DNA of 64,000 bases. Source: an uncultured virus (IMG/VR IMGVR_UViG_3300025708_000562) (lineage: Duplodnaviria > Heunggongvirae > Uroviricota > Caudoviricetes). Below, piece by piece: positions 1 through 64,000 of the stretch. Both the position numbers and the translations under genes were made by a program. The DNA is taken from the IMG/VR virus record IMGVR_UViG_3300025708_000562, one strand, 5' to 3'. Under the pieces are notes generated by a model, which was not told where the DNA came from, ran no database searches, and worked only from the letters and a program-made list of their open reading frames with translations. Each line of letters begins with the position of its first letter. Position 1 is the first letter of the stretch.

Positions 1-791
1 CCGGCATATTCGGCACCATCGAGGTCGCCGGATCAGGCGGCACGCTTAGCCTGCTGGGCGGCGTGACTGGAATGGTGATCGACAATAGCGGCGGAGCGGT
101 TGCCATCGACTCCAGCGAGCTCAACCTAGCCAACATAAATGCGGAAATGGACGCCGCCTTGGCTGATTATTCCGACGATCTCGCCGATGCGGTATGGGAC
201 GAGGACGTCGCGGGGCATGTAATCCCCGGCTCGACCGGCAATACGCTTAGCGGAATCAGCTCTGGCGTATCTAGCGTGTACGCCAATACTCAGCGCGTGG
301 ATGGGCTTATCGGGATTGATAGCAGCGGCAATGATAGGTTTACCGCTAAGGCATTGGAGTTGGCCCCCACGGGTGGAGGCGGCGGAGCGAGTCCGAGTGA
401 TGTGTGGGGTTATGTGCCATCAGGCCTTGAGCCGTCCGGAAGCGCTGCTCAGCTCTTGGCGAGCGCTGCTTCGGGCGGTGCGTCTAGTGTGGTTGTAAAA
501 CCCGTCAGCGGCAGCGTGGTGGTGGCACTAGACTTGTCTGGGGCATTCGCTCAAGCCGGGGGCACCTCTTGGTCAGTACGCATGGTGCGCGTGCTGGATA
601 AGGACAAGAACGACGTTACGTATTCATTGTTAACCGGCTGTACTGTTGCAAATGGCGTCTTTACGTGTCACATCAACTCTGGCGGGAGGCTTGATGCCGC
701 TCCTTATGAGATAATTGCCGCCGTGCGCGTGGGGGTTAATCCGGCCCGCTGGGTGGCGCGGTCTTGCTTGATGCATCTGGAGGCGCGATGA
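1..791 (+). CDS. Virion structural / tail-associated protein, probably 5'-truncated by the window edge
   Basis: Gly/Ser-rich ORF with 'ADAVWDE' and 'SDVWGY' motifs typical of phage tail or fibre-associated proteins; stop overlaps the ligase start. Confidence 0.4.
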   Translation, partial: GIFGTIEVAGSGGTLSLLGGVTGMVIDNSGGAVAIDSSELNLANINAEMDAALADYSDDLADAVWDEDVAGHVIPGSTGNTLSGISSGVSSVYANTQRVDGLIGIDSSGNDRFTAKALELAPTGGGGGASPSDVWGYVPSGLEPSGSAAQLLASAASGGASSVVVKPVSGSVVVALDLSGAFAQAGGTSWSVRMVRVLDKDKNDVTYSLLTGCTVANGVFTCHINSGGRLDAAPYEIIAAVRVGVNPARWVARSCLMHLEAR

Positions 792-2140
792 GTCGTTTGA
801 GCTATATGCTTAAGCGCGCTAGCGATGATATCATGCTGCGCTCCGTGCATGTGCCTAGCGAAAACCTTACCCCAATAGGCTCACACTATTACGAGCCCGT
901 GGTAATCGGAGTCCAGCGGCACGACGCCGAGCGCAGGGGGACACATTATGACTTGCGAGTAGGTTTGCCTGATCGGTCGATATCATTTGTCATCCCTCGC
1001 CCCACGCTACAGGGTCAAGCAGGGCAGACTGCCACGTGGATACATCAACCCGACCATGTAGCTGCATATGCCACGCTGAGCGGGGTTATACCCTCTGGTC
1101 AGTACGGGGCGGGACCGTTTACTCTGGTCGCTAAGCATCCCGGGGTTTTGCATAGCAATAATGACGGATCGTACGATTTATACATACACGATAAAGACAT
1201 AGGCGATGCCAAGCTGACACTAAAAAAGAACCCCAGCAACGCGAAGCAGTACTTCGTGGTGCTGCGCAACCTGCCACGTGAGCGTGTGTGGCAGGAGCGT
1301 GGTAAATACAAGGACTGGCAGGGAGATATTCCGTCCTCGGGCTATACGGCTAGCGAAAAGCTGGACGGCGCCATGATGTATGCCACGCTTAATCCCAATG
1401 GGATCACCCTCACTAGCCGCAGGCGTGGGGTTGACGGCGAGCCACTCGTGAGAGAGCATCACGTCCCATGGATCAGGGACGCCAAAATACCTAAAGAGTA
1501 CATCGGCATGACCATCGCGGGGGAGCTATACCACCCCAAGGGGTTCAGCACCCTATCCGGCATACTCAATTCCTCACCCGTTAAGGCGCTCGAGCGTCAA
1601 CGCTCCGAGGGCAAGATACAATTCGCTCCATGGGGCATCGTGGGCATGCCCGGCGTGAGTTATGCTGATAAGATGGCCATTCTGGACGACTTAGTGGGTA
1701 AATTGAATAATCCATATATCACGCGGCCGCGCATGTCGGATAATCCCCAACAGCTCATGGCGCAAATCGAGCGTGAGGGCGGCGAGGGCATCGTCCTGGC
1801 AAGGTCAACCGACACCGACGACATGCCGATGTATCGTAAAAAAATATGGCACCCCTATGTCGGTAAGATTGTAGGCTACAACCCCGGCAGGGGTGATCTT
1901 GAGGGAACGGTGGGGTCGTTGATCGTAGAAGACGCCACGGGTAAGCGCGTCAATGTGGGGTCCGGCAAGGGGTTAGACGATAACCTCCGCAGATACATGG
2001 CTGAGCATTGGGATGAATTCCAAAACCGCAAGATAAGAGTTCTAGCTCGAGGCTCAAGCGGGAAATCGCTCCGGCATCCGCTTTATGGTGGCTTTGAGCT
2101 TGACGAAACGCCGCTAGACGACTGGGGCGTGGCCACCTAG
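788..2140 (+). CDS. ATP-dependent DNA ligase with N-terminal LigD-type 3'-phosphoesterase domain
   Basis: PE motifs QRHDA..HYDLR, PDH..Y and G.IP.GQYGAG; ligase motif I EKLDG, GELY, EGIVL; OB-domain VGSG; ATG at 788 follows GGAGG. Confidence 0.88.
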   Translation: MSRLSYMLKRASDDIMLRSVHVPSENLTPIGSHYYEPVVIGVQRHDAERRGTHYDLRVGLPDRSISFVIPRPTLQGQAGQTATWIHQPDHVAAYATLSGVIPSGQYGAGPFTLVAKHPGVLHSNNDGSYDLYIHDKDIGDAKLTLKKNPSNAKQYFVVLRNLPRERVWQERGKYKDWQGDIPSSGYTASEKLDGAMMYATLNPNGITLTSRRRGVDGEPLVREHHVPWIRDAKIPKEYIGMTIAGELYHPKGFSTLSGILNSSPVKALERQRSEGKIQFAPWGIVGMPGVSYADKMAILDDLVGKLNNPYITRPRMSDNPQQLMAQIEREGGEGIVLARSTDTDDMPMYRKKIWHPYVGKIVGYNPGRGDLEGTVGSLIVEDATGKRVNVGSGKGLDDNLRRYMAEHWDEFQNRKIRVLARGSSGKSLRHPLYGGFELDETPLDDWGVAT

Positions 2141-2330
2141 ACCACGCCCCGTCATCTTGATGTCAGCTGCTATAAGCGTCTCGGCGTCCAGTCGCAAAAG
2201 CCGCTATCGCGACTCCTGCGCTGACCGAGATAAACGCTATGTATAGCCACGTCGGGATGAAGCGCCCGATACTCATCAACACTGAAGCAATAGCGGTCAT
2301 CATCCACAGCGGCATAGCAAACCTCCGTAG

Positions 2331-3506
2331 CTAGGATCCATCGTCGTCGATTGCTTTACAAGCCGCACGCACCTCCTCTGCTGTGAGTAACGTTTTCTTA
2401 ACAACATAATATGCGCATGTGAGCAGCTGTAGTTCGGCTGGCATTATGATGCCAGGGACCTCCTCAGAGATAAACACCGAAATGGATGCTTTGTTAGCGT
2501 CTGGGAAGATATAGCACCACGCATCACTGCTCCCGTCGCGCGGGGTTGCCTTGAGTAGGTCGATTGCTGTTGTCTTAACTTCATCTGACGCACCCGACTG
2601 CGATATTGTGTGTGCTAGGATCTTGCGCAGTGGCGCTCCCGATGGCGAGGCCTCGCTTCGGCTCAGCGTGCCGAGCAGCGCTTCACACACTTCTCGTGGC
2701 GGTGCTAGCCAGTGCAGAGTCCAGCCTGCCTGATTAACCGCTGACCGTAGCGCGTTCGGTGAAGTGGCTGGCTGCGTCGCGGTTGGCTTGTGTAGGCCCA
2801 CTTGTACATCCGCGACAGTGGCGACCTGAGTGTTGCTTGACGGCCATATGCGAAAGTCTTCTGCTCGCTGGACTACCGAGCGTGCCGGTGGGTCGTCTAA
2901 TGCGATGATGTTGGTCTCAACAAATGGTATCGTCTCTATTGCGCTAACGTATGGCTCGTTGAGTTCGCTAAGCTTACAATCGTTAGCTAGCTCCATAAAT
3001 CGGCCGTAATCCCACCTGACGGCGAGGTCTTCCGAGTAGTAGGTGTTATCCTCCAGGCTAATCGCTGATGCCCATGCCAGGCCTCCATCGGCTACTTCAA
3101 GCTCGTAGTACTCGTCTTTCGGTGTTTTCAGCGTGGCGCGCTTGCAGTTATCGCTTACGCGCAACGTGTTCTTGCCCATGGTCCACGCCAGATTAGCCGG
3201 CATATGGCATTGCGCGGCGAGCCTCTCCTGCACATTGCGAGCTGCCACGCGGTAATCCAGACATTCTGATTTTCCCGGTATAGGCAGCACGTCTATTAGC
3301 ATCAGTACGCTTCCCATGTTGCGCACTACGCCATAACCGCCAACGGAAGAGTCGGAGCGCATTATCAGAAATGCCGCCCCGAGGCTGCTGATGGCGCGCT
3401 CGCTTATTACGAGCGTGCGCTTTAGGGGGTTGGTGCGCCTTTTCGACATGTCAGCTACAAACATCTTCATAAAGGCTCTCCTTGACGCTGTGGCCCTGCG
3501 GGCCAT
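2331..3506 (-). CDS. Hypothetical protein
   Basis: 391-aa ORF with no recognised motif; start uncertain. Confidence 0.5.
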   Translation of the reverse strand: MARRATASRRAFMKMFVADMSKRRTNPLKRTLVISERAISSLGAAFLIMRSDSSVGGYGVVRNMGSVLMLIDVLPIPGKSECLDYRVAARNVQERLAAQCHMPANLAWTMGKNTLRVSDNCKRATLKTPKDEYYELEVADGGLAWASAISLEDNTYYSEDLAVRWDYGRFMELANDCKLSELNEPYVSAIETIPFVETNIIALDDPPARSVVQRAEDFRIWPSSNTQVATVADVQVGLHKPTATQPATSPNALRSAVNQAGWTLHWLAPPREVCEALLGTLSRSEASPSGAPLRKILAHTISQSGASDEVKTTAIDLLKATPRDGSSDAWCYIFPDANKASISVFISEEVPGIIMPAELQLLTCAYYVVKKTLLTAEEVRAACKAIDDDGS

Positions 3507-3519
3507 ACTACTTAGTGCT

Positions 3520-4347
3520 ATGGATAAGACATCTTATGGAATCGTAACGCGGTATGACGCCGATGCGGGAACGATAGACGTTCGGCTAGACGGCGATAAC
3601 GACGACTGCTATCTTCTGGGCGTGCCAGTCGCCACGCTATCGCCTGATGTTGCTTTTGCTCCCACAGCTGGTATGCGTTGTGTGGTGGGTTATACACCAA
3701 ACAGCGGTGATGCCGTATGCTTTGGTTTCATGGGGACTATCGGCGAGGAGTCTGACGCCGCTCGCTCCGAGCAAGATACCGTCCAGGGCGATTTGCGCCT
3801 CGGCCGGCCGGATGCCAACATGCTGTCCATGCAGCGTGGTGGATTGACAGCTCTGCAAGCTGCTCCGGGTACTGGTTTATGGATGCATGGCGACTCCCGG
3901 GCCATCAATGTATGCGGCGAGAAAGTCATGCTCTCCACTCCAACCGTGAATGGCGGATTAGAGACTGATGACGCCGGATGGCCTAAGATATCCCTGTTTG
4001 TCTATAACGCATTAGGCAAGATATTGGAAGCATTACTAGGCGCGACTCGGATATGGACCATGAATGCTCCAGGGCTGTGCGGCATTAGCGAAACGCTAGG
4101 TGGCGATCCTACTAATCCAGCTCCGTTTAGGGACTTATCAGTCGTCGGCGCCGCTGGCACTACACAAATTCACATAGGCCAGGATGGGGTCAGCATTACA
4201 TCAAACGCCCCCGTTTCCGTTACTAGCACGAGCAACGTGGAGGTGTCAGCGCCCTCCGTAACCCTCAAGGGTGTATGCGAGGTACAGGGGGCGCTTAACG
4301 TGGTTGGAGCACTCTCAGTCGGAGGCGTCCCCCTTAGCGTTCCCTAG
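3520..4347 (+). CDS. Baseplate central spike / gpV-Gp5-like protein
   Basis: N-terminal OB-fold-like segment (G.VT.YD...TIDV..P..G.RCVV) and beta-strand-rich C-terminus; ATG 3520 follows TTGACG-16-CATACT. Confidence 0.6.
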   Translation: MDKTSYGIVTRYDADAGTIDVRLDGDNDDCYLLGVPVATLSPDVAFAPTAGMRCVVGYTPNSGDAVCFGFMGTIGEESDAARSEQDTVQGDLRLGRPDANMLSMQRGGLTALQAAPGTGLWMHGDSRAINVCGEKVMLSTPTVNGGLETDDAGWPKISLFVYNALGKILEALLGATRIWTMNAPGLCGISETLGGDPTNPAPFRDLSVVGAAGTTQIHIGQDGVSITSNAPVSVTSTSNVEVSAPSVTLKGVCEVQGALNVVGALSVGGVPLSVP

Positions 4348-4357
4348 GAGGTGAAGA

Positions 4358-4498
4358 GTGAAACACTGTGAAGACTGCCCGATGACTAAGATATCAGAAG
4401 CCGTGAGTGACGCTGGAATGGTCAAATACGGCCGCGTTATAGTCGACGACGAGGACGACGAAGCTATCTCCTCGGAAGAGGCTGATCAGGATCCATAA
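4358..4498 (+). CDS. Small hypothetical protein (46 aa, CxxC, acidic tail)
   Basis: GGAGGTG SD then GTG AAA CAC TGT GAA GAC TGC...TAA; below the ORF-track cutoff. Confidence 0.4.
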   Translation: MKHCEDCPMTKISEAVSDAGMVKYGRVIVDDEDDEAISSEEADQDP

Positions 4499-4847
4499 GG
4501 CGCAGCTCCTGCTCCGTAACCCTGCAATATACAAGCAGAGCTTCCAACAGGGCGCGGGTCAGCCTTGCCACGCCGTCACCCTCCGTGGTGTGATGAAAGT
4601 CTGAGTAGTAGAATTCATCAGCGGCGGTCTTATTCCACAACCCGCATAGGTTGAAGGTCATGCTGACGCCACTCTCCACCTCGGCATCCCACCACCATCC
4701 CAGGTTGGTATTGAAGGGCATGAGGGCTATTTTCAAACCCTGGGTTGTGTGGACTACATAGCCATCGGACTTCAAGCGCTTGTTGGGAACATTATCGCCC
4801 CAGGCCATCAGCATTGTACGACGCCTATGTTTTAACCATAGCCTCAT
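4464..4847 (-). CDS. Paralogous family protein (C-terminal R..(I/L).AL..YCR motif)
   Basis: C-terminus RALLEALLVYCRVTEQELRL matches other family members. Confidence 0.65.
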   Translation of the reverse strand: MRLWLKHRRRTMLMAWGDNVPNKRLKSDGYVVHTTQGLKIALMPFNTNLGWWWDAEVESGVSMTFNLCGLWNKTAADEFYYSDFHHTTEGDGVARLTRALLEALLVYCRVTEQELRLMDPDQPLPRR

Positions 4848-4859
4848 ATCAACCCCCCT

Positions 4860-4949
4860 CTAATAGAGCTCCAGGGCTTGCCCGGTGTCTCTGCAATAAT
4901 GCACTAACGCGCTGAGTGTGGTGGCCACGAGTTCTAGTCTTGCTTTCAT
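4860..4949 (-). CDS. 29-aa mini-gene consisting of only the paralogous-family C-terminal motif
   Basis: MKARLELVATTLSALVHYCRDTGQALELY*; GGAGG SD; ATGA overlap with the upstream stop. Confidence 0.55.
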   Translation of the reverse strand: MKARLELVATTLSALVHYCRDTGQALELY

Positions 4950-5365
4950 GAGCCTCCCTCCTGCAAATCGCGGCATAATTCCAACGCCTGATTAGTAGCG
5001 CGACAATGACAGAGCAAGGCGCTCAAGATTGCGCGCTGCCATTCCACGAAATCAAGATGTGATGCGTTTAAACCCAAAACCGCAGTGTGTTCTGGCAGTA
5101 TGTGATCTCGCGCCGAGGGGCCGCCGAGGCCTACCAGCCGGATGCGGTTTGAGCGAGTCGTACCCTCGGGCTGGTCATACTTCCACGCTATTGTTATATC
5201 GCTATAGGAGCCGTCGTCGATGCGTATGCTCCTTGTGACTCCGTCTCGCCCTGTATACATCAGCAAAACATTGTCCTCTAAATGCTTGACAGCATTATCA
5301 ATCCACGCTATGGCCAGGTTGGTGTTTTGGGCATAATTCAGTGACACTTCCAGTGCGGTGATCAT
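4946..5365 (-). CDS. Paralogous family protein
   Basis: C-terminus QRAILSALLCHCRATNQALEL; strong SD. Confidence 0.7.
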   Translation of the reverse strand: MITALEVSLNYAQNTNLAIAWIDNAVKHLEDNVLLMYTGRDGVTRSIRIDDGSYSDITIAWKYDQPEGTTRSNRIRLVGLGGPSARDHILPEHTAVLGLNASHLDFVEWQRAILSALLCHCRATNQALELCRDLQEGGS

Positions 5366-5451
5366 TCCTCCCTCCCCCTTGTTGACGAGTCAGCTCTAAT
5401 TGTGGCTAGATACCTCAACCAATATATAACCCATAACCGCCTGGATTGGGC

Positions 5452-5480
5452 TTGACATTTCTGGCGTATTGTTGTAAAGT
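5452..5480 (+). promoter_or_regulatory. Sigma70-like promoter of dnaB
   Basis: TTGACA-17 nt-TAAAGT, followed by GGAGG SD. Confidence 0.6.
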
Positions 5481-5500
5481 AGCCGTCCGGAGGTAGACGC

Positions 5501-6820
5501 ATGACAGATTTCAATCCCGGCTCGATGCCGTATTCGCCAGAAGCCGAGCGTGCGGTTTTAGCCGCGCTGATGGCTGATCAGGATTTAGCCCTAGAGGTAT
5601 TGGCTAGCGTAAGGGAGCATTACTTTTACAACCCCACGCATAGGGCTATTTTCAGGGCTTGTTGCGAGCTGGAAAAAAGTGGCACGGCAATAGACCTAGT
5701 GTCGGTGGCGGGCAAGTTTAGTAGCTCTAGCAACATGATGGATACCATCGTGGATATCTGCGCAGATCTCCCGACGATGGCCAATACGAAGTATCATGTC
5801 CGGCAGTTGAAGAATTACTCAACGCGTCGGCAGCTGATCAGCGCGTCACAGACGATAGCTAAGAATGCCATGCAGGATACCTCTAACGACACTAGCGCAC
5901 TATTAGACCGCTCGGAGCATGCGATTCTGTCAATCGGGGAGGGCAATGTAACGAAAGACTTCGTGCGTGCCGGAGAAATGCTGGATACCAGCCTTGAGGA
6001 TCTAGGCAGGATGCGAACGGGCAGTTCTATTGTTGGCATATCGACCGGGTTCAAGCGCTTAGATGCATACACGACAGGCTTGCACCCCGGGGAGTTTATC
6101 ATCATAGGCGCGCGGCCTGCCGTGGGGAAGACCAGCTTGGCGCTTAACATGGCAACAAACATTGCATCCTCAGGCCGGTCGGCGGGATTCTTCAGCCTCG
6201 AGATGCAGAGTAAAGAAATAATGAATCGCCTGATTTACTCTACCAGCAGGATACGCCCCGTGCAGGTGGTCAACAACCTAATCTCAGAAGTGCAGTGGGG
6301 CAGGATAGTCAAGGAGACGCGAAACCGTCTCGAATCTATGCCGCTGTATATAGACGACTCCGCGGCAATGACTCCCGTAGAGATGCGTGCTAAGGCGAGG
6401 CGTTTAAAGCATCGCGCGGGATTAGACGTGTTGTTTATAGACTATATCCAGCTAATGTCCTGCGGCGCAGATAGGGAAAACAGGCAGCAGGAGGTGACGC
6501 AGATCTCGCGGGATCTAAAAGCAATGGCGAAGGACTTAGATATCACAGTGGTGGCGCTATCTCAGCTGAGCCGCAAGACGACAGGCCATAACGGCCCGCC
6601 GATGCTGCATGAGCTGAGAGAATCAGGCTCACTAGAGCAAGACGCTGACGTGGTGGCTTTTCTATACGACCCCAACGCCGAAGCGCGTTACGAGCAAGAA
6701 GGCCCGACACGCCGCGTATCGCTGATTCTAGCCAAACAACGCAACGGCCCCACGGGGGAGATACCGATGTTTTTCGACTCAGAGATCACCACATTTGAAG
6801 AAGCAGATCTAGCATACTGA
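5501..6820 (+). CDS. dnaB: Replicative DNA helicase DnaB
   Basis: N-terminal P.S.EAE.AVL; Walker A GARPAVGKT; FSLEM; IDYIQL; LSQLSR; LRESGSLEQDAD; KQRNGPTG. Confidence 0.97.
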   Translation: MTDFNPGSMPYSPEAERAVLAALMADQDLALEVLASVREHYFYNPTHRAIFRACCELEKSGTAIDLVSVAGKFSSSSNMMDTIVDICADLPTMANTKYHVRQLKNYSTRRQLISASQTIAKNAMQDTSNDTSALLDRSEHAILSIGEGNVTKDFVRAGEMLDTSLEDLGRMRTGSSIVGISTGFKRLDAYTTGLHPGEFIIIGARPAVGKTSLALNMATNIASSGRSAGFFSLEMQSKEIMNRLIYSTSRIRPVQVVNNLISEVQWGRIVKETRNRLESMPLYIDDSAAMTPVEMRAKARRLKHRAGLDVLFIDYIQLMSCGADRENRQQEVTQISRDLKAMAKDLDITVVALSQLSRKTTGHNGPPMLHELRESGSLEQDADVVAFLYDPNAEARYEQEGPTRRVSLILAKQRNGPTGEIPMFFDSEITTFEEADLAY

Positions 6821-6822
6821 CT

Positions 6823-6880
6823 AAAAAGAAAAAGGGAGGAGGGGGCCATCCTTGCGGATGACCCCCCTGAGGATTTTTTA
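6823..6880. terminator. Putative terminator between convergent genes
   Basis: GGGGG-CCATCC-loop-GGATGA-CCCCC hairpin flanked by A-rich and T-rich tracts. Confidence 0.5.
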
Positions 6881-7336
6881 CTCGAAGCTCCGGGGGTAGT
6901 AAGCCCCCGGTTCGGGGACCCGGCCGGGGGCCCTCTTGCGAGGGCTCCGCCTCGGGAGGACGGCCACAGCTCCGGCCGTCATCCCAAAGAGCCAAACCGG
7001 AATCCGGGTGGCCCCGGGGGCCACCCTCCACCCCTCCCCGGGGGTCTCAGCGGCGCTCTGAACGCCCCCGAGGATCCTGGCTCTTTCGGCCAGAATCCTC
7101 GGGGCCGTAGAGAGGCCCCGGAGCCCGGCCTCCCGGCCGGGCATCTCCGGGAGCTCCCCGGCGGCCTCCGCGGCCAGCCGGGGGGTGGCCGCCGGGGTCT
7201 CCCCCGCGGCCACCTCGGACACCCACTCGGCGGCCGCCTGCCGCTGGTGGGTATCAATCCGTGCAATCCATACCGCGCTGGTGGCCAGCGCGGCCACCAC
7301 CACAAACAGCGGCGTTTTAGCCACTTTTCCCCTCAT
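6878..7336 (-). CDS. Hypothetical membrane or exported protein, very GC-rich
   Basis: N-terminal hydrophobic segment; second hydrophobic segment followed by a basic tail. Confidence 0.45.
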   Translation of the reverse strand: MRGKVAKTPLFVVVAALATSAVWIARIDTHQRQAAAEWVSEVAAGETPAATPRLAAEAAGELPEMPGREAGLRGLSTAPRILAERARILGGVQSAAETPGEGWRVAPGATRIPVWLFGMTAGAVAVLPRRSPRKRAPGRVPEPGAYYPRSFE

Positions 7337-7724
7337 ACGGCGGGATGAGCCTTTCCGTCACCGTGTGCATCTCTAGGATGCGCTCGTAATGCGAGAAACG
7401 ATATCGCGTGCCCTCTACGCTACCTCCTCCCGGGATTCGCATTAAGACGGGGCGGATCAACATCGTCCCTGATTTAATCGTTTCGCTATTATGCAGTAAG
7501 TGGGACATCATGCGCGGGCTGGCTATGACTTCTGCCGCCACGTATTTATGCCCCGATAGCATGTAATCAAACTCCTCTACTGCTTTATCAAGATTGGCAT
7601 GATGAGTTATCTCAAAGGGGACTATCCCAACGTTTTCTCCAAAAAGCGCCTGCAGTTCAGCCCGCTGGCGTTCTAAAAGAGCGTGGCGTGTAACTCGTGC
7701 CACCCACAGCCTGTCTTCTCCCAT
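7317..7724 (-). CDS. Hypothetical protein
   Basis: Likely start MGEDRLW at 7724, divergent from thyX. Confidence 0.5.
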   Translation of the reverse strand: MGEDRLWVARVTRHALLERQRAELQALFGENVGIVPFEITHHANLDKAVEEFDYMLSGHKYVAAEVIASPRMMSHLLHNSETIKSGTMLIRPVLMRIPGGGSVEGTRYRFSHYERILEMHTVTERLIPPYEGKSG

Positions 7725-7785
7725 GGTGTACTTCCTTGACGCGCGATATAGCGCTGAGTATATTGGTCCGCGAAGGAGGTTGGAA

Positions 7786-8436
7786 ATGGTCCAACGTATC
7801 ACCCCTAGCGCCAGGTTGCTCTACATTGCTCCAGACAATGCAGAAGAAGCTATCGCGCAAGCTCGCTGGTTTTGCAAGAACAACGTTAAGGAAGAGCCAA
7901 CTCCGCAGCAGATTCAACGCGCTATTACCAATACGCTAGAAACCGGACACGTCGGTGTACTCGAGCATGCTATCGCATCTTTTGAAATCGACCTAAGCCG
8001 CGTTACTTCACATCAGCTTGTACGACACAGAATGGCATCTTACGTTCAGGAATCGCAACGCGCAGTAGCGCAAGTCCCGGATGTTATCCTCCCGGATAGC
8101 TATGAAGAGATTCCGCTTGAGTATCTTGAGCGCGTAATGAAGTTTCTCGACGATGCACACGGGCTTTATAAAGGCCTGCAAGACGCCGGCATGCGTCGCG
8201 AAGACGCGCGCTATATTTTACCACAATGCTTTGCTTCTTGCTTGAGAGCGACCGCTAATTTCCGCAGCTGGATGCACTTCCTGCGCTTGAGATTGCACGT
8301 CTCGGCTCAGGACGAGATCCGCGATATTGCAGAGTCTATTCAGAGTCAGCTAGCCGAGCGCTGCCCGTCGGTATTCTCCATGGAAGCGCTACAGCGTTAT
8401 GTAGAGGTGCCGGAATTGACCACTAGCTCCACATGA
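7786..8436 (+). CDS. thyX: Flavin-dependent thymidylate synthase ThyX
   Basis: GH..VLEH, SRVTSHQLVRHR..S..QESQR, EDARYILP, N.RSW.HFL.LR, AQ.EIR; AAGGAGG SD before ATG 7786. Confidence 0.95.
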   Translation: MVQRITPSARLLYIAPDNAEEAIAQARWFCKNNVKEEPTPQQIQRAITNTLETGHVGVLEHAIASFEIDLSRVTSHQLVRHRMASYVQESQRAVAQVPDVILPDSYEEIPLEYLERVMKFLDDAHGLYKGLQDAGMRREDARYILPQCFASCLRATANFRSWMHFLRLRLHVSAQDEIRDIAESIQSQLAERCPSVFSMEALQRYVEVPELTTSST

Positions 8437-8535
8437 TTTATACCGTATCTTATGCGTTATTAGCGCTTAAGTTGACGCAACGCAACATTAGCCTAAAGTA
8501 CAGTGTATAGTTGCGCACAACTAGGAGGCCGACAT

Positions 8536-10626
8536 ATGGAGCCGGAAGTTAAGCTGTTCAGCAATCGCAGGACGTTCGTTCGCCCCATGGGTGATCTGAC
8601 CAAGCGTGCGGACGTGGATCTGGGGGGCAATCCGCAGACATGGTTTAGCGCCACGCTGGGTGTATTTGGCACGCAGCATCCCGAGGTATCTGGCGCGCCA
8701 TTTGCCACATCGCTTAGCTTTAAGAAGCAGGACTTAGTTGAGGGTGCCGCCACGGGCACGGTTACGGTCAGCGGTGGGCCACACTTGCTTTCCTTCCCTG
8801 CGATTATCAGGGATGGCAAGCTGGCGCCATTCGACCTAGTTTTCATTGACGACAAGCTGCGCTATGCTGATCCCGGGCTGGTTGCGGCTTACGCCTCCCC
8901 GTATCGCCCCGCGATGGGTATTGCATCTAAGGATGTCCCCGGAGCGCCCGACACGACGGATGCGTTGCATATCGACAAAGTGCTGCCCGGTATGCGCACC
9001 GTGTTGGCATCTTACAGCCTCGACGAGGCGCGCAATGATCTCAGGTTTGAAGATCTCATCGGAACGATGACGGATGATCAGCGCAATAGGATGTTGAAGT
9101 GGGCCATGGCTTATCCCGACTATTGGGGCACCGCTACGGATACCTTCAAGGCGGCTATGCGCACGCTGCATAACCCACCCGCGCCGAAGGCGGCTCCTAA
9201 GGTTGATCCCCTTGCAGAGTCTTGGCATGATACTGCAATAGTCAGGCGCAGCGGGATTAATCGCTATCGCGTGCTCCTAGGCAAGCATGCACACCTGGAT
9301 TGCGCCAGCGTTGACACCGACTCCGCTGGAGTGAGAAAGCTGGCTAAGGCTTACAAGACTGACGCGGACAGCCTCCTAGCGCGCGTTGATCAATTCGACG
9401 ATATCGCTGGCATGCCTGTATGCGTCAGGCGCAATCAGGGTATGCTTGAGAAAACCGCGGCTGATTCGTTGGCATACGAGCTCAGCTCGAGTATTGCCAG
9501 TACGGCCTCGCCGGGTGAAGTCAGCTCTTATGGAACGTATGAAGTGTACTTCAAGGATCGCGGTCCGCAACGCGCACTCGTCCTGCCCGTTGTGGATTGG
9601 GATTTCAAGCGCACGCAGACTAAGCTGGTCATAGCTGACAACACGTTTGCAGTTACCGAGCGTGTATATGGCCGGCCGTCTGTGGGGCGCTTCATTCTGC
9701 CGAAGGGCAATATCAGCAGAGGCGTTTGGGGCGCTTTCGTTTACGAGTCCACCGAGCGCAGCTTCAGCACGATGCCCTTCGAGGTAATAGCGATACGCGA
9801 TACCCCTGCAGGATTAGCCATCGCTGGCGTGGACGTGATATCCAACACTAAGCTCAACCTAGTCAAGGTCCACGGCATCAAGACTATCACTAAGATGGAC
9901 CCCAAGGTCGATCCGGGGTTGTATATGCACGGTCACGTCAATGCATACATCCCCGCGGTGATGGAATTCGTGCCGCTGCCGGCGATGAATGACGCCGTGG
10001 CGCCTGATCCCAGCTCGGTCTTCAAGTCGGCTGCAGCTAACTATGAGATGCTGCTCTCCGACGGCCGCGCGTGGCTCCCCAAGGGGGCGCTTGCTAAGTC
10101 TGCCGGTGTGCAGCATGACACGCTGCCCGAGAAGCGCGTGTTGGATGACGAGCAAACGCTTATGGCGCTAGCTGTAACCGGGCACTACAATACTAAGCTA
10201 GCCCACGGCGTGATATCTGGCGATATCCCCACGCATCTGACACTATCAATGCCGCTAGCCCCTGAAGCGCCCGAAGTCAAGACTGCATCAGCCCCGATGT
10301 GGAGCGATATCGAGCTTGCCAGAGCGGCACATGCGGTTAATCAAGTCACGGACTATGATGCCTTCATGAAGGTGGCAACCACGCAGGGCAATCGCAAGGC
10401 GCTGGACACAATCCTGTCGATCAACGTCATGAGTGATCGCAACATGAAGTACTTCATGGATAACATTGGCATACTGCGTGATTGCGAGACATACTTAGCG
10501 CGACTCTTGCTGATGTCGCGCCTCGCCAACATCGGCGTGGATGAGGCCGACCTCAAGGCGGCGCTCGAAAGCCTAGTTAGTATCAAGAACACCCTAGCTA
10601 GGCTGGGTATGCTCCGCGAGGAGTAG
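8536..10626 (+). CDS. Large putative virion or head-assembly protein with multiple K-x-A motifs
   Basis: About 700 aa; first gene of the block preceding the terminase; EKTAA, FKSAA, AKSAG, VKTAS, MKVAT motifs. Confidence 0.5.
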   Translation: MEPEVKLFSNRRTFVRPMGDLTKRADVDLGGNPQTWFSATLGVFGTQHPEVSGAPFATSLSFKKQDLVEGAATGTVTVSGGPHLLSFPAIIRDGKLAPFDLVFIDDKLRYADPGLVAAYASPYRPAMGIASKDVPGAPDTTDALHIDKVLPGMRTVLASYSLDEARNDLRFEDLIGTMTDDQRNRMLKWAMAYPDYWGTATDTFKAAMRTLHNPPAPKAAPKVDPLAESWHDTAIVRRSGINRYRVLLGKHAHLDCASVDTDSAGVRKLAKAYKTDADSLLARVDQFDDIAGMPVCVRRNQGMLEKTAADSLAYELSSSIASTASPGEVSSYGTYEVYFKDRGPQRALVLPVVDWDFKRTQTKLVIADNTFAVTERVYGRPSVGRFILPKGNISRGVWGAFVYESTERSFSTMPFEVIAIRDTPAGLAIAGVDVISNTKLNLVKVHGIKTITKMDPKVDPGLYMHGHVNAYIPAVMEFVPLPAMNDAVAPDPSSVFKSAAANYEMLLSDGRAWLPKGALAKSAGVQHDTLPEKRVLDDEQTLMALAVTGHYNTKLAHGVISGDIPTHLTLSMPLAPEAPEVKTASAPMWSDIELARAAHAVNQVTDYDAFMKVATTQGNRKALDTILSINVMSDRNMKYFMDNIGILRDCETYLARLLLMSRLANIGVDEADLKAALESLVSIKNTLARLGMLREE

Positions 10627-11586
10627 GTGAATGTGGCGCGCGTGCGCTCAGGGATTCGTCCGGCACTTAAAGTGCCATATGATGGTGCTCTAAAAGCGTT
10701 TGCATACGCCGGGATGCCGTTCAATACGGCATCCCGCATCTTAGACTCCCTGGGATTTCTGCAGCCGCCCGTTGGAGATAATTCGCTAAAGACGCTCTAT
10801 ACATTTCACCGCCAATCGGCGCGTGATATCAATCCCGATTTCAAATTCGCCCGCGGCTTAGCTGAAAGCTTCGGCATTAATCCCATTTACGAATGGGTAT
10901 CGCGTAGCAAGGCGCATGAGACTACCAATGCGCGTATTGACACCATAATGGATGAGATGCGCCAGCCGCTACTGCGCCGCGCGCTTGATATCCTGTTGTA
11001 TCTAGGATGGTCGCCCGAAGAAGTATCTGAAGCGTTGAATACCAAGATCGACGCCCCGATACGTTGCTGGGATGTCGAGGATGTAACCATCTATCGCGAC
11101 TTCTTCTGGAACACGGAGCTGATGGGCGTTAGCGATTGGGAGCAGTACTTGTCCTGGTGGCAAGAAGCCCCCATGGCATATGCCAATAATCACGTCTTCA
11201 GCATGCTGGATAGCAGTCGCGAAGAGCTGCTATGGATGGCTGGCATAACCGAGGGGATCACTCCGCAACAAATGGCTAAAGCTATGATGATGGAGTGCTA
11301 CATCCAGTTCCGCAAGAACTCGTCATCGAGCAATCCCGACTCGGCGATGATGTTAAAGCATATCGACGCATTCCGCAAACTAGCCATGACCTCTAAGGTG
11401 TTGGGAGGTATGGATGAGGAAAGCAGGGGTGCGGCGAGTGATATTATGCAATCCATCAGCGTGTCCTTCAAGGCCCCCGGGGCGCGTGAGCCTATCTCAA
11501 GGGTGGAGCTAGAGGATGGGCCTGTCACGATAACATCGCGTGAGGCTATCACGCTCAATGAAGACGAATCAGATGCAACATCATGA
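10627..11586 (+). CDS. Hypothetical protein, possible terminase small subunit
   Basis: Lies directly upstream of, and overlaps, the large terminase. Confidence 0.4.
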   Translation: MNVARVRSGIRPALKVPYDGALKAFAYAGMPFNTASRILDSLGFLQPPVGDNSLKTLYTFHRQSARDINPDFKFARGLAESFGINPIYEWVSRSKAHETTNARIDTIMDEMRQPLLRRALDILLYLGWSPEEVSEALNTKIDAPIRCWDVEDVTIYRDFFWNTELMGVSDWEQYLSWWQEAPMAYANNHVFSMLDSSREELLWMAGITEGITPQQMAKAMMMECYIQFRKNSSSSNPDSAMMLKHIDAFRKLAMTSKVLGGMDEESRGAASDIMQSISVSFKAPGAREPISRVELEDGPVTITSREAITLNEDESDATS

Positions 11587-14407
11587 AGTATCGCTGTCCA
11601 AATGGGTTCAATCCATACTAACGCTTGACGGCAAGCCGTATTCCCTGGCGGATAGAGGCTACACCCTGCCGTTCTTCGATAACGGATATTCTGAACTGCT
11701 AATGTGTTGCGCCAGGCAGACAGAGAAAACCGTATCTGTAGAGCAACTCGTTTCACTAGACAACGGACGCCTGATTCGGGCGGGAGACGTGTTAATCGGC
11801 CATCGCCTGGCCGCTCTCGACATGGATCAGCTCAAGGCGTCGCATGGCGAGGTGACGTGGCGCTCTCGGGTTTATCGCAAGCCTTGTATCCGCATCAAGA
11901 CGCGCTTAGGGCTAGAAATGGATATTGCCACCACTCATCCGGTCTTGACATTTAATGGCTGGGTAGAGGGTGGCGAGCTAGTCGTGGGGACGCGTGTTGC
12001 TGCGATGTCGCGTGTTGGCGAATTTACCGGGAGCTATCAGTGCGATGATAATGAGCTGACCATTTTAGCTATGTTGATCGGTGATGGCCACATGCTCTCG
12101 GAGTCGTCAGTAGGGTTCACTCAATCTCCCGGGCCGGCATCCGAGGCCTACCAACAAGCGCTTCGTAATCTGGGAATAGACTATCGCGTTTACAATAAGT
12201 TTGGAACTGATTCGGTTTCGTATCGGCATGCCCCGCCACCGCTAGTGGTTCGTTCGGGGCTGATTGGCAGTCGTTCGTCCACTAAGGTTATCCCAGACTT
12301 CGTGTTCGATTTGTCCAGGGAGCAAACAGCTCTATTTCTAAACAGATTATGGAGCACAGATGGAAGCGTAAAACATAACAGGCCATCAATATACGATTTG
12401 GTTTATGCGTCAATGTCTAAGCTCATGGTGCAGCAAGTCCAGGCCCTGCTATGGAAATTCGGAATCCCGTCTCGCATTAGGGAGAATTGGCCCAATATCT
12501 ACAAGCGGCGTGGAGAGCATAGGGTGGCTTATTTGCTTAGGATCGAAACGATAGAGGGTGTGCACCGCTTTTTGTCGGAGATAGGCGCGATAGGTAAAAG
12601 CGAGGGAATATTGCTTCCCGATCTTACGGTCAGGCACATCAACAACCGCCACACCATCCCCGCTGAAGTCGGCGTAATCATGGGGCAAATATACGACATT
12701 GCCCCATTTAGCGATCGAGACATGCGCAAATGTGCATTACATAAAATAGTTACCAAGCCAATTACGCCACGCAAACTCATGCGCTATGTGGATTATTTCC
12801 GGAGAGGCCTTGACCATCCGCTTATCGATAAACTAGAGCGCATTGCCAAGGCTGATGTCGCCTGGGACTCTATTGTGTCCATAGAGGATCTTGGCAAACT
12901 AGACTGTGTGGACTTTACGGTGTCGCCGCATAACAATTTCATCACCGGCGGGATCGTGACACACAACTCCACCATGTTAGCTGCCATGGCGATGGGCTGG
13001 ATGACGGCGTTCCCCAATTTCAACGTTTTATACGGCTGCCCTGATTTGAAAAAGGTACGTCAGTGGAGCCATGACAAGGTGCGCCCGTTTTTTAGCTCTC
13101 CGAAGATTACGCTAGTCACGGGTGGCGCGCCGATACAGTCCAACGTCGAAGTGAAATCCCTGGCCAACGGTTCAACCCTATATATCCGCAATAGCGACCC
13201 CGATGGAGACAATTTCCGCGGAGTGTCCGTGGGGGCTGTATTGGCAGACGAGGTGCAAGACATGGTCGGCAAGGCCATTATCGTTGCAGAAGAGGCCCTG
13301 TCGCACTCTCCATGGCCGATTAAATTCAAGCGCTATTCGGGGACGCCTAAGAGCCTGGACAATACGATCGAAGCCTTATGGCGGCGTTCTACGCAGACGG
13401 AATGGCTCGTGCGATGCCCGCATTGCAGCAAGAGTGACTCGTGCTACAACAACCTGGGGATTGACAACATATCCCCGGCGGGGTTGATATGCTCGCGGTG
13501 CAAAAACCCCATTGACGCACGCACCGGGCGTTGGGTGCATAGTTATCCTCAGCGGTACTTAAAGGGGTTTAGGATTTCGCAGATCATGGTGCCGTGGACG
13601 GATTTTGCAGAGGTATATTACAACAAGCTAGCCACATACTCCACGGCGCTATTCATGAATGAAGTGCTGGGTATAAGCTACGAGTCTGGCGCTAAATATC
13701 TGACGATGGATGAAGTACAACAAGTCTGCGCCGAATCTGGCGAGTATGACATGACGCTCGAGTTGGATAAGGAGGCTAAATCCCACCGCAGGGTGGCTGG
13801 AGTTGACTGGGGTGTCAGCGCCGAGGGCGGGGCCACCACGGTAGTAACCATTGCGGTATGCATCCGCCCGGATAAGATCAAGATCATCTATTGCCGGCGC
13901 CTCCCTCCAGCTATGCCCCTAGACGAGCAGACAGAGGCCGTGCAGGACATATTGGCTAAATACAAAGTCGACTACGTGTGTGCCGATAAAGGCGCCGCAG
14001 GGGACCGCAACTTGCATCTAGCTCACGTAGTGGGCGCGTCGAATATTCTTCAGGTGCATTTCACCGGCAGCGGGACGTTGACTAAGAAGTTCTTCGAGGA
14101 CATAGCTCAGCTTAACCTAAATCGCGTGATGGCCCTATCGGACTTCCGCACGGAGTTTACACGCAGGCGGCATTTCCTGCTGCCTAAGTGGGAGGTGTGG
14201 GAGCCGTTTGCGCAGGATATGCTTACGCAGATTGTGGAGACGGACAGCGGGGGCAATCTCTTATACAACCACCCCGCGGGGACGTTGGATGACGTTTTGA
14301 TGTCCTTGGTCTATGTAAATGTTGCACGTAAGATGGTTTATGGCATGCCGTTAATCAGCACGATTCCCAATAGCACATTCCTGCAAGCTAAGATCGCGCG
14401 TGATTAG
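11573..14407 (+). CDS. terL: Terminase large subunit (gpA-like) interrupted by an intein
   Basis: Spliced Walker A ARQTEK|ST; Walker B LADEVQD; GTPKS; CPHC..CSRC zinc ribbon; nuclease GVDWG; C-terminal DD motif. Confidence 0.9.
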   Translation: MQHHEVSLSKWVQSILTLDGKPYSLADRGYTLPFFDNGYSELLMCCARQTEKTVSVEQLVSLDNGRLIRAGDVLIGHRLAALDMDQLKASHGEVTWRSRVYRKPCIRIKTRLGLEMDIATTHPVLTFNGWVEGGELVVGTRVAAMSRVGEFTGSYQCDDNELTILAMLIGDGHMLSESSVGFTQSPGPASEAYQQALRNLGIDYRVYNKFGTDSVSYRHAPPPLVVRSGLIGSRSSTKVIPDFVFDLSREQTALFLNRLWSTDGSVKHNRPSIYDLVYASMSKLMVQQVQALLWKFGIPSRIRENWPNIYKRRGEHRVAYLLRIETIEGVHRFLSEIGAIGKSEGILLPDLTVRHINNRHTIPAEVGVIMGQIYDIAPFSDRDMRKCALHKIVTKPITPRKLMRYVDYFRRGLDHPLIDKLERIAKADVAWDSIVSIEDLGKLDCVDFTVSPHNNFITGGIVTHNSTMLAAMAMGWMTAFPNFNVLYGCPDLKKVRQWSHDKVRPFFSSPKITLVTGGAPIQSNVEVKSLANGSTLYIRNSDPDGDNFRGVSVGAVLADEVQDMVGKAIIVAEEALSHSPWPIKFKRYSGTPKSLDNTIEALWRRSTQTEWLVRCPHCSKSDSCYNNLGIDNISPAGLICSRCKNPIDARTGRWVHSYPQRYLKGFRISQIMVPWTDFAEVYYNKLATYSTALFMNEVLGISYESGAKYLTMDEVQQVCAESGEYDMTLELDKEAKSHRRVAGVDWGVSAEGGATTVVTIAVCIRPDKIKIIYCRRLPPAMPLDEQTEAVQDILAKYKVDYVCADKGAAGDRNLHLAHVVGASNILQVHFTGSGTLTKKFFEDIAQLNLNRVMALSDFRTEFTRRRHFLLPKWEVWEPFAQDMLTQIVETDSGGNLLYNHPAGTLDDVLMSLVYVNVARKMVYGMPLISTIPNSTFLQAKIARD
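11729..12967 (+). mobile_element. Intein with LAGLIDADG homing endonuclease (413 aa) in the terminase Walker A
   Basis: Ends IVTHN followed by Ser; block B ..TTHP; LAMLIGDG and FLNRLWSTDG endonuclease motifs. Confidence 0.9.
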
Positions 14408-14457
14408 CAATCTTTGACGCACATTCTATACTAGGGTTGTAATGTGGAGGTGCGTGC

Positions 14458-15297
14458 ATGGAAATGACGCGTGAGTATCTGACGCGGAGCGCTCATGAAG
14501 TGCGCGATGCGTTTTTAAAGACGCAAGAAGACCCCACGGCGTCGGTGGTAAATATTGCGCGGTCAGATGACCTTAATGGCGAGCAAGTACGTAGATTGTG
14601 TGAAGCTGCTAACGTGGCCATTAAGCGCTATTTGACTTTTGAGCTAAAGGATCCGCAGGCGACGTTCCCCGTCGTAGACTGGAGAAACGTAATGGAGCAG
14701 TTGGGTTTGCCCCAGACATCGTTTGGATACGTAGATCCAGACGACGATTCGGCCATGAAAGCGGCGGGCATAGACGTGGTGGGGGATGTCCTCAAGGCGG
14801 CATATGAGGGCAACGTCATACAAAAGCACGCCTCGCATCGCGCTGCTACGGCTACGCGTGAAGAGCGCCTCAAGCGTCTTGGAATGCTAAAAGAGGCTAG
14901 AGAGCAGTTGCGGAAAAAGGAATGCGAGCTGGGGGAGGCTGCTGATAAGGCGGTGCGCTCCATCTGGACGCAGCTGCGTGATGATGCCATCAAGACGGGA
15001 AGCATCAACGAGGCGTACACCATAGCCCTCGACAGGGTGGGTTTGCCCTACAAGCTATCCCCGGCGGTGGATGACCTTTTCAGCCGTATGCATAAATCGA
15101 TCTCGAGTAATGTGACTTCAAAGCTAGCAGCTCTTGATGTAACTCCCGTAATCGGGGCCATTAATCCCGATTGGAAGCTGCTAGGCGATCTTACTACATA
15201 CATCGCGAGCAACAAAGCGCGGACCAAGGTGGCAGAGATGATTACCTCTGCCGACGCTAAGATAGACGAAACCCTCAGCGAGCTGTTTGGGAACTAG
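14458..15297 (+). CDS. Putative head-associated protein
   Basis: LNGEQVRRLCEAAN segment; K-x-A motifs; first gene of the head block. Confidence 0.5.
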   Translation: MEMTREYLTRSAHEVRDAFLKTQEDPTASVVNIARSDDLNGEQVRRLCEAANVAIKRYLTFELKDPQATFPVVDWRNVMEQLGLPQTSFGYVDPDDDSAMKAAGIDVVGDVLKAAYEGNVIQKHASHRAATATREERLKRLGMLKEAREQLRKKECELGEAADKAVRSIWTQLRDDAIKTGSINEAYTIALDRVGLPYKLSPAVDDLFSRMHKSISSNVTSKLAALDVTPVIGAINPDWKLLGDLTTYIASNKARTKVAEMITSADAKIDETLSELFGN

Positions 15298-15299
15298 GT

Positions 15300-15680
15300 A
15301 TGGGCAAGCTTTCGGGCATGTTGAAACAAGCCGCGTCGCAGGTGGAATACACGGGCGGAATCGGTTGGGGGCCATACATTGACCCCTGGAGTCGTCCTGG
15401 TTTTGGAGAGCTGATGGGCTCCACCCTGGGCGGCCAGCTTGCCTTTATGGGCGCTAACAGGCTATTCGGAAGGGTGCCTGGGGCAAACTGGCTTACCAAC
15501 CCAGTCATCGGTGGGCTTTCGACTTACTTCAACCGTACCGGAAAGATTCCCTTTACCAATCTCAAGCTATTTAGGGGCGAGATTGACAGGCTTGCTAGCG
15601 ACGCCTATAGCCAGGGTTACGACGCCGGCTGGGCATCGCCTCTAGCGGCTCGCTTTGCAAGGAGAAGGCTGAATGGATAA
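15300..15680 (+). CDS. Putative internal virion protein with K-x-A leader
   Basis: Starts MGKLSGMLKQAAS; Gly-rich hydrophobic segments. Confidence 0.5.
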   Translation: MGKLSGMLKQAASQVEYTGGIGWGPYIDPWSRPGFGELMGSTLGGQLAFMGANRLFGRVPGANWLTNPVIGGLSTYFNRTGKIPFTNLKLFRGEIDRLASDAYSQGYDAGWASPLAARFARRRLNG

Positions 15681-16155
15681 GACTGCTGCTGTAGATAGCG
15701 CCCTGGCGCGTCAGATTTTAACCGGCGTGGCCATTTCTCTAGCATCGAGCTTAGCCGCTTACGGGGCATACGAGGGCATCCGCGGGCTCAGCAGCCAGAT
15801 GCGCGATCGCGTTAACAAGGCCACGGCTTGGAATAAGCTGCGCTCGGAATATCCCGAGTTGGGTGGCGAGGGCGAAGAGGGCAACCGGCGTATATTTGAT
15901 AGCATCTATCAAGTAGCCCCCTCTGTAGCGCGCACCCCGGGGATAGTGATTCCCCTCATTCGTCAGGCTAAGGAATATTCCACGGGCGGGCTTGATGCTA
16001 GCACGCTGAAGAGCCTAGCAGACATCCAGCAGTCTAACACAGATACTAGGTCACTGCCGCTGAGCGTCATGAAGCTCTTCACTCCCGGGCTTACCATGAA
16101 AGACCTGGCCAATATCGACACTCCAACGACCACGGCGATAACGGTGCCGTTCTGA
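15673..16155 (+). CDS. Putative virion protein
   Basis: MDKTAA start followed by a hydrophobic helix; in the head operon. Confidence 0.5.
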   Translation: MDKTAAVDSALARQILTGVAISLASSLAAYGAYEGIRGLSSQMRDRVNKATAWNKLRSEYPELGGEGEEGNRRIFDSIYQVAPSVARTPGIVIPLIRQAKEYSTGGLDASTLKSLADIQQSNTDTRSLPLSVMKLFTPGLTMKDLANIDTPTTTAITVPF

Positions 16156-16156
16156 T

Positions 16157-17563
16157 ATGGCTTCTCTCAAGCACACCGTATTTCAGGGATATGGCGCCGA
16201 CGGCCCATATGTGCATATCCTGAAGACTGCAGGGGCACACTTTACCCCGCCTGAAGGCGTGAAGATGCAGCCCGACATGGTGCGCTTCATGGACTCCATC
16301 AAGATAGACACCGAGAAGAACTCCTACATGCTGATCAACGCCATGGGGGCTAGTGAGTTTTGGGGCGCCAATCTCAACGGAGATGCTTTCCTCGAAGAGG
16401 ATCTTAAGCTATACCATAAGACCTTCGAGCAGGGGCATGTTTATACGGATCACGACAATAACGACCCGTCTAAAGCAATGGGGCGCATACTGTTTGCGAC
16501 ATACAACGACACCATGCACCGCGTTGAGTTGCTAGTGGCGCTAGACCGGTCAGACCCCAGGACGATTAAGTTGTTGCGCCAGATTGAAGACGGCATGATC
16601 CCGCGTGTCAGCATGGGCACGCGTGTTCTATACGACCAATGCTCCATCTGTGGTCATAAGGCCCCCACTCGGGAAGATTACTGCGAGCACGCCAAGCACT
16701 CGCTGGGCAAGCTCCTGCCTGACGGGAGGCGTGTCAGCGTGTTGAACCCCAATCCTCGTTTTTTTGAGATCTCGCTCCTATCGGGAGTGGAGGCAGATCC
16801 TTCTTCGAGTTGGATGGCCAAGGTGGCCTCCAAGCTGAGCCGCAAGTTGCGCGAGTATCAGTCTAAAGAGTCGGCTATTGACAAAGAGGTGGTTGATAGC
16901 ACCTCCGCAGGGCAGAGTATTGACGACGTGATGTCTGGCAATCGCAAACTCATCGAGGTTGGTCGCAAGGCCGATGAGCGTCAGAGCGATATGCCATTTG
17001 ACGATCTAGAGGACATGTGCCGCTGCTTTGATGATGACGAGATCCTGGGTACTGCGGCTGGAATGGGCATTAAAATCCGCCCGTCGGAGTTTTCGTACAT
17101 TAAGATGCGCCCCGTTGTGGGTCCAGATCGTGCTCGCATTATAGTGCGTCATGTCAAAATGATACGCACGCCAACGCTGCTGGCTATCAAAAACGCATCA
17201 CTCTCTCCGATGTCGCTGCGCTGGAGCGATGGGGTGGCCGATATGTTGGCCCCGCACATGAACAGCCGGTCGATGCTGCGCTCCTACGAGCAGCGTGGAG
17301 CGTTCCCGCTAGTTAAGCATGCAGATACGCGTGTATTACAGCCTAATCCCGATCTGGAGCAGGCTTATGCGCAATATATAGGCACGATACTAAAGGGGGC
17401 CATGCTTTTGAATAGAATGCCGGAATCGCTGGACCGCAAGGTCGGATTGATTCCAGAGCACACGCTAATGGAGATTGACAGTCGCGCCAAGCTGGCTTCT
17501 GCTGTGGCCAGCTATGACCTTATGGCGCTCAATGCTCTATATGGAGCTTACATCAAGGGTTAA
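16157..17563 (+). CDS. Putative prohead maturation protease with zinc-binding motif
   Basis: N.NGDAF, HxN.DP, VSMG, CSICG..C.H and FFEIS resemble the HK97-type/assemblin His/Ser arrangement; located upstream of scaffold-like and capsid genes. Confidence 0.55.
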   Translation: MASLKHTVFQGYGADGPYVHILKTAGAHFTPPEGVKMQPDMVRFMDSIKIDTEKNSYMLINAMGASEFWGANLNGDAFLEEDLKLYHKTFEQGHVYTDHDNNDPSKAMGRILFATYNDTMHRVELLVALDRSDPRTIKLLRQIEDGMIPRVSMGTRVLYDQCSICGHKAPTREDYCEHAKHSLGKLLPDGRRVSVLNPNPRFFEISLLSGVEADPSSSWMAKVASKLSRKLREYQSKESAIDKEVVDSTSAGQSIDDVMSGNRKLIEVGRKADERQSDMPFDDLEDMCRCFDDDEILGTAAGMGIKIRPSEFSYIKMRPVVGPDRARIIVRHVKMIRTPTLLAIKNASLSPMSLRWSDGVADMLAPHMNSRSMLRSYEQRGAFPLVKHADTRVLQPNPDLEQAYAQYIGTILKGAMLLNRMPESLDRKVGLIPEHTLMEIDSRAKLASAVASYDLMALNALYGAYIKG

Positions 17564-17575
17564 GATATGCATTTC

Positions 17576-17603
17576 TTGACAGATTTGCGCATCGTGCTAA
17601 ACT
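17576..17603 (+). promoter_or_regulatory. Sigma70-like promoter of the scaffold/capsid unit
   Basis: TTGACA-16 nt-TAAACT with TG extension. Confidence 0.5.
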
Positions 17604-17645
17604 GTACGCATAAGACTATGACACGTGTCGTTGGGAGGTAATGAT

Positions 17646-18248
17646 ATGCCGCGTGTTGCGCCGCGAGACGCCAATGAGATCGACAGGCTCGTCATGGGGG
17701 CTCCCAAGACGAGTAGCGCTAGAGTGAGAGAGCTCTTGGACCTAGGCATGCAGCAAGAGGCATTGCAGCTGATTGATCACATGCCATACGAAGAGGTGCA
17801 GAAGCTGGCGGGCTTGCTGAAGGAGTCCGAGGAGACGGCTGCCCCTGATGTACCCGCCGAGAACGGCCCCGACAATCCAGCTAAGCCTTCCACCGAGGAT
17901 GTTAGCGACACCACGGGCGACAAGGCTGGCAATCCGCCCGTTCCCACGGAGGGCGATCCCAAGTCCAATCTTGAGGGCTCTAAGGAAGCCAGGGTCAAAA
18001 GGGCTGAAGAGGGATGCAAGTCCGAGGGTGACGACGAGGCTCCTATCGACGAAAACGCCCCGGCCATCTCGGAGGATGGCACGCCAACGCCTGAAGCCGA
18101 GAAGGCTGCCCGTCTGGGTTATCTTAATGGTCTGAAGATAGCATCCAAGGCCATCCTGGTCAGGGCGGCCCAGTATAAGGCAATGACGAAGCAGGCGGCA
18201 CAAAACCCGCAGGCTCAGCTCGAGCGTCTTCTCGACGCGCTACTGTAG
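17646..18248 (+). CDS. Scaffold-like acidic, disordered head protein
   Basis: Pro/Glu/Asp-rich; multiple K-x-A motifs; GGGAGG SD. Confidence 0.5.
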   Translation: MPRVAPRDANEIDRLVMGAPKTSSARVRELLDLGMQQEALQLIDHMPYEEVQKLAGLLKESEETAAPDVPAENGPDNPAKPSTEDVSDTTGDKAGNPPVPTEGDPKSNLEGSKEARVKRAEEGCKSEGDDEAPIDENAPAISEDGTPTPEAEKAARLGYLNGLKIASKAILVRAAQYKAMTKQAAQNPQAQLERLLDALL

Positions 18249-18256
18249 GAGGAATC

Positions 18257-18667
18257 ATGGGAACGGTTAGCGAGATGTCCGGGTTGGTTAAGGCCGCTAG
18301 CGCACTGACCGCTGGGGATGTTTACAAGGCCGCCACTGCACGCGCTGCCACTGATCTAATGCAGAAGGTCGCCATCGTCAAGCTGGCTGAGGATCCTGAG
18401 GTCGCCGAGGCCCTAGCCGAGGCTATGGGTGGAGTTGAGGACATGCCCGAAGAGGATGTCGCCCTAGAGGACGAGGGCGATCCCGAGCTCACCGACGCCT
18501 TGCTTGAGGCCTATGCGGCTCCCGATGAGGTTGATGACGAGGACCGCGAGGCGCTGCTTTCTACCGCCGAGGCTCTAGAGGATGAGGAGAAGGCCGCGGG
18601 GCTGGCTATGCCGACCACGCGTGACTATGTCTACGCAATTCTCAAGAGCGCTGGGGTGATAGAGTAG
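18257..18667 (+). CDS. Acidic scaffold-like head protein
   Basis: E/D-rich; six K-x-A motifs. Confidence 0.5.
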   Translation: MGTVSEMSGLVKAASALTAGDVYKAATARAATDLMQKVAIVKLAEDPEVAEALAEAMGGVEDMPEEDVALEDEGDPELTDALLEAYAAPDEVDDEDREALLSTAEALEDEEKAAGLAMPTTRDYVYAILKSAGVIE

Positions 18668-18668
18668 C

Positions 18669-18947
18669 ATGTCGCTAAGCTGGGCTGAGATTGACGAGTT
18701 GCTGAAAAGCGCCAGCGTTGATGCGGCCCAGGTGAAGACATCTAACGCCGAGCTGATAGACCGCCTTGTCCACACGGCTGAAGCCCTGGACAAGGTGGCC
18801 AGATCAAGTGATGGAGGGGCGGCGCTGGACAAGTATCTGCGTGATATCTTCTCCGGCGAGGATGTCAGCACGCAAGAGCTGGCTCTGCGTGAAAGCATCA
18901 AGAACCGCATCACGCAACTGGGCATGATAGCAGCCCCGTCAGCGTAG
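18669..18947 (+). CDS. Small head-operon protein
   Basis: LLKSAS, VKTS, DKVA motifs. Confidence 0.5.
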   Translation: MSLSWAEIDELLKSASVDAAQVKTSNAELIDRLVHTAEALDKVARSSDGGAALDKYLRDIFSGEDVSTQELALRESIKNRITQLGMIAAPSA

Positions 18948-18951
18948 GACG

Positions 18952-19287
18952 ATGAACAGCACAGAGCAACTGATTGGATTACTAAAAGAGTCTGCCCAGC
19001 GGATCCAGGCGCTGGACGATGCTCTTCAAAAATTAGCAAGGGCCGTGGAGATCGTGGAACCGCTATCCAACCGCGGCCTACTAGGCGACATACAGGGCGC
19101 TACGCTCTACGACAAGGCGCTCTCTCTTACGAAGATGTCGAGTCGCGACTTTGATTTTTATGATAACTTGGCCCGCAAGGGCCTGTCGGCCTATCAGGGC
19201 TTTGGGAGTGTGGGCAAGGCGCCCGCAACCTCCGGCGGAGATCCCGCCGCTCTCGTAGACCGAGCAGTTTTCTCGCACAGGCTTTAA
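18952..19287 (+). CDS. Small head-operon protein
   Basis: Tightly coupled ORF upstream of the decoration and capsid genes. Confidence 0.5.
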   Translation: MNSTEQLIGLLKESAQRIQALDDALQKLARAVEIVEPLSNRGLLGDIQGATLYDKALSLTKMSSRDFDFYDNLARKGLSAYQGFGSVGKAPATSGGDPAALVDRAVFSHRL

Positions 19288-19301
19288 GGAGGTAGACTCA
19301 G

Positions 19302-19775
19302 ATGGTAAAGCCTAAGACTTTTATGAGCCAGTTGATGAATCTTTCCATTCCCATCGCCACGACTACCGATGAGTTCCTCAGTGGTGAGTTTATCCACTGG
19401 GGCGCCGACAACAAGGCGGCTAAGATGGGCACGGTGGGGTCTGGAGAGACTCCGGTCTGCCGTTGCGTGTTCCATGACACGCTAGGCCGGACGGACCGCT
19501 TCGGCACCGACAAGGTTACCATCCTGGATGGTGAGTACCTTGCCGAGATCGACGCGTACGATACCTCGGGTGGCGACTTCGGTAATGGCGATTGGCTGAC
19601 CGTGAAGAACTGCACGATCACCTATTACGCCGACGGCAAGTCGTATACCGGTGGTTTCCTCTCCCCCGCCACAACGGGTGATGTGGTCTGGGCTCAGTGC
19701 ATAGTTCCGCCCGGTGGTCTCCAGCGCGGCTTGAACTATATGCTGGTCAAGATCGTTAGCCCGTTTGTCCTATAA
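19302..19775 (+). CDS. Putative capsid decoration/cement protein
   Basis: Beta-rich 157 aa directly before the major capsid gene; AAGGAGG SD; strongly biased codon use. Confidence 0.55.
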   Translation: MVKPKTFMSQLMNLSIPIATTTDEFLSGEFIHWGADNKAAKMGTVGSGETPVCRCVFHDTLGRTDRFGTDKVTILDGEYLAEIDAYDTSGGDFGNGDWLTVKNCTITYYADGKSYTGGFLSPATTGDVVWAQCIVPPGGLQRGLNYMLVKIVSPFVL

Positions 19776-19798
19776 CCGTAAGTTGGAGGTGAAACGTA

Positions 19799-20713
19799 AT
19801 GGCTGATAAGTTCAACTCCGGTGCGATGGGAGCCGAGTACAACGCTCGCTTCTTGGAGGCTCTCCAGGATGAGGGTACGCGTAGGAAGCTCTCTATGGCG
19901 ATGGGTCAGTATACCCGTAAGAAGGTATACGAGGGCTTGATGATGGAGAACATCATCCCCTCCGAGACCGTCACCCCCGCCGACCTGGTTCCCACCATGG
20001 TCGGAGATGCTCTCTACAAGATCGACGAGCTCGAGCCTGAGGCCACCGCTCTAGAAGTCAACTGGGATGGCAATCCCACCGGTGAGTACTTCGAGGGCGA
20101 GCGCTTCATCACTCCTATCTGGACTGTTACTAGCGAGCGGCTCCAGAAGAGTGAGGATGAGCTTTTGGCAATCAGGTATCCTGCCCGCGAGGTGCTCACG
20201 GATATCGCCTCTAAGGAGATCATCCGCAAGCAGGACGAGCATTTCTTCGGCCGGCTCTGCGAGGCTGCTGTCGCTCACAGCGGCAAATCCATCACGTCGC
20301 CCGATAACATCCTAACAATGGATGCGCTATCGGCCCTGCAGAACGAGATCGACGGTAACGAGCTCAACTGCACCAAGATCGTGATGAACCGCGTTGACTT
20401 TAACAACCTGAAGCGGCTTGCGGGACCTGAGGCTGACACCCTGTCGGCTGAGATCCTGACCAAGGGCTTCGTTAGCACGACTTACGGTGGCTTGCCATTC
20501 CTGGTCACCATCAAGAACACCGCCGTCGCCCCCGGCACGGTTTGGGCGTTCACTGACCCCGAGTTCCTCGGCACTCACTACGTGCTGCAGGATACCAAGT
20601 TCGAGGTTAAGAGCGAGTTCAGGATGGTTGAGTTCCAGGGTTGGCGTAAGTACGGCACCACGATCTCTAACGTCAATTCCGTTGCCAAGCTCACCCTGGG
20701 CGTGGCATCCTAA
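19799..20713 (+). CDS. Major capsid protein (probable HK97 fold)
   Basis: 304 aa; position between decoration and neck genes; EI..QD..FF, VMN..DF and G.P.L motifs; strongly biased codon use. Confidence 0.75.
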   Translation: MADKFNSGAMGAEYNARFLEALQDEGTRRKLSMAMGQYTRKKVYEGLMMENIIPSETVTPADLVPTMVGDALYKIDELEPEATALEVNWDGNPTGEYFEGERFITPIWTVTSERLQKSEDELLAIRYPAREVLTDIASKEIIRKQDEHFFGRLCEAAVAHSGKSITSPDNILTMDALSALQNEIDGNELNCTKIVMNRVDFNNLKRLAGPEADTLSAEILTKGFVSTTYGGLPFLVTIKNTAVAPGTVWAFTDPEFLGTHYVLQDTKFEVKSEFRMVEFQGWRKYGTTISNVNSVAKLTLGVAS

Positions 20714-20728
20714 CGAGGGAGTTAACTC

Positions 20729-21397
20729 ATGAAGGCGCAACCCAGTGTGTCCCGTCCAGTTGATACGGTTAGTGGCTATATAGAGCATCTAGGTGGTGAT
20801 GGCACCCCTAAGTGTTCTATCAACGATCCCATGAACAGGATGCGCTTTTGGACCCTTGGGGCTGGACAGCGGACTCCCGTTATCCAAATCCCCAAAGAGC
20901 ACAGCCTGTTGGCGTGGATTGCCACTAAGGACTATCTGCGGTTTGTCGCCACGAGCACGATGGGGTCGACGGGGAAGGCGGATCCACTTCCCCGTCATCC
21001 TAAGCCTAAGCCGCCCCTAGCCGACGGACCCGTAGCTAGCCATGACGGTCCGTTGCCTGATCGCACCCCGAAGCAAATGACTGAGGCCGTTGTCCCGGCT
21101 GGAGATAGCACTCAAGAGGTGGAGCCGGAGGTCGCCCCACGCCGGCCTGAGCTTTCTCCCCGGGAGCTGCTAGAGGGCAGGTCGCCTGAGCCTGAGGTGG
21201 AGCCCGAGGTACAAGAAGAGGAACCAGCATCAGAGCCTACTCTCATGGAGCGCCTTGAAGCCCTAGACTATAAGTCCCTCAAGGCGTTGGCCGATAAGTA
21301 CGAGATTGAGTATACCGGGCGCAGCGCTAAGGCAATCGTCAATGCGATATTGCTTTACGCGGAGTCGTTGCCCGAGGGCACGCAGCTAGAATTCTAA
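20729..21397 (+). CDS. Hypothetical protein with C-terminal Rho-N/HeH-like domain
   Basis: C-terminal LEALDYKSLKALADKYEI...KAIVNAIL after a Pro/Glu linker. Confidence 0.5.
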   Translation: MKAQPSVSRPVDTVSGYIEHLGGDGTPKCSINDPMNRMRFWTLGAGQRTPVIQIPKEHSLLAWIATKDYLRFVATSTMGSTGKADPLPRHPKPKPPLADGPVASHDGPLPDRTPKQMTEAVVPAGDSTQEVEPEVAPRRPELSPRELLEGRSPEPEVEPEVQEEEPASEPTLMERLEALDYKSLKALADKYEIEYTGRSAKAIVNAILLYAESLPEGTQLEF

Positions 21398-21403
21398 TCA
21401 TGA

Positions 21404-21877
21404 GTGGAGGCAGCCGCGGTGGCGAATCATTCCAGAGCAGACTACATAGGATATCTGCGCGACTTCTTGAGGGACCATCCGGCGTTCAATCGGCTGCTGA
21501 ATTACACTGACGAAGAATCGGGAGAGCGCCAGCTAGGTCTAGCCCTAGATCTGGCGCTTGACCATTTCAACACGCGAGTTTTGCCAATTGGCACGACTTA
21601 TGGATTCGCTAATTTCCCCAGCGCATCCATCCTAATAGAGCTTGCCGCGATGTACGTCCTGGAGATGGTCGGTATACTCAAGGCGCGCAATTCATTGCAG
21701 TATTCAGACGCCGGGTTGACCATCAGCGATACCGAGAAATCCTCCGAGTATCGCGCCTGGGCTATGACCTTCAGGCAGGGCGCGCTACAAGAAGCGGCTA
21801 ACATGAAGAAAGCGGCAAACATAGCCAGCGTACTGGAGGGCGGCAGTGGGCTACATAGCAGCTACTACAACCTATAA
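21404..21877 (+). CDS. Putative head-tail adaptor
   Basis: Helical 157-aa ORF following the capsid gene; LQYSDAG motif. Confidence 0.5.
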   Translation: MEAAAVANHSRADYIGYLRDFLRDHPAFNRLLNYTDEESGERQLGLALDLALDHFNTRVLPIGTTYGFANFPSASILIELAAMYVLEMVGILKARNSLQYSDAGLTISDTEKSSEYRAWAMTFRQGALQEAANMKKAANIASVLEGGSGLHSSYYNL

Positions 21878-22190
21878 TGGGCGCGTTAAGCTAACGGAGC
21901 CCAATTCGCTAGTGCCTGAGAAAAAGAAGTTTCCCGAGTGGCTGCCCTGGCTTGTATTGGGAGGCCTGACCCTGGGCGGAGGAGCGGCTGCTGTTAATTC
22001 CTATAATAATTACGTCAAGTCGATCACGCGCCATTATCGCAATCGCAACATAGCGGCATCACTGCTAGCCCTGCTAGGCGTAGGTGGAGTCGCGGCGGCT
22101 ATCGGCGGGGTTGGCAAGACGCCCCCAAATCGCGACAGCCTATCTGACATGCCTCCGGAGCTAGAGTCGGCGGCTCAAACCGGTTCATAG
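21877..22190 (+). CDS. Hypothetical membrane-segment protein
   Basis: Two hydrophobic Gly/Ala-rich segments; the true start is uncertain. Confidence 0.35.
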
Positions 22191-23014
22191 TGGTTGAATT
22201 CACCAATGTGCGTGTCCATGCGTTTCACCCGCGGTACATGACGGTATCGTGGGAGATTGCCAATATCCCCGGCGGGACTGATTATACAATCGACATAGAG
22301 CGCTCAGAGACACCTGATGGGCCATGGACGCTAATTGCTCAAGGGCTAGTCGATAGGGAGTTCTATCACGATTGGGACGCCAATCAGTACAACCTCCGCA
22401 GACGGCATTTCTACAGGGTGACTTATAGGGACGGTAGCGGAGCACCGGTGGTGTCTCCAGCCGTGACTAACCTTAACACTCCAGATGCTATTGCCTATGA
22501 CATCATTCGCCGCGAGCAGCTAGCCCTCAACGTGCTTTCAGGCAGGCCGGGGTTTTTCCTAATAGAGCGCACGTGGGGAGCTCCGTGTACGTTTTGCTAT
22601 GATAGCGTAGCGCAAAAAACTAGCGTATCTGACTGTCCTTATTGCTACGGCACGCGCTATGCTGGTGGATATTTCGAGCCCATCTTCGGATATGTCTCTC
22701 AGCAGGGTTTGTCCAACCTTAATCAGCAAGCTACGCCCATCATGGAAATGCAACAGGTGACCAAGCAGTTCTGGACTAGCAATTCGCCGCTGCTAAAAGT
22801 GCGAGATGTGTTTGTTGATGCTGAAAACAACCGCTGGCGCGTCATGGCGATCTCTCATACGGAAAAGCTAGGCGCGTTTATGCGTCAGATCATGTCAATG
22901 AGCGAAGTGCCTAAGGGGCATATCATTTACGACATCCCCGTGCCTAATCTATATGACTTCCACCCGGTGAGGGATTATCACATATGGGAGACCACCCCAT
23001 TCCTCGAGCCATAG
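22190..23014 (+). CDS. Putative neck/head-closure protein (Fn3-like N-terminus, zinc finger)
   Basis: V.W...Y.I.RSE..DGPW; CxxC...CPYCYGT..GGY. Confidence 0.6.
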   Translation: MVEFTNVRVHAFHPRYMTVSWEIANIPGGTDYTIDIERSETPDGPWTLIAQGLVDREFYHDWDANQYNLRRRHFYRVTYRDGSGAPVVSPAVTNLNTPDAIAYDIIRREQLALNVLSGRPGFFLIERTWGAPCTFCYDSVAQKTSVSDCPYCYGTRYAGGYFEPIFGYVSQQGLSNLNQQATPIMEMQQVTKQFWTSNSPLLKVRDVFVDAENNRWRVMAISHTEKLGAFMRQIMSMSEVPKGHIIYDIPVPNLYDFHPVRDYHIWETTPFLEP

Positions 23015-23077
23015 TATTATGGGATCCTGGCCGTGTCATCTATACTAACCATGGAGTCATAGAATGGAGCGGCCGGC

Positions 23078-23677
23078 ATGAAAAGTCCCGTAGACATCGA
23101 CAACGACATTCTCGCTTTCCTGCAATCGTTTTTCTCGACTCCGAGGACGGTGATTGTGGGACAGGCGCACCGGACGCTGCAGTGGAATCCCAATCCCAAA
23201 ACGACGGATCTGCTGATCAGGGCTAAAGACATCGCCAATGCCGAGACGCTAGACGGCAATAAAATCTCCATCATCATTGATCGCGGCAACTCGCGCTTGC
23301 TGTATTCAAGCCTAAAGAGCAGAATGGCGCGTGATATCCCTCGAAATAGCGAGACCTTTCTGGAGCTCATCACCGTTCCTTATGCGCTGCACTGCCTATC
23401 TTCTAACGACTACGAGGCCAGCCTAGTCGCGGGCATCGTTGCCAACGCCATTTGGATGCATCACGACACCTTTAAGCCATTGGGATATCATCGTGTGAGA
23501 GTTGACGGAATTGGTGGGCCGACTATACTTATCAACGAGAAGAGTAGTGTTAACCTGTATGACGTGCCAGTGTCGCTTCACATCTTCTACAACACGCATT
23601 ACAGGATTAGCCACAATACCGAGGAAGTAATGGGCTATAACACGCCGATTATAAAAGAGATAGCAACGGAGGGCTAG
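23078..23677 (+). CDS. Putative tail terminator/completion protein
   Basis: Lies directly before the sheath gene; size is compatible. Confidence 0.45.
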   Translation: MKSPVDIDNDILAFLQSFFSTPRTVIVGQAHRTLQWNPNPKTTDLLIRAKDIANAETLDGNKISIIIDRGNSRLLYSSLKSRMARDIPRNSETFLELITVPYALHCLSSNDYEASLVAGIVANAIWMHHDTFKPLGYHRVRVDGIGGPTILINEKSSVNLYDVPVSLHIFYNTHYRISHNTEEVMGYNTPIIKEIATEG

Positions 23678-23678
23678 C

Positions 23679-25544
23679 ATGGCTGCATATCGCGAACCCG
23701 GGGTAAATGTTACTATACAGGAAGACCGCCCCTCTCCAATTCCGGAGGCGCGCAAGCTCCCTGCTGCGGTAGTGGGGCCTGGTTTTCAGGTAGAGGAAGC
23801 GCTATGGGCGGGTACGTATGATACGACCAGCGAGTGCGATCTGCCCTATCCCAATCTAATGTCTGGCGCTAGCGTTGTGACTAATAGCGTGAAGGTCACG
23901 ATCGCCAACTCGGCCGATGATGTCAGTTACAGCATCCTGCCGGAGTTTTACACCGCTGGAAACGACGGGGTAACGCTGGATGCCGGCGTGTATCACGTAC
24001 TTTCTTCGGGCAATGCAGGGGCCTTGATCAATGGCGAGGTGGAGTTCTACGACATCGACACGTGGTCCAGCGCGATCAACTACCTGTCGACGGATATACT
24101 ACAAATCCTCAGCGGGCCTTCCGCGGGGCCGTATGCTATTGCCGGCTTTGACGCCGCTACACGCAGGCTAATCCTTCAGGATGCCTGGTCTGGGACAACT
24201 GGGACAACCTTTGAGTGGGAGATTAGGCGCCCACTTTCGGGTGGAGTGCGGCTCTCCTATCACGCCCTACGCACTGATCACGTGCGTGCGCGTGCGCAGT
24301 TCTTGACCACTGACGAGGTTGTTGCCGCTGCTGGTGGCAAGCAGGCGATCATCCCCGAAAACCCGCTCTTCTACGGTGCCTTTATCGCCGCATCGCAGAG
24401 AGCTCCCGTATGGGTGGTGGGGGTGGAGGATGCTGATGGCGCCTTCAATCCCTCGCTGGCTAATACGGCTGCTTGGTTGGACGCATTGGAGTACTGCCAG
24501 CAATTCACCGATATGTACTCCTTCGCCATTCTGACGCAGAATGACACTGTAATCACATACGCCCAGACGTTTGTCGACTGGATGTCTCTACCGGAAAACC
24601 GCTGTGAGTGTATCGCGGGAGCTTGCCCGGCGCGCACCACACTCGAGGAGGCTATCCCATCGACTACCGGCGGCCGCTTCAGCGCTGATGGCACGACCTT
24701 CACCCACTCCGGTGGATACAACTTCATCTCCTATGGATGCGAGCCCATGGGTTACATCGAGGCTACGCTGGGAGACACTACGGTAAAAGTCAGGGTGCGC
24801 AAGGTTGAGGCTAGCGTAATGCAGGTTTTCGACGCTGACGACGTGCCAACCTCAATGCGCAGCCCGGCGACTGTTTCGTGGCGCTATGTTAATAAGTACT
24901 TCACCAACACCGAAGAGGCACAGTACTATGCCGCATACGGCGAGAGCTTCCAGGACAAGAGGATGCGTCTCTTCTGGCCCGACAAAATCGGAGCTCTCGT
25001 CAATGGCGTAGAAGTATCCATGCCTGGGTACTACTGGTGGTGCGAGAGGTTTGGCAGGCTAGCCGCTTTGCGCAATCCTGCAACCCCCTTCACGCGGACT
25101 AAGTCTAGCTTCTTCACTCGCGTCTTCATGCCGTTCCGCGGACGCACGCTGCTTAATATCATAGCAGGTGGCGGCTGGGAGCTCGGCGTGCAGGATTCCG
25201 TCAGCTTGCCTCCGTATTGCAGGCATCAGCTGACAACTGACATGACCCATCCGGCGCGTGCTGAGCAGAACGTGGTTCACTCGATAGATCACTGCGCTAA
25301 GTATATCCGCGAGGTGCTTGATAAGAACGTTGGCTCGCTAGGCAGCAGCGCCTTGCTGACCAATCTTAAGAGCATCTTGAGCGGCGTGGGGATTTATCTA
25401 GTGAATAAGATCCAGAGTCTGGCTAGCTTCAAGACTCTTAAGCTAGATTATAGCGAGCTTGATCCGCGGCTATGGGATGTCAATGTGCGCGCTGGCGCTC
25501 GTTATCCAGTCAATAACCTAGACGTTATCCTAATGGTGTCGTAG
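23679..25544 (+). CDS. Tail sheath protein
   Basis: N-terminal YREPGVNV; C-terminal RHQLTT..E..V...D and YPVNNL.V. Confidence 0.85.
   Translation: MAAYREPGVNVTIQEDRPSPIPEARKLPAAVVGPGFQVEEALWAGTYDTTSECDLPYPNLMSGASVVTNSVKVTIANSADDVSYSILPEFYTAGNDGVTLDAGVYHVLSSGNAGALINGEVEFYDIDTWSSAINYLSTDILQILSGPSAGPYAIAGFDAATRRLILQDAWSGTTGTTFEWEIRRPLSGGVRLSYHALRTDHVRARAQFLTTDEVVAAAGGKQAIIPENPLFYGAFIAASQRAPVWVVGVEDADGAFNPSLANTAAWLDALEYCQQFTDMYSFAILTQNDTVITYAQTFVDWMSLPENRCECIAGACPARTTLEEAIPSTTGGRFSADGTTFTHSGGYNFISYGCEPMGYIEATLGDTTVKVRVRKVEASVMQVFDADDVPTSMRSPATVSWRYVNKYFTNTEEAQYYAAYGESFQDKRMRLFWPDKIGALVNGVEVSMPGYYWWCERFGRLAALRNPATPFTRTKSSFFTRVFMPFRGRTLLNIIAGGGWELGVQDSVSLPPYCRHQLTTDMTHPARAEQNVVHSIDHCAKYIREVLDKNVGSLGSSALLTNLKSILSGVGIYLVNKIQSLASFKTLKLDYSELDPRLWDVNVRAGARYPVNNLDVILMVS
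25023..25087 (+). repeat. 65-bp direct repeat, copy 1 (inside the sheath gene)
   Basis: 64/65 identical to 26227-26291. Confidence 0.95.
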
Positions 25545-25554
25545 GGAGGCTCAT

Positions 25555-26166
25555 ATGGTTCTGCTTAAAGATTGGAACCAGCATGTATCGTCTATCGATC
25601 AACTTGATCCAGGCGAAAACATTGGGAAATTCATAGAGGGCGAGACCATTGCCTTGGCTGCGGGTCCTCCGGTATTTGACCCCAACAACCTTGACAGTGT
25701 TTCGGTAATGCACCTAGTCGGCCTATGTCAAAGCATCGGAGTCACGCAGGGGCAGCAGACTCAGCGCGTTTTCGAGCTAGGCTCTAGGCGCTCGTTTATC
25801 GTCCCCGGGCGTTCTGCGGGTAGTCTAGTTATCTCTAAGCTATGGATTAACGGCCACTCCCTCCTGGGCTCGCTCTACCGCGCGGTAAGCGATGCTGCAA
25901 CGGAAGAGGCGCTTTATCGCAAGCCGGGCTATAACTACAAGTATACCAACCTGCAGTCCGAACTGTTCCACCGCCCAGTCGGTATCCTCATCATGGTGCA
26001 TGACCAGAATGACGACATGGTTTCCGCGTCGTTCTACGAGTGCTGCTACATATCGTCTAGCAATTGGGGCACCTCTGCTGCAGGCCTTACGGTAGCCTCT
26101 AACGTGCGTGTTGAGTATGAAGAGGAATACCCGATCGACCCCGGCACAATCGAAACGGAAGTCTAA
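25555..26166 (+). CDS. Tail tube protein
   Basis: Follows the sheath; G..QS..V.Q.Q...RVFELGS.R motif; ECCYI. Confidence 0.75.
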   Translation: MVLLKDWNQHVSSIDQLDPGENIGKFIEGETIALAAGPPVFDPNNLDSVSVMHLVGLCQSIGVTQGQQTQRVFELGSRRSFIVPGRSAGSLVISKLWINGHSLLGSLYRAVSDAATEEALYRKPGYNYKYTNLQSELFHRPVGILIMVHDQNDDMVSASFYECCYISSSNWGTSAAGLTVASNVRVEYEEEYPIDPGTIETEV

Positions 26167-26178
26167 CGAAGGAGAAAT

Positions 26179-26529
26179 ATGGGCTACATCTACCAAACGC
26201 TGACCAAGCAGGCGGCGATGGACTTTCCTGGGTACTACTGGTGGGGCGAGAGGTTTGGCAGGCTAGCCGCTTTGCGCAATCCTGCAACCCCGCGGGGCAG
26301 AATTCTTAACGAGACCTCCCACCACAGTCCAGCTTCCCTTCAAAATTATTTAACCCGTCTGCTCTCCTCGGCCAATGCTGGACAAGCCAATATATACGAG
26401 TACGTGAAAGGTTTGCGCAATAGGGTAGGGGAGGCGGGCTCCCTCGCAAGAATGTATCAAGATCCGCGGAAGCCAAGGAATTGGATACGGCATCTCCCGA
26501 CAAGCGGCAGGGGTTTTTGGTCTTACTGA
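26179..26529 (+). CDS. Chimeric small protein: K-x-A leader plus a sheath-derived peptide
   Basis: MGYIYQTLTKQAA then PGYYWWGERFGRLAALRNPATP; AAGGAG SD. Confidence 0.6.
   Translation: MGYIYQTLTKQAAMDFPGYYWWGERFGRLAALRNPATPRGRILNETSHHSPASLQNYLTRLLSSANAGQANIYEYVKGLRNRVGEAGSLARMYQDPRKPRNWIRHLPTSGRGFWSY
26227..26291 (+). repeat. 65-bp direct repeat, copy 2 (inside ORF 26179-26529)
   Basis: CCTGGGTACTACTGGTGG(G/T)GCGAGAGG...CCTGCAACCCC. Confidence 0.95.
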
Positions 26530-26565
26530 AGAGGCCCCGAATCATGGAAGGATAATAATAGCCGC

Positions 26566-27117
26566 ATGGGCTACATAGCACAATCGATGCAGAAACAGGC
26601 CATCACGCTTAATATTAGGCAGACTGAGGGCCTGCGGCGCAACCCCGAGATTGGCAAGTACCTGTCTGATATTCTTAAGGCTACCAGGACGCGCGGCAAG
26701 GGGCATGACCTTAAGAGGCTGCTTTCCCTGACCCCCGGAGCTGCTCTTGGGGTAGCCGCCGGATCGGGAGCAACCATTCCCACCGCTGCGGTGGCAACAG
26801 CTCTAGGGCTGGCGTTGGGGATCAAGTTTGGGCTGCCGGCTATCCAGGACGCCATATTGCGCAAGAAGCTTAAGAAGGAGCTAGGGGCTGATAAGGGCGA
26901 GGAGGTAGGCAATCTATCTCAGCGTGTATACAACAAGAGCACCGGGACGCTGACGCGTGGTGGGGCCATGTTAGACGCCGGAGTGCTCCCATCTTTCCTG
27001 GGCAACGTTGGCAGGGCGTCTCGTCAGGAGGATGCTGCCATTCTGCTTTTGGATCGCGTGGAGCGCATGCTGGCAGACCCAGCACAACACGTGGGGCCGT
27101 ATTCAGTGAGACACTGA
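26566..27117 (+). CDS. Putative internal virion protein with K-x-A leader
   Basis: MGYIAQSMQKQA leader; central hydrophobic Ala/Gly segment. Confidence 0.55.
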   Translation: MGYIAQSMQKQAITLNIRQTEGLRRNPEIGKYLSDILKATRTRGKGHDLKRLLSLTPGAALGVAAGSGATIPTAAVATALGLALGIKFGLPAIQDAILRKKLKKELGADKGEEVGNLSQRVYNKSTGTLTRGGAMLDAGVLPSFLGNVGRASRQEDAAILLLDRVERMLADPAQHVGPYSVRH

Positions 27118-27242
27118 TCAAGCCATAGATAGCATGCCCCCCAAGCCTCTTGCTCGAGATAGCAATGCTCAATTTGGGGGGCTTTCGCTAGGGGAAGAGA
27201 GGGGCGCCAAGCAGCGCCCCTCGCATATCATGGCGGTATTGG

Positions 27243-27500
27243 TTATGGCTTATATTGCGGCAGCACAGTCCGCATGCCCATGTGGAACATCATGCCATAG
27301 ACTATCAAGCTAATTAGCACTAGGTCTCCCGCAACGAGATACAGCATGAGGTACAACCACTGCCCGCCTAGCGCGTAATGGATCAACGATACGCCGGCCA
27401 CGCCAACAATCGCCACGAAAACAGTACATGCAACTAGCGCTACAAGTGCGCTTAGTGCCATGGCGGGCCACTTAGGGTTCTTTGACATAAGGCTCCTCAT
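27243..27500 (-). CDS. Small membrane protein (2 TM)
   Basis: Two long hydrophobic stretches. Confidence 0.55.
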   Translation of the reverse strand: MRSLMSKNPKWPAMALSALVALVACTVFVAIVGVAGVSLIHYALGGQWLYLMLYLVAGDLVLISLIVYGMMFHMGMRTVLPQYKP

Positions 27501-27942
27501 CCTCCCATATCATATTGCGCCATTCGGCGTCTATGTAGCCGTGTTCCTGGAGCTCGTCCAGCATGGATTCGTAATTATCAATCACAAGCGCGCGCCAACC
27601 CATAGACTCCAGGGCGGTCAGCCACGCTGTCTGCTCTTCCGACGCCTTGCCGCCGGGGCGTTTTAGCTCTACGCATATAGGCTTGAGTTGTTTGCCTTCT
27701 ATGCCAAAAATAAAAAGATCGGGTGCCGCTTTGCTTGTCCCAAACGCGCGCATAGTCATCGCAATGCGTGGAGTACGCAATGCTTCATTGGGCGGGTGAT
27801 AGAAGAGTATTCCTTCTATTCTATTCAGAGTACGCACTATGCGCATATGCAAGCGCCCCTCTGCGTAATTCCGCCTAGAATGGGCAGCCATCTTCCTCAT
27901 CCTCTTCTTCATCGCATCCGCCCCAATAAGCGGGATCATCAC
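27472..27942 (-). CDS. VRR-NUC (PD-(D/E)XK) nuclease
   Basis: H.PNE, APDLFI, VELKRPGGKASEEQ..W...L...G. Confidence 0.85.
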   Translation of the reverse strand: MMIPLIGADAMKKRMRKMAAHSRRNYAEGRLHMRIVRTLNRIEGILFYHPPNEALRTPRIAMTMRAFGTSKAAPDLFIFGIEGKQLKPICVELKRPGGKASEEQTAWLTALESMGWRALVIDNYESMLDELQEHGYIDAEWRNMIWEDEEPYVKEP

Positions 27943-28204
27943 GCTCGGGGAGGGAGTTATTGTCGTCCCATACGTGGGTGGGGAGGGCTACTGCCATAAA
28001 CTCAAAGCCAGAACGCAGTGCGGCTATGGCACACGCTGCGCAGAGCTTATGATGTGGGTCGATCTTGACGCTAATCGTCAACTCGCCATCCACAGAGCCC
28101 CATGGCGTTTGATTCTGCGTATTGAAAGCATCCGTCGTGGGATTGAGGGCTAGATCTTCGTCCGTAATGTCGGCTCCACACGCTGCGCACCTATACCTAT
28201 CCAT
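27875..28204 (-). CDS. Hypothetical zinc-binding protein
   Basis: CAACG...CAAC; acidic tail. Confidence 0.55.
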   Translation of the reverse strand: MDRYRCAACGADITDEDLALNPTTDAFNTQNQTPWGSVDGELTISVKIDPHHKLCAACAIAALRSGFEFMAVALPTHVWDDNNSLPERDDPAYWGGCDEEEDEEDGCPF

Positions 28205-28206
28205 GA

Positions 28207-28863
28207 TTAACTCCTTAGCGCTTCAGGGGTTTCAATCGACTGTATCGAGCCGAGCCTGCCGTTGCGATATACGGCATAATCGAATGGCGCGCATACATAA
28301 GGGTCAAGGTCTATGCACGTATTAAGCGTGGCGATAAGTTGCTCAACGGGATCGGAGGTAAAGTGCTGTGCGGTTTTGATTGAGGGGTAAACGATGCGCT
28401 CGGAGGACCCAATAGCCCCACAGTCGCCCATATCCATGATGGAGCGCTTGTTGCATACGTTATAGATCCCGCCATTGTAGACAATCAGCATTGACCCCAT
28501 GATCATGGGCCACTCTGCGGTTAGATCGCCTTCAGCCTCGCCATTCATCCCGTAGTTGAGCTCGCGGTGTGTGGCCAATAGATCTGGCAGGAATTTAGTC
28601 GCCAAGCGGGCCTCAAATTCGTCCCGAGAGTCGTTGTCGTCTTCCGCGCGATCGAAGCTCCAGTTTTTAGAGCGCAAGATGGTGTTGATCACGATAGTCC
28701 CGGCGGCCATTGCGACAACGTCCGCACCGTTACGCTCTCCCAGCGGAATTATTTTGGGCAATGCGCTCTTGAAGCGATATCCAACGCCTTCATCGGTTAT
28801 CATGCGGTCGGTCAGTAGATGCACATCTTCACCGTGTCTAAAGGCCATGCACAGAGTCGCCAT
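28207..28863 (-). CDS. Ntn-hydrolase, proteasome beta-subunit/HslV-like peptidase
   Basis: N-terminal (MA)TLC, D...T, PKI, AG, AIGS and D...C.P pattern; has its own promoter. Confidence 0.65.
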   Translation of the reverse strand: MATLCMAFRHGEDVHLLTDRMITDEGVGYRFKSALPKIIPLGERNGADVVAMAAGTIVINTILRSKNWSFDRAEDDNDSRDEFEARLATKFLPDLLATHRELNYGMNGEAEGDLTAEWPMIMGSMLIVYNGGIYNVCNKRSIMDMGDCGAIGSSERIVYPSIKTAQHFTSDPVEQLIATLNTCIDLDPYVCAPFDYAVYRNGRLGSIQSIETPEALRS

Positions 28864-28888
28864 CGTCTAGCCTCCTTAGGTGTACTAA

Positions 28889-28917
28889 AAGATAGTGCAT
28901 AGCGCAGAGCGTGTCAA
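28889..28917 (-). promoter_or_regulatory. Sigma70-like promoter of the Ntn-hydrolase unit
   Basis: TTGACA-17 nt-TATCTT on the minus strand. Confidence 0.55.
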
Positions 28918-28920
28918 GTG

Positions 28921-28950
28921 TAAAAAGAGGGGGCGCCAACCCCCTCTTTC
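28921..28950 (-). terminator. Intrinsic terminator
   Basis: AAAGAGGGGG-loop-CCCCCTCTTTTT on the minus strand. Confidence 0.7.
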
Positions 28951-28957
28951 TCACAGA

Positions 28958-29116
28958 CTAGTACAGGGGGCCGTACTCCCCCGTAATCACTCCGTACCAG
29001 TCTGTGAGGGCCAGGGCCAGGAACAAGATGGTCCCGACCCAGATGATTGCGCCCCGTATGATCCGCCACTTGACGGACCCCAGGGCGCGGATTTCGAGAT
29101 CGTCCCACCACTTCAT
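28958..29116 (-). CDS. 52-aa single-pass membrane peptide (absent from the ORF track)
   Basis: AAAGGAGG SD; MKWWDDLEIRALGSVKWRIIRGAIIWVGTILFLALALTDWYGVITGEYGPLY*; followed by a terminator. Confidence 0.65.
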   Translation of the reverse strand: MKWWDDLEIRALGSVKWRIIRGAIIWVGTILFLALALTDWYGVITGEYGPLY

Positions 29117-29198
29117 AGACGACCTCCTTTCCTCGCTTCATCTATAACGTATTGCAATGCCCCGATGGGTGTTTTCTTGTTTAACTTGAGCTCGCGCC

Positions 29199-29774
29199 TC
29201 ATTGTAGCCTCCTTCGTCTGATTGAGTTGAAGTTTTCCGGCCGCGTGGCCATGATCTCCTCAATGCGCGAGAGTGGTATCGGTTGCGGAGAGTATGCATC
29301 TACTATCTTGCCCTCACGCGCGGCGTAATCGTTCAGGCCGCCATGGCTGTGACCATGTATATGCCATGATCCGTAATGCGATAGCGGCCACACCTTGTGA
29401 CAGTGATGTGCCACGAAGATGTGGGTGTTTATTGCCTTATGATACAGCATGAAGGTGTCGCAGATCGCGCCGAAGCGGTCGCGGCACTGCAGCGCGGTTT
29501 CATCATGCGATCCCTCGGCGAGTAGTATTGTCCCATTGAGCCGCTCGAGGATCTCTCTCAATCGCCGAGTGGTGCAATGCAGGGATACGTCTCCGGCATG
29601 CATCACGACGCCGTCGGGGGGCACTACTTCATTCCACGCGCGGATCATATTCTCCGTGCGTCCGAGTATTGCCGCCGCTGAATAGTCCATCCCGGCGCGT
29701 CTCAGCACGCCGGGATCCTCGAAATGAGTGTCAGCTATGAAGAACCACGGCCCATCTATACGTCGTTTGATCAT
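29199..29774 (-). CDS. Calcineurin-like metallophosphoesterase
   Basis: ADTHF, WN..V, GD, GSHD, HGHSH. Confidence 0.85.
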   Translation of the reverse strand: MIKRRIDGPWFFIADTHFEDPGVLRRAGMDYSAAAILGRTENMIRAWNEVVPPDGVVMHAGDVSLHCTTRRLREILERLNGTILLAEGSHDETALQCRDRFGAICDTFMLYHKAINTHIFVAHHCHKVWPLSHYGSWHIHGHSHGGLNDYAAREGKIVDAYSPQPIPLSRIEEIMATRPENFNSIRRRRLQ

Positions 29775-29968
29775 AGCACTCCTTTGTCGTCATGCTTTAG
29801 CTGACGATAATAGTCGCATCCGTCGCATTTTTCGCCATCCAGTATTTGAAATGCAGCGCACGGATCGCAATTGGGATATGCATCGTAATGCAGCCCCGTA
29901 CGCGGACAGATGCGATCATCTGGCCCATCAGGCGGCTGAAACTTATGCTTCGGCGGGTTGCGTCTCAC
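29771..29968 (-). CDS. Small Cys-rich hypothetical protein
   Basis: C..C / CDGC motifs; GGAGG SD; overlaps the next start. Confidence 0.5.
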   Translation of the reverse strand: MRRNPPKHKFQPPDGPDDRICPRTGLHYDAYPNCDPCAAFQILDGEKCDGCDYYRQLKHDDKGVL

Positions 29969-29989
29969 GCTCTACCTCCTCAATGTTAC

Positions 29990-30256
29990 TTACAATGGGG
30001 ACGCTTCGGTGGCATCGAGATCGTCTCCCGTATCGTCAAGCCGGAAGAACGCTGGCTCGCTGCCTAGCTCGGTGAGCTTGTTGGCGGCTTGAACGCCGTT
30101 GATCAGAACGGGTGCCCTGAAGACTTCTTTCACCACGTATCCCCTATCCTGAGACTCGCGATAGATCTCGTCTATCGCCATGTCGTGCGGAATGGGCTCC
30201 CCTGATAACACCCTAAATCCAATCAGGGTTTCGTAGAACTTGCGCTCGCTGGCCAT
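29990..30256 (-). CDS. Hypothetical phage protein
   Basis: AAGGAGG SD; C-terminal L...GSEP.FF.LD. Confidence 0.6.
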   Translation of the reverse strand: MASERKFYETLIGFRVLSGEPIPHDMAIDEIYRESQDRGYVVKEVFRAPVLINGVQAANKLTELGSEPAFFRLDDTGDDLDATEASPL

Positions 30257-30271
30257 TACGCCTCCTTGTTG

Positions 30272-30347
30272 TGGTGGGCCGCAGGGGAATCGAACCCCCG
30301 ACCACCGGATTAAAAGTCCGGTGCTCTGCCGACTGAGCTAGCGGCCC
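30272..30347 (-). tRNA. tRNA-Lys(UUU)
   Basis: Cloverleaf GGGCCGC...; anticodon loop CTTTTAA; TTCGA T-loop; encoded CCA. Confidence 0.95.
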
Positions 30348-30348
30348 A

Positions 30349-30434
30349 TGGTGCCCGGAGGGGGACTTGAACCCCCACGGTATTTCTACCAGCGGATTTT
30401 AAATCCACCGCGTTTGCCATTTCGCCATCCGGGC
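30349..30434 (-). tRNA. tRNA-Leu(UAA)
   Basis: Long variable arm; loop TTTAAAA; encoded CCA. Confidence 0.93.
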
Positions 30435-30443
30435 GATTGTTGC

Positions 30444-30529
30444 TGGTGCCGGAGGAGGGAGTCGAACCCTCACGCCCTTTCGGACAGTGGATTTTGAGTC
30501 CACCGCGTCTGCCATTCCGCCACTCCGGC
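30444..30529 (-). tRNA. tRNA-Leu(CAA)
   Basis: Long variable arm; loop CTCAAAA; encoded CCA. Confidence 0.95.
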
Positions 30530-30531
30530 TC

Positions 30532-30750
30532 TTATGCTGGATCCACGAATGTAACATACTCGTCGATATTAAGGCCCTTAACAAGTTCCTCGAAACCCAC
30601 GCCGTGCGGCAGCTCTACCTGCTCGCCGGTTTCTTTAAGGTTGTCAATATCAATCACGCAAACGCGCGTCGCCCCGGGCTGGCTCTCAAAAACCTCCGCC
30701 ACGCCACCCAGCACGTGTACCAGGACGATAGGCTTATCGTTGTGTCCCAT
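30532..30750 (-). CDS. Hypothetical protein
   Basis: V.V.GGVA....IDIDN pattern; SD present. Confidence 0.6.
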   Translation of the reverse strand: MGHNDKPIVLVHVLGGVAEVFESQPGATRVCVIDIDNLKETGEQVELPHGVGFEELVKGLNIDEYVTFVDPA

Positions 30751-30785
30751 GATGCCCCCTTAAATTAGCGTTCCGTCCACGATGT

Positions 30786-31157
30786 TTATAACGCAATATC
30801 GGTATTGTTGGGCCGGTTGTCCGTGCCTGCCTTGCGCAGGGTGTATGCGGCCAATACCATACAATGCCATGCCGCGGATATCACGTGCAGGGAACGGCTT
30901 TCGGGATCTACGTCTTCTCCACGCCAAAACTCGTTCAGGTGCCTCAGCGCGGCATCGTAGGATAGGGACCATTTATACCCCTTCTCCCAATTGCGCTCTT
31001 CGTATTTGGGCCCGATATCGGCTCCATTGCCGCCGCACTTGCCGTAATGCTCCGCCAACTCCCACAGTGCATCTGCTGGGATAAGATCGAAGCGCGCCAG
31101 CTTGGTGCCCTTAGCCGCACCAGTGACGGGATCAACTATCATGCGTTCGTCAGACAC
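30786..31157 (-). CDS. dATP/dGTP diphosphohydrolase-like protein (DUF5664 type)
   Basis: K..RFDLIP, KY..RNWEKG, ALRHL, GED.DPES...H...AW. Confidence 0.8.
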   Translation of the reverse strand: MSDERMIVDPVTGAAKGTKLARFDLIPADALWELAEHYGKCGGNGADIGPKYEERNWEKGYKWSLSYDAALRHLNEFWRGEDVDPESRSLHVISAAWHCMVLAAYTLRKAGTDNRPNNTDIAL

Positions 31158-31199
31158 ACCCTGCCTCCTTCGTGGTCGTTGTGGGAAGCATAAAAAAAT

Positions 31200-31640
31200 A
31201 CGCAGGCCGCGTCAATAGTAGAGATAAACTGGCGGCCGCCCCGTTGCGACCGCCAGTCTGCACACCCAATTTTGACGCAGTTTTAGCCCTATCGGCTTGT
31301 TCGGATATCCATGGCTGTCGCCTCCCCCGGCATTCCATATTCCATTGAACATTGCGCCCTAGGGCGCGGTGGACCAAAGCCTTTAGCTCTCCGGATAGTC
31401 AACCGGACTCAGCGTGCCGATCGCGACTCGGCTATGACATCCTTGCATTAGCTTGGCGAGCGTCACCCCGCCTCACCGCGTCAACCCACCCCAGCCTTGG
31501 CCTTTCTGGCGGCATGATAACGGGGGTTGTTAGGATGGTTGTATCGCCAGTGTTTCCATCCACTTTAGCAATTTGTGGGTCTCCAGGCAGGTCGCGTAGG
31601 CGACCCACCAGCTTCCCCACCTACGCTGAGTCGATTAGTC
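31200..31640 (-). ncRNA. Candidate large structured non-coding RNA
   Basis: No credible ORF; perfect 10-bp inverted repeat 31406-31415 / 31623-31632; many internal hairpins; 3' hairpin plus U-tract. Confidence 0.45.
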
Positions 31641-31644
31641 GGAT

Positions 31645-31998
31645 TTATTCGCGCTTAAGCGCGTCGAGCTTGTGGATAATGATGAAGGGGATGGATAGGA
31701 TCTCGACTATGATCTTCCACGCCACCGGACCCAGGATCAGATTTATGAGCCCGTACAGAATGCATCCTATCCAGGCCGAGGTGCTGACGTATTCTCCGCC
31801 AACCGAACACCCGGTGTTGGAGAAGGCCAGGACGACGCCGAGGCCTATCATGAGCACCCCGGCGAGTACTGACAGGGTTGTACCTGCAGCCCACAGGACC
31901 TTGATGATGACAGGTGTCACCAAGCTGTCGAACGAAAACCATTTCCTTAGCCAACGCATCATGTGCCTCCTTCGTTTGTTTAGTCTCACGCCCGGCAC
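31645..31998 (-). CDS. DUF4282-like membrane protein
   Basis: FSFD.LVTP.IIK.LW...two TM...RI/KI..E....F.I; start probably near 31963. Confidence 0.65.
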   Translation of the reverse strand: MPGVRLNKRRRHMMRWLRKWFSFDSLVTPVIIKVLWAAGTTLSVLAGVLMIGLGVVLAFSNTGCSVGGEYVSTSAWIGCILYGLINLILGPVAWKIIVEILSIPFIIIHKLDALKRE

Positions 31999-32105
31999 GC
32001 TACCTCCGGGTAGATGGGTTCAGTTGCTTTAGATCATGTGAGACACCCACCAGGTGTACAAACGTCCTGCGTGTACGCGACTTTCCACGCCTTCGTGAGA
32101 CTGGG

Positions 32106-32342
32106 TTATGATCTATTGACGTACGCCTCGAGCACTTTTCGGACGAGCTCTTCTCCGCCATCGCCATAGCGATGGGATATGTCACCAGCGAACACCTCCG
32201 TGGTGCCCGGCTTGTACAACTCGAAATGATAACTCAATTCATCATCGTCTGCAGGAAACCGAGGCGCATTCCTGTCGCGCACGATATAAACATGCGAGAT
32301 CAACACGCCATTGATTTTCAGGTCTGCTGTTAGCATTACCAC
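32106..32342 (-). CDS. Hypothetical protein
   Basis: 78 aa; H.Y.DG...LV.K.L C-terminus. Confidence 0.55.
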   Translation of the reverse strand: MVMLTADLKINGVLISHVYIVRDRNAPRFPADDDELSYHFELYKPGTTEVFAGDISHRYGDGGEELVRKVLEAYVNRS

Positions 32343-32433
32343 CCCTTCGATGAAAGGGGTGGGGGCCCACCTTTTGCGGCACCCATGCCGGGGTCGATCT
32401 TCCCGTTTGGGTATTAGCAGGCCCCCACGCTGA

Positions 32434-32520
32434 TGGTGCTAGCGGCGGGAGTTGAACCCGCATATCCGTTGGGACACTAGCTCCTAAGGCTAGCGCGTAT
32501 GCCAATTCCGCCACGCTAGC
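32434..32520 (-). tRNA. tRNA-Leu(UAG)
   Basis: GCTAGCG acceptor stem; loop CTTAGGA; long variable arm; CCA. Confidence 0.93.
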
Positions 32521-32532
32521 AAATGGATTTTG

Positions 32533-32643
32533 TGCGGCGCTCCGATTTGAACGGAGTTCCCCAATTCCGCGCACGGCTGCCATGGGGCGGGGACCCCTCA
32601 GTTTGCCGTACTCTCCCGTGGACCACCTGTCCATACCGCCGCA
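32533..32643 (-). ncRNA. tRNA-like RNA with elongated anticodon-arm region
   Basis: Acceptor TGCGGCG/CGCCGCA; D-like TGGAC/GTCCA; T arm CTCCG-TTCAAAT-CGGAG; about 60-nt central insert; no adjacent CCA. Confidence 0.6.
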
Positions 32644-32652
32644 ATTGATCAC

Positions 32653-32729
32653 TGGTCGGGGCGAGAGGATTTGAACCTCCGGCGTCTTGCTCCCAAAGCA
32701 AGTGCGCTACCGGGCTGCGCTACGCCCCG
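32653..32729 (-). tRNA. tRNA-Pro(UGG)
   Basis: CGGGGCG acceptor; loop TTTGGGA; CCA. Confidence 0.95.
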
Positions 32730-32983
32730 CAAACGACCGACACTGGCCGCACTCCGGTGAATACGGCCGGGCTCGAATGGGAGGACATGGGGGGTACTCT
32801 CCGTACCAGCGTCTAGCCGCAGCCTACTGCGCCATCTCCCGGTGCCACAATTTTGGCTCCTACAGATGTCTCGGCTTATAGGGTAGCCTGTAACGTTCAC
32901 ACCCCAGGATCCGATTCGCCAGCGCCCACTTACTCCTGGAGAGACCGGATTGGCGCCTCCCTGTGTCGCTGCCGGACTTAAGA

Positions 32984-33297
32984 TGGTGGAGCGCGGGGGA
33001 GTTGAACCCCCGTCCAGCCCGTTGCTCTGACGGCTTTCTACATGCTTAGGTGTGGCTCTTCGCCATCCCACACGAGCTCTATTTACGGGTGAGCTCTGTT
33101 CCCATCTCGGACGCTCGGACATCCTCTCCGCATTAACGTCCATCCCCCGCCTTGAGAGGACCGGGCTTGAGGGCGGACGGCGGACTAAGCCGCTAGTCTC
33201 TCTGCGCCAATTACTTGGCTTGCCTGTTTTTTACATCCACCAGGCTGGATGGCATGCTTGACCGTTTTGCACACGTCTGTCGATTCCCGTGCGCCCC
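32984..33297 (-). ncRNA. ssrA: tmRNA (SsrA)
   Basis: 5' GGGGCGC...TCGAC and 3' GGGGGTTCAACTCCCCC GCGCTCCACCA with G3:U70; tag ORF 33185-33208 encodes GAERLAA*; upstream TTGACA-16-CATAAT. Confidence 0.92.
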
Positions 33298-33376
33298 ATG
33301 ATATTATGAGTAGACACGCTGGCGTGTCAACACCCAGCGATTGCTCCGCATTGTTTATACCCCAGATTCGTGAGTT

Positions 33377-33778
33377 TTAGTCATGCACAAATTCCACCTC
33401 TTCCCCTATATAGCGTGCAGCGTTGACCAGCATCGTTACGCACTGGCGGTGGATAGAGATTGCGGCCGCGTGGTCTGCCGGACACACTGCCCAGTCGTTG
33501 TCGCGACTATTATCTGCCCCCCTAAGCCACACATATGCCATAAGCCCGCCATGGTCGCAGAAAGAGCCACCAACGTCCGGAAAGTTACTGCTGCCCACAA
33601 AGCCGCCGCAGCGCTGAGCATGGTCTTTGTGGCATCCAAGACAGCGTGGTGTTTTAAAGAACAGCTGATTATCGCGGATGTAGTTCAAACACCACGCAGG
33701 AGATTGGTGACAAACGCGCATCTTGATGCAATCTCGGCCATACCTATCGTTCCCCATTTTGAACACTACTCTCAGCAT
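33377..33778 (-). CDS. Paralogous family protein
   Basis: VWLRG; C-terminal RQCVTMLVNAAR..G..VEF. Confidence 0.65.
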   Translation of the reverse strand: MLRVVFKMGNDRYGRDCIKMRVCHQSPAWCLNYIRDNQLFFKTPRCLGCHKDHAQRCGGFVGSSNFPDVGGSFCDHGGLMAYVWLRGADNSRDNDWAVCPADHAAAISIHRQCVTMLVNAARYIGEEVEFVHD

Positions 33779-34161
33779 GTTACCTCCACATTCAGATCCA
33801 GGCGGCGGCCTACGGCCACAAGCGCAGTTACAATAGAGCGTTGCACTTGAATCGCTTCGGAGTGGTTCAAGCCCCCACGCACTGATGGCTCAAAGTCAAA
33901 TCCCGAATGATTGCCTCGCAGAAATAGCCACACACGTAAAGAGTCGCTCGTCCCTGATATACGCACTTCTGGCCCGCCAAGGCTTGACACACGAACCTTC
34001 GAGTATCCAAGTGGATATCTGCCTTTTACTTCTACGGCATAGCCCGCACTGTCGTCACATCGCACCCCTACCGGCCATGGCTCGTACCATTCCGTGCTCT
34101 GTTCCCAAACCCGCCACTTTAGCTTGCTATCGTTAACTATTTCTATCTGGCACCTTAACAT
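33772..34161 (-). CDS. Paralogous family protein
   Basis: KL.WRV.EQ..W; LFLRG; QRSIVTALV. Confidence 0.7.
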   Translation of the reverse strand: MLRCQIEIVNDSKLKWRVWEQSTEWYEPWPVGVRCDDSAGYAVEVKGRYPLGYSKVRVSSLGGPEVRISGTSDSLRVWLFLRGNHSGFDFEPSVRGGLNHSEAIQVQRSIVTALVAVGRRLDLNVEVTC

Positions 34162-34162
34162 A

Positions 34163-34504
34163 CTACGCCTCCAAGCTGAATGGGCAGTTAAGAGTGCGCG
34201 CTTGTGCTAAGAGCGCAGTGATGATAACGCGTTGCAGCACAACGACTTCGTAATGATCCGAGAAGTTATCGGCGGGACTGACTGTTACCGAGTCGTCTAG
34301 CGCTTTAGCTTCGCCACGTAGCCATATAGCAACACCTTCGCCAGCGGCATACGACAACGCAGGGCAGATGCTACTACGCACCCACACTGTGCCGTGGGGA
34401 TGAATTGCTAACTTACTATCGGCAAGGGAGTACCAAGCCTCCTCTTGTTCTAATATTTGATACTCTAATTTCCGGGGCTCGATGATGTTGCAGCGTATAC
34501 GCAT
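34163..34504 (-). CDS. Paralogous family protein
   Basis: KL.Y.I.EQ..W; IWLRG; QRVIITALL. Confidence 0.7.
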   Translation of the reverse strand: MRIRCNIIEPRKLEYQILEQEEAWYSLADSKLAIHPHGTVWVRSSICPALSYAAGEGVAIWLRGEAKALDDSVTVSPADNFSDHYEVVVLQRVIITALLAQARTLNCPFSLEA

Positions 34505-34856
34505 TTACGCCTCCAATTCCAGCGGGACGCCCAGCGTGCGGCAATGCGTCAACATGGCTGTGATAATGGCGCGCTGCACCACAATGCAGCGCTCGTGGCT
34601 ATCTAACGCCTCAATCTGCACTCTGTGATCAAGCTCGTCTCGGCCACCCCGCAGGTATATTACGGTATATCGCACGGATCCAGCGCTTATGGCCGGAAAC
34701 TCCCTAGACAGCACCGTAACTCGATGTGGCGATGTCTGCGGGCTAGACGTTGCGACATGAGGCCATGTTGTGCCGCGCCATTCGGGCTCCTGCATTCTTA
34801 CTCCCCAGACCAAGCGACGCCCACCAACCCCCCCTTATCCCGCACAATATTCTCAT
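34505..34856 (-). pseudogene. Paralogous family gene frameshifted at a G7 run (34828-34834)
   Basis: Span is 352 nt (3n+1); removing one G joins MRILCGIRGVGGRRLVWGVRMQEPEW to IYLRG...QRAIITAMLTHCR. Confidence 0.6.
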
Positions 34857-34857
34857 C

Positions 34858-35004
34858 CTAATCGCCTCGCATCAGCTCGGCTATTTCTGCCTTCACTTCC
34901 TTAATCTGCTCGCGGAAGGCTTTGGCAGAGGCCTTCTGGTCCTCCTCGAGAGACAACAGGCGATCGACTAAGACCGCCAGGCGGTCGTCGGTTCCCTCTG
35001 GCAT
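34858..35004 (-). CDS. 48-aa coiled-coil protein, GapR/DUF2312-like
   Basis: MPEGTDDRLAVLVDRLLSLEEDQKASAKAFREQIKEVKAEIAELMRGD*; GGGAGG SD. Confidence 0.45.
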   Translation of the reverse strand: MPEGTDDRLAVLVDRLLSLEEDQKASAKAFREQIKEVKAEIAELMRGD

Positions 35005-35564
35005 TATCTACGCCTCCCTGTCAGTGGTCTATTTGTGCTCGGCGTTGTCGCCGATAGATTGGTGAACGGCCATAGCGGGCTTGCGGCATGTTTCTTGAGG
35101 TTGCGAATAGCTATTGCCGCCCCGAGCATCGCTATCACGGAGCGCCACAATTCAGACCCACAGATTCCATCAAGGCCACACTCGCCAGAAATAGCTTCGG
35201 ACGAGATTATGCGTTCCCGAAGCCTCAAATGCTTACCATATTCTCCATATGCCTTTGCGCTTAGAGGAACTGGGATTTCACGCCCCGTATAACGAATAGC
35301 CGGAACGTAGCTATGCTGTGAGTCAACCCAGACCGTTACCCTCGTAGACCTTATCTCAAAATCAGCTACATTATCTAGTGTTAGCTCACCCAGCATGGCC
35401 TGCGGGCGTGTGTCTCGGTATACCATCCGATATTTTGCCCTACTCGCTATGCGCTGCGAGATGGGCACGGCATCGAACCACTCGCGAAACTTCTCATCGT
35501 GCAGGCTGTCTGCCGATATAACATCCAGGCCGGACACGCCCTTTATCTCAAACGCTATTGGCAT
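35004..35564 (-). CDS. Hypothetical protein
   Basis: 186-aa ORF with SD. Confidence 0.55.
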   Translation of the reverse strand: MPIAFEIKGVSGLDVISADSLHDEKFREWFDAVPISQRIASRAKYRMVYRDTRPQAMLGELTLDNVADFEIRSTRVTVWVDSQHSYVPAIRYTGREIPVPLSAKAYGEYGKHLRLRERIISSEAISGECGLDGICGSELWRSVIAMLGAAIAIRNLKKHAASPLWPFTNLSATTPSTNRPLTGRRR

Positions 35565-35618
35565 GATGCTCCCTTCGGATATAGCCCCCGGGGATTGCTC
35601 CCCGGGGGATGGGTTGTT

Positions 35619-36299
35619 TTACAGCCTATACAGCTTAGGTTGCCCTGAGTGCGCTAACCCGTAATACACCACGCGAGCAGCCTTGTCGCGGATGGGCTTC
35701 TCGAAAGCCCTGCTACCAACCAGCCATGTGGCATATAACGGAGCATACTGCGCTAGCGCATCATCCAGGGCATTCCCTTCTTGAGGCGTTTCCCCCAGAA
35801 GGGAGCGCAGATGATTGTTGCAGTCATTGCTTATAATTATGGGCCGATCGAGGTTGGCCGGGGGGTCTGGAACTCGCCCCCTCGACTGAAGGGCTATCAC
35901 CGGCCGCGATTGAATGGTGTAAATACATCCGTGCTGCAACAATACGATATTACTGCTCAGGGTATGCACTGAGCCACCTGATATCTCAGGACGCTCCGTC
36001 AAAGCCAGCCCGGCAATCCGCTCGGGAATTAACGCATCAATGAGTACCAGCAGCCACGGCTTGCGTGACATAAACTCTATGCAGGCCCTCTCAAGAGTTG
36101 TGGGGCGAGTTGTGCCTATCATATCCCTTGCACTAGGTATTAACAGCACTCCTCCGGGAGGCATGGTCCGCGACATCCTGATCAGGTTGCCGACGTTGTG
36201 GTGTATGCAAGTACCTGCTACTAGCATCACCGGCGCCCCTTGCTCAGCACATATCCCGCCAGACTTGATCCACCAACAGCTAGCGCTTTGCCGGCCCAT
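35619..36299 (-). CDS. Hypothetical protein
   Basis: 226-aa ORF; start uncertain. Confidence 0.45.
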   Translation of the reverse strand: MGRQSASCWWIKSGGICAEQGAPVMLVAGTCIHHNVGNLIRMSRTMPPGGVLLIPSARDMIGTTRPTTLERACIEFMSRKPWLLVLIDALIPERIAGLALTERPEISGGSVHTLSSNIVLLQHGCIYTIQSRPVIALQSRGRVPDPPANLDRPIIISNDCNNHLRSLLGETPQEGNALDDALAQYAPLYATWLVGSRAFEKPIRDKAARVVYYGLAHSGQPKLYRL

Positions 36300-36380
36300 G
36301 ATAGTGCTAAAGATCCCACTATCGGCAGGCTGACCAGAAATCCTATGGCTGCGCCCAACACCTTATTCCTCCTTTCCGTG

Positions 36381-36603
36381 TTATTCCGTGAAGTAATAGT
36401 CATCGTCGTGATCGTCATCTTCTGTTCCGCCGCCCGCCGGCGGATCGCCCATGGCGCGACCGGCACCCCTAAGAAACGCCTCTACATACCACCACCGCGC
36501 TTCGCGCCTCTCAACTCCTAACATCACAAGCATCTCTACTGCACCCAGATAAATCAATGCCACAATAATAAGGTTGATGATTATCAATACGGTAGTCATT
36601 CAT
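36381..36603 (-). CDS. Small membrane protein
   Basis: N-terminal TM segment; GGGAGGTG SD. Confidence 0.55.
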
Positions 36604-36717
36604 CACCTCCCTTCAAAAACATGCAGCCGTATCAGTTGTTTTATAACGCAATAATGACGTTCTTAGACACGAAAGGGCCCGGCCGAAGCCGAGCCCTCAC
36701 GCTAGATGTGAGCGGGA

Positions 36718-37275
36718 TTATATGCCGAAGAGTAGCTTCCAGTTGGGATCCGTGCCGCGTGGTGCATTGGGGCCGGAGAGCAAGTTCCAGACACCCTCTG
36801 CGCGGCTGTGGGCAAGATCCCTGGCTAGTGACTGGTTTTCGTTGGTTATGGCCCGGAGCAGGCCGCGCATCTTGTTAGCCTCTAGCCTCCTGCGGTGCCC
36901 CTTGGCGGAGATGATGGCATATAGCTCGGGATACTTAATGCTGACTATCATCTTCTGCACGCTAGGCCGCATAAAGACCGGGAGGGAGCGCACCACCTTC
37001 TCGAGAAAGCCGAGACGAGGGGCCGTCCAGAATCCAGCCTGCTTCTCCATGTGACGCAGGGCAAGTGATCCGCTAACGTACTCCGGGTTAAGCGCCAGGC
37101 AATACAACGCGGCTTGCTTGGCCGCGTCGCGGCCTTTCATTGTCTGATATATGCTCACGATGTACCCCCAGTTTTCCTTGTGTCCATTCTTGGCTGCAAG
37201 CGCCTTAGCTTGGCGCCACAATCTTTCATCGCTTTCGGTCTTAACCAGATTGGTGGGCATATTATCCTTCGTCAA
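36718..37275 (-). CDS. Putative virion protein with ChaB-like N-terminus and KQA motifs
   Basis: MP..VKT..DE.LW..AK...W..IV.IY; AKQAA and EKQAG. Confidence 0.5.
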   Translation of the reverse strand: MTKDNMPTNLVKTESDERLWRQAKALAAKNGHKENWGYIVSIYQTMKGRDAAKQAALYCLALNPEYVSGSLALRHMEKQAGFWTAPRLGFLEKVVRSLPVFMRPSVQKMIVSIKYPELYAIISAKGHRRRLEANKMRGLLRAITNENQSLARDLAHSRAEGVWNLLSGPNAPRGTDPNWKLLFGI

Positions 37276-37564
37276 TGTGCAGCGTGATAGGCAAAACCCA
37301 CCTATTTCCCGTAAGCGTTTCTGCTATTAGTTTAACGCTATATGGCGATAAGGCAAACGAACCGCCGCGTATGCGTATGCGTAGCGCGCCGCCAACAACT
37401 ATTAGTGAGTTTAGGTCGAGCACCTCTTGCGTGGCATTAACTCCGTTGCGGTCTTCGGCCATGGCAGCGCATTTGGAGTGATCAAGAATATCTCCGCGTA
37501 ATACATTGGCGAAGTTGCCCGTTATCATAAACTGCTCTTCGGGGAGTTTATGCACGTCTGCCAT
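37262..37564 (-). CDS. Hypothetical protein
   Basis: Translationally coupled 100-aa ORF. Confidence 0.55.
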   Translation of the reverse strand: MADVHKLPEEQFMITGNFANVLRGDILDHSKCAAMAEDRNGVNATQEVLDLNSLIVVGGALRIRIRGGSFALSPYSVKLIAETLTGNRWVLPITLHIDEG

Positions 37565-37905
37565 TATAGCACCTTAATAAGTATGTTGGCCGCAACCACT
37601 GCTGCGCCTATGATTCCGCTCCATACCAAAACCTTGTTGCGCACTGCGGGCCATTCATTGGCATAGAAAGTCTCGAAGTTCTTGCGAAACATACACTGCT
37701 CACAGGGGTTCTTCCCCTCTAGGGCAATGATGCGCGCTTGGTCTTGATCGTGAATAACCTGCTCGCGCTCTATCATTTCAACACGATCGCGCAAGCGCTC
37801 CGTAGCCTGCGCGATTTCGGTCAAGCGCGACTCCAGAGTGCCCAGCACGGTCTTGGTATATGCCATAAACTCGACGATTTCGCGCCAAGGTATATCGCTC
37901 GACAC
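37564..37905 (-). CDS. Coiled-coil protein with C-terminal TM (holin- or XhlA-like)
   Basis: Coiled coil, CxxC and one C-terminal hydrophobic helix. Confidence 0.45.
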   Translation of the reverse strand: MSSDIPWREIVEFMAYTKTVLGTLESRLTEIAQATERLRDRVEMIEREQVIHDQDQARIIALEGKNPCEQCMFRKNFETFYANEWPAVRNKVLVWSGIIGAAVVAANILIKVL

Positions 37906-37908
37906 GCC

Positions 37909-38832
37909 TTACCCCTCTGGTGATGTCACTCGCACTACCCATACCGAGCAATCCTCATAGCCGTTGACGCGATTCAGGTGGTGTACCTCACAGCGCGCGG
38001 GATGCAACACGGCGCCGCTGAATCCGACTAGGTTGTAGGATTGGCCATTCACGCAACGGATAAAGCGACTAATCGGCTCTCCCTGTATGGCCTCTCCGTC
38101 AAGGCCCAGCCAGTTAGAGAGCGTTCTATTGGCACGCACCACAATGCCCTTGTCGGTAATGGCTATGCCTTCGCTAGCGTGATCCGACATTAGCTGGAGC
38201 TGTACGCTGCTTTCCCTAAGGGCGTGCATGGTGCGTATACGCGCTATCGTAGAGGCCATATTGGATGATATGGACGACAATGCATTGCGGAGAGCCACGT
38301 CGCAGTCAAACTCATCCTCTGACAGCATAACCAGCACACCCTCGGTGCCGCGATGGCTAGTCATCGGCAGCACCGCTATCTGTCGCTCAGCGTCCCTCTC
38401 GGGATCTGATGTCTTGTCAATCATGGCCATAAATGTAACATACGGCCCGAAGTAAGCATCACCTATCGAGGCGAAATTGACCGCATACGACTCGCTATCA
38501 AAGCTAGGATACCGCCCGCTAAGATGACGCGGCATCTTGTATTCCAAGGCCAGACCAAAGCTTCCGCTGGGCTCTAAAAGGTAAATCGCCCCAGCGTCAT
38601 ATGGCGTATTGTGCGATATGCGCACCAGGCACTGAGACAGCGCTTCATTAATGTCAAGCGAGCGACACAGCATATAGGAGATATCCAGCTGTGTCTTGAT
38701 TAAGGCTTGCGCATGCGCGCGCTCTGCGCGAGTCTGCAGGAGATACGGGCGCAACCGCGCCAGGATACCATCCATGGCCTCCAGCTCGTGCGTAACGTCT
38801 CGTGATGCCTTGTCTTCCACCATCTCATCCAA
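37909..38832 (-). CDS. GAF plus PAS domain protein
   Basis: L....LDI.EAL..CL..I...D.GAIYL, ..LP....GVL (GAF); A.EGI.I.D.G.V..AN..L..WLG......G.P (PAS). Confidence 0.7.
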   Translation of the reverse strand: MDEMVEDKASRDVTHELEAMDGILARLRPYLLQTRAERAHAQALIKTQLDISYMLCRSLDINEALSQCLVRISHNTPYDAGAIYLLEPSGSFGLALEYKMPRHLSGRYPSFDSESYAVNFASIGDAYFGPYVTFMAMIDKTSDPERDAERQIAVLPMTSHRGTEGVLVMLSEDEFDCDVALRNALSSISSNMASTIARIRTMHALRESSVQLQLMSDHASEGIAITDKGIVVRANRTLSNWLGLDGEAIQGEPISRFIRCVNGQSYNLVGFSGAVLHPARCEVHHLNRVNGYEDCSVWVVRVTSPEG

Positions 38833-39193
38833 TACTTACATTGGGCATCCTAAAGCTGTTGAACGTCATCGGATCCTGCATCATCTGCATGGGCATATTA
38901 GGCTGCATCATCGTGGGGGCAGTGGGCAACGGCATGGCTTGTTGCATGGCCGCGCGCCCCTCTGCCATGGCTTGCTGATTACCAGTTACCATGTTAAGGA
39001 TTGATGGCAATACAGACATGGCAATCATCCCTATGGCTCCAGCCCTGCCTCCAGCCCCCATGCGCCCCCACAAGCCCCTAAGCCCGCCAGCGGCAGCCGG
39101 AGTTTGGGCGACAGGAAACCCACCGGATGGCATTGGATTGGTCCACGCTAATTTAGCGCGCAACGCGCCCAGGTAGCTAACGTCGTCACCCAT
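38825..39193 (-). CDS. Met/Gly-rich putative internal virion protein
   Basis: YLGALRAKLA leader. Confidence 0.55.
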   Translation of the reverse strand: MGDDVSYLGALRAKLAWTNPMPSGGFPVAQTPAAAGGLRGLWGRMGAGGRAGAIGMIAMSVLPSILNMVTGNQQAMAEGRAAMQQAMPLPTAPTMMQPNMPMQMMQDPMTFNSFRMPNVSIG

Positions 39194-39839
39194 ACATCAT
39201 CATCACGGGAGCGCGCCGAGGGGGATAATACCCCTCATCATCTCTGCGCCTGCCCATGCCATTGAGCAGCTGACCGATCAAGGCTCCGCCTATCAGCCAT
39301 CCCCATGGGATGCCCCCGGGGCCTGAGGGCTGTGTGGCGGCTTGAGTCGCCGCCTGCGCCGCGGGAGCCGACTTAGGCGTCTGCGCTGCTGCCTGGGGAA
39401 TCCGTGGCGGGATTTTCTGCGGCGCTGCTGGGGGGATCTGCGGTAGGACCTCCAATGGCGCTGCCGGAGGGGGTGCCCCGGCAGTAGCGCGCGCCCTCTG
39501 CACCGGGATGCTCTTGGGATCAATAGTCGACCACGGATCTATTGCCGGACGCGGCACTTTAGCTTTGGGCTGTGATGCATTACGCCTAGCCGCCGCCCTA
39601 GCTCTGGCGTTAGCCTTGGCTATTGCCGCTCTGCGCTGTTCGTCGCCTAGCAAGCGCTGGAATGTGGAGCGCCGATCTCTAAGCGGACCGCCGCCCTGGC
39701 TCATTAGCCACGCCCCCTCAGGGCCTTGCGGGAGTAGCGGGGTGGCGCCGTATGTGCCGGGTATGTGCATTGCGTTGTCAAACGTGCCCCACGGTCCGTA
39801 TATCGCCAGCTTCGTTCTGAGATTAGTTAAGCGTCCCAT
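39186..39839 (-). CDS. Pro/Ala-rich putative internal virion protein
   Basis: MGRLTNLRTKLA leader; C-terminal GGIPWGWLIGGAL. Confidence 0.55.
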   Translation of the reverse strand: MGRLTNLRTKLAIYGPWGTFDNAMHIPGTYGATPLLPQGPEGAWLMSQGGGPLRDRRSTFQRLLGDEQRRAAIAKANARARAAARRNASQPKAKVPRPAIDPWSTIDPKSIPVQRARATAGAPPPAAPLEVLPQIPPAAPQKIPPRIPQAAAQTPKSAPAAQAATQAATQPSGPGGIPWGWLIGGALIGQLLNGMGRRRDDEGYYPPRRAPVMMMYG

Positions 39840-39843
39840 GTTA

Positions 39844-40791
39844 TCACATATACATCATGGGCATAGTCATCATCGGCATCGGGCGAGTCTGCTGACGGTC
39901 GTCTCGCCTATTCAAGCCAAGGATGTCGCCCAAGCCCCCATTTAGAGCCGACATTGCCAAGGCGCCACCAAGCAACCACTTCCAGGGAGAACCACCGGAG
40001 GGCTTAGTAGCCGCCGTAGACATGGCCTGTTGCATCTCCTTAGCCTGCTCCGGTAGACCGGCGGTTTGCAGTGATGTTACATTCGCAACATTGGGGTCTA
40101 CCCCCTGCGCCACGGCTCGCCTCATGGCGTTCTCGGCATTGCTAAGCCTGAGCGTTTGAGCCAGTGGGCTGAATCCGAAGTTGGTGATGTCTGCCTGAAT
40201 ACCCTTCCGAATATGCGCCGGCAGGTATCCCTCGGCATTAACAAGTTGAGCATCAGTCAGCCCGGATAGCACGCTGGCAGGGAGGCGCTTCCCCGTGAAT
40301 GTAGCTTGGCGGGTGGGGATATTGGTGCCCACCAGTCTCCTGGCAAGCCACCCTTCCACCGTTGGCTCATAAGACAAGTTGATTAGCCGCTGCGGGTATC
40401 CCCTGGTGGCAGCAGCGCGACCGCCAGCCATCATGCCGCCCCCCAAAAGCAAGGGGAGAGCTAGCCCAGCCGCTAGCAATCCGGGGGTTATCGCCTCTTT
40501 CTTCATAGACGCCGCTTTGGTGTTTACGCCGAACGAATCCGCTAGGATTTCATTCGCCGATGGCAGGGCGATCTCCAGGCCGGAGACAACTCTCGGCATA
40601 GAGGCGGTTGGAGGCTTGACGGTGGGGATTTTAGGCGCCTGGACGGCTTTTACCGCAGGAGCCTTTATCTTAGCCGCCGTCGGCAATACTGGCGCGGGAG
40701 TCTTCACTTTGGGAGGCTGGCTCACCTTGACGGACTGCGCCGTGGTCCCCGTGGCAGATGCGGCTTCTTTTAGTAGTTCAGCTAGTCGCAT
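39844..40791 (-). CDS. Putative internal virion protein
   Basis: MRLAELLKEAAS leader; C-terminal GGSPWKWLLGGAL. Confidence 0.55.
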   Translation of the reverse strand: MRLAELLKEAASATGTTAQSVKVSQPPKVKTPAPVLPTAAKIKAPAVKAVQAPKIPTVKPPTASMPRVVSGLEIALPSANEILADSFGVNTKAASMKKEAITPGLLAAGLALPLLLGGGMMAGGRAAATRGYPQRLINLSYEPTVEGWLARRLVGTNIPTRQATFTGKRLPASVLSGLTDAQLVNAEGYLPAHIRKGIQADITNFGFSPLAQTLRLSNAENAMRRAVAQGVDPNVANVTSLQTAGLPEQAKEMQQAMSTAATKPSGGSPWKWLLGGALAMSALNGGLGDILGLNRRDDRQQTRPMPMMTMPMMYM

Positions 40792-40793
40792 GA

Positions 40794-41078
40794 CTACCTC
40801 TGATTTCTGCGGAACATGTTGCCTATAATGGGCACTCCCCCCAGAAGGTCGGGGAGAAGATTCAGGCCCACTAGTCCGCTTCCTATTGCCCAGCCGGGGT
40901 TAGTCTTAGCCCACTGAGACACAGTAGGCCCAAAGTTCATCAACCCACCGCTTGTCGCGCCGTAACGCCCCCCGCCGAGGATTTGCATCAACTCCGCCAT
41001 GGCGTTGATCTTGCCGGGCTCTAGCTTAAACGGCGCAGCTGCTAGTTTCGCGCGTAGCGTCCCGAGATATGTATCCAT
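40794..41078 (-). CDS. Putative internal virion protein
   Basis: YLGTLRAKLAA leader. Confidence 0.55.
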   Translation of the reverse strand: MDTYLGTLRAKLAAAPFKLEPGKINAMAELMQILGGGRYGATSGGLMNFGPTVSQWAKTNPGWAIGSGLVGLNLLPDLLGGVPIIGNMFRRNQR

Positions 41079-41383
41079 CAGCTACCGTACCTTATGATTG
41101 TAGGCGCACCGCCTTCTTTAGATTCACGCTTGTGCTTGGAGTTAAGCAGCGCCATTACCGCAGCCCCTATGCCGCCTGCGGTGAGAAGCTTAAACATGTT
41201 GTTGCTCTTGGTAAGCTTGTCAATGTCTAGCTTGGCCTGGTTGAGCTCGAGAGCGTTGCGCTGGGCTCTGGCCAAAAAGCCTGGCGCCATCTTGCCCAGC
41301 CCCATTCGGTAGCGCAATGCCTGCAAATAGCTGCCAATGCCAGCCGTCTTGTCTTGCTCTACATCATCCCATATTGGCCCCAT
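41078..41383 (-). CDS. Putative internal virion protein
   Basis: DKTAG motif; hydrophobic segment. Confidence 0.5.
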   Translation of the reverse strand: MGPIWDDVEQDKTAGIGSYLQALRYRMGLGKMAPGFLARAQRNALELNQAKLDIDKLTKSNNMFKLLTAGGIGAAVMALLNSKHKRESKEGGAPTIIRYGS

Positions 41384-41772
41384 GGCATCTCCTCTTCCGG
41401 CGCTGGAGTGATAACCTCCGGCTCGGGCTCCGGCTGGATGACGTCCGGCACCGCCTCCGGTTCGTCAGCAAATAGCGCACGCTCTAGCGCATTGGCTAAC
41501 CGTGACGGGCCTTGAGGGGAGTTTTTAGCTAGCGTCCACGCCAGACTGCCCCCACCCAGAGCCCCACCGGCGGCGATGGCCGCTAGGAGCGCCCGCTTGC
41601 CTCGCGGCGTAGCTAGCTCCTTTGCAATTAACGTCATAACGTCAGTTCCCCTGCGAAGAGCGTGGCGCTCCAGATTCAGGCGTAGACGGTCCAGCATGCC
41701 GATATTACCCGCAAGCGGGATGCTCGGCTCTCCCAGCAACCTAGCTATGAGCTTAGATGGCGGCGTTGCCAT
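41359..41772 (-). CDS. Hypothetical protein with a hydrophobic segment
   Basis: Coupled ORF in the same operon. Confidence 0.5.
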   Translation of the reverse strand: MATPPSKLIARLLGEPSIPLAGNIGMLDRLRLNLERHALRRGTDVMTLIAKELATPRGKRALLAAIAAGGALGGGSLAWTLAKNSPQGPSRLANALERALFADEPEAVPDVIQPEPEPEVITPAPEEEMPWGQYGMM

Positions 41773-41774
41773 TA

Positions 41775-42107
41775 CTACGACTCCACGCTAATAGCCAGCC
41801 CCGTGCGCGGGCTGACAAAGCCTAGGTATCCCCATTTGGCGCCATTACCGCTGCAGACCTTAATGGATCGCACCTTGAAGTTAGTTATCGTTACCGCCTG
41901 GTTGGGCTCGAAATGCTTCTTCCGCAGCGAGTCCGTTCCCGGGCCGTAGGTATCTTCGTTGTTGAACGAAACGTCATAACCAGCAGCATCGCCCCCGAAC
42001 GTCAAGATGAGGCTGCTGCACGCCATAGGCAGCCTAACTTCATCCTCGCCGGTGGACCCCACGCTCCGGTCTTCAGCGCAATACGGTTCGACTGTATGGC
42101 GAGCCAC
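41775..42107 (-). CDS. Small beta-rich hypothetical protein, possibly virion
   Basis: AGGAGG SD; first gene of the 42107-36718 unit. Confidence 0.55.
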   Translation of the reverse strand: MARHTVEPYCAEDRSVGSTGEDEVRLPMACSSLILTFGGDAAGYDVSFNNEDTYGPGTDSLRKKHFEPNQAVTITNFKVRSIKVCSGNGAKWGYLGFVSPRTGLAISVES

Positions 42108-42232
42108 ATCAATCCTCCTAGTCTATGCTTCACCGATAGTATAGTACTATCGTCAAAAAAGCGAATAAAGGCTGGGGCCGCCCCCGACTAGCAAGGACGG
42201 CCCCGTTACTCCACCAACACGTGGTTGGCGAG

Positions 42233-42628
42233 CTAGTCTTTAGAACGCTGCGTAAGCGCTATTCTCCTGTGCTTTAGCTGGCTAAGCGTGTGACTCTTCT
42301 TGAAGTTCTGATTGAGATACTGCAAGAGCGTTTTAATTGGGACGCGGCCCCAATACTTCATGATGACTTCGTCTTCTCCCGGCTCGAATATCTTAGCCTC
42401 ACGCGATGCCGCAATAGCTTCAAGGTCGTCAATGCTTATTTCGACAGTGTGTGTCCCACCAGTACTTCCGCATAACGCCCCCGCGGGGACTCCATGGCTG
42501 CGCGTCTCCGCGCGCCGCTTGTGCGACCTAAACACGCCTACGCCCCCTTGAATAATGATCGGTTTCCGGAACTGTAACCTTAATATCAAGTAGCTCTGGA
42601 TGCCAAGCCACGCCGCCATTCCGGTCAA
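42233..42628 (-). CDS. Hypothetical protein with possible Myb/HTH-like C-terminus
   Basis: F...EDEVI.KYW......L...L......T..QLK.R; true start probably near 42535. Confidence 0.45.
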   Translation of the reverse strand: MTGMAAWLGIQSYLILRLQFRKPIIIQGGVGVFRSHKRRAETRSHGVPAGALCGSTGGTHTVEISIDDLEAIAASREAKIFEPGEDEVIMKYWGRVPIKTLLQYLNQNFKKSHTLSQLKHRRIALTQRSKD

Positions 42629-43352
42629 AGTCCAATATCACAATGCCAACGTCATAAGCCTTAGGGGCTATCCTAGAGCCATACAGCGTGAAGGGCAGCT
42701 GTAGACTAGGCAACGTCATTGCCAACCACTTAGAGGTGCCCGCGAATGTATAAGTATGCACATGAGAGCGGATCAACACCTTAGCCTCGGGGTATTTAAC
42801 GGTTTCACGCGCTAGCAGCATCTTGATGGCGTCGCCACCGAGTATGCCGACTTGCGTGCCGGAATTTGCCCCCACTCCAATATAATGCCGAACGTGTATT
42901 GGGGTTCCCTCAATGTAAAAGTAGTCTTCGTTATTGTAGGTAGCCCCTAAACGGTCAGCTAGGGTGCGCTCCCACGTGCCATATCCATCAACATGATAGC
43001 CGGAGCCACTCAAGATGCGGTATCCATCAGCTGGTTGCCATACCTCTAGTGCGTCGAATGCCATATCGCTCTGGATGGCCATGTCTGTAGTCAGCTGCTC
43101 CATGCCGGCGCTCTTGCGTCCCGGACCGTCTAGCGCATCTCCGTTGCATATGACCATATCCGGCTTAGCGTAACGCTTAACTAGGTCGTAATAGAATTCA
43201 CGCAGAGTGTTCTGCCACCGGCCTTGTGGGGTGTAATCGGGTGAAGCCACCGGTGAATCCTTAGGCACAAGCCCCATGGGGTGCCCAGTATGCAAATCGC
43301 TCAAACATACAACGCGGTACGCTGGAGTATCACCGTTTAGTACGATCATCAT
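42528..43352 (-). CDS. Calcineurin-like metallophosphoesterase
   Basis: SDLH, NGD..DG, G..YH, RH, RSHVH. Confidence 0.8.
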   Translation of the reverse strand: MMIVLNGDTPAYRVVCLSDLHTGHPMGLVPKDSPVASPDYTPQGRWQNTLREFYYDLVKRYAKPDMVICNGDALDGPGRKSAGMEQLTTDMAIQSDMAFDALEVWQPADGYRILSGSGYHVDGYGTWERTLADRLGATYNNEDYFYIEGTPIHVRHYIGVGANSGTQVGILGGDAIKMLLARETVKYPEAKVLIRSHVHTYTFAGTSKWLAMTLPSLQLPFTLYGSRIAPKAYDVGIVILDFDRNGGVAWHPELLDIKVTVPETDHYSRGRRRV

Positions 43353-43464
43353 CTCTCCTCACCATTCGGGGCCACATCGTACCTCGCTGATAGTATAAAC
43401 TAAAAAAACAAAGCGGTCAAGGGGGGCGCAAAGCGCTATTCGCTTCACACCCCCCGACCTCACG

Positions 43465-44343
43465 CTACGACTCGCGCGCCTTAAGCGCGTTTAGCACGGC
43501 CACGTAATCATCGAGACGCCACATGGATGGCGCTGCCTCGGGCAGCTCTACTCCACTGGCGATCATGTCAGCGCGATACTCCTCCCACGACTTACCCGAA
43601 TCTATGATGCGCTGACGCATCTGGGTGCGGTACTCGGCTAGCTGTTCGGGGTCCGACGCGGAGTTTAGCCATGCCAACAGGCGCTCGCCTAGCTCTTCGC
43701 CCGGCTTATTCAACACGGTGCTCGAGTCGAAGAGACCCGTGTGATCTGTTACCGGATACGCGTTATGCTCATGGTCCATCAGGAATGACACCATGAACTC
43801 GTACTCAATGTCATCCTTCTGCACGGGGTCGAGCCCAACCCTCTCGGGCTTGCTGCGACCAGCCTCTTCGTTAACCACCCACTTAGTCTTCGTCCGCATG
43901 GTAACGATGATATGAGCCGGGCTGCGCAACAGTGCCTCGATTAGCGCCCTGTGACGCGGAGTCACCTTAGCCCATGCCATGAAGCTATTCATCTTAGGAG
44001 AGTTGGCCAGTTGAGCCTGTATCTCTAAGACGCCGCCAATACCCGACCACTCGTGAGTCAAGCTGTCTACTATGATCGTTCCTGCACCAGACTCTTCAGC
44101 AACCTTCAGTGCTTCGATATAGCGCTCGGGAGAATACGGCTCGCCAAGGTCAATTATTCCGAATGGCATAATATCTGCGCAAAGATCGGCGCGATGCTGC
44201 TCTGTATCAATCACTACGGTCTTCTCGCCCAAACCCTTAGCAATCTTCACCGACGTATAAGTCTTGCCCGATCCGGACGGTCCCATCAAGGCCACGCGTA
44301 GCTTGGCCTTCTTGCGCTCTGCAGCGCGGACAACGAAACTCAT
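43465..44343 (-). CDS. AAA ATPase, Sak4-like recombinase
   Basis: GPSGSGKT, IDTE, VDSLTHEW, EYEF. Confidence 0.85.
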   Translation of the reverse strand: MSFVVRAAERKKAKLRVALMGPSGSGKTYTSVKIAKGLGEKTVVIDTEQHRADLCADIMPFGIIDLGEPYSPERYIEALKVAEESGAGTIIVDSLTHEWSGIGGVLEIQAQLANSPKMNSFMAWAKVTPRHRALIEALLRSPAHIIVTMRTKTKWVVNEEAGRSKPERVGLDPVQKDDIEYEFMVSFLMDHEHNAYPVTDHTGLFDSSTVLNKPGEELGERLLAWLNSASDPEQLAEYRTQMRQRIIDSGKSWEEYRADMIASGVELPEAAPSMWRLDDYVAVLNALKARES

Positions 44344-45269
44344 TCACTATCTCCTTCCTCGGTGTTGTCGGCCGATTCCAGCACCTGCTGCTCGGCCCAT
44401 TGGGAGCAAAGATGACGCGCCGCGCAATAACCACAACGCACGGAGCGACCCAGCCTATGATCTATAACATAATCCTCGGGCTTTTCGCGAGCGGCGATAT
44501 ACGCCACTGCATCCGCCTCATTATTAAATACCCTAGAAGCACGAGTCGCGCGCTTCTTTTTAGCTGCCCAGCGCTCGGGGGTGTACCACCGCTCTTCATC
44601 AGAACACGGCGGGACTTCGTCCTCGGGCGCGCCGGCAACTGCTAATTCATCGGCTAGGATTAAACGTTCGGACATCTCTCGGCTCCATGATTCTACCGTT
44701 TTAAAATCCCATAGATCGACAGGATACCGCACCACGTCAGATTGTGGATAGTCGAATGTAAACGCCGCCTTATAAGCCTCTCTATTACGCAGGATCAACA
44801 CAAGCTCAGCCTCTTTGACGGGAAATCCCACAAGGCTATACAGCCACGCATAGCATCTTAACTGCATCAGCCAATTAGTTTTGTCATAAGACAGCGCTGC
44901 TACCTTGCAGAACTTCCAGTCAGTCAGCCTGTAGCTATCGGGGCCAATCTGAGTTAGCAGGTCAGCCTGCCCGGATATCGCCACGGAGCGCTCTCCTATC
45001 GTATGATGATAGGTCAGGCGCTCTTCTGATATCTCGTTGTCACCGCAATGCTCTGCGATGAAGTTGTGTAGCATGGTGCCCATGATGGCCCATAGCCGCT
45101 CGGAAGCATCGCTCCTCAGTTCATCCCAGCGTGCTAGCTCAAACCAGCGCATACGGACTGAGCCGGTTAGTTGACTCACCCTATGCCGCCATAGAGATGG
45201 CGGATATGCGCCGGTGCTAGCTGCCTTAACAAACGCATCGGGCAGGCCTAGTGTGTTGGTTATTATCAT
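44340..45269 (-). CDS. Cas4-like / PD-(D/E)XK exonuclease
   Basis: GT..H, SGQAD, DWK, QL..Y, C...ERW, RC.YC....C.Q. Confidence 0.8.
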   Translation of the reverse strand: MIITNTLGLPDAFVKAASTGAYPPSLWRHRVSQLTGSVRMRWFELARWDELRSDASERLWAIMGTMLHNFIAEHCGDNEISEERLTYHHTIGERSVAISGQADLLTQIGPDSYRLTDWKFCKVAALSYDKTNWLMQLRCYAWLYSLVGFPVKEAELVLILRNREAYKAAFTFDYPQSDVVRYPVDLWDFKTVESWSREMSERLILADELAVAGAPEDEVPPCSDEERWYTPERWAAKKKRATRASRVFNNEADAVAYIAAREKPEDYVIDHRLGRSVRCGYCAARHLCSQWAEQQVLESADNTEEGDSE

Positions 45270-45278
45270 GCCGGCTCC

Positions 45279-45653
45279 TTACGGCCAGAAGAAAATTAAT
45301 TCTCGCCTGGGAGCATACCATATTGTCACCGTGGCGTCAATGACCCCTATGTCCAGGTCTTCAAGTCTGGAAAACGCCACTTCACTCAAGTCTATCTCCC
45401 GGCGATAGTGTCGAGGGATACGATCATTCACGCGCACAAATATACTCTTGCCATTATGCTGCACCATGATAATAGAGCCAAATGGGGCATTCACGTGAGC
45501 ACACGTCATCTCCTTGCGATTGTATATCTCCTGATTGGCCGTCTCGCGTCCATGACATTCTATGCCATACCATGAGCACTTAGCCGTGTGAGTGTCCACG
45601 CGCGCTGTAAGAAAAAACTCGAGTACGCACAGCAACCAAACAACCATCAACAC
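45279..45653 (-). CDS. RlpA-like double-psi beta-barrel lytic transglycosylase
   Basis: SWYG...G..TAN.E.Y....TCAH...PFG, VRVNDR, R.IDLS..AF. Confidence 0.85.
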   Translation of the reverse strand: MLMVVWLLCVLEFFLTARVDTHTAKCSWYGIECHGRETANQEIYNRKEMTCAHVNAPFGSIIMVQHNGKSIFVRVNDRIPRHYRREIDLSEVAFSRLEDLDIGVIDATVTIWYAPRRELIFFWP

Positions 45654-45700
45654 ACCTCCTGGGTTGTGGGGGCACCCGAAGGCGCCCCCGACCCTGGACT

Positions 45701-46609
45701 TTACCCAGCCGGCTCTTCTGCCACCTCGTCGGCGGCCTTCTTCCGGCTTACCCGCTTCGGCTTCTCGGGCTCTTCAGGAACCTCGAATAGCGCGGCGAGC
45801 CGCGCGGCGTCCTGGAAGGCGTCTCTCGACACCATTTCCACGCGACCAGTCTGCCGGCGGAGTTGGGCAATCCCGCCCTCCGCCTCCAGCTCCATGACCC
45901 TACCCCTGTACCAGAGATAGGTGAGCCCGTCCTGGTCTCTACGCCACGGGGCTCCCGGCCATGGTAGCCTTACCATGGCAGTGTCGCCGAACGCCGGGTC
46001 CACAAGGGGGTCTCTCTCGAATATCCGGAGGATGACCCCGAAATCCTCACGGACAAATGTGCCATTGACCCGCGGGAGGCTCAGCCACCGCCTCCACCCC
46101 TCGGTGCCTTCGACGCGCCACGGCAGACGCGGGATGTCTCGCGCGAAAGCCATGTAGCGCACCTGGTCGACCCCCGGCACGTCAACCCCCATCACGTATA
46201 CCGTGACGGAACGACGCCGGAGATCCGACGGGTCGTAGAACTCGATCGTTCGCGCCTGCTCACCCTCAAATCTCATCCCCCCGATCGCGTCGCGGATGAG
46301 ATTGGTAGCTGTTCCGGGGAGCAGCCGGATGCGGCTGCCGTCCAGCATGACCACGATGGGCTTCTCGGGATCGAACTTTTCGTCCCTCAGGCCCACGCAG
46401 CATCCGGGGGCGTCGTCTGCTACCGGCGGGAACGAAACCCACCCAGTCGTATAGGTGCCGACAACCATGCCGCTGTCAGCCCTCACGACGAGACTTCGAC
46501 CGTTGCGCAGCAGCGGTATCGCATCCTTGATTTCGCCGGGATGCAACACCTGGTCCTCTTCGTCTAACAACATGGTGCGTCTGCCGGAGTTCCACATCAC
46601 ATCAGGCAT
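45701..46609 (-). CDS. Hypothetical protein (GC-rich)
   Basis: 302-aa ORF with AGGAGG SD and a downstream hairpin. Confidence 0.6.
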   Translation of the reverse strand: MPDVMWNSGRRTMLLDEEDQVLHPGEIKDAIPLLRNGRSLVVRADSGMVVGTYTTGWVSFPPVADDAPGCCVGLRDEKFDPEKPIVVMLDGSRIRLLPGTATNLIRDAIGGMRFEGEQARTIEFYDPSDLRRRSVTVYVMGVDVPGVDQVRYMAFARDIPRLPWRVEGTEGWRRWLSLPRVNGTFVREDFGVILRIFERDPLVDPAFGDTAMVRLPWPGAPWRRDQDGLTYLWYRGRVMELEAEGGIAQLRRQTGRVEMVSRDAFQDAARLAALFEVPEEPEKPKRVSRKKAADEVAEEPAG

Positions 46610-46745
46610 CGTAGCCTCCTAATTAAAAGCAGGGCCACAACGCATTGGCCTATCCAAAGCGCCATGACCCAACGACCACTTGACGTCCCGAGTTGTTTAT
46701 AACATAATTCATTATGCTTTAGCACTCATTTACCAGGAGGCAGTT

Positions 46746-47411
46746 ATGCACGTTCAACTTAAGACCCCCGATGGACCGCCAGACAACCTCTGCGCCAAGA
46801 TCGGCGGGCTATTAGTCCACGATGACTTCAAGGCTAAATTACGTAATGGCAGGTGGATATACGAGTCGTCCCGACACACGGACAATAGCCTAGCCATCCC
46901 GGCGTGGATAGATCGCTCCACGGTGACAATGAGCGTGCATGACGAAGAGGCTTATGTCAACGGGGTAGCCCATATCGTGTGCGCCACCTCGGGGCGCCCG
47001 CTTGTGCCGTACTACGTACCGGTACAACACGCTACAGGTTCGCCCGACGCGTGCTTCTCGCTATCGTTCCCGTTCGTACATATCGCTTATTTAAAGTCGA
47101 TCAACTATCTGTGGATCAGACACGTCAATCCGGTGATGCTGGGTGATGAGGCTACTGCTATGACTGACGATGTTTTCCGCGGCCCTGTTGCGGTGCGCAC
47201 GGCTTATTGCAAGAATTGTGATCAGGAGTTTGACGCAAGATACCCCCACGACCTAGACCATCATATAGTTGTTTCTACGTTTGATGTTCCACAAGAGCTG
47301 GATTACTTAAGGAGCGCCATTCTTGCCGCCACGCGTAAAGCTTGGGGGCCCAAGCCATCGCGTGCGTATTATGTACACAAACCCGAGAGGAGAACGTTGT
47401 GCAATACGTAA
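46746..47411 (+). CDS. Hypothetical protein
   Basis: AGGAGG SD; TTGACG-17-CATAAT upstream. Confidence 0.6.
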   Translation: MHVQLKTPDGPPDNLCAKIGGLLVHDDFKAKLRNGRWIYESSRHTDNSLAIPAWIDRSTVTMSVHDEEAYVNGVAHIVCATSGRPLVPYYVPVQHATGSPDACFSLSFPFVHIAYLKSINYLWIRHVNPVMLGDEATAMTDDVFRGPVAVRTAYCKNCDQEFDARYPHDLDHHIVVSTFDVPQELDYLRSAILAATRKAWGPKPSRAYYVHKPERRTLCNT

Positions 47412-47683
47412 TGTTGGGTCTGAGCGTAGCCGCTCTAGCGGTAATGGGCGTTATTATACGCCTTCTTGACCGCATCGCGCATAGCATTGATAAGCTGGAT
47501 GCTTACGTGCACGAGATGTTGGACTATCAGAAGACTGAAGCGCTAAACAACGCACTGCAGAATATGACGCGCGCCTTCACGGGCAACTTCCCTGCCCTCG
47601 TTCCGCCGGCGGCCCCCCAAGAGGAAGCTCCGGCTGACATATCAGAGCTGGTTGAGCTGGCTAGGCGGCTAACCCGCGCATAG
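47398..47683 (+). CDS. Small membrane-anchored coiled-coil protein
   Basis: N-terminal TM segment; start approximate; followed by a hairpin at about 47701-47732. Confidence 0.5.
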
Positions 47684-47744
47684 TGCGTCGCTAATAGCAA
47701 GGGGGCGGCCTGCGAGGGCCGCCCCTGCTTTATTGTGGCTGTCC

Positions 47745-48242
47745 TTATATGCTGACTGGAGGTTCCGCCTCGTGGGCCGCAGCAATATCCTGCAGATCCT
47801 GCGGCCCTATGCCCTCAAGGGCTCCGGAGGCCTGCAGCACGGTAGCAAGCTGCGTAGAGATGTCGTCAACCTTTTCCGTCTGAGCCTTAGCTAGGTCAAG
47901 CGCGGAATCCGCCACGCGCAGCGATTGCTGTAGCAGGTTCTGGTCAATGCTAGGTTCTGGTTCCGCCGCCCCGGGAGCTCCCGCCGGTGCGTTGGCTATC
48001 ATCGCCAGCATATTGGGGTCGATAGGCATACCACCCACGGGAGGCATACCTCCGCCCATTGCCGCGGGGTCCATCGGCGCACCGCCCATCATTGCGGGGT
48101 CCATCGGCATGCCACCCCCCATCATCGCGGGATCCATTGGCATCCCCCCGCCCATTGCGGCAGGGTCCATCGGCATGCCGCCAGCCTGAGCCATCATCAT
48201 CGGATCCTGAGCTACTTTTAGCATACCAGACAAGCGTCCCAT
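47745..48242 (-). CDS. Putative virion protein with GGMPMDPAMM repeats
   Basis: MGRLSGMLKVA leader; about 5 degenerate decapeptide repeats. Confidence 0.6.
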   Translation of the reverse strand: MGRLSGMLKVAQDPMMMAQAGGMPMDPAAMGGGMPMDPAMMGGGMPMDPAMMGGAPMDPAAMGGGMPPVGGMPIDPNMLAMIANAPAGAPGAAEPEPSIDQNLLQQSLRVADSALDLAKAQTEKVDDISTQLATVLQASGALEGIGPQDLQDIAAAHEAEPPVSI

Positions 48243-48252
48243 ATTACTCTCC

Positions 48253-48627
48253 TTATGCCATTCCTGGGCCCTGTAAGCCTGTTAGATTGCGCATCGTGGT
48301 AGGCATTCCCAATCCACCATACGGCCCCATCATGGCTGCCATGATCGGAGCGTATTCGTTGATAATCTGTTTACGTCCCCTGCTATACGCCTCCATCTGG
48401 CTGCGCTGCAGATGTGCATTGAGGGTCGGTATGCCCACCATTGCCGCTACAAGCGCAGCGGGGATGAGTCCAGCGGCGGTTTTCGTAGTACCCACATCGA
48501 GCATGTTGTCGGCAACGCGCGGGGCGATAAGTGGCCATATCAATCCAAAGCGAGCAGCCTTCATGCGATCACCCGTTAGGCCGTCGCGGCTAAGCTTAGC
48601 TAGTTTAGTAAGTGTCTGCTCGCGCAT
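48253..48627 (-). CDS. Putative virion protein
   Basis: LTKLA and TKTAA motifs; hydrophobic segment. Confidence 0.5.
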   Translation of the reverse strand: MREQTLTKLAKLSRDGLTGDRMKAARFGLIWPLIAPRVADNMLDVGTTKTAAGLIPAALVAAMVGIPTLNAHLQRSQMEAYSRGRKQIINEYAPIMAAMMGPYGGLGMPTTMRNLTGLQGPGMA

Positions 48628-48628
48628 T

Positions 48629-48952
48629 TCATTCCCCCAAAAACTCTGACGCCCATGGGTCGAAATCCTCATCTTCTTCGGGGTCGGCGCTTTCTTCCTC
48701 GAGAGGCTCGTCCACCACCTCTGGGGCGTGTGCCATCAGCATGGCTTTAAGGGCCTCGATAGCCTCTGGCGGAGCTTCTTCACCCTCCGGTTCCGGGATA
48801 GATTCCGAAAGAGCCAAAAGCACGGATGGGTCTACATCCATGTCTTGGGCAAGCTCGTTGAGGGCGGCTTCCTTCATGTGCAATACCGCCATGTGCGCGG
48901 ACTCTACCAGCTCTGGCTCAATTGGATCGAATCTATTCATGGTATCCTCCAC
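48629..48952 (-). CDS. Acidic hypothetical protein
   Basis: MKEAA motif; E/D-rich. Confidence 0.5.
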   Translation of the reverse strand: MEDTMNRFDPIEPELVESAHMAVLHMKEAALNELAQDMDVDPSVLLALSESIPEPEGEEAPPEAIEALKAMLMAHAPEVVDEPLEEESADPEEDEDFDPWASEFLGE

Positions 48953-48972
48953 GCCATACAGTATAGCGCATT

Positions 48973-49305
48973 CTATTCAGGAGGCAACTCATCGTCGCCC
49001 TTAGTCTTCTTAATAAACCACTCGTATGCAAAGCTTGAAGCTGTAGCATATACAATGGTCGTGGCAGGAATAGTAGACCACGAGAATGGCACCTCAGACA
49101 GCACCGCTTCTGCCACCTGATAGGCTACGGCGCAGATGAAAGCCGCTGCCAGCGCACACATCATGCCGCAAAACTTGCGCCTGACCTTGAAATAGCGCGC
49201 TATTGGCGGGATCGACTTTATGGCCTGGGCTAGATACCCCGTGCCGATCATCATGCCAATAAAGCCCAGCGCAAACTCTTTAGAAAAGAGTTGGAGCGTC
49301 CCCAC
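48973..49305 (-). CDS. Holin-like membrane protein (3 TM)
   Basis: Three hydrophobic segments; Q.IK and YE...K motifs; charged C-terminus. Confidence 0.55.
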   Translation of the reverse strand: MGTLQLFSKEFALGFIGMMIGTGYLAQAIKSIPPIARYFKVRRKFCGMMCALAAAFICAVAYQVAEAVLSEVPFSWSTIPATTIVYATASSFAYEWFIKKTKGDDELPPE

Positions 49306-49672
49306 TTTCCTCTCCCCCCGCGTGATCAGCCTCTATTATAGATACGTCCACACACTCATCATCATTATAGGCGTTATGCCACTCAAAAACAAAATCCGTA
49401 GTTGGCGCGCCAGCAGACCACATATTATGATCCACCAAGTTTTGGACAATAATAGACTGCACCCACGCCCTAGCCCTGGAGGACGTAGTGCTCAAGTGCT
49501 TGGAGTATATATCAACACGGTAGGCTTGATTGCGATTGGCCTGCTTCTTGTTGAATGACGCCACGCGCGCTACTCGCAACGCCGCGCCCCACGCCCGCAT
49601 GACTTCGGATATAGTCTCCCCGCGGCTATCTTCGAGCCGCGGAACAGATGCTATGCGTAGAATAGTTTCCAC
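49280..49672 (-). CDS. Hypothetical protein
   Basis: AGGAGG SD. Confidence 0.5.
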   Translation of the reverse strand: METILRIASVPRLEDSRGETISEVMRAWGAALRVARVASFNKKQANRNQAYRVDIYSKHLSTTSSRARAWVQSIIVQNLVDHNMWSAGAPTTDFVFEWHNAYNDDECVDVSIIEADHAGGEESGDAPTLF

Positions 49673-49720
49673 TGTGCCCTCCTAAGCTTAGTATAGACAT
49701 CATCCGGCCCAACGCCAGAC

Positions 49721-49763
49721 TAAAAAGAACAAGGGGTCGGGGGGCTTGCGCCCCCCTTCCCTT
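49721..49763 (-). terminator. Intrinsic terminator after the Ubl gene
   Basis: GGGGGGC-GCAA-GCCCCCC hairpin with extended stem and T-tract on the minus strand. Confidence 0.7.
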
Positions 49764-49768
49764 GGCGT

Positions 49769-50194
49769 CTAGTTGCCCTTGACCACGGTGGTCAGGGTAA
49801 CGACGTCGCCGTCCCTCAGTTCATATGAGAGGTTGGCGATGCGGTTGTTGACGCGCATCTCGTCCTTGTCTCCCACGGACATACCGGCCTGGCCGAGCGC
49901 ATCCCTCACGGTCCTGCCGCCGTTGAGGGTGATGACCTTCCTCTCGCCAGGGACCCTGGCGACTGTGACGTCGATGTAGTCAGGCATGTTCCCCTTCACC
50001 TTCGCGGAAATGGTGACAATGTCACCGTTGCGGAGTTCGGCGTTCAAGATGCTTGGACGCCCGTTAATCATGACGGAGTCGGACTCGTAGCAGGAGATGC
50101 CTGCGAGCCTGGCGCACTCGCGAACGGTGCAGCCATCCTCGACCATCATGTCCTTCCTCTGTCCTGGGACGCGAGCGATCGTTACGTTCGTCAT
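49769..50194 (-). CDS. Tandem di-ubiquitin-like (ThiS/MoaD beta-grasp) protein
   Basis: Two homologous units (69 and 72 aa): ARVPG...TVR....AG.....(I/V)N......ELR.GD.VT....VKGN. Confidence 0.88.
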   Translation of the reverse strand: MTNVTIARVPGQRKDMMVEDGCTVRECARLAGISCYESDSVMINGRPSILNAELRNGDIVTISAKVKGNMPDYIDVTVARVPGERKVITLNGGRTVRDALGQAGMSVGDKDEMRVNNRIANLSYELRDGDVVTLTTVVKGN

Positions 50195-50224
50195 TTGTGA
50201 ATTCCCTTCTGATGTGAATGTGGT

Positions 50225-50920
50225 CTACCACTTGGTAGAGACGTAAGAGAATGGATTCAGCCCATAAATAAGCTCGTGTTCTGGACGCTCAAATTTAGAA
50301 GCATCTAGCGACCAACCATGATATCGAATAAACTGCCACAAAGCAATGCCCGCCAGTGTGTACACCGTAGGTCCGACGGTTGTGGTCGCTCCGCATGGTG
50401 ATGCTTCTGCATCATCGTCACTCACTAGAGTGCTGGACCACCGTTCCACCTCTGATGGCATGGCGGGGTTGACTACATACACTCGCGCCAAGTCTGCGCC
50501 CATACGGGTCTCGATCACGCAGCGCGTGTCGAGCTCAGCCTCTATATCAGCCATGATGGTTTTCCGCGACGCCATGGTATCTGTCAAGAGGAAGACATAG
50601 GGAGCCCATGGCTTTTCTACATCGCCTGGAGCAAATCCCATTACGGTATCTATCTCGCAACCCGTTGCGCGCTTGATTACGTCGGCTAAAGCCGCGACCT
50701 TCGCCTGCCCGATATGGCACTGCTCGAAGCACTGATTCGCAATGTTATGCTCAGCAACCACATCGCCATCTATCACGCGAATATGCTCTACCCCTAGCTT
50801 CGCTAGGCCTAGGGCCAGATAGCTACCCGTAGCTCCCGCCCCTATGATGTCTACGCGATCGTTGAACGACCTTGGATCAAACACCGCCAGGTGTCTTGAC
50901 GGATCTATGATGTTTGCCAT
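50225..50920 (-). CDS. E1-like ThiF/MoeB adenylyltransferase
   Basis: IIGAGATGS, DGD.V..HN..NQ, KV.AL, TD...R, ETRMG, candidate catalytic Cys in SPCG. Confidence 0.92.
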   Translation of the reverse strand: MANIIDPSRHLAVFDPRSFNDRVDIIGAGATGSYLALGLAKLGVEHIRVIDGDVVAEHNIANQCFEQCHIGQAKVAALADVIKRATGCEIDTVMGFAPGDVEKPWAPYVFLLTDTMASRKTIMADIEAELDTRCVIETRMGADLARVYVVNPAMPSEVERWSSTLVSDDDAEASPCGATTTVGPTVYTLAGIALWQFIRYHGWSLDASKFERPEHELIYGLNPFSYVSTKW

Positions 50921-51630
50921 TAGTCGAGCCCCGCGTAGTTGTCGCCACCCCATAGCCAGGAGCGCGTGGCCTGCGTGGCGGCGTTATCCGTCGCGCTTTT
51001 GCTGCTGGCTTTGCCGCCCTTAGTTTTCTTGCCCTGATTGAATCCCCCGTATTCGATGCGCTTGACTTTCTCCGCCAGCTGCTGCTTCCAGTATTCAGCG
51101 CGATCCTCTGTGGGGTAGTCAACCTCCCATGGCACATTACGCCACACGCCGTTCAACTCGTAGTTGAAGATCGTGTACTCGCAATGTGTCGGGGCGAAGA
51201 TGCCTCTCAGGAACCACGGGCATCCGTTCCGCCTGAAGATCGTCATCTGTGCTTCATCTTGCGAGCTTGGAGACACACTCCCAAACGGGTGCGTATGCCC
51301 CCAAAACCTGAGCTTGTCGTAGTCGTCGTTTCCTCGCCCCATCAACTCGCGACCCAGCGCAGCCATCGCATCCGCCGACAGCTCTGTCGTGCCAGAGTGG
51401 CACTCCTGCTCGAGCAGGAATATCTCTGTGATTCGATAGTAGTCGGCGACCAATATCTTCTCATCCGAGTACTTGAGCTCGCGTTCGACAAGACCCATAA
51501 ATCCGACTTCGCTTGAAACGTGCCGTGATATCTGCGATAGATCTTCCGCAATTGCCGGCGACACTAGAACCTTAGGCTCGAGCAGAGTGTGAAACACCGG
51601 CGTCGCTTTGTGTGGGACTAGCGTTATCAC
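50920..51630 (-). CDS. JAB/JAMM metallopeptidase
   Basis: EVG...WGHTHP.....PSSQD; TAATG coupling to the E1 gene. Confidence 0.88.
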   Translation of the reverse strand: MITLVPHKATPVFHTLLEPKVLVSPAIAEDLSQISRHVSSEVGFMGLVERELKYSDEKILVADYYRITEIFLLEQECHSGTTELSADAMAALGRELMGRGNDDYDKLRFWGHTHPFGSVSPSSQDEAQMTIFRRNGCPWFLRGIFAPTHCEYTIFNYELNGVWRNVPWEVDYPTEDRAEYWKQQLAEKVKRIEYGGFNQGKKTKGGKASSKSATDNAATQATRSWLWGGDNYAGLD

Positions 51631-51729
51631 GCAACTCCTTTCGCGTCAATTGGAAATTCCGGGGTACACTTAGTATATAACGCATCTTTGCGGTTTTTGG
51701 CAAGGCCGCCCGTCAGAGCGGCCACGCCG

Positions 51730-53025
51730 TCACTCCTCTTCTTCCTCGTCGTCTTCGTCGGGCATCGGTGGCGCGTCATCGTCTGAGCCATAGCGTTCCT
51801 CGGCAGCCGCCGCCTCTTCAGGTGTCATTGTGCTGACTCCCGATAGCGGCCAGACCACAGCACCAACCCCGGCGCCATCATTTAGATTGGCGCTCTGCAA
51901 GAACGATATGACAAGCGATAACGCAGATCCAAGGTCGAGCTGCATCATCGCCTCGGTGAGCAGATAAGACGCATTGCCCAAGCACACGCGCCCATCATCC
52001 CATGCGTGCGGCGCAGACATAGCCTCTGAGCCGAACGAGCGGATTCTGCGCGTGATGTTGTAGCATGACAGCGCCATCGTCGACACATTAAGGCGAATGA
52101 CAAACTCGCCAAGGTCATGCGTATATATTGATCCGTCATGCACATACTGTAGCGGTATGGGGTCGGTCTGTATGATCAAATCTTCATCCGATATCGCGCT
52201 AACAAAGCGTATGCCGGGTATTTTAGGCAGATCTAGCGGCCTCGCCCCAGATATCACTTCGTTAAGCTGTTCCTTCCTGCGCTGTAACGCCTTGATCCCG
52301 CTCAGCACTTCGCTGTACTCTCTCTCGAGTCTGGCCAGTGCTTGCTGCTTGCTACTGAGCACTTGCTGCGTCTCGTTAAGCGCTCTGCGGAATGCGCTAG
52401 CGCATACATCGCCAATCGGTCGTGTTGTTATCTGCTCCGACTGGGCATCTTGGATTGTGCGCGCCAACTCACGCCAATCATCTGCGTGGTAAATTAGCCC
52501 GCCGTCGGAAGGCTTGGGGGCCGTAATCAGCACCCCTCCCTTAGTCAGGAGCACGGGACGGCCGCCTGCTGTATAGCGCTTAACTCCGCTGTATTCTGCG
52601 CCTATATGGGGCAACTGACACACGCCAACCATATAGCGATCCTGCTCTTCCATCCATGGGATCAGGTGCTTGAAGACGCATATCTGAATTGGCTTGCGCA
52701 CCACCGGAAGGATAGCGCGCATACAGTCGCCGACAAAGCTTCTGCGATTGTCTGGTTTGACCAACGCCGCATCGGGGTCAGATTCCGTAATCGCGTCAGA
52801 CGATATCGACACCCAGTTCTGCCCAGCGCGCCCCCATCCGTTTGCCTCTGTGATTCCGCACAGCAAGTACTCGCCATAAACCTCCGCGTAAGACCACATC
52901 GCTATGTCATCGCGAGCCATTAAGGCCGCCTCTTCCTCTTCCGTAACGGGCATGAAGCCGGGAGTTATCTCCTCACGCTCTTCCAGCCCTACTAGCCCTG
53001 CATCTGTAGTTGCTATTGCGATCAT
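51730..53025 (-). CDS. Coiled-coil protein with C-terminal E2-like domain
   Basis: DLGEF.I...APHAWDDGRVCLGN..L......L..L..FL.S.N. Confidence 0.7.
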   Translation of the reverse strand: MIAIATTDAGLVGLEEREEITPGFMPVTEEEEAALMARDDIAMWSYAEVYGEYLLCGITEANGWGRAGQNWVSISSDAITESDPDAALVKPDNRRSFVGDCMRAILPVVRKPIQICVFKHLIPWMEEQDRYMVGVCQLPHIGAEYSGVKRYTAGGRPVLLTKGGVLITAPKPSDGGLIYHADDWRELARTIQDAQSEQITTRPIGDVCASAFRRALNETQQVLSSKQQALARLEREYSEVLSGIKALQRRKEQLNEVISGARPLDLPKIPGIRFVSAISDEDLIIQTDPIPLQYVHDGSIYTHDLGEFVIRLNVSTMALSCYNITRRIRSFGSEAMSAPHAWDDGRVCLGNASYLLTEAMMQLDLGSALSLVISFLQSANLNDGAGVGAVVWPLSGVSTMTPEEAAAAEERYGSDDDAPPMPDEDDEEEEE

Positions 53026-54296
53026 TCAATCACCCCCTGACGCTTACGCTTTTCTAGCAGCTGACCTGCAGCGGCGGAGGATAAGCTAAGTGCTCCACGC
53101 AAGTCCGACGTATTGGCCGATGTGAGATACAGCAGGTAAATCGATACGCGCGTTGCCGTGTCGGAGCTAGAGACCCAACCCTCGGCGTTACCCCAACACG
53201 GCTCGCCATTACTCGCGACATGAGGGCCGTTGAGGCCGGCGCTGTACCTTCGATATTCACCATCAGTGCTTACGATCCTGCTATCCAACTGTTTGTCTGT
53301 AATACAATGAGCACCCGCGTAGAACTCCGCACCGCTATCGGTCGTTCCCAAAGATGGCTTAGTGAAAATATACACCTCTCCTCCGGGCGAGATGACAACG
53401 TATCGTATCAACGGCCACCTGGCTATGGGCGCCCACTCTGAAGGAGCGCTCGGTGGGGTGTATCTGTCTATAGCCTTAGCCCACCACGGCAACTTATTGA
53501 CACTACCGCTGATAATAAGCGCATCATAACAGCCATCGTATCGCACGCAACCGGTGCCTATGGGACTTAAGAGCAAGCCCCAATTAAGCATTTCGTTTCC
53601 TGTATAGTCACCCAGGGGGCTAGACAGTCCAAAGTGCACCTTGCCGGCCACCTTGTTGTACGGTAGCTTGCTCATGTCGAACCGCGGGCCCACAACTACC
53701 AACGGGCGGCTTAGATTAAGCCCTCGGGGGTAGTGGGGATAGGGCAAGGACAGGCCTGGGGCAACCCATGCATTGCACTCGGGTTGCCACGTGATCTCCG
53801 CCGCCGCGAATATGCCCCTCAGATCTTCATCTATGGTGGGAGTCTCCGGCGGGGCAACCGGCTCTGGAGCGGGAACTTCTGCCGGCGCCTCAGTTGGCGC
53901 TACCCGCGTGGCAGTCCTGCGCGGCCTGCGCCGCGGTGGCTCTGCGGGCGGGAACAGCGAGTCGTTGTAGTATGGGGCGCATATTGGGATCCTCAACTCC
54001 ACCGCGTTGCGCCCAGGCGTGCGTTCCGCCACCCCTGGGGTGTTAAGATCAAAGGAGTTCCGCGGCGGTTCACACTGCGCCAACAACCACTCAGGGCAAT
54101 CCTCTCCCTGTACTACTTCTATGAAGCGATAGGGAATCCTCGCCCCACGCGTGATTGCCTCGGCCACGCTCGGCCCCTGTATCATAAGCACCGCTACCGC
54201 CCCGTCCTCGAGCGTGCCCTCCGAGATGTCTATCTTCGGCTCGAAGCCAAACCGCGCGGTAGTGGGCCAACTGGCAGCCCTTGATGATATATGCAT
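53022..54296 (-). CDS. Protein with C-terminal E2-like domain
   Basis: GPHVASNGEPCWGN...YL.SAN, similar to the neighbouring E2-like C-terminus. Confidence 0.6.
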   Translation of the reverse strand: MHISSRAASWPTTARFGFEPKIDISEGTLEDGAVAVLMIQGPSVAEAITRGARIPYRFIEVVQGEDCPEWLLAQCEPPRNSFDLNTPGVAERTPGRNAVELRIPICAPYYNDSLFPPAEPPRRRPRRTATRVAPTEAPAEVPAPEPVAPPETPTIDEDLRGIFAAAEITWQPECNAWVAPGLSLPYPHYPRGLNLSRPLVVVGPRFDMSKLPYNKVAGKVHFGLSSPLGDYTGNEMLNWGLLLSPIGTGCVRYDGCYDALIISGSVNKLPWWAKAIDRYTPPSAPSEWAPIARWPLIRYVVISPGGEVYIFTKPSLGTTDSGAEFYAGAHCITDKQLDSRIVSTDGEYRRYSAGLNGPHVASNGEPCWGNAEGWVSSSDTATRVSIYLLYLTSANTSDLRGALSLSSAAAGQLLEKRKRQGVIE

Positions 54297-54304
54297 ACTG
54301 CTCC

Positions 54305-55747
54305 TTACGAAAGCGTGGGTGGATTTTGCCGCAGGTGCTGTTCAACTGCCTGCCGCGCCGCATTGATGTACACCTTCAACGCCGCAGCCGGGTCAATGAG
54401 CCAGCGGTGCGCTAGCGCTAAAGAGCGCTCATCGTGCGGTATGTTAACGGACATATGACGATCGCTGCCAAGCTCCGCAGTGTAGGTGGGGAGACAAGAT
54501 AGCCCCACCACTTCGGTGTGAGCTTCGCTTTGCCTTATCACTTCGCAATTGATCGGAAGGCTTACCGACATTGCCATGCGGGTTGGCTCCGCCCCGTCAG
54601 GCTGCGCTATTTCGATCTCAACGTCACCAGCGTCAACCACCATCATGGGGCGCATGTTGTCCGATCGGGACGATGGCGCTGTGGTACGCATTGCTATGCC
54701 TCTGAAGTGATCGCTATCGCACTCGCCAAGCCGTGTCGCGAATTCAGCTACGTATTTCTCAAGGTTGGGTTCTATGTGCTCTATCTCGCTAATGGCGCAT
54801 GAGTTGCTCGCTAAGTTAAGAGTTACCCTGCGCAATTGCGCTAGCAATTCTTCCCTGCGTGCAATCATGTCATGCTTAGTCCTGTCAAGCGCTTCCGACA
54901 TACCAGGAGCCAGCCTGGATGCGACTACCGCGGGGGGGACATCACACCGATCTCGATCGTGGCCGATCTTCGCTATGCGTTCCTGAAAGATATACTCGCC
55001 ATAAGTTGTTATGGCATCACGTACATCCGAACGCACCGCTGCCAACGCCACGGGGGTGGGTGGTGTATCTGAAGAGCTGAACACAGCGGGGCCAGCATCC
55101 ATGCCTATCAGCACCACGTTGTCCAGCGCATAGGCCAACACTGCCGTATCTGCTCCCTCGACCGCATTGATGCGGTGATTGTCATCCGTCAGCGCATAGC
55201 CGCCACTATTTGTCGCCTTGATCTGCACTAGCGGCACGGACAAGTCCTCCCCGCCTGGCGTAGATACGACGCGATGATGTGACACGCGATGCTCGCCATA
55301 CGGCACGTGCAGAAGTATGACCAGGGCTTCGCTGTCAACCCGCTCGCGAATAATGCGCGCCACATCCGCCATGGGGAAGACTGGCTGGGTGAGATATGGG
55401 CGTAACTCGGGAACGGTCTCTTGCAGCTGATACGTATTGAGGCAGCTCACGCTACATGATGGGGCGTCGATAACCCTCCACACTCCATCGTCACAGCGCT
55501 TCGCCCACGCCGTGCTAGCTCCCATCCCTGCACCGCGTATCCTGCGTACTCCATCTAACCCATTGAGGAGCACGACTGTGTTCATTGCTGCCCTGAGCGT
55601 TAACCCAATATCGCTATACCACTCAGACCACGCATTTCTGGCGTTGGTGACCGACCCGAAGATCGGAACCGTCGATCCATCTGGCGCTAGATAACGCGTC
55701 TTCGTATACCTAGATCGCGTCATCCCTACAATGGGTGTTGATGCCAT
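54305..55747 (-). CDS. Hypothetical protein with central coiled coil, in the Ubl locus
   Basis: 480-aa ORF coupled to the E2-like genes. Confidence 0.55.
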   Translation of the reverse strand: MASTPIVGMTRSRYTKTRYLAPDGSTVPIFGSVTNARNAWSEWYSDIGLTLRAAMNTVVLLNGLDGVRRIRGAGMGASTAWAKRCDDGVWRVIDAPSCSVSCLNTYQLQETVPELRPYLTQPVFPMADVARIIRERVDSEALVILLHVPYGEHRVSHHRVVSTPGGEDLSVPLVQIKATNSGGYALTDDNHRINAVEGADTAVLAYALDNVVLIGMDAGPAVFSSSDTPPTPVALAAVRSDVRDAITTYGEYIFQERIAKIGHDRDRCDVPPAVVASRLAPGMSEALDRTKHDMIARREELLAQLRRVTLNLASNSCAISEIEHIEPNLEKYVAEFATRLGECDSDHFRGIAMRTTAPSSRSDNMRPMMVVDAGDVEIEIAQPDGAEPTRMAMSVSLPINCEVIRQSEAHTEVVGLSCLPTYTAELGSDRHMSVNIPHDERSLALAHRWLIDPAAALKVYINAARQAVEQHLRQNPPTLS

Positions 55748-55763
55748 TTATTAGGCGTCCTTT

Positions 55764-56216
55764 CTAAAAGTTGTGTATCACAAACGTCTGCTTACCAACG
55801 CGGCGGTTTGTCCGTATGGTCTGGACTTTGATGGAAGCGCCGCAGGAAGCACACTTGCCCTCCGATATCAACTCTGGCTTTGTGGCCATGTGAGGGTCGA
55901 TGTGAATGCTGGCCACGTGCGGCTCTCCGCAGTGCACGCAAAACACCGTTACCCTAGTACGGCTTGGTGTTGCAATGAGATTCGCCTCGAATTCAACCTC
56001 TGCCGATATATCAGCAATCAAGTCTTCACCCGAATCATCACCGGAGATCTGTGTATACAGGATGGACACAAGAGAACCACATCCCGGGCAATCCGCAATA
56101 AGCTCATAATCAGTAGCGCTGATAATAGAGCTTGCGATTTCATCTTCTCTTATTGCGCATAAGGCACACCCGCATAGCGGGCACACCAGATCGCGGAAGT
56201 CTTCCGCATTCGGCAT
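55764..56216 (-). CDS. Zinc-ribbon protein (4 x CxxC)
   Basis: CPLC, CPGC, CVHC, CASC. Confidence 0.65.
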   Translation of the reverse strand: MPNAEDFRDLVCPLCGCALCAIREDEIASSIISATDYELIADCPGCGSLVSILYTQISGDDSGEDLIADISAEVEFEANLIATPSRTRVTVFCVHCGEPHVASIHIDPHMATKPELISEGKCASCGASIKVQTIRTNRRVGKQTFVIHNF

Positions 56217-56275
56217 TTATACCCCCTTGACGAATGCTTGGTAAATGATATGTTACCTGTAACGAAAGGAGGATC

Positions 56276-56809
56276 ATGGATACTCAAGATGTCAAGACCG
56301 AAGACGCCATGGCGACTCCGCCGGTGTTGTTTCCCGCTGAAGTTATGGAGCATCTAGCTCCGAAGGATCAGGCTCATAGGGATGACGACCTTACATCTCT
56401 CCTGCGCAACGACTACATCTACCGCACCGTCATCATCGCCCCGCGCTCGGAGTTGGTCATACGCGACGTTAAGACGCGCCACTTCCTATCAGCCAGGCGC
56501 ATGTCTCAGTTTGTGGGCGCCAACCAGACCGCAGGACATGACAACATCACAGCGGCCAAATACGAGCTGGCGTTCAGCATCGTGCGCTACAGCGTGGCCG
56601 GCGAGGACGTTCCCCTGGGAGACCTCGACTCCACCGATCCCAAAACAGCAGAGGCGGCCTTCAAGGCACGCCTTGACTTGGTTGACCTGTGGCCCACCGC
56701 GCTATGGACTCGCGCGCTAAGCGCCCTTCAGGTCTTGATGGGATACGTCGACGAAATCAGCTCCCCTGAGAGCCTGGTGGATTTCTCGACCGCCCCGCAG
56801 GAAGCTTAA
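56276..56809 (+). CDS. Putative tail assembly chaperone
   Basis: Upstream of the tape measure; TTGACG-16-TATGTT promoter; AAAGGAGG SD; ends ..LVDFSTAPQEA. Confidence 0.55.
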   Translation: MDTQDVKTEDAMATPPVLFPAEVMEHLAPKDQAHRDDDLTSLLRNDYIYRTVIIAPRSELVIRDVKTRHFLSARRMSQFVGANQTAGHDNITAAKYELAFSIVRYSVAGEDVPLGDLDSTDPKTAEAAFKARLDLVDLWPTALWTRALSALQVLMGYVDEISSPESLVDFSTAPQEA

Positions 56810-57153
56810 GCGCTCATCTCCTGTATTGGGGCGTGTGGAACATCATAGATGAGCGGCAGTTTATCCTTGCGATGTTTTACCACAAGCGCGAGCAGATGGC
56901 GAGGCTGTTGCAGACCGTAACGTCGGCAGGCCCGCGCATGACGCCAGAGCACATACGCTTCCTGGAGGAACACTTAACCCCGTGGGCCTCCAAGCGCGTG
57001 CGTGCTGAACATCGCCTAGCCGAAAAGATGAAGAGCAATTTCCTTAACAAGACCTTTAAGATACACAAGGGAGCTATTGGCCGGCGCTCACGCGCTTCCG
57101 GGAAGGTTGTGCGGATCCGTCCTGCGCCCCCCGACGAGAGGAAGCGTTCTTAA
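56770..57153 (+). CDS. Putative second chaperone segment in the -1 frame
   Basis: The -1 frame is open from 56770 and overlaps the end of the upstream gene; weak independent start. Confidence 0.45.
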   Translation, partial: EPGGFLDRPAGSLSAHLLYWGVWNIIDERQFILAMFYHKREQMARLLQTVTSAGPRMTPEHIRFLEEHLTPWASKRVRAEHRLAEKMKSNFLNKTFKIHKGAIGRRSRASGKVVRIRPAPPDERKRS

Positions 57154-57310
57154 TCGAGCGGTCTAGCGCGTCTATTTCGTCTTTGCACTTCTGCATCTTC
57201 TGATACTCAGCCTCGATTACATCCGCATGGCGCTGCAGGTCCTTGAAGCGTTCGGCGCGAAGGGCCTGTAGCGCTTTTAACCGTTCTGACACCGTTGCTC
57301 TCTTCGGCAT
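57074..57310 (-). CDS. Small coiled-coil protein inserted antisense in the tail block
   Basis: GGAGG SD before MPKRATV; ATGCGTTATA motif upstream. Confidence 0.5.
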   Translation of the reverse strand: MPKRATVSERLKALQALRAERFKDLQRHADVIEAEYQKMQKCKDEIDALDRSIKNASSRRGAQDGSAQPSRKRVSAGQ

Positions 57311-57396
57311 AAGTACACCTCCGTGTTGTATATAACGCATAATGCGCTAAAATAGACACGTCAGAATAGCCTCTATAATGCTAGTTGGAGGCAGCA

Positions 57397-60300
57397 ATGA
57401 GTGATCAGGCTAGACTAGACCCCGTCTATAATCAGCTTAGCGCAATACGCGATGATCTCAGCGCGTCATACGCTCAGCCGCCTAACGTCGGAGATTACGG
57501 CGGGTATAGTAGCATCACAGCGCAGATCATGAACCCGGCCCTGATTCCCCCCTCGATGCCGATGCAGGGCTTCAATGCTGAGCTATCGCTGATGCGTTAC
57601 TCTGGCGCCGCAGAGATGGGCCAGATATACGAAGACGCAATGCGGGCTAATCAGGAAAAGCGCAATTGGTTTGAGATAGGCATGGGCGTTGGCGGCGGTC
57701 TAGCCTGGATGGGCGGCGCGGCGCTGGGATCAGCCGTTGGCGGGCCTATCGGCGGGATGGTCGGCGGTTTTGCCGCTTCTATGTTGTTTGATCGACTGCG
57801 CGATCCCCTAGAGTCGCTCTTTAAGGTTAATCAAATCGACCCCGCCATCACCGCCTCCGACTGGACTCAGGGCATTATCAGCGAGCAAGTCATGGCCATG
57901 GCCTATATGGCGGGAGACCTAGGCCCCGGAGGGCGAGCCGGCATAACCAAAGATCAAGCCGAGACGATGGGGGCTGACCTGTATAACTTCATGCGAGGCC
58001 AGGGATTGCAGGGCATGGAGATTACCCGCATAGCTCCATATCTCATGCGCAGCGGCATACTAGACTCATCCTCAAATCTTGAAGAGCTGACGGAGAAGGT
58101 TGAGAAACAGATCGAAACCATAGCCAACTTCGTCAAGCGCACCGGCATGCGACTTAAGGATGCTGCACAAGTCACGTCCGGGTTGGCCGCTTCGGGGATA
58201 GCCTCTAGCGACCTGCTCGGCGTATCTACTGGTATCATCAACACTTCAGCCGTAGCCAATATGGATGCTGCGCAATACGCACAGCTGGCCATTGGATTTG
58301 CCCAGCCGTATTCCTTCGGCGGCAATCAGCCCAACGTGATAGCATCGCTTAACCGCGAAGTGCTATTCCAAGACTACCTCTATCAATCTGGAGCGGTTAG
58401 CCAGGCAGAGTATCTAGCCGCAGGACGCGCAGTGGGCGCAGGCAGTACTATTGCACAACTCGGCATGAGTTATTGGAGGGCACCGGCTAATCGGAGAATC
58501 CTGTATGGAATGACCGCCGACGGCATGCTAAACACATCTGGCATTAGCGCGATGTTGGCCGGAGAGTCATTCCCCTCCTCGGGCATGGATGCATATAACG
58601 CTCTATCGGCAGAAGACCGCGCAGCGATCAGATGGCAATCTGGCGACATGCTGAACGAACACGCGGGGCTCTTCACAGACGTGATGTTATCTAGGATGAT
58701 AGATAACCTAGAGGATGCTGGATATCACGACCCATTCTCGCAGCGTCAGATGCTTATGGAGCGCTACGGCATAAGTCGGGCTCTAGCAACGCAATTCGAG
58801 CGCCGCGAAGAGCTGATGTTTGACCCCAGGGCCAATCTAGGCATGGTAGCCAACGCCTCGCAAGCCGCAGCGCAGACATCTAGAGCGCAAGCGATCAACG
58901 AGCATAACATAATAATGCAAAGAGTAATCGGCCTAGGCAGGGCTGTTGATACCGGTGACGTCGGCGCAGGCCCCTATGACGCTAGACAAGAATTTATAAG
59001 CAGATTGCTAGCGGGCGAAGACTGGGAGACCCTGGTACAAGAGGAGTCCTCTAATCCCGATAGCGCCATGTCGCGATACCTCAACGCTGACCTTCAGTCG
59101 CTGCTTTCCGGCGGAAGAATGGGCGCCGATGCATTACAGGCTGTATTATCTCAAATGACCCCCGAGCAAAGAGCTATATACGGCCCTAGATTTGCTGACG
59201 CTGCGACGACCAACCTGCGGCGGGGGAGGTTCTTAGGGCTGGCGCCCAGTATTTTTGAGCGCAGCGAAGTCGACTCGTCGGGGGGGGTGCTCACATCCGC
59301 GTCCGTGCCAATGGCTATTGCACGCATCACGCCTGAGGATTTTGGCAATACAACCTTCAGATACAATTCCGATACGGGTTCTATAGAGGCGTCTTTCGGA
59401 GCGGACTCTAATCGCCATTGGTGGGACGCCAGCAGGTACTCCTTCCGCAATCTAGACATAGATGTCGCCGGCTTTGCCGATGCCATGGATTGGGAAACTG
59501 AAGACATCCTGGCCGCACAAAGCCGCGCAGATATCCTGTCTGGCGTAACTGACATGATGCCCACGCGCACGCAGATACTATACGGGCAAGCCTTCCAACG
59601 GCGTGCGGGTTATGATTTAGGCGTCGGAGGACAAAGAGGCGCTGAGGCTATCCAGCGCGCGTATGATGTTTCATCGTATATAGCCTCTGCCCCCACAGCC
59701 GAGGAGGCTCGTACCTCACTAACTAGCGGGACAATGGGCTACAATGACGCCATGGATGAATGGTATTATTCTGTGCAAGACAAATACCGGCGTTCCGGCT
59801 TGAGCTTCACCGGCAACGCCAGCGATGCAACTGATGTTTATGATTTCACCAACAGGCTATCCGAAACGCTCTTCGGATATGACATGGCCAGCCCGCGCTT
59901 CACGCCGCAAGATCGCCAGAGGCTAGACTACTTTACATCAATAGTTTACCCCAGCATAGCCGGAGCGAGATCGGAGCAGCAGCGCGACGCGGAGGGCGAT
60001 CTGGGCTCAGCGCTTAGAACAGCCAGGGCGCGTACCGGCGGAGGCCTTACCGAAGAAGAGCTCAGAATGCGTAGCGCGGTGGGTTCGAGATACAATCTAT
60101 CAGAAGAAGAGTGGTCAACGGTTTCTGACATTATGATGATGTCCTATGCCGAGGGGATTAGCTTAGCGCAAGCCGCCGACAGGTTGGGAGTTGACGATCA
60201 GGATATACGCAACGCCACGGCGACAATCTTCGGCACGCGCGGCGCAGCACGCGGAGCGGTGATTGCTGCCGGGGAGAACTATGACATACAAATGGCTGGG

Positions 60301-60765
60301 GCGCAACAAGCCCTAGAACGCTTTAGTTATCTGTTCGACCCACATATAGGCGGGCGCAGCGTAACCATGGCGGAGGCGCTAAAGGCATACCGCAGAGGCG
60401 AAAATGTTGACTTTAGATACGCTGAAGGTTACGCCGACACGGACCTAGGGCGCCTGGCCAGCGCGGTGGTCACCACGGACACGCTAAGCGAAGAAACCCT
60501 AGCCAATTTAATCGCTGAAGATCAACGCAGGCGCGGCGTATCTAGCGCTGACGATAGAGAGACCGGCGGTGGGACCGGTGGGGCGGGCGAGGATTTCTCT
60601 ATCAGCACCGGCACCATGAACGTCACAGCGACCACCGTGGTTGTAAGCGAAGGCACCGGGGTGAGCAGCGGCGGAGCCAGCAATTCCCGCGAAACTGGTA
60701 CAGGGCTAACAACTGGATCCCCAGGGAGTTTCGGGCCATGGATGCGAGGGGGTGAGTCGGATTGA
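57397..60765 (+). CDS. Tape measure protein
   Basis: About 1120 aa; Ala/Gly-rich and helical; GG..G.A.G...GGPIGG TM-like segment; follows the chaperones. Confidence 0.7.
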   Translation: MSDQARLDPVYNQLSAIRDDLSASYAQPPNVGDYGGYSSITAQIMNPALIPPSMPMQGFNAELSLMRYSGAAEMGQIYEDAMRANQEKRNWFEIGMGVGGGLAWMGGAALGSAVGGPIGGMVGGFAASMLFDRLRDPLESLFKVNQIDPAITASDWTQGIISEQVMAMAYMAGDLGPGGRAGITKDQAETMGADLYNFMRGQGLQGMEITRIAPYLMRSGILDSSSNLEELTEKVEKQIETIANFVKRTGMRLKDAAQVTSGLAASGIASSDLLGVSTGIINTSAVANMDAAQYAQLAIGFAQPYSFGGNQPNVIASLNREVLFQDYLYQSGAVSQAEYLAAGRAVGAGSTIAQLGMSYWRAPANRRILYGMTADGMLNTSGISAMLAGESFPSSGMDAYNALSAEDRAAIRWQSGDMLNEHAGLFTDVMLSRMIDNLEDAGYHDPFSQRQMLMERYGISRALATQFERREELMFDPRANLGMVANASQAAAQTSRAQAINEHNIIMQRVIGLGRAVDTGDVGAGPYDARQEFISRLLAGEDWETLVQEESSNPDSAMSRYLNADLQSLLSGGRMGADALQAVLSQMTPEQRAIYGPRFADAATTNLRRGRFLGLAPSIFERSEVDSSGGVLTSASVPMAIARITPEDFGNTTFRYNSDTGSIEASFGADSNRHWWDASRYSFRNLDIDVAGFADAMDWETEDILAAQSRADILSGVTDMMPTRTQILYGQAFQRRAGYDLGVGGQRGAEAIQRAYDVSSYIASAPTAEEARTSLTSGTMGYNDAMDEWYYSVQDKYRRSGLSFTGNASDATDVYDFTNRLSETLFGYDMASPRFTPQDRQRLDYFTSIVYPSIAGARSEQQRDAEGDLGSALRTARARTGGGLTEEELRMRSAVGSRYNLSEEEWSTVSDIMMMSYAEGISLAQAADRLGVDDQDIRNATATIFGTRGAARGAVIAAGENYDIQMAGAQQALERFSYLFDPHIGGRSVTMAEALKAYRRGENVDFRYAEGYADTDLGRLASAVVTTDTLSEETLANLIAEDQRRRGVSSADDRETGGGTGGAGEDFSISTGTMNVTATTVVVSEGTGVSSGGASNSRETGTGLTTGSPGSFGPWMRGGESD

Positions 60766-62108
60766 GTAGCATATTTAGTGGCAGCCCGATTGACGTGATG
60801 TTTCGCGAGCTCAGGCGACAGAACGGCAAAGACCCCATTGAATGCGCCCCCGAAGGGGACTCCTCGGGGGCCTCTTACGACGACATCTCTAGCTGGGGCA
60901 AGATTAGCGACTATATCGACCGCGAGTCGCACGCACGGGGGATAAACCCTAGCGCGTGGGAGCACGAATCAGCGCTAGCTGATAGCGTAGATTACAACGG
61001 GATGTGGAATGGCGCCCCACTATCAGAATGGATGACAGCCGCGGAGAATGCTGCGTCAAACGCTGAATTCGTTACACTGGGCTCCACCACCTTAAAATAC
61101 AGCACAGTGGACGACAGATTGCGCCAACTGCCATTCTTCGCTCAAGATGCCACGCTGCATTACTTACATCACAGGCCACGAGGAACGATCCAAAGCATAG
61201 CCACCGAGATATGCCAAAATGCCACGGCACAGTGGAATGCCGACCACCCTAATCATGTAATTCAGGGTCGGATGCTGAGGGGGCTCCCCTATCCAGTGTC
61301 ACGTTATACAGCCCTGCGCCAAGCCTACCTTGGAGACTCCTCGATAGGGGGAGGCGGGCGCGGTGGGGGAGGCACTACGCCGCTGCCATTCGTAGCTGGT
61401 GGACCGTGGGCGGAGACTGCCTTTAGGGGCAAGACCTTTGCCCTAGAGCCCGTCTTGAAAGCCGGCTTCGGCCCCGCGGTGCGGCCTGGTACGGGTGGGT
61501 ATATCGTAGACCATCCCCATCGGTATGCCACAATACACGTCATTGACATTGATGGCACTGTCAGATTTAGCACTACCGACTTTGCGTTGCAAAAGGTAGC
61601 CAAGCAGGTTGGGGAGAAATTCCAGATGATATCAACCTGGGACGGCCCGCAATTGGTGTTCCGCTGCGAGCGCGGCTCGATCTATCAACTCGGCTTCAGC
61701 ATGCTCAATACTAAAAATTTTGACTGGCTACGTGCGTTTCAAATGAACTGGACGCGCTACTTCCGCGGTAGCGCATTGGCATCACAGCAGAGCCGGCTCT
61801 ATGTACTATATGGCGCGACGCTATTAGGAGGCTATCCTACTGGGATGTCCATATCTGAATCAACAACGGCAGAGCCGCTAGCACAGTTGATGATACAGAT
61901 GTATATCACCGATGACGTTCCTCTGCCGGACATGACTATCATCAACGCCGCTACGGGAGAATACACCTGGGAGGGTGATACATTCGTAGTAGGCTCCGGA
62001 GTGAGCAACCTCGACGGCTATGTCAGGCAAGCCACGCCAACACCGGAGTCGATTAACGAGCCTTCTCCGCCGCAAATCCCCGCAGTGACCAATCCAGGCC
62101 TTGTGTAA
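60762..62108 (+). CDS. Putative baseplate hub / tube-initiator protein
   Basis: Follows the tape measure; F.LQ......EKFQ..T, Y.RGS and GY motifs. Confidence 0.5.
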   Translation: MSSIFSGSPIDVMFRELRRQNGKDPIECAPEGDSSGASYDDISSWGKISDYIDRESHARGINPSAWEHESALADSVDYNGMWNGAPLSEWMTAAENAASNAEFVTLGSTTLKYSTVDDRLRQLPFFAQDATLHYLHHRPRGTIQSIATEICQNATAQWNADHPNHVIQGRMLRGLPYPVSRYTALRQAYLGDSSIGGGGRGGGGTTPLPFVAGGPWAETAFRGKTFALEPVLKAGFGPAVRPGTGGYIVDHPHRYATIHVIDIDGTVRFSTTDFALQKVAKQVGEKFQMISTWDGPQLVFRCERGSIYQLGFSMLNTKNFDWLRAFQMNWTRYFRGSALASQQSRLYVLYGATLLGGYPTGMSISESTTAEPLAQLMIQMYITDDVPLPDMTIINAATGEYTWEGDTFVVGSGVSNLDGYVRQATPTPESINEPSPPQIPAVTNPGLV

Positions 62109-62144
62109 AAAAGGGGGGCGCACCCATTGCCCCCCCTTATTTTT
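62107..62144. terminator. Bidirectional intrinsic terminator
   Basis: AAAAA-GGGGGGC...GCCCCCC-TTATTTTT between convergent genes. Confidence 0.7.
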
Positions 62145-62145
62145 C

Positions 62146-62676
62146 CTACTCGCTCACTATCATGAAGTGAGACGAGCTGGCGCTTATCAGCGCCGACGAC
62201 GTCGCTACGTGCTTTTTCCTGCCCTTCTGCGTGGTGCGGTCGAACTCCGCACCTGCCAGTATGACCTTTATCCCTAACCTGCGAACCATGCGCACAAGGG
62301 GGACCATGTCCTGATCCCCCGAGACCAGCACGATGGTGTTTGGCTTGTAGGTGAACACGTCGTGCATGATGTGTGCCGCGATCGCAACATCCACCCCACG
62401 CTCGCGAGCTTCGAGTCCGTTGGCTTCAATGGGGTAGAAGTGGATCTCGATCCCGCACTTACGAAGCTGATCCTCGTAAATGCGATCAGTATCAACCGCG
62501 CCGTGCTCTATGGCGCTGCGTGCAGGGAATCGACCCTGGAACAACGCCATGTATGCTGGAGTCTCGCCGATCTTGTCGAAGACCCCATTGAGTAGCTCCT
62601 CCAAACTCTTTCCCTTGTCCCGGTGGTATCCAACGATCTCCCACCAGAACCCTCCGTCGAGATACATGTATACCAT
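62146..62676 (-). CDS. NYN domain (PIN-like) protein
   Basis: YLDG, ERGVDVAIA, LVSGDQDMVP, G.KV. Confidence 0.85.
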   Translation of the reverse strand: MVYMYLDGGFWWEIVGYHRDKGKSLEELLNGVFDKIGETPAYMALFQGRFPARSAIEHGAVDTDRIYEDQLRKCGIEIHFYPIEANGLEARERGVDVAIAAHIMHDVFTYKPNTIVLVSGDQDMVPLVRMVRRLGIKVILAGAEFDRTTQKGRKKHVATSSALISASSSHFMIVSE

Positions 62677-62719
62677 ATTAAACGCCTATCTGGGTGCATT
62701 GCATTTATAACTCAACCAG

Positions 62720-63115
62720 CTAGCCTTTGATCACCAACTCATAGCCATCCCTTCTAGCAGCATTAAGCAGTGCAGTAACACAGCTGCGGACTGTAGCCAC
62801 GGCAAATCGGTGAGAATGCATTGTGCCGTCTTCCACAATTGATACGCCAGGCGTCAACGCGCAGAAACAGCTCGTCATAAGGGGATAGTCCGCCGTGCTC
62901 AATATGGTGTATTCCGAGGGCCATGCGATGTAACGCACCCATCCCCGCCAAGGGGACCCGTATCGCACCCACCTATACAACCGGCTATCCATCACTAATT
63001 TGGCTATTGCAAGCCCCCCCCGCACCTCGCTCCACTTAGGCGGTATCTCCTCCACCTCCAGGATGTATTCCTTGCCTTCCTTGTGGAAGCCAACCACTAT
63101 TCGTTCACTCATCAT
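62720..63115 (-). CDS. Paralogous family protein
   Basis: C-terminal RSCVTALLNAARRDGYELVI. Confidence 0.65.
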   Translation of the reverse strand: MMSERIVVGFHKEGKEYILEVEEIPPKWSEVRGGLAIAKLVMDSRLYRWVRYGSPWRGWVRYIAWPSEYTILSTADYPLMTSCFCALTPGVSIVEDGTMHSHRFAVATVRSCVTALLNAARRDGYELVIKG

Positions 63116-63430
63116 AACCTCCTAGGATAACTAATTCACACCCCCAACTTCGAGTTGCATGGACTAGCGCTGTGACGAGGCGCCGCCTGGCGATTATCCC
63201 GCCTTCGTGGCCGCCACAAAGAAATCCCAGTTCACTCGGGCGAAGTGAGCATCTATTTTGCCCAAACCACCCAAACCTGTCACTAGATGATCTGCATAAC
63301 GTATAGCCACCGTAGCGCGGATAGTCGTTATCTATAATGTAGACAATTTCACGACCGTGCATCCAGCAGTCTGGCAACTCCTCCACCACCGCGTTAAGGC
63401 CCTCGATCCTGATTACAACCTTGTTACTCA
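63105..63430 (-). CDS. Paralogous family protein
   Basis: C-terminal RRLVTALVHATRSWGCELVI; likely start MSNK. Confidence 0.6.
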
Positions 63431-63466
63431 TCCGGCCACCTCTCGATATAATGCCTATATAAAACC

Positions 63467-63715
63467 TCATAGGTCCTTGCGGGCTCCACTTCCGTGGGCA
63501 GTACGCAGGAAATCCTCGCCAATATCCCCTGTGTCACTCGGCCGCAGGACTATATCATACTCCGGGATATCGCCGCCAAAGTCACACTGCCCCACGAGCT
63601 CATAGGCGGTGTCGAACACAGATGAAATCCGGTCGCGCCACGCCCTCGGCAGCTCTAACACGCGCCAGGCTAGCCTGTTTCCCCGCGAGCATCCGATCTC
63701 AATGCGCTCTTCCAT
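63467..63715 (-). CDS. Paralogous family protein lacking the C-terminal motif
   Basis: N-terminal RIEI...RLAWRVLE.P..W only. Confidence 0.5.
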   Translation of the reverse strand: MEERIEIGCSRGNRLAWRVLELPRAWRDRISSVFDTAYELVGQCDFGGDIPEYDIVLRPSDTGDIGEDFLRTAHGSGARKDL

Positions 63716-63717
63716 GG

Positions 63718-64000
63718 CTACCCCCTAAGCACAAATTCATAACCATCGCATCGGGCTATGTTCAACAACGCCGCAACGGCTCGGCGCGCGGCGAATATCA
63801 TCTCATTATGGGTACTAACTTGCAGGATATAGTATGCCTTGCCCAGCTGACTCTCCCTGACCGCCATAAAGCATGTATCCGTCCGCAGCTCCGGGCAACT
63901 GCACGTCTCTACGCTATATTTTCCATGGTTATCGCGTATGCGCCTTAAGCAGCGCGGCCTAAACCAACTCTCAGGCTGTTCGTGTACCACAAACTCTTTA
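63718..64000 (-). CDS. Paralogous family protein, 5'-truncated by the window edge
   Basis: VHEQPESW; C-terminal RRAVAALLNIARCDGYEFVL. Confidence 0.6.
   Translation of the reverse strand, partial: KEFVVHEQPESWFRPRCLRRIRDNHGKYSVETCSCPELRTDTCFMAVRESQLGKAYYILQVSTHNEMIFAARRAVAALLNIARCDGYEFVLRG

Follow-up and report, generated by a model that had tools for sequence, protein, structure and literature searches.

Polyubiquitin precursors (UBI4, UBB and UBC type) consist of beta-grasp units arranged head to tail without linkers, each with its own tail motif; the caps past the last unit vary, e.g., Asn in yeast UBI4. A gene of this organisation is found in the window, i.e., the whole 64,000-nucleotide stretch of an uncultured member of the Caudoviricetes (IMG/VR record IMGVR_UViG_3300025708_000562) that was analysed here, where a protein of two Ubl units, the di-Ubl, is encoded next to E1-like, JAB and E2-like genes (Table 1). 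The likeness extends to short variable residues past the last unit in many members of the di-Ubl family, sister units that are often near-identical, and a dedicated peptidase gene. Unlike in polyubiquitin, however, the units of the family belong to the ThiS/SAMP2 sequence clade and the tail is K-G-N rather than R-G-G; the units in the window are 45% identical, the peptidase is the JAB of the same operon, and the system is phage-borne.

Bil (BilABCD), an ISG15-like anti-phage defence, comprises four parts, Ubl, E2, JAB and E1, all of which have counterparts in the window, the E2 with weak fold support. In E. aridi, the JAB is reported to pre-process the Ubl C-terminus, with BilC removing a single residue after Gly by a cut at Gly97|Ala98 (bioRxiv 10.1101/2023.09.26.559546), so that the trimming precedent invoked in an earlier note on this DNA is real; multi-beta-grasp Ubls are reported to be common in Bil. 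The E1 of Bil is described as combining adenylation domains of the inactive and the active kind with a Cys domain (C417 being catalytic), whereas the phage E1 is a single domain of 231-242 aa; the residues that follow Gly in Bil are reported as non-conserved, whereas in the phage family Gly is always followed by a conserved Asn, Ala or Gly. The Bil E2 motif is CEHH, in contrast to P-H…C-x-G in the phage E2-like proteins, and Bil is a host-encoded defence whereas the present system lies in a phage genome. The Bil-specific PADLOC models give no hit in the window; only the generic E1-E2 and JAB models do.

The prokaryotic polyUbl operons (Table 1, row 6e, of PMC1779556) are reported to contain proteins with two or three tandem Ub-like domains beside E1, JAB and E2-like genes, and the resemblance of polyUbl proteins to polyubiquitin was already noted there by Iyer, Burroughs and Aravind in 2006. 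In row 6e, JAB and E1 are reported as fused, and the fusion is accompanied by a metal-binding protein and an E2/RWD-like protein that is inactive (PMC1779556), whereas in the phage JAB and E1 are separate and the E2-like Cys is invariant; moreover, neither Pfam Multiubiquitin (PF14452) nor Prok_Ub matches any of 27 di-Ubl family members. The polyUbl operons later became the Bub systems. The Ubl3 proteins of Bub are reported to function in intact form, as filaments that depend on Ca2+ (PMC11601603). With respect to the PRTRC cassette (NCBIfam TIGR03734-03742), no protein reaches a cut-off: the E1 scores 33 bits against 144.75 for PRTRC_ThiF, and the other five proteins have no hit.

Adenylation of a C-terminal Asn by an E1-fold enzyme is described for MccB, to which other E1-like RiPP enzymes (PaaA) are related, and the in vitro substitutions that MccB accepts (Ala, Gly, Ser, Thr; PMC11118369) include the Ala and Gly of the phage family. 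The candidate substrate of the ThiF-like E1 in the window ends in Asn as translated, a residue that may or may not persist until the E1 acts; unlike here, MccB acts on a heptapeptide, yields a phosphoramidate antibiotic and works without an E2 or a JAB. The archaeal SAMP2/UbaA/JAMM1 system has a small modifier of beta-grasp fold, a JAMM protease and an E1 of small size; among solved structures, SAMP2 (5lda_B, E 8.4e-5) is closest in sequence to the unit. Unlike the phage units, SAMPs end in Gly-Gly; they are single units, and their system is not known to include an E2. Pfam ThiS matches unit 2 with 25.2 bits (cut-off 22.5), alongside TGS with 33.7 bits, and 14 of 27 family members also match ThiS; the ThiS/MoaD hallmarks of a Gly-Gly end and sulfur partners without an E2 are, however, replaced by Gly-Asn and by E2-like and JAB proteins as fixed partners. 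In the openly accessible literature searched, no description was found of a phage-encoded E1/E2/JAB/poly-Ubl operon or of a Gly-Asn-ended Ubl family.

Table 1. Features of the di-Ubl locus (window coordinates)
Feature	Coordinates	Strand	Remarks
Probable operon terminator	49721..49764	-	G+C-rich hairpin, then U-run; directly after the di-Ubl stop
di-Ubl ORF	49769..50194	-	141 aa, from ATG to TAG; tandem of two beta-grasp units
C-terminal V138-K139-G140-N141	49772..49783	-	Tail of unit 2
Unit 2 (residues 70-141)	49772..49987	-	Begins MPDYI, ends VKGN, then TAG
Internal junction V66-K67-G68-N69/M70	49985..49999	-	Proposed processing site
Unit 1 (residues 1-69)	49988..50194	-	C-terminal end VKGN
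E1-like adenylating enzyme (ThiF family)	50225..50953	-	Single domain; Pfam ThiF 9.2e-16
JAB/JAMM metallopeptidase	50920..51630	-	E41, H112xH114, S122, D125
E2-like protein	51730..53025	-	431 aa; coiled coil and C-terminal UBC-like domain, P339-H340..C348-x-G350
Second E2-like paralogue	53022..54296	-	424 aa, very divergent; P358-H359..C367-x-G369
480-aa protein	54305..55747	-	Co-oriented, directly upstream of second E2-like gene; candidate member only
150-aa zinc-ribbon-like protein	55764..56216	-	Co-oriented, head of gene string; candidate member only

The di-Ubl and its operon

The translated ORF confirms what the earlier note had read from it, i.e., two homologous units that both end in VKGN. 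The units align without gaps, with 31 identities over 67 positions (46%; BLASTP E 6e-20), a sequence similarity that is far outside chance. As in polyubiquitin-type proteins, they follow each other without a linker domain and each carries the tail motif (residues 66-69 and 138-141), but at approximately 45-46% identity they are not near-identical. The start of unit 2 is comparable to MPDF and MPDE, the starts of the single-unit relatives P0090 and P0154. The AlphaFold2 model consists of two beta-grasp domains (mean pLDDT 88.3), with low confidence at the junction (69 in the block 61-70) and at the last residue (42); the dip at the junction together with a pTM of 0.52 implies no fixed mutual orientation of the two domains. 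In structure comparisons, the model most resembles ISG15, linear di-ubiquitin, polyubiquitin and FAT10. No conjugation tail is known on the first domains of ISG15 and FAT10; the di-Ubl shares their two-domain fold but not the restriction of the tail to the C-terminal domain.

The junction sequence AKVKGNM and the VKGN end are unchanged in four full-length close relatives (60-97% identical), and a fifth record, P0004 (117 aa), retains the junction but diverges past the middle of unit 2 and lacks the VKGN end. The internal junction is invariant in 5/5 sequences. Compared with the corresponding units of the close relatives, identity is 54-94% for unit 1 and 66-100% for unit 2. The same di-Ubl gene is present in the nearest record (G001), and the Ubl of a 139.8-kb IMG/VR contig is 99% identical to that of the window. 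A search for short proteins found no split single-unit forms of the di-Ubl.

The gene order in the phage operon is E2-like, E2-like, JAB, E1 and, last, the di-Ubl. The stop codon of the 424-aa E2-like gene overlaps the start of the next gene (ATGA), and the true start of the E1 is likely M12, which overlaps the JAB stop (TAATG). The hairpin that follows the di-Ubl gene has a folding energy of -32.5 kcal/mol (z -4.2; none of 200 shuffles folds equally well in direct folding), and was missed by a simple consensus terminator scan. At the other end, the 480-aa protein has no Pfam, PADLOC or NCBIfam family and no Atlas hit, and is found at the same place in a second locus (L001); its PHROG baseplate-hub match (E 0.0015) was judged to be noise. 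The 150-aa protein shows sub-threshold Pfam matches to Lar_restr_allev and DZR. The window also encodes a terminase, a major head protein, a head protease and replication genes. A comparison of the operon DNA with GenBank phages gave no match.

Beyond the window, the E1 gene adjoins the Ubl gene in 21 of the 30 fetched loci, the other nine being contigs of at most 2.1 kb. The full set of E2, JAB, E1 and Ubl genes is present in 14 loci, among which L004/L005 and L008/L028 are duplicates.

E1-like, E2-like and JAB proteins

The E1 (242 aa, probably 231) has one ThiF domain and no separate Cys domain, and the E1s of loci with a whole gene measure about 216-290 aa by longest-ORF calls. Residues G38xG40..G43, D62, D125, R150 and C187 are invariant in 10/10 homologues. 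The best solved sequence match is PaaA (E 1e-6), confined to the nucleotide-binding region. Among 50,697 GenBank phage records, 14 were matched by the E1 query, with no Salmonella or Vibrio phage among them, and a tblastn search of the same records with three family Ubls gave no match. The E1 relatives of Xanthomonas/Erwinia jumbo phages lie in a different neighbourhood without a recognisable Ubl of this family.

The 431-aa protein is the canonical E2 of the operon family: it is similar to the E2s of other loci (BLAST E 1e-11 to 1e-20), and its P-H..G..C.G motif is invariant in 6/6 sequences. In a Foldseek search, all rows displayed are E2 or E2-variant (UEV) chains (best E 3.3e-3). With VIA-align, the top match is Mms2 of a UBC13-Mms2 entry (Z 7.9), although coiled-coil matches to the N-terminal helix dominate and E2/UEV folds occupy ranks 1, 2, 12 and 43, with Z below 8. 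As the model is of mediocre quality (pLDDT 65) and the fold scores stay below threshold, the fold comparison lends weak support to the E2 assignment. The 424-aa paralogue is 29% identical to the 431-aa protein over 51 aa (E 9e-5) and is matched by the E2 profile built in this analysis; the E2 duplications in the window and in L017 are separate events.

The JAB motif, E..HxHx7Sx2D, is intact and invariant in 5/5 sequences. The protein has weak PADLOC JAB hits (4.8e-4) and no Pfam hit, and a search of its profile against solved structures at E<=1 returned chance-level rows only.

The wider Ubl family

The di-Ubl family is large (462 clusters at E<=1e-3) and mostly metagenomic and viral, its mostly viral character being apparent from both Atlas clusters and IMG/VR loci. 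The sample analysed holds 155 sequences, i.e., the best 150 of the 462 clusters together with the window and four non-independent close relatives. Among the 153 sequences matched, drawn chiefly from these best 150 clusters, 39 have one unit, 81 two, 26 three and seven four. The 277 unit ends scored comprise 235 xGN, 20 xGA and 22 xGG. None of the 153 proteins ends at Gly; the C-terminal end lies exactly at Asn in 65 of 136, with one more variable residue in 45 and two to five more in 17.

Internal junctions keep xG[N/A/G] in 144 of 154 cases, including 48 of the 57 that join units less than 50% identical; about ten of the 154 lack the motif, which indicates that the family includes uncut forms. 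At 119 of 141 junctions, the motif is separated from the next unit by 0-3 residues. The best match of a unit is a sister unit of the same protein in 162 of 255 cases, a polyubiquitin-like pattern. Sister units are at least 90% identical in six of the 109 multi-unit proteins and less than 50% identical in 40, and the pair in the window (45%) is at the divergent end; three- and four-unit Ubls with 62-100% identical units occur as well. In L006, L008/L028 and L025, the sole KGN is internal, upstream of a motif-less beta-grasp domain and a helical tail, so that a free end in these proteins requires endoproteolysis. A sister subfamily carries KGG at every unit end followed by a one-residue cap, and is found in the same type of operon in 6/6 viral loci. 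Loci were scanned with the narrower alignment A3, the diversity of the broad A2 being too high for this purpose; the scan detected loci in genome and metagenome contigs and none in viral contigs.

Probable processing of the junction

The retention of the junction motif, the internal-only motifs, the intact JAMM site and a complex model all point indirectly to the JAB as the likely processing enzyme, in support of the earlier note, which had proposed a polyubiquitin-like precursor processed by the adjacent JAB. The complex model of JAB and di-Ubl scores 0.79, against 0.01 for the best of three controls, a value that may in part be owed to likeness with existing solved JAMM-Ubl complexes; the mark applied is reached by 116 of 157 solved complexes and by two of 215 mismatched pairs. 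The runs have at least 96% of their contacts in common, with a partner pLDDT of at least 89. The predicted interface joins JAB residues 41-45, 80-97 and 104-125, which take in E41, H112, H114, S122 and D125, to unit 1 and junction residues 61-75; what occupies the catalytic groove in the model is the junction rather than the C-terminal tail. The contact list does not single out the scissile bond. The JAB probably cleaves the junction, whichever the exact bond. Asn-driven self-cleavage of the junction (an intein-like succinimide) was considered but not retained, as a dedicated JAB is never missing.

The Gly-Asn end and alternative explanations

The earlier note had regarded the Gly as masked by Asn and in need of exposure. 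Several observations argue against this view: Asn is near-invariant (235 of 277 unit ends), it is the exact C-terminus in many family members whereas Gly never is, and the sister subfamily has KGG plus a cap. Profile alignments place G140 at position 75 of the 76 of Pfam ThiS, 69 of 70 of NCBIfam ThiS, 68 of 69 of SAMP2 (5lda_B) and 65 of 66 of ThiS (1f0z, E 0.099), so that Asn takes the place of the terminal Gly that is activated in ThiS and SAMP2. Together, the near-invariant Asn, the absence of Gly ends and this alignment suggest that Asn is no disposable cap but forms the mature end or else serves as an obligatory P1' residue. Between KGN and KGG loci, residues beside the JAB catalytic positions differ (G43/S, G111/W, P121/W, Q124/T), as do E1 residues adjoining D125 and C187, which may reflect drift, given that two clades are compared. 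The proposal of one modifier per E2 does not hold as a family rule either: in L010 a single E2 accompanies a Ubl of two units, Ubls of three and four units exist, and the E2 duplications are separate; one unit per E2 may still apply in the phage of the window itself.

Mature Gly-Asn ends are favoured, with a cut after Gly as a live rival. According to the latter, which is the cut that the earlier note had proposed, the JAB would cleave the same precursor at both sites as KG|N, with Asn as an obligatory cap or P1' determinant and modifiers that end in Lys-Gly. To our knowledge, characterised JAMM-type Ubl processing and E1-dependent beta-grasp conjugation always involve Gly at the cut or activated position. 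PMC11118369 likewise has every characterised beta-grasp modifier activated at Gly, uncut E. aridi BilA is reported not to be adenylated (bioRxiv 10.1101/2023.09.26.559546), and the 20 xGA unit ends are similar to BilA of E. aridi (…AG|A); a KG|N cut would agree equally well with the evidence for processing and JAB binding. Against it, the post-Gly residues of Type II BilA are reported as non-conserved, whereas Asn is near-invariant here; most Type I BilA appear to end at Gly, overhangs being reported for only 12 aligned homologues (bioRxiv 10.1101/2023.09.04.556158); no family protein ends at Gly; the same rule would split the two glycines of KGG in the sister subfamily; and it is Asn that occupies the ThiS/SAMP2 terminal position. 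A cut after Gly is accordingly rated as rather unlikely. Activation at residues other than Gly has some precedent, as MccB adenylates Asn and Cap2 is reported to conjugate a C-terminal Gly or Ala (PMC10097602).

The divergence of the units is also compatible with a fixed two-domain modifier like ISG15, FAT10 or Type I BilA, used whole, with the C-terminal tail alone activated and the internal VKGN a relic of duplication. The presence of ISG15 and FAT10 among the top structural matches, the conservation of each of the divergent units as its own orthologue and the few motif-less junctions are in line with such a modifier, but AKVKGNM is invariant in the clade while the remainder of unit 1 varies, the motif persists at most junctions of divergent units, relatives with an internal-only motif could not work uncut, and in the complex model the JAB groove holds the junction instead of the C-terminal tail; an uncut modifier is therefore improbable. 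Still far less probable is that the di-Ubl is no protein tag, but a pair of sulfur carriers akin to ThiS/MoaD or a scaffold acting non-covalently, with free unit 2 perhaps arising by internal initiation at M70. The best sequence families (ThiS, MoaD, SAMP2, TGS), the minimal ThiF-size E1 without a separate Cys domain and a GAAGGGG stretch, formed by the K-G codons just 5' of the M70 ATG, would be compatible with this; however, conserved-Cys E2-like proteins and JAB are fixed partners in 14 loci, Pfam sulfur-transfer families are absent from the 11 neighbouring ORFs scanned, and Met directly follows the motif at 12 of 141 internal junctions, so that internal initiation is not a general route in the family.

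Proposed mechanism

The repeat, the tail motifs, the operon and its conservation are directly apparent in the sequences; from here on, we infer cleavage, its position, activation, conjugation and targets. The reading tentatively preferred, which as a whole has somewhat less than an even chance of being correct, is that of a two-unit polyubiquitin-style precursor of a phage Ubl-conjugation system that is cut after Asn. The JAB would bind unit 1 and cut the KGN|M junction, yielding two different beta-grasp modifiers (45% identical), and the conserved Asn, presumed to correspond in position to Gly76 of ubiquitin or to the final Gly of ThiS, would stay as the C-terminal residue. With Asn as the mature end, unit 2 of the window needs no trimming, and relatives with 1-3 residues past Asn would be trimmed at Asn. 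The small single-domain E1 would then adenylate the Asn-ended C-terminus, and E1 Cys187 and the E2-like cysteines C348 and C367 would carry the modifier to phage or host targets.

By analogy with MccB, these could be the first beta-grasp Ubls activated at a C-terminal Asn instead of Gly, with the JAB cutting after Asn, the minimal E1 adenylating the Asn carboxylate and an MccB-like succinimide possibly following; this extension is rather doubtful. In that case, the Asn side chain may close to form a C-terminal succinimide, a second activated species that might be opened by Cys187, the E2 cysteines or a target amine.

Implications

The bacterial Ubl conjugation systems characterised to date serve in host defence (Bil, CBASS Cap2) or are not known to have a particular role (Bub). 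Here, a complete Ubl conjugation set sits in a phage, within a mostly viral family, and the targets tagged might be host defence proteins, replication factors or proteins of the phage's own virion. Should the tandem units be cut apart, a gene organisation of polyubiquitin style would not be a eukaryotic invention but would recur in phages with a peptidase of their own. If the conserved Asn is the activated residue, it would be an exception to the rule of a C-terminal Gly in beta-grasp modifiers, and its chemistry is testable with four small proteins. Should Asn activation prove true, it would represent a new conjugation chemistry, fed by a polyubiquitin-style polyprotein, in hundreds of mostly viral clusters.

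The di-Ubl protein and its operon

The di-Ubl ORF, the final gene in a co-oriented gene string, encodes two units that align to each other without gaps at 46% identity (31/67; BLASTP, E 6e-20), well past chance level; the coordinates, lengths and VKGN ends of these homologous units all agree with the earlier note. An AlphaFold2 model obtained with 27 family sequences as input contains two beta-grasp domains (mean pLDDT 88.3), with confidence dropping to 69 in the junction block 61-70 and to 42 at the last residue; the pTM is only 0.52, so the domains have no fixed mutual orientation. The top matches in a Foldseek search against the PDB are two-domain chains, ISG15, linear di-ubiquitin, polyubiquitin and FAT10 (best E 9.1e-7; 92 matches at E<=0.001). 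The GAAGGGG stretch at the junction is Shine-Dalgarno-like in sequence and could let unit 2 be translated separately; Met directly follows the motif at just 12 of 141 family junctions.

Features of the di-Ubl locus and other ORFs of the window
Feature	Position	Strand	Description
Terminase large subunit ORF	11540-14407	+	955 aa; terminase match only ~460-930
165-aa ORF	47745-48242	-	GGMPMDPA(A/M)M repeat run in N-terminal half
Di-Ubl ORF	49769..50194	-	one ORF, 141 aa
Unit 2	49772-49987	-	residues 70-141, V-K-G-N end
GAAGGGG stretch	49985-50003	-	from junction Lys-Gly codons, a few bases 5' of Met70 ATG
Unit 1	49988-50194	-	residues 1-69, V-K-G-N end
E1	50225-50953	-	Pfam ThiF match, 9.2e-16
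JAB	50920-51630	-	E41…H112-x-H114-x7-S122-x2-D125
Probable E2-like protein, 431 aa	51730-53025	-	P-H…G..C-x-G-N…S-A-N..D block
Probable E2-like protein, 424 aa	53022-54296	-	same block as the 431-aa protein

The catalytic motif of the JAB is invariant in all five aligned homologues; a Pfam search with this protein gives no match, and PADLOC JAB models match weakly (best 4.8e-4). The block common to the 431-aa and 424-aa proteins (E 9e-5) is invariant in 6/6 aligned homologues. All rows listed by Foldseek for a model of the C-terminal half of the 431-aa protein are E2/UEV chains (UFC1, Cdc34, Ubc13, UBE2S and others), with a best E of 3.3e-3 and none as good as 0.001, and a non-Foldseek aligner ranks first the Mms2 chain of a UBC13-Mms2 entry (Z 7.9, a middling value as any below 8; rmsd 3.7, 122 aligned), its other rows being mostly coiled-coil matches. 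This C-terminal model is itself mediocre (pLDDT 65). Given these fold scores, both proteins are predicted to be E2-like with moderate confidence.

Stop and start codons overlap between the 424-aa gene and the next one (ATGA), and the JAB stop overlaps (TAATG) an in-frame ATG at E1 codon 12, the point where the homologues start. The Ubl stop is followed by a strong hairpin with a U-run (-32.5 kcal/mol, z -4.2). Upstream of the E2-like genes are genes for a 480-aa protein and a zinc-ribbon-like protein, neither with a recognisable family match. By its gene content the window is phage DNA, encoding a terminase large subunit, major head protein and head maturation protease along with a DnaB-like helicase, thymidylate synthase, ligase, Sak4-like protein and exonuclease; a 139,828-bp IMG/VR contig has the same gene order and a Ubl 99% identical to that of the window. 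The first ~450 residues of the terminase ORF lie outside the terminase match, and a family search with the 165-aa ORF gives no match.

The family and its tail motif

Close relatives of the di-Ubl are few (5 proteins at E<=0.001). Four are full-length, two-unit proteins, 60-97% identical to it, in which the AKVKGNM junction and the VKGN end are invariant and the remainder of unit 1 varies; the short P0004 (117 aa) keeps the junction and diverges past the middle of unit 2. A family profile search of 1.84 billion representatives yields 462 proteins at E<=0.001, 75 of them at 1e-10. Segmentation of 155 sequences (the best 150 of the 462 plus the window protein and its four close, non-independent relatives) with a unit profile identifies 307 units in 153 proteins, with one (39), two (81), three (26) or four (7) units per protein. 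Leaving out 30 units whose profile match ends short of the unit end, the 136 terminal units end in xGN (112, including 90 KGN), xGA (11) or xGG (13), and the 141 internal ones in xGN (123), xGA (9) or xGG (9). None of the 153 proteins stops at the motif Gly. The terminal motif is followed by no residue in 65 cases, by one in 45, two in 9, three in 6, 4-5 in 2 and more than 6 in 9; the one-residue tails vary (K10, N9, R5, A4, S4 and others), as does the residue after internal motifs (A32, Q23, S20, T13, M12 and others). Pfam ThiS is matched by 14 of 27 members examined, Multiubiquitin and Prok_Ub by none. The closest ESM Atlas clusters are 86-100% viral, with a taxon given for few of their members.

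Probable processing at the internal motifs

The tail motif is retained at 144 of 154 family junctions and at 48 of the 57 that join units less than 50% identical. For 162 of 255 units the best match is a sister unit of the same protein, and sister-unit identity reaches 100% (at least 90% in 6 of 109 proteins); several copies of one modifier per chain make sense mainly if cut apart. In three proteins (L006:6983-7597, L008:6010-6984, the same as L028, and L025:4577-5245; contigs labelled Saccharibacteria MAGs and metagenome contigs), the sole KGN is internal, in one unit ending KKIKGN, followed by a divergent, motif-less beta-grasp and then a 60-140-aa helical, acidic tail. Because E1 requires a free carboxylate, the free end here could arise solely by endoproteolysis; these Ubls resemble ubiquitin-fusion proteins, and the C-terminal part would come off together with the tag.

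A complex model of the JAB with Zn and the di-Ubl scores 0.79, against 0.01 for the best of three controls; 116 of 157 solved complexes attain this mark, as do 2 of 215 mismatched pairs. Contacts agree across runs at 96% or better, and the partner has a pLDDT no lower than 89. The predicted interface includes E41, H112, H114, S122, D125 and segment 80-97 of the JAB, and the unit 1 body with junction residues 61-75, not the C-terminal tail, of the di-Ubl. The model supports binding of the JAB at unit 1 and the junction, and its pass may be partly owed to resemblance to solved JAMM-Ubl complexes.

An uncut, ISG15-like two-domain form would be compatible with the window units being among the more divergent pairs in the family (45% identical) and with the conservation of each as its own orthologue; moreover, since the motif is gone from about 10 junctions, such uncut forms are present in the family. 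Nevertheless, junction motif retention, the likeness of sister units, the internal-only motifs and the JAB complex model support the precursor cut by the adjacent JAB that the earlier note proposed, with the internal motifs as processing sites on comparative and modelling evidence.

Asn at the proposed mature end

The earlier note regarded the Asn as masking the Gly, which is not supported as worded: a residue always follows the Gly, almost always Asn and otherwise Ala or Gly, and cap-like variation begins further out. Three independent profile alignments place G140 penultimate. It corresponds to position 75 of 76 in Pfam ThiS, 69 of 70 in NCBIfam ThiS, residue 68 of 69 in SAMP2 (E 8.4e-5) and 65 of 66 in E. 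coli ThiS (E 0.099); therefore, the Asn would be at the terminal, activated position. In the sister KGG subfamily, all units, including internal ones, end in K-G-G followed by a one-residue cap, and the operon is of the same type as the KGN one in 6/6 IMG/VR loci (L035/L036 being duplicates). K and R are found among the caps after KGN in one group and after KGG in the other. Residues adjoining the JAB catalytic residues differ consistently between 15 KGN-type and 5 KGG-type proteins (G43/S, G111/W, P121/W, Q124/T), as do such residues of E1 between 18 and 5 proteins (T124/V, E148/D, S185/E, G188/T). The smaller residues of the KGN-type JAB would leave space for Asn, or these differences may be drift, just two clades being compared. 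A non-Gly end has enzymological precedents: the E1-fold enzyme MccB adenylates MccA at its C-terminal Asn, with Ala, Gly, Ser and Thr also accepted there (PMC11118369), and Cap2 conjugates cGAS via a C-terminal Gly or Ala (PMC10097602).

The main rival places the JAB cut after the Gly and makes Asn an obligatory P1' residue. To our knowledge, no characterised JAMM or E1 working on a beta-grasp protein employs Asn. The precedent named by the earlier note is genuine: E. aridi BilA is cut by BilC at Gly97/Ala98, and uncut BilA is not adenylated (bioRxiv 10.1101/2023.09.26.559546). What speaks against such a cut here is the near-constant Asn with variable caps beyond it and its terminal place in the ThiS/SAMP2 alignments. 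Among the cleavage models we lean, by a modest margin of belief, towards mature modifiers that end in Gly-Asn, because of the conserved Asn, the alignments, the KGG subfamily, the residue differences and the MccB/Cap2 precedent.

Loci of relatives and known systems

Thirty fetched loci (duplicate sequences: L004/L005, L008/L028), including contigs labelled Flavobacteriaceae, Saccharibacteria and Thermoanaerobaculia MAGs, were annotated with purpose-built profiles for E1, JAB, the E2-like domain and the Ubl unit. E1 adjoins the Ubl in 21, the remaining nine being contigs of at most 2.1 kb that end before E1 could show, and the complete set is found in 14. Apart from the window and its near-copy L001, paired E2-like genes are seen only in L017, a 32-kb metagenome contig whose consecutive genes (1790-7405) encode two E2-like proteins, JAB, E1, a one-unit Ubl and, separately, a two-unit Ubl. 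Each member of the L017 pair has the other among its closest matches (E 4e-74; for one of them a single-E2 locus scores marginally better), and the 424-aa window protein branches off remotely from the rest of its family, so the two duplications are independent. The suggestion of one unit per E2 is not supported in its original form, L010 combining one E2 with a two-unit Ubl.

Four short metagenome contigs (L009, L020, L021, L014) have either two multi-unit Ubl genes side by side or one three-unit gene, tag arrays of near-identical units (MDFITVKVGKLPG…KKIKGN / ADHIVVKVG…). The KGG loci (L033-L038, contigs of 25-81 kb) encode two-unit Ubls with KLG where the KGN family has the (V/L)PG hairpin motif; L033 has a rearranged gene order and an extra single beta-grasp ORF 5' of E1. 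Xanthomonas and Erwinia jumbo phages encode a similar E1 directly 3' of a Cys-rich protein, e.g., Xanthomonas phage PhiXhv-12 (L002, record 140754-145004), with an E1 36% identical to that of the window after an 892-aa protein whose H-P-H…C-L-G stretch resembles the E2-like motif by eye; no adjacent Ubl of the di-Ubl family is found beside the jumbo-phage E1.

Descriptions of tandem Ub-like domains encoded beside E1, JAB and E2-like genes in bacteria date from 2006 (row 6e; PMC1779556), and those of Bil and Bub multi-beta-grasp Ubls from 2024 (PMC11601603). Unlike these, the di-Ubl family belongs to a ThiS/SAMP2-like sequence clade, has a small E1, encoded separately, in which Cys187 is invariant, and E2-like proteins bearing P-H…C-x-G, repeats the tail motif on all units, and combines the conserved Asn with a phage setting. 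By membership criteria it falls outside Bil, row 6e/Multiubiquitin, PRTRC and sulfur carriers. A literature search, subscription journals and supplements aside, found descriptions neither of a phage-encoded E2-JAB-E1-poly-Ubl operon nor of Gly-Asn-ended Ubls. The one unusual feature of the di-Ubl family is the conserved C-terminal Asn, and it is cheap to test.
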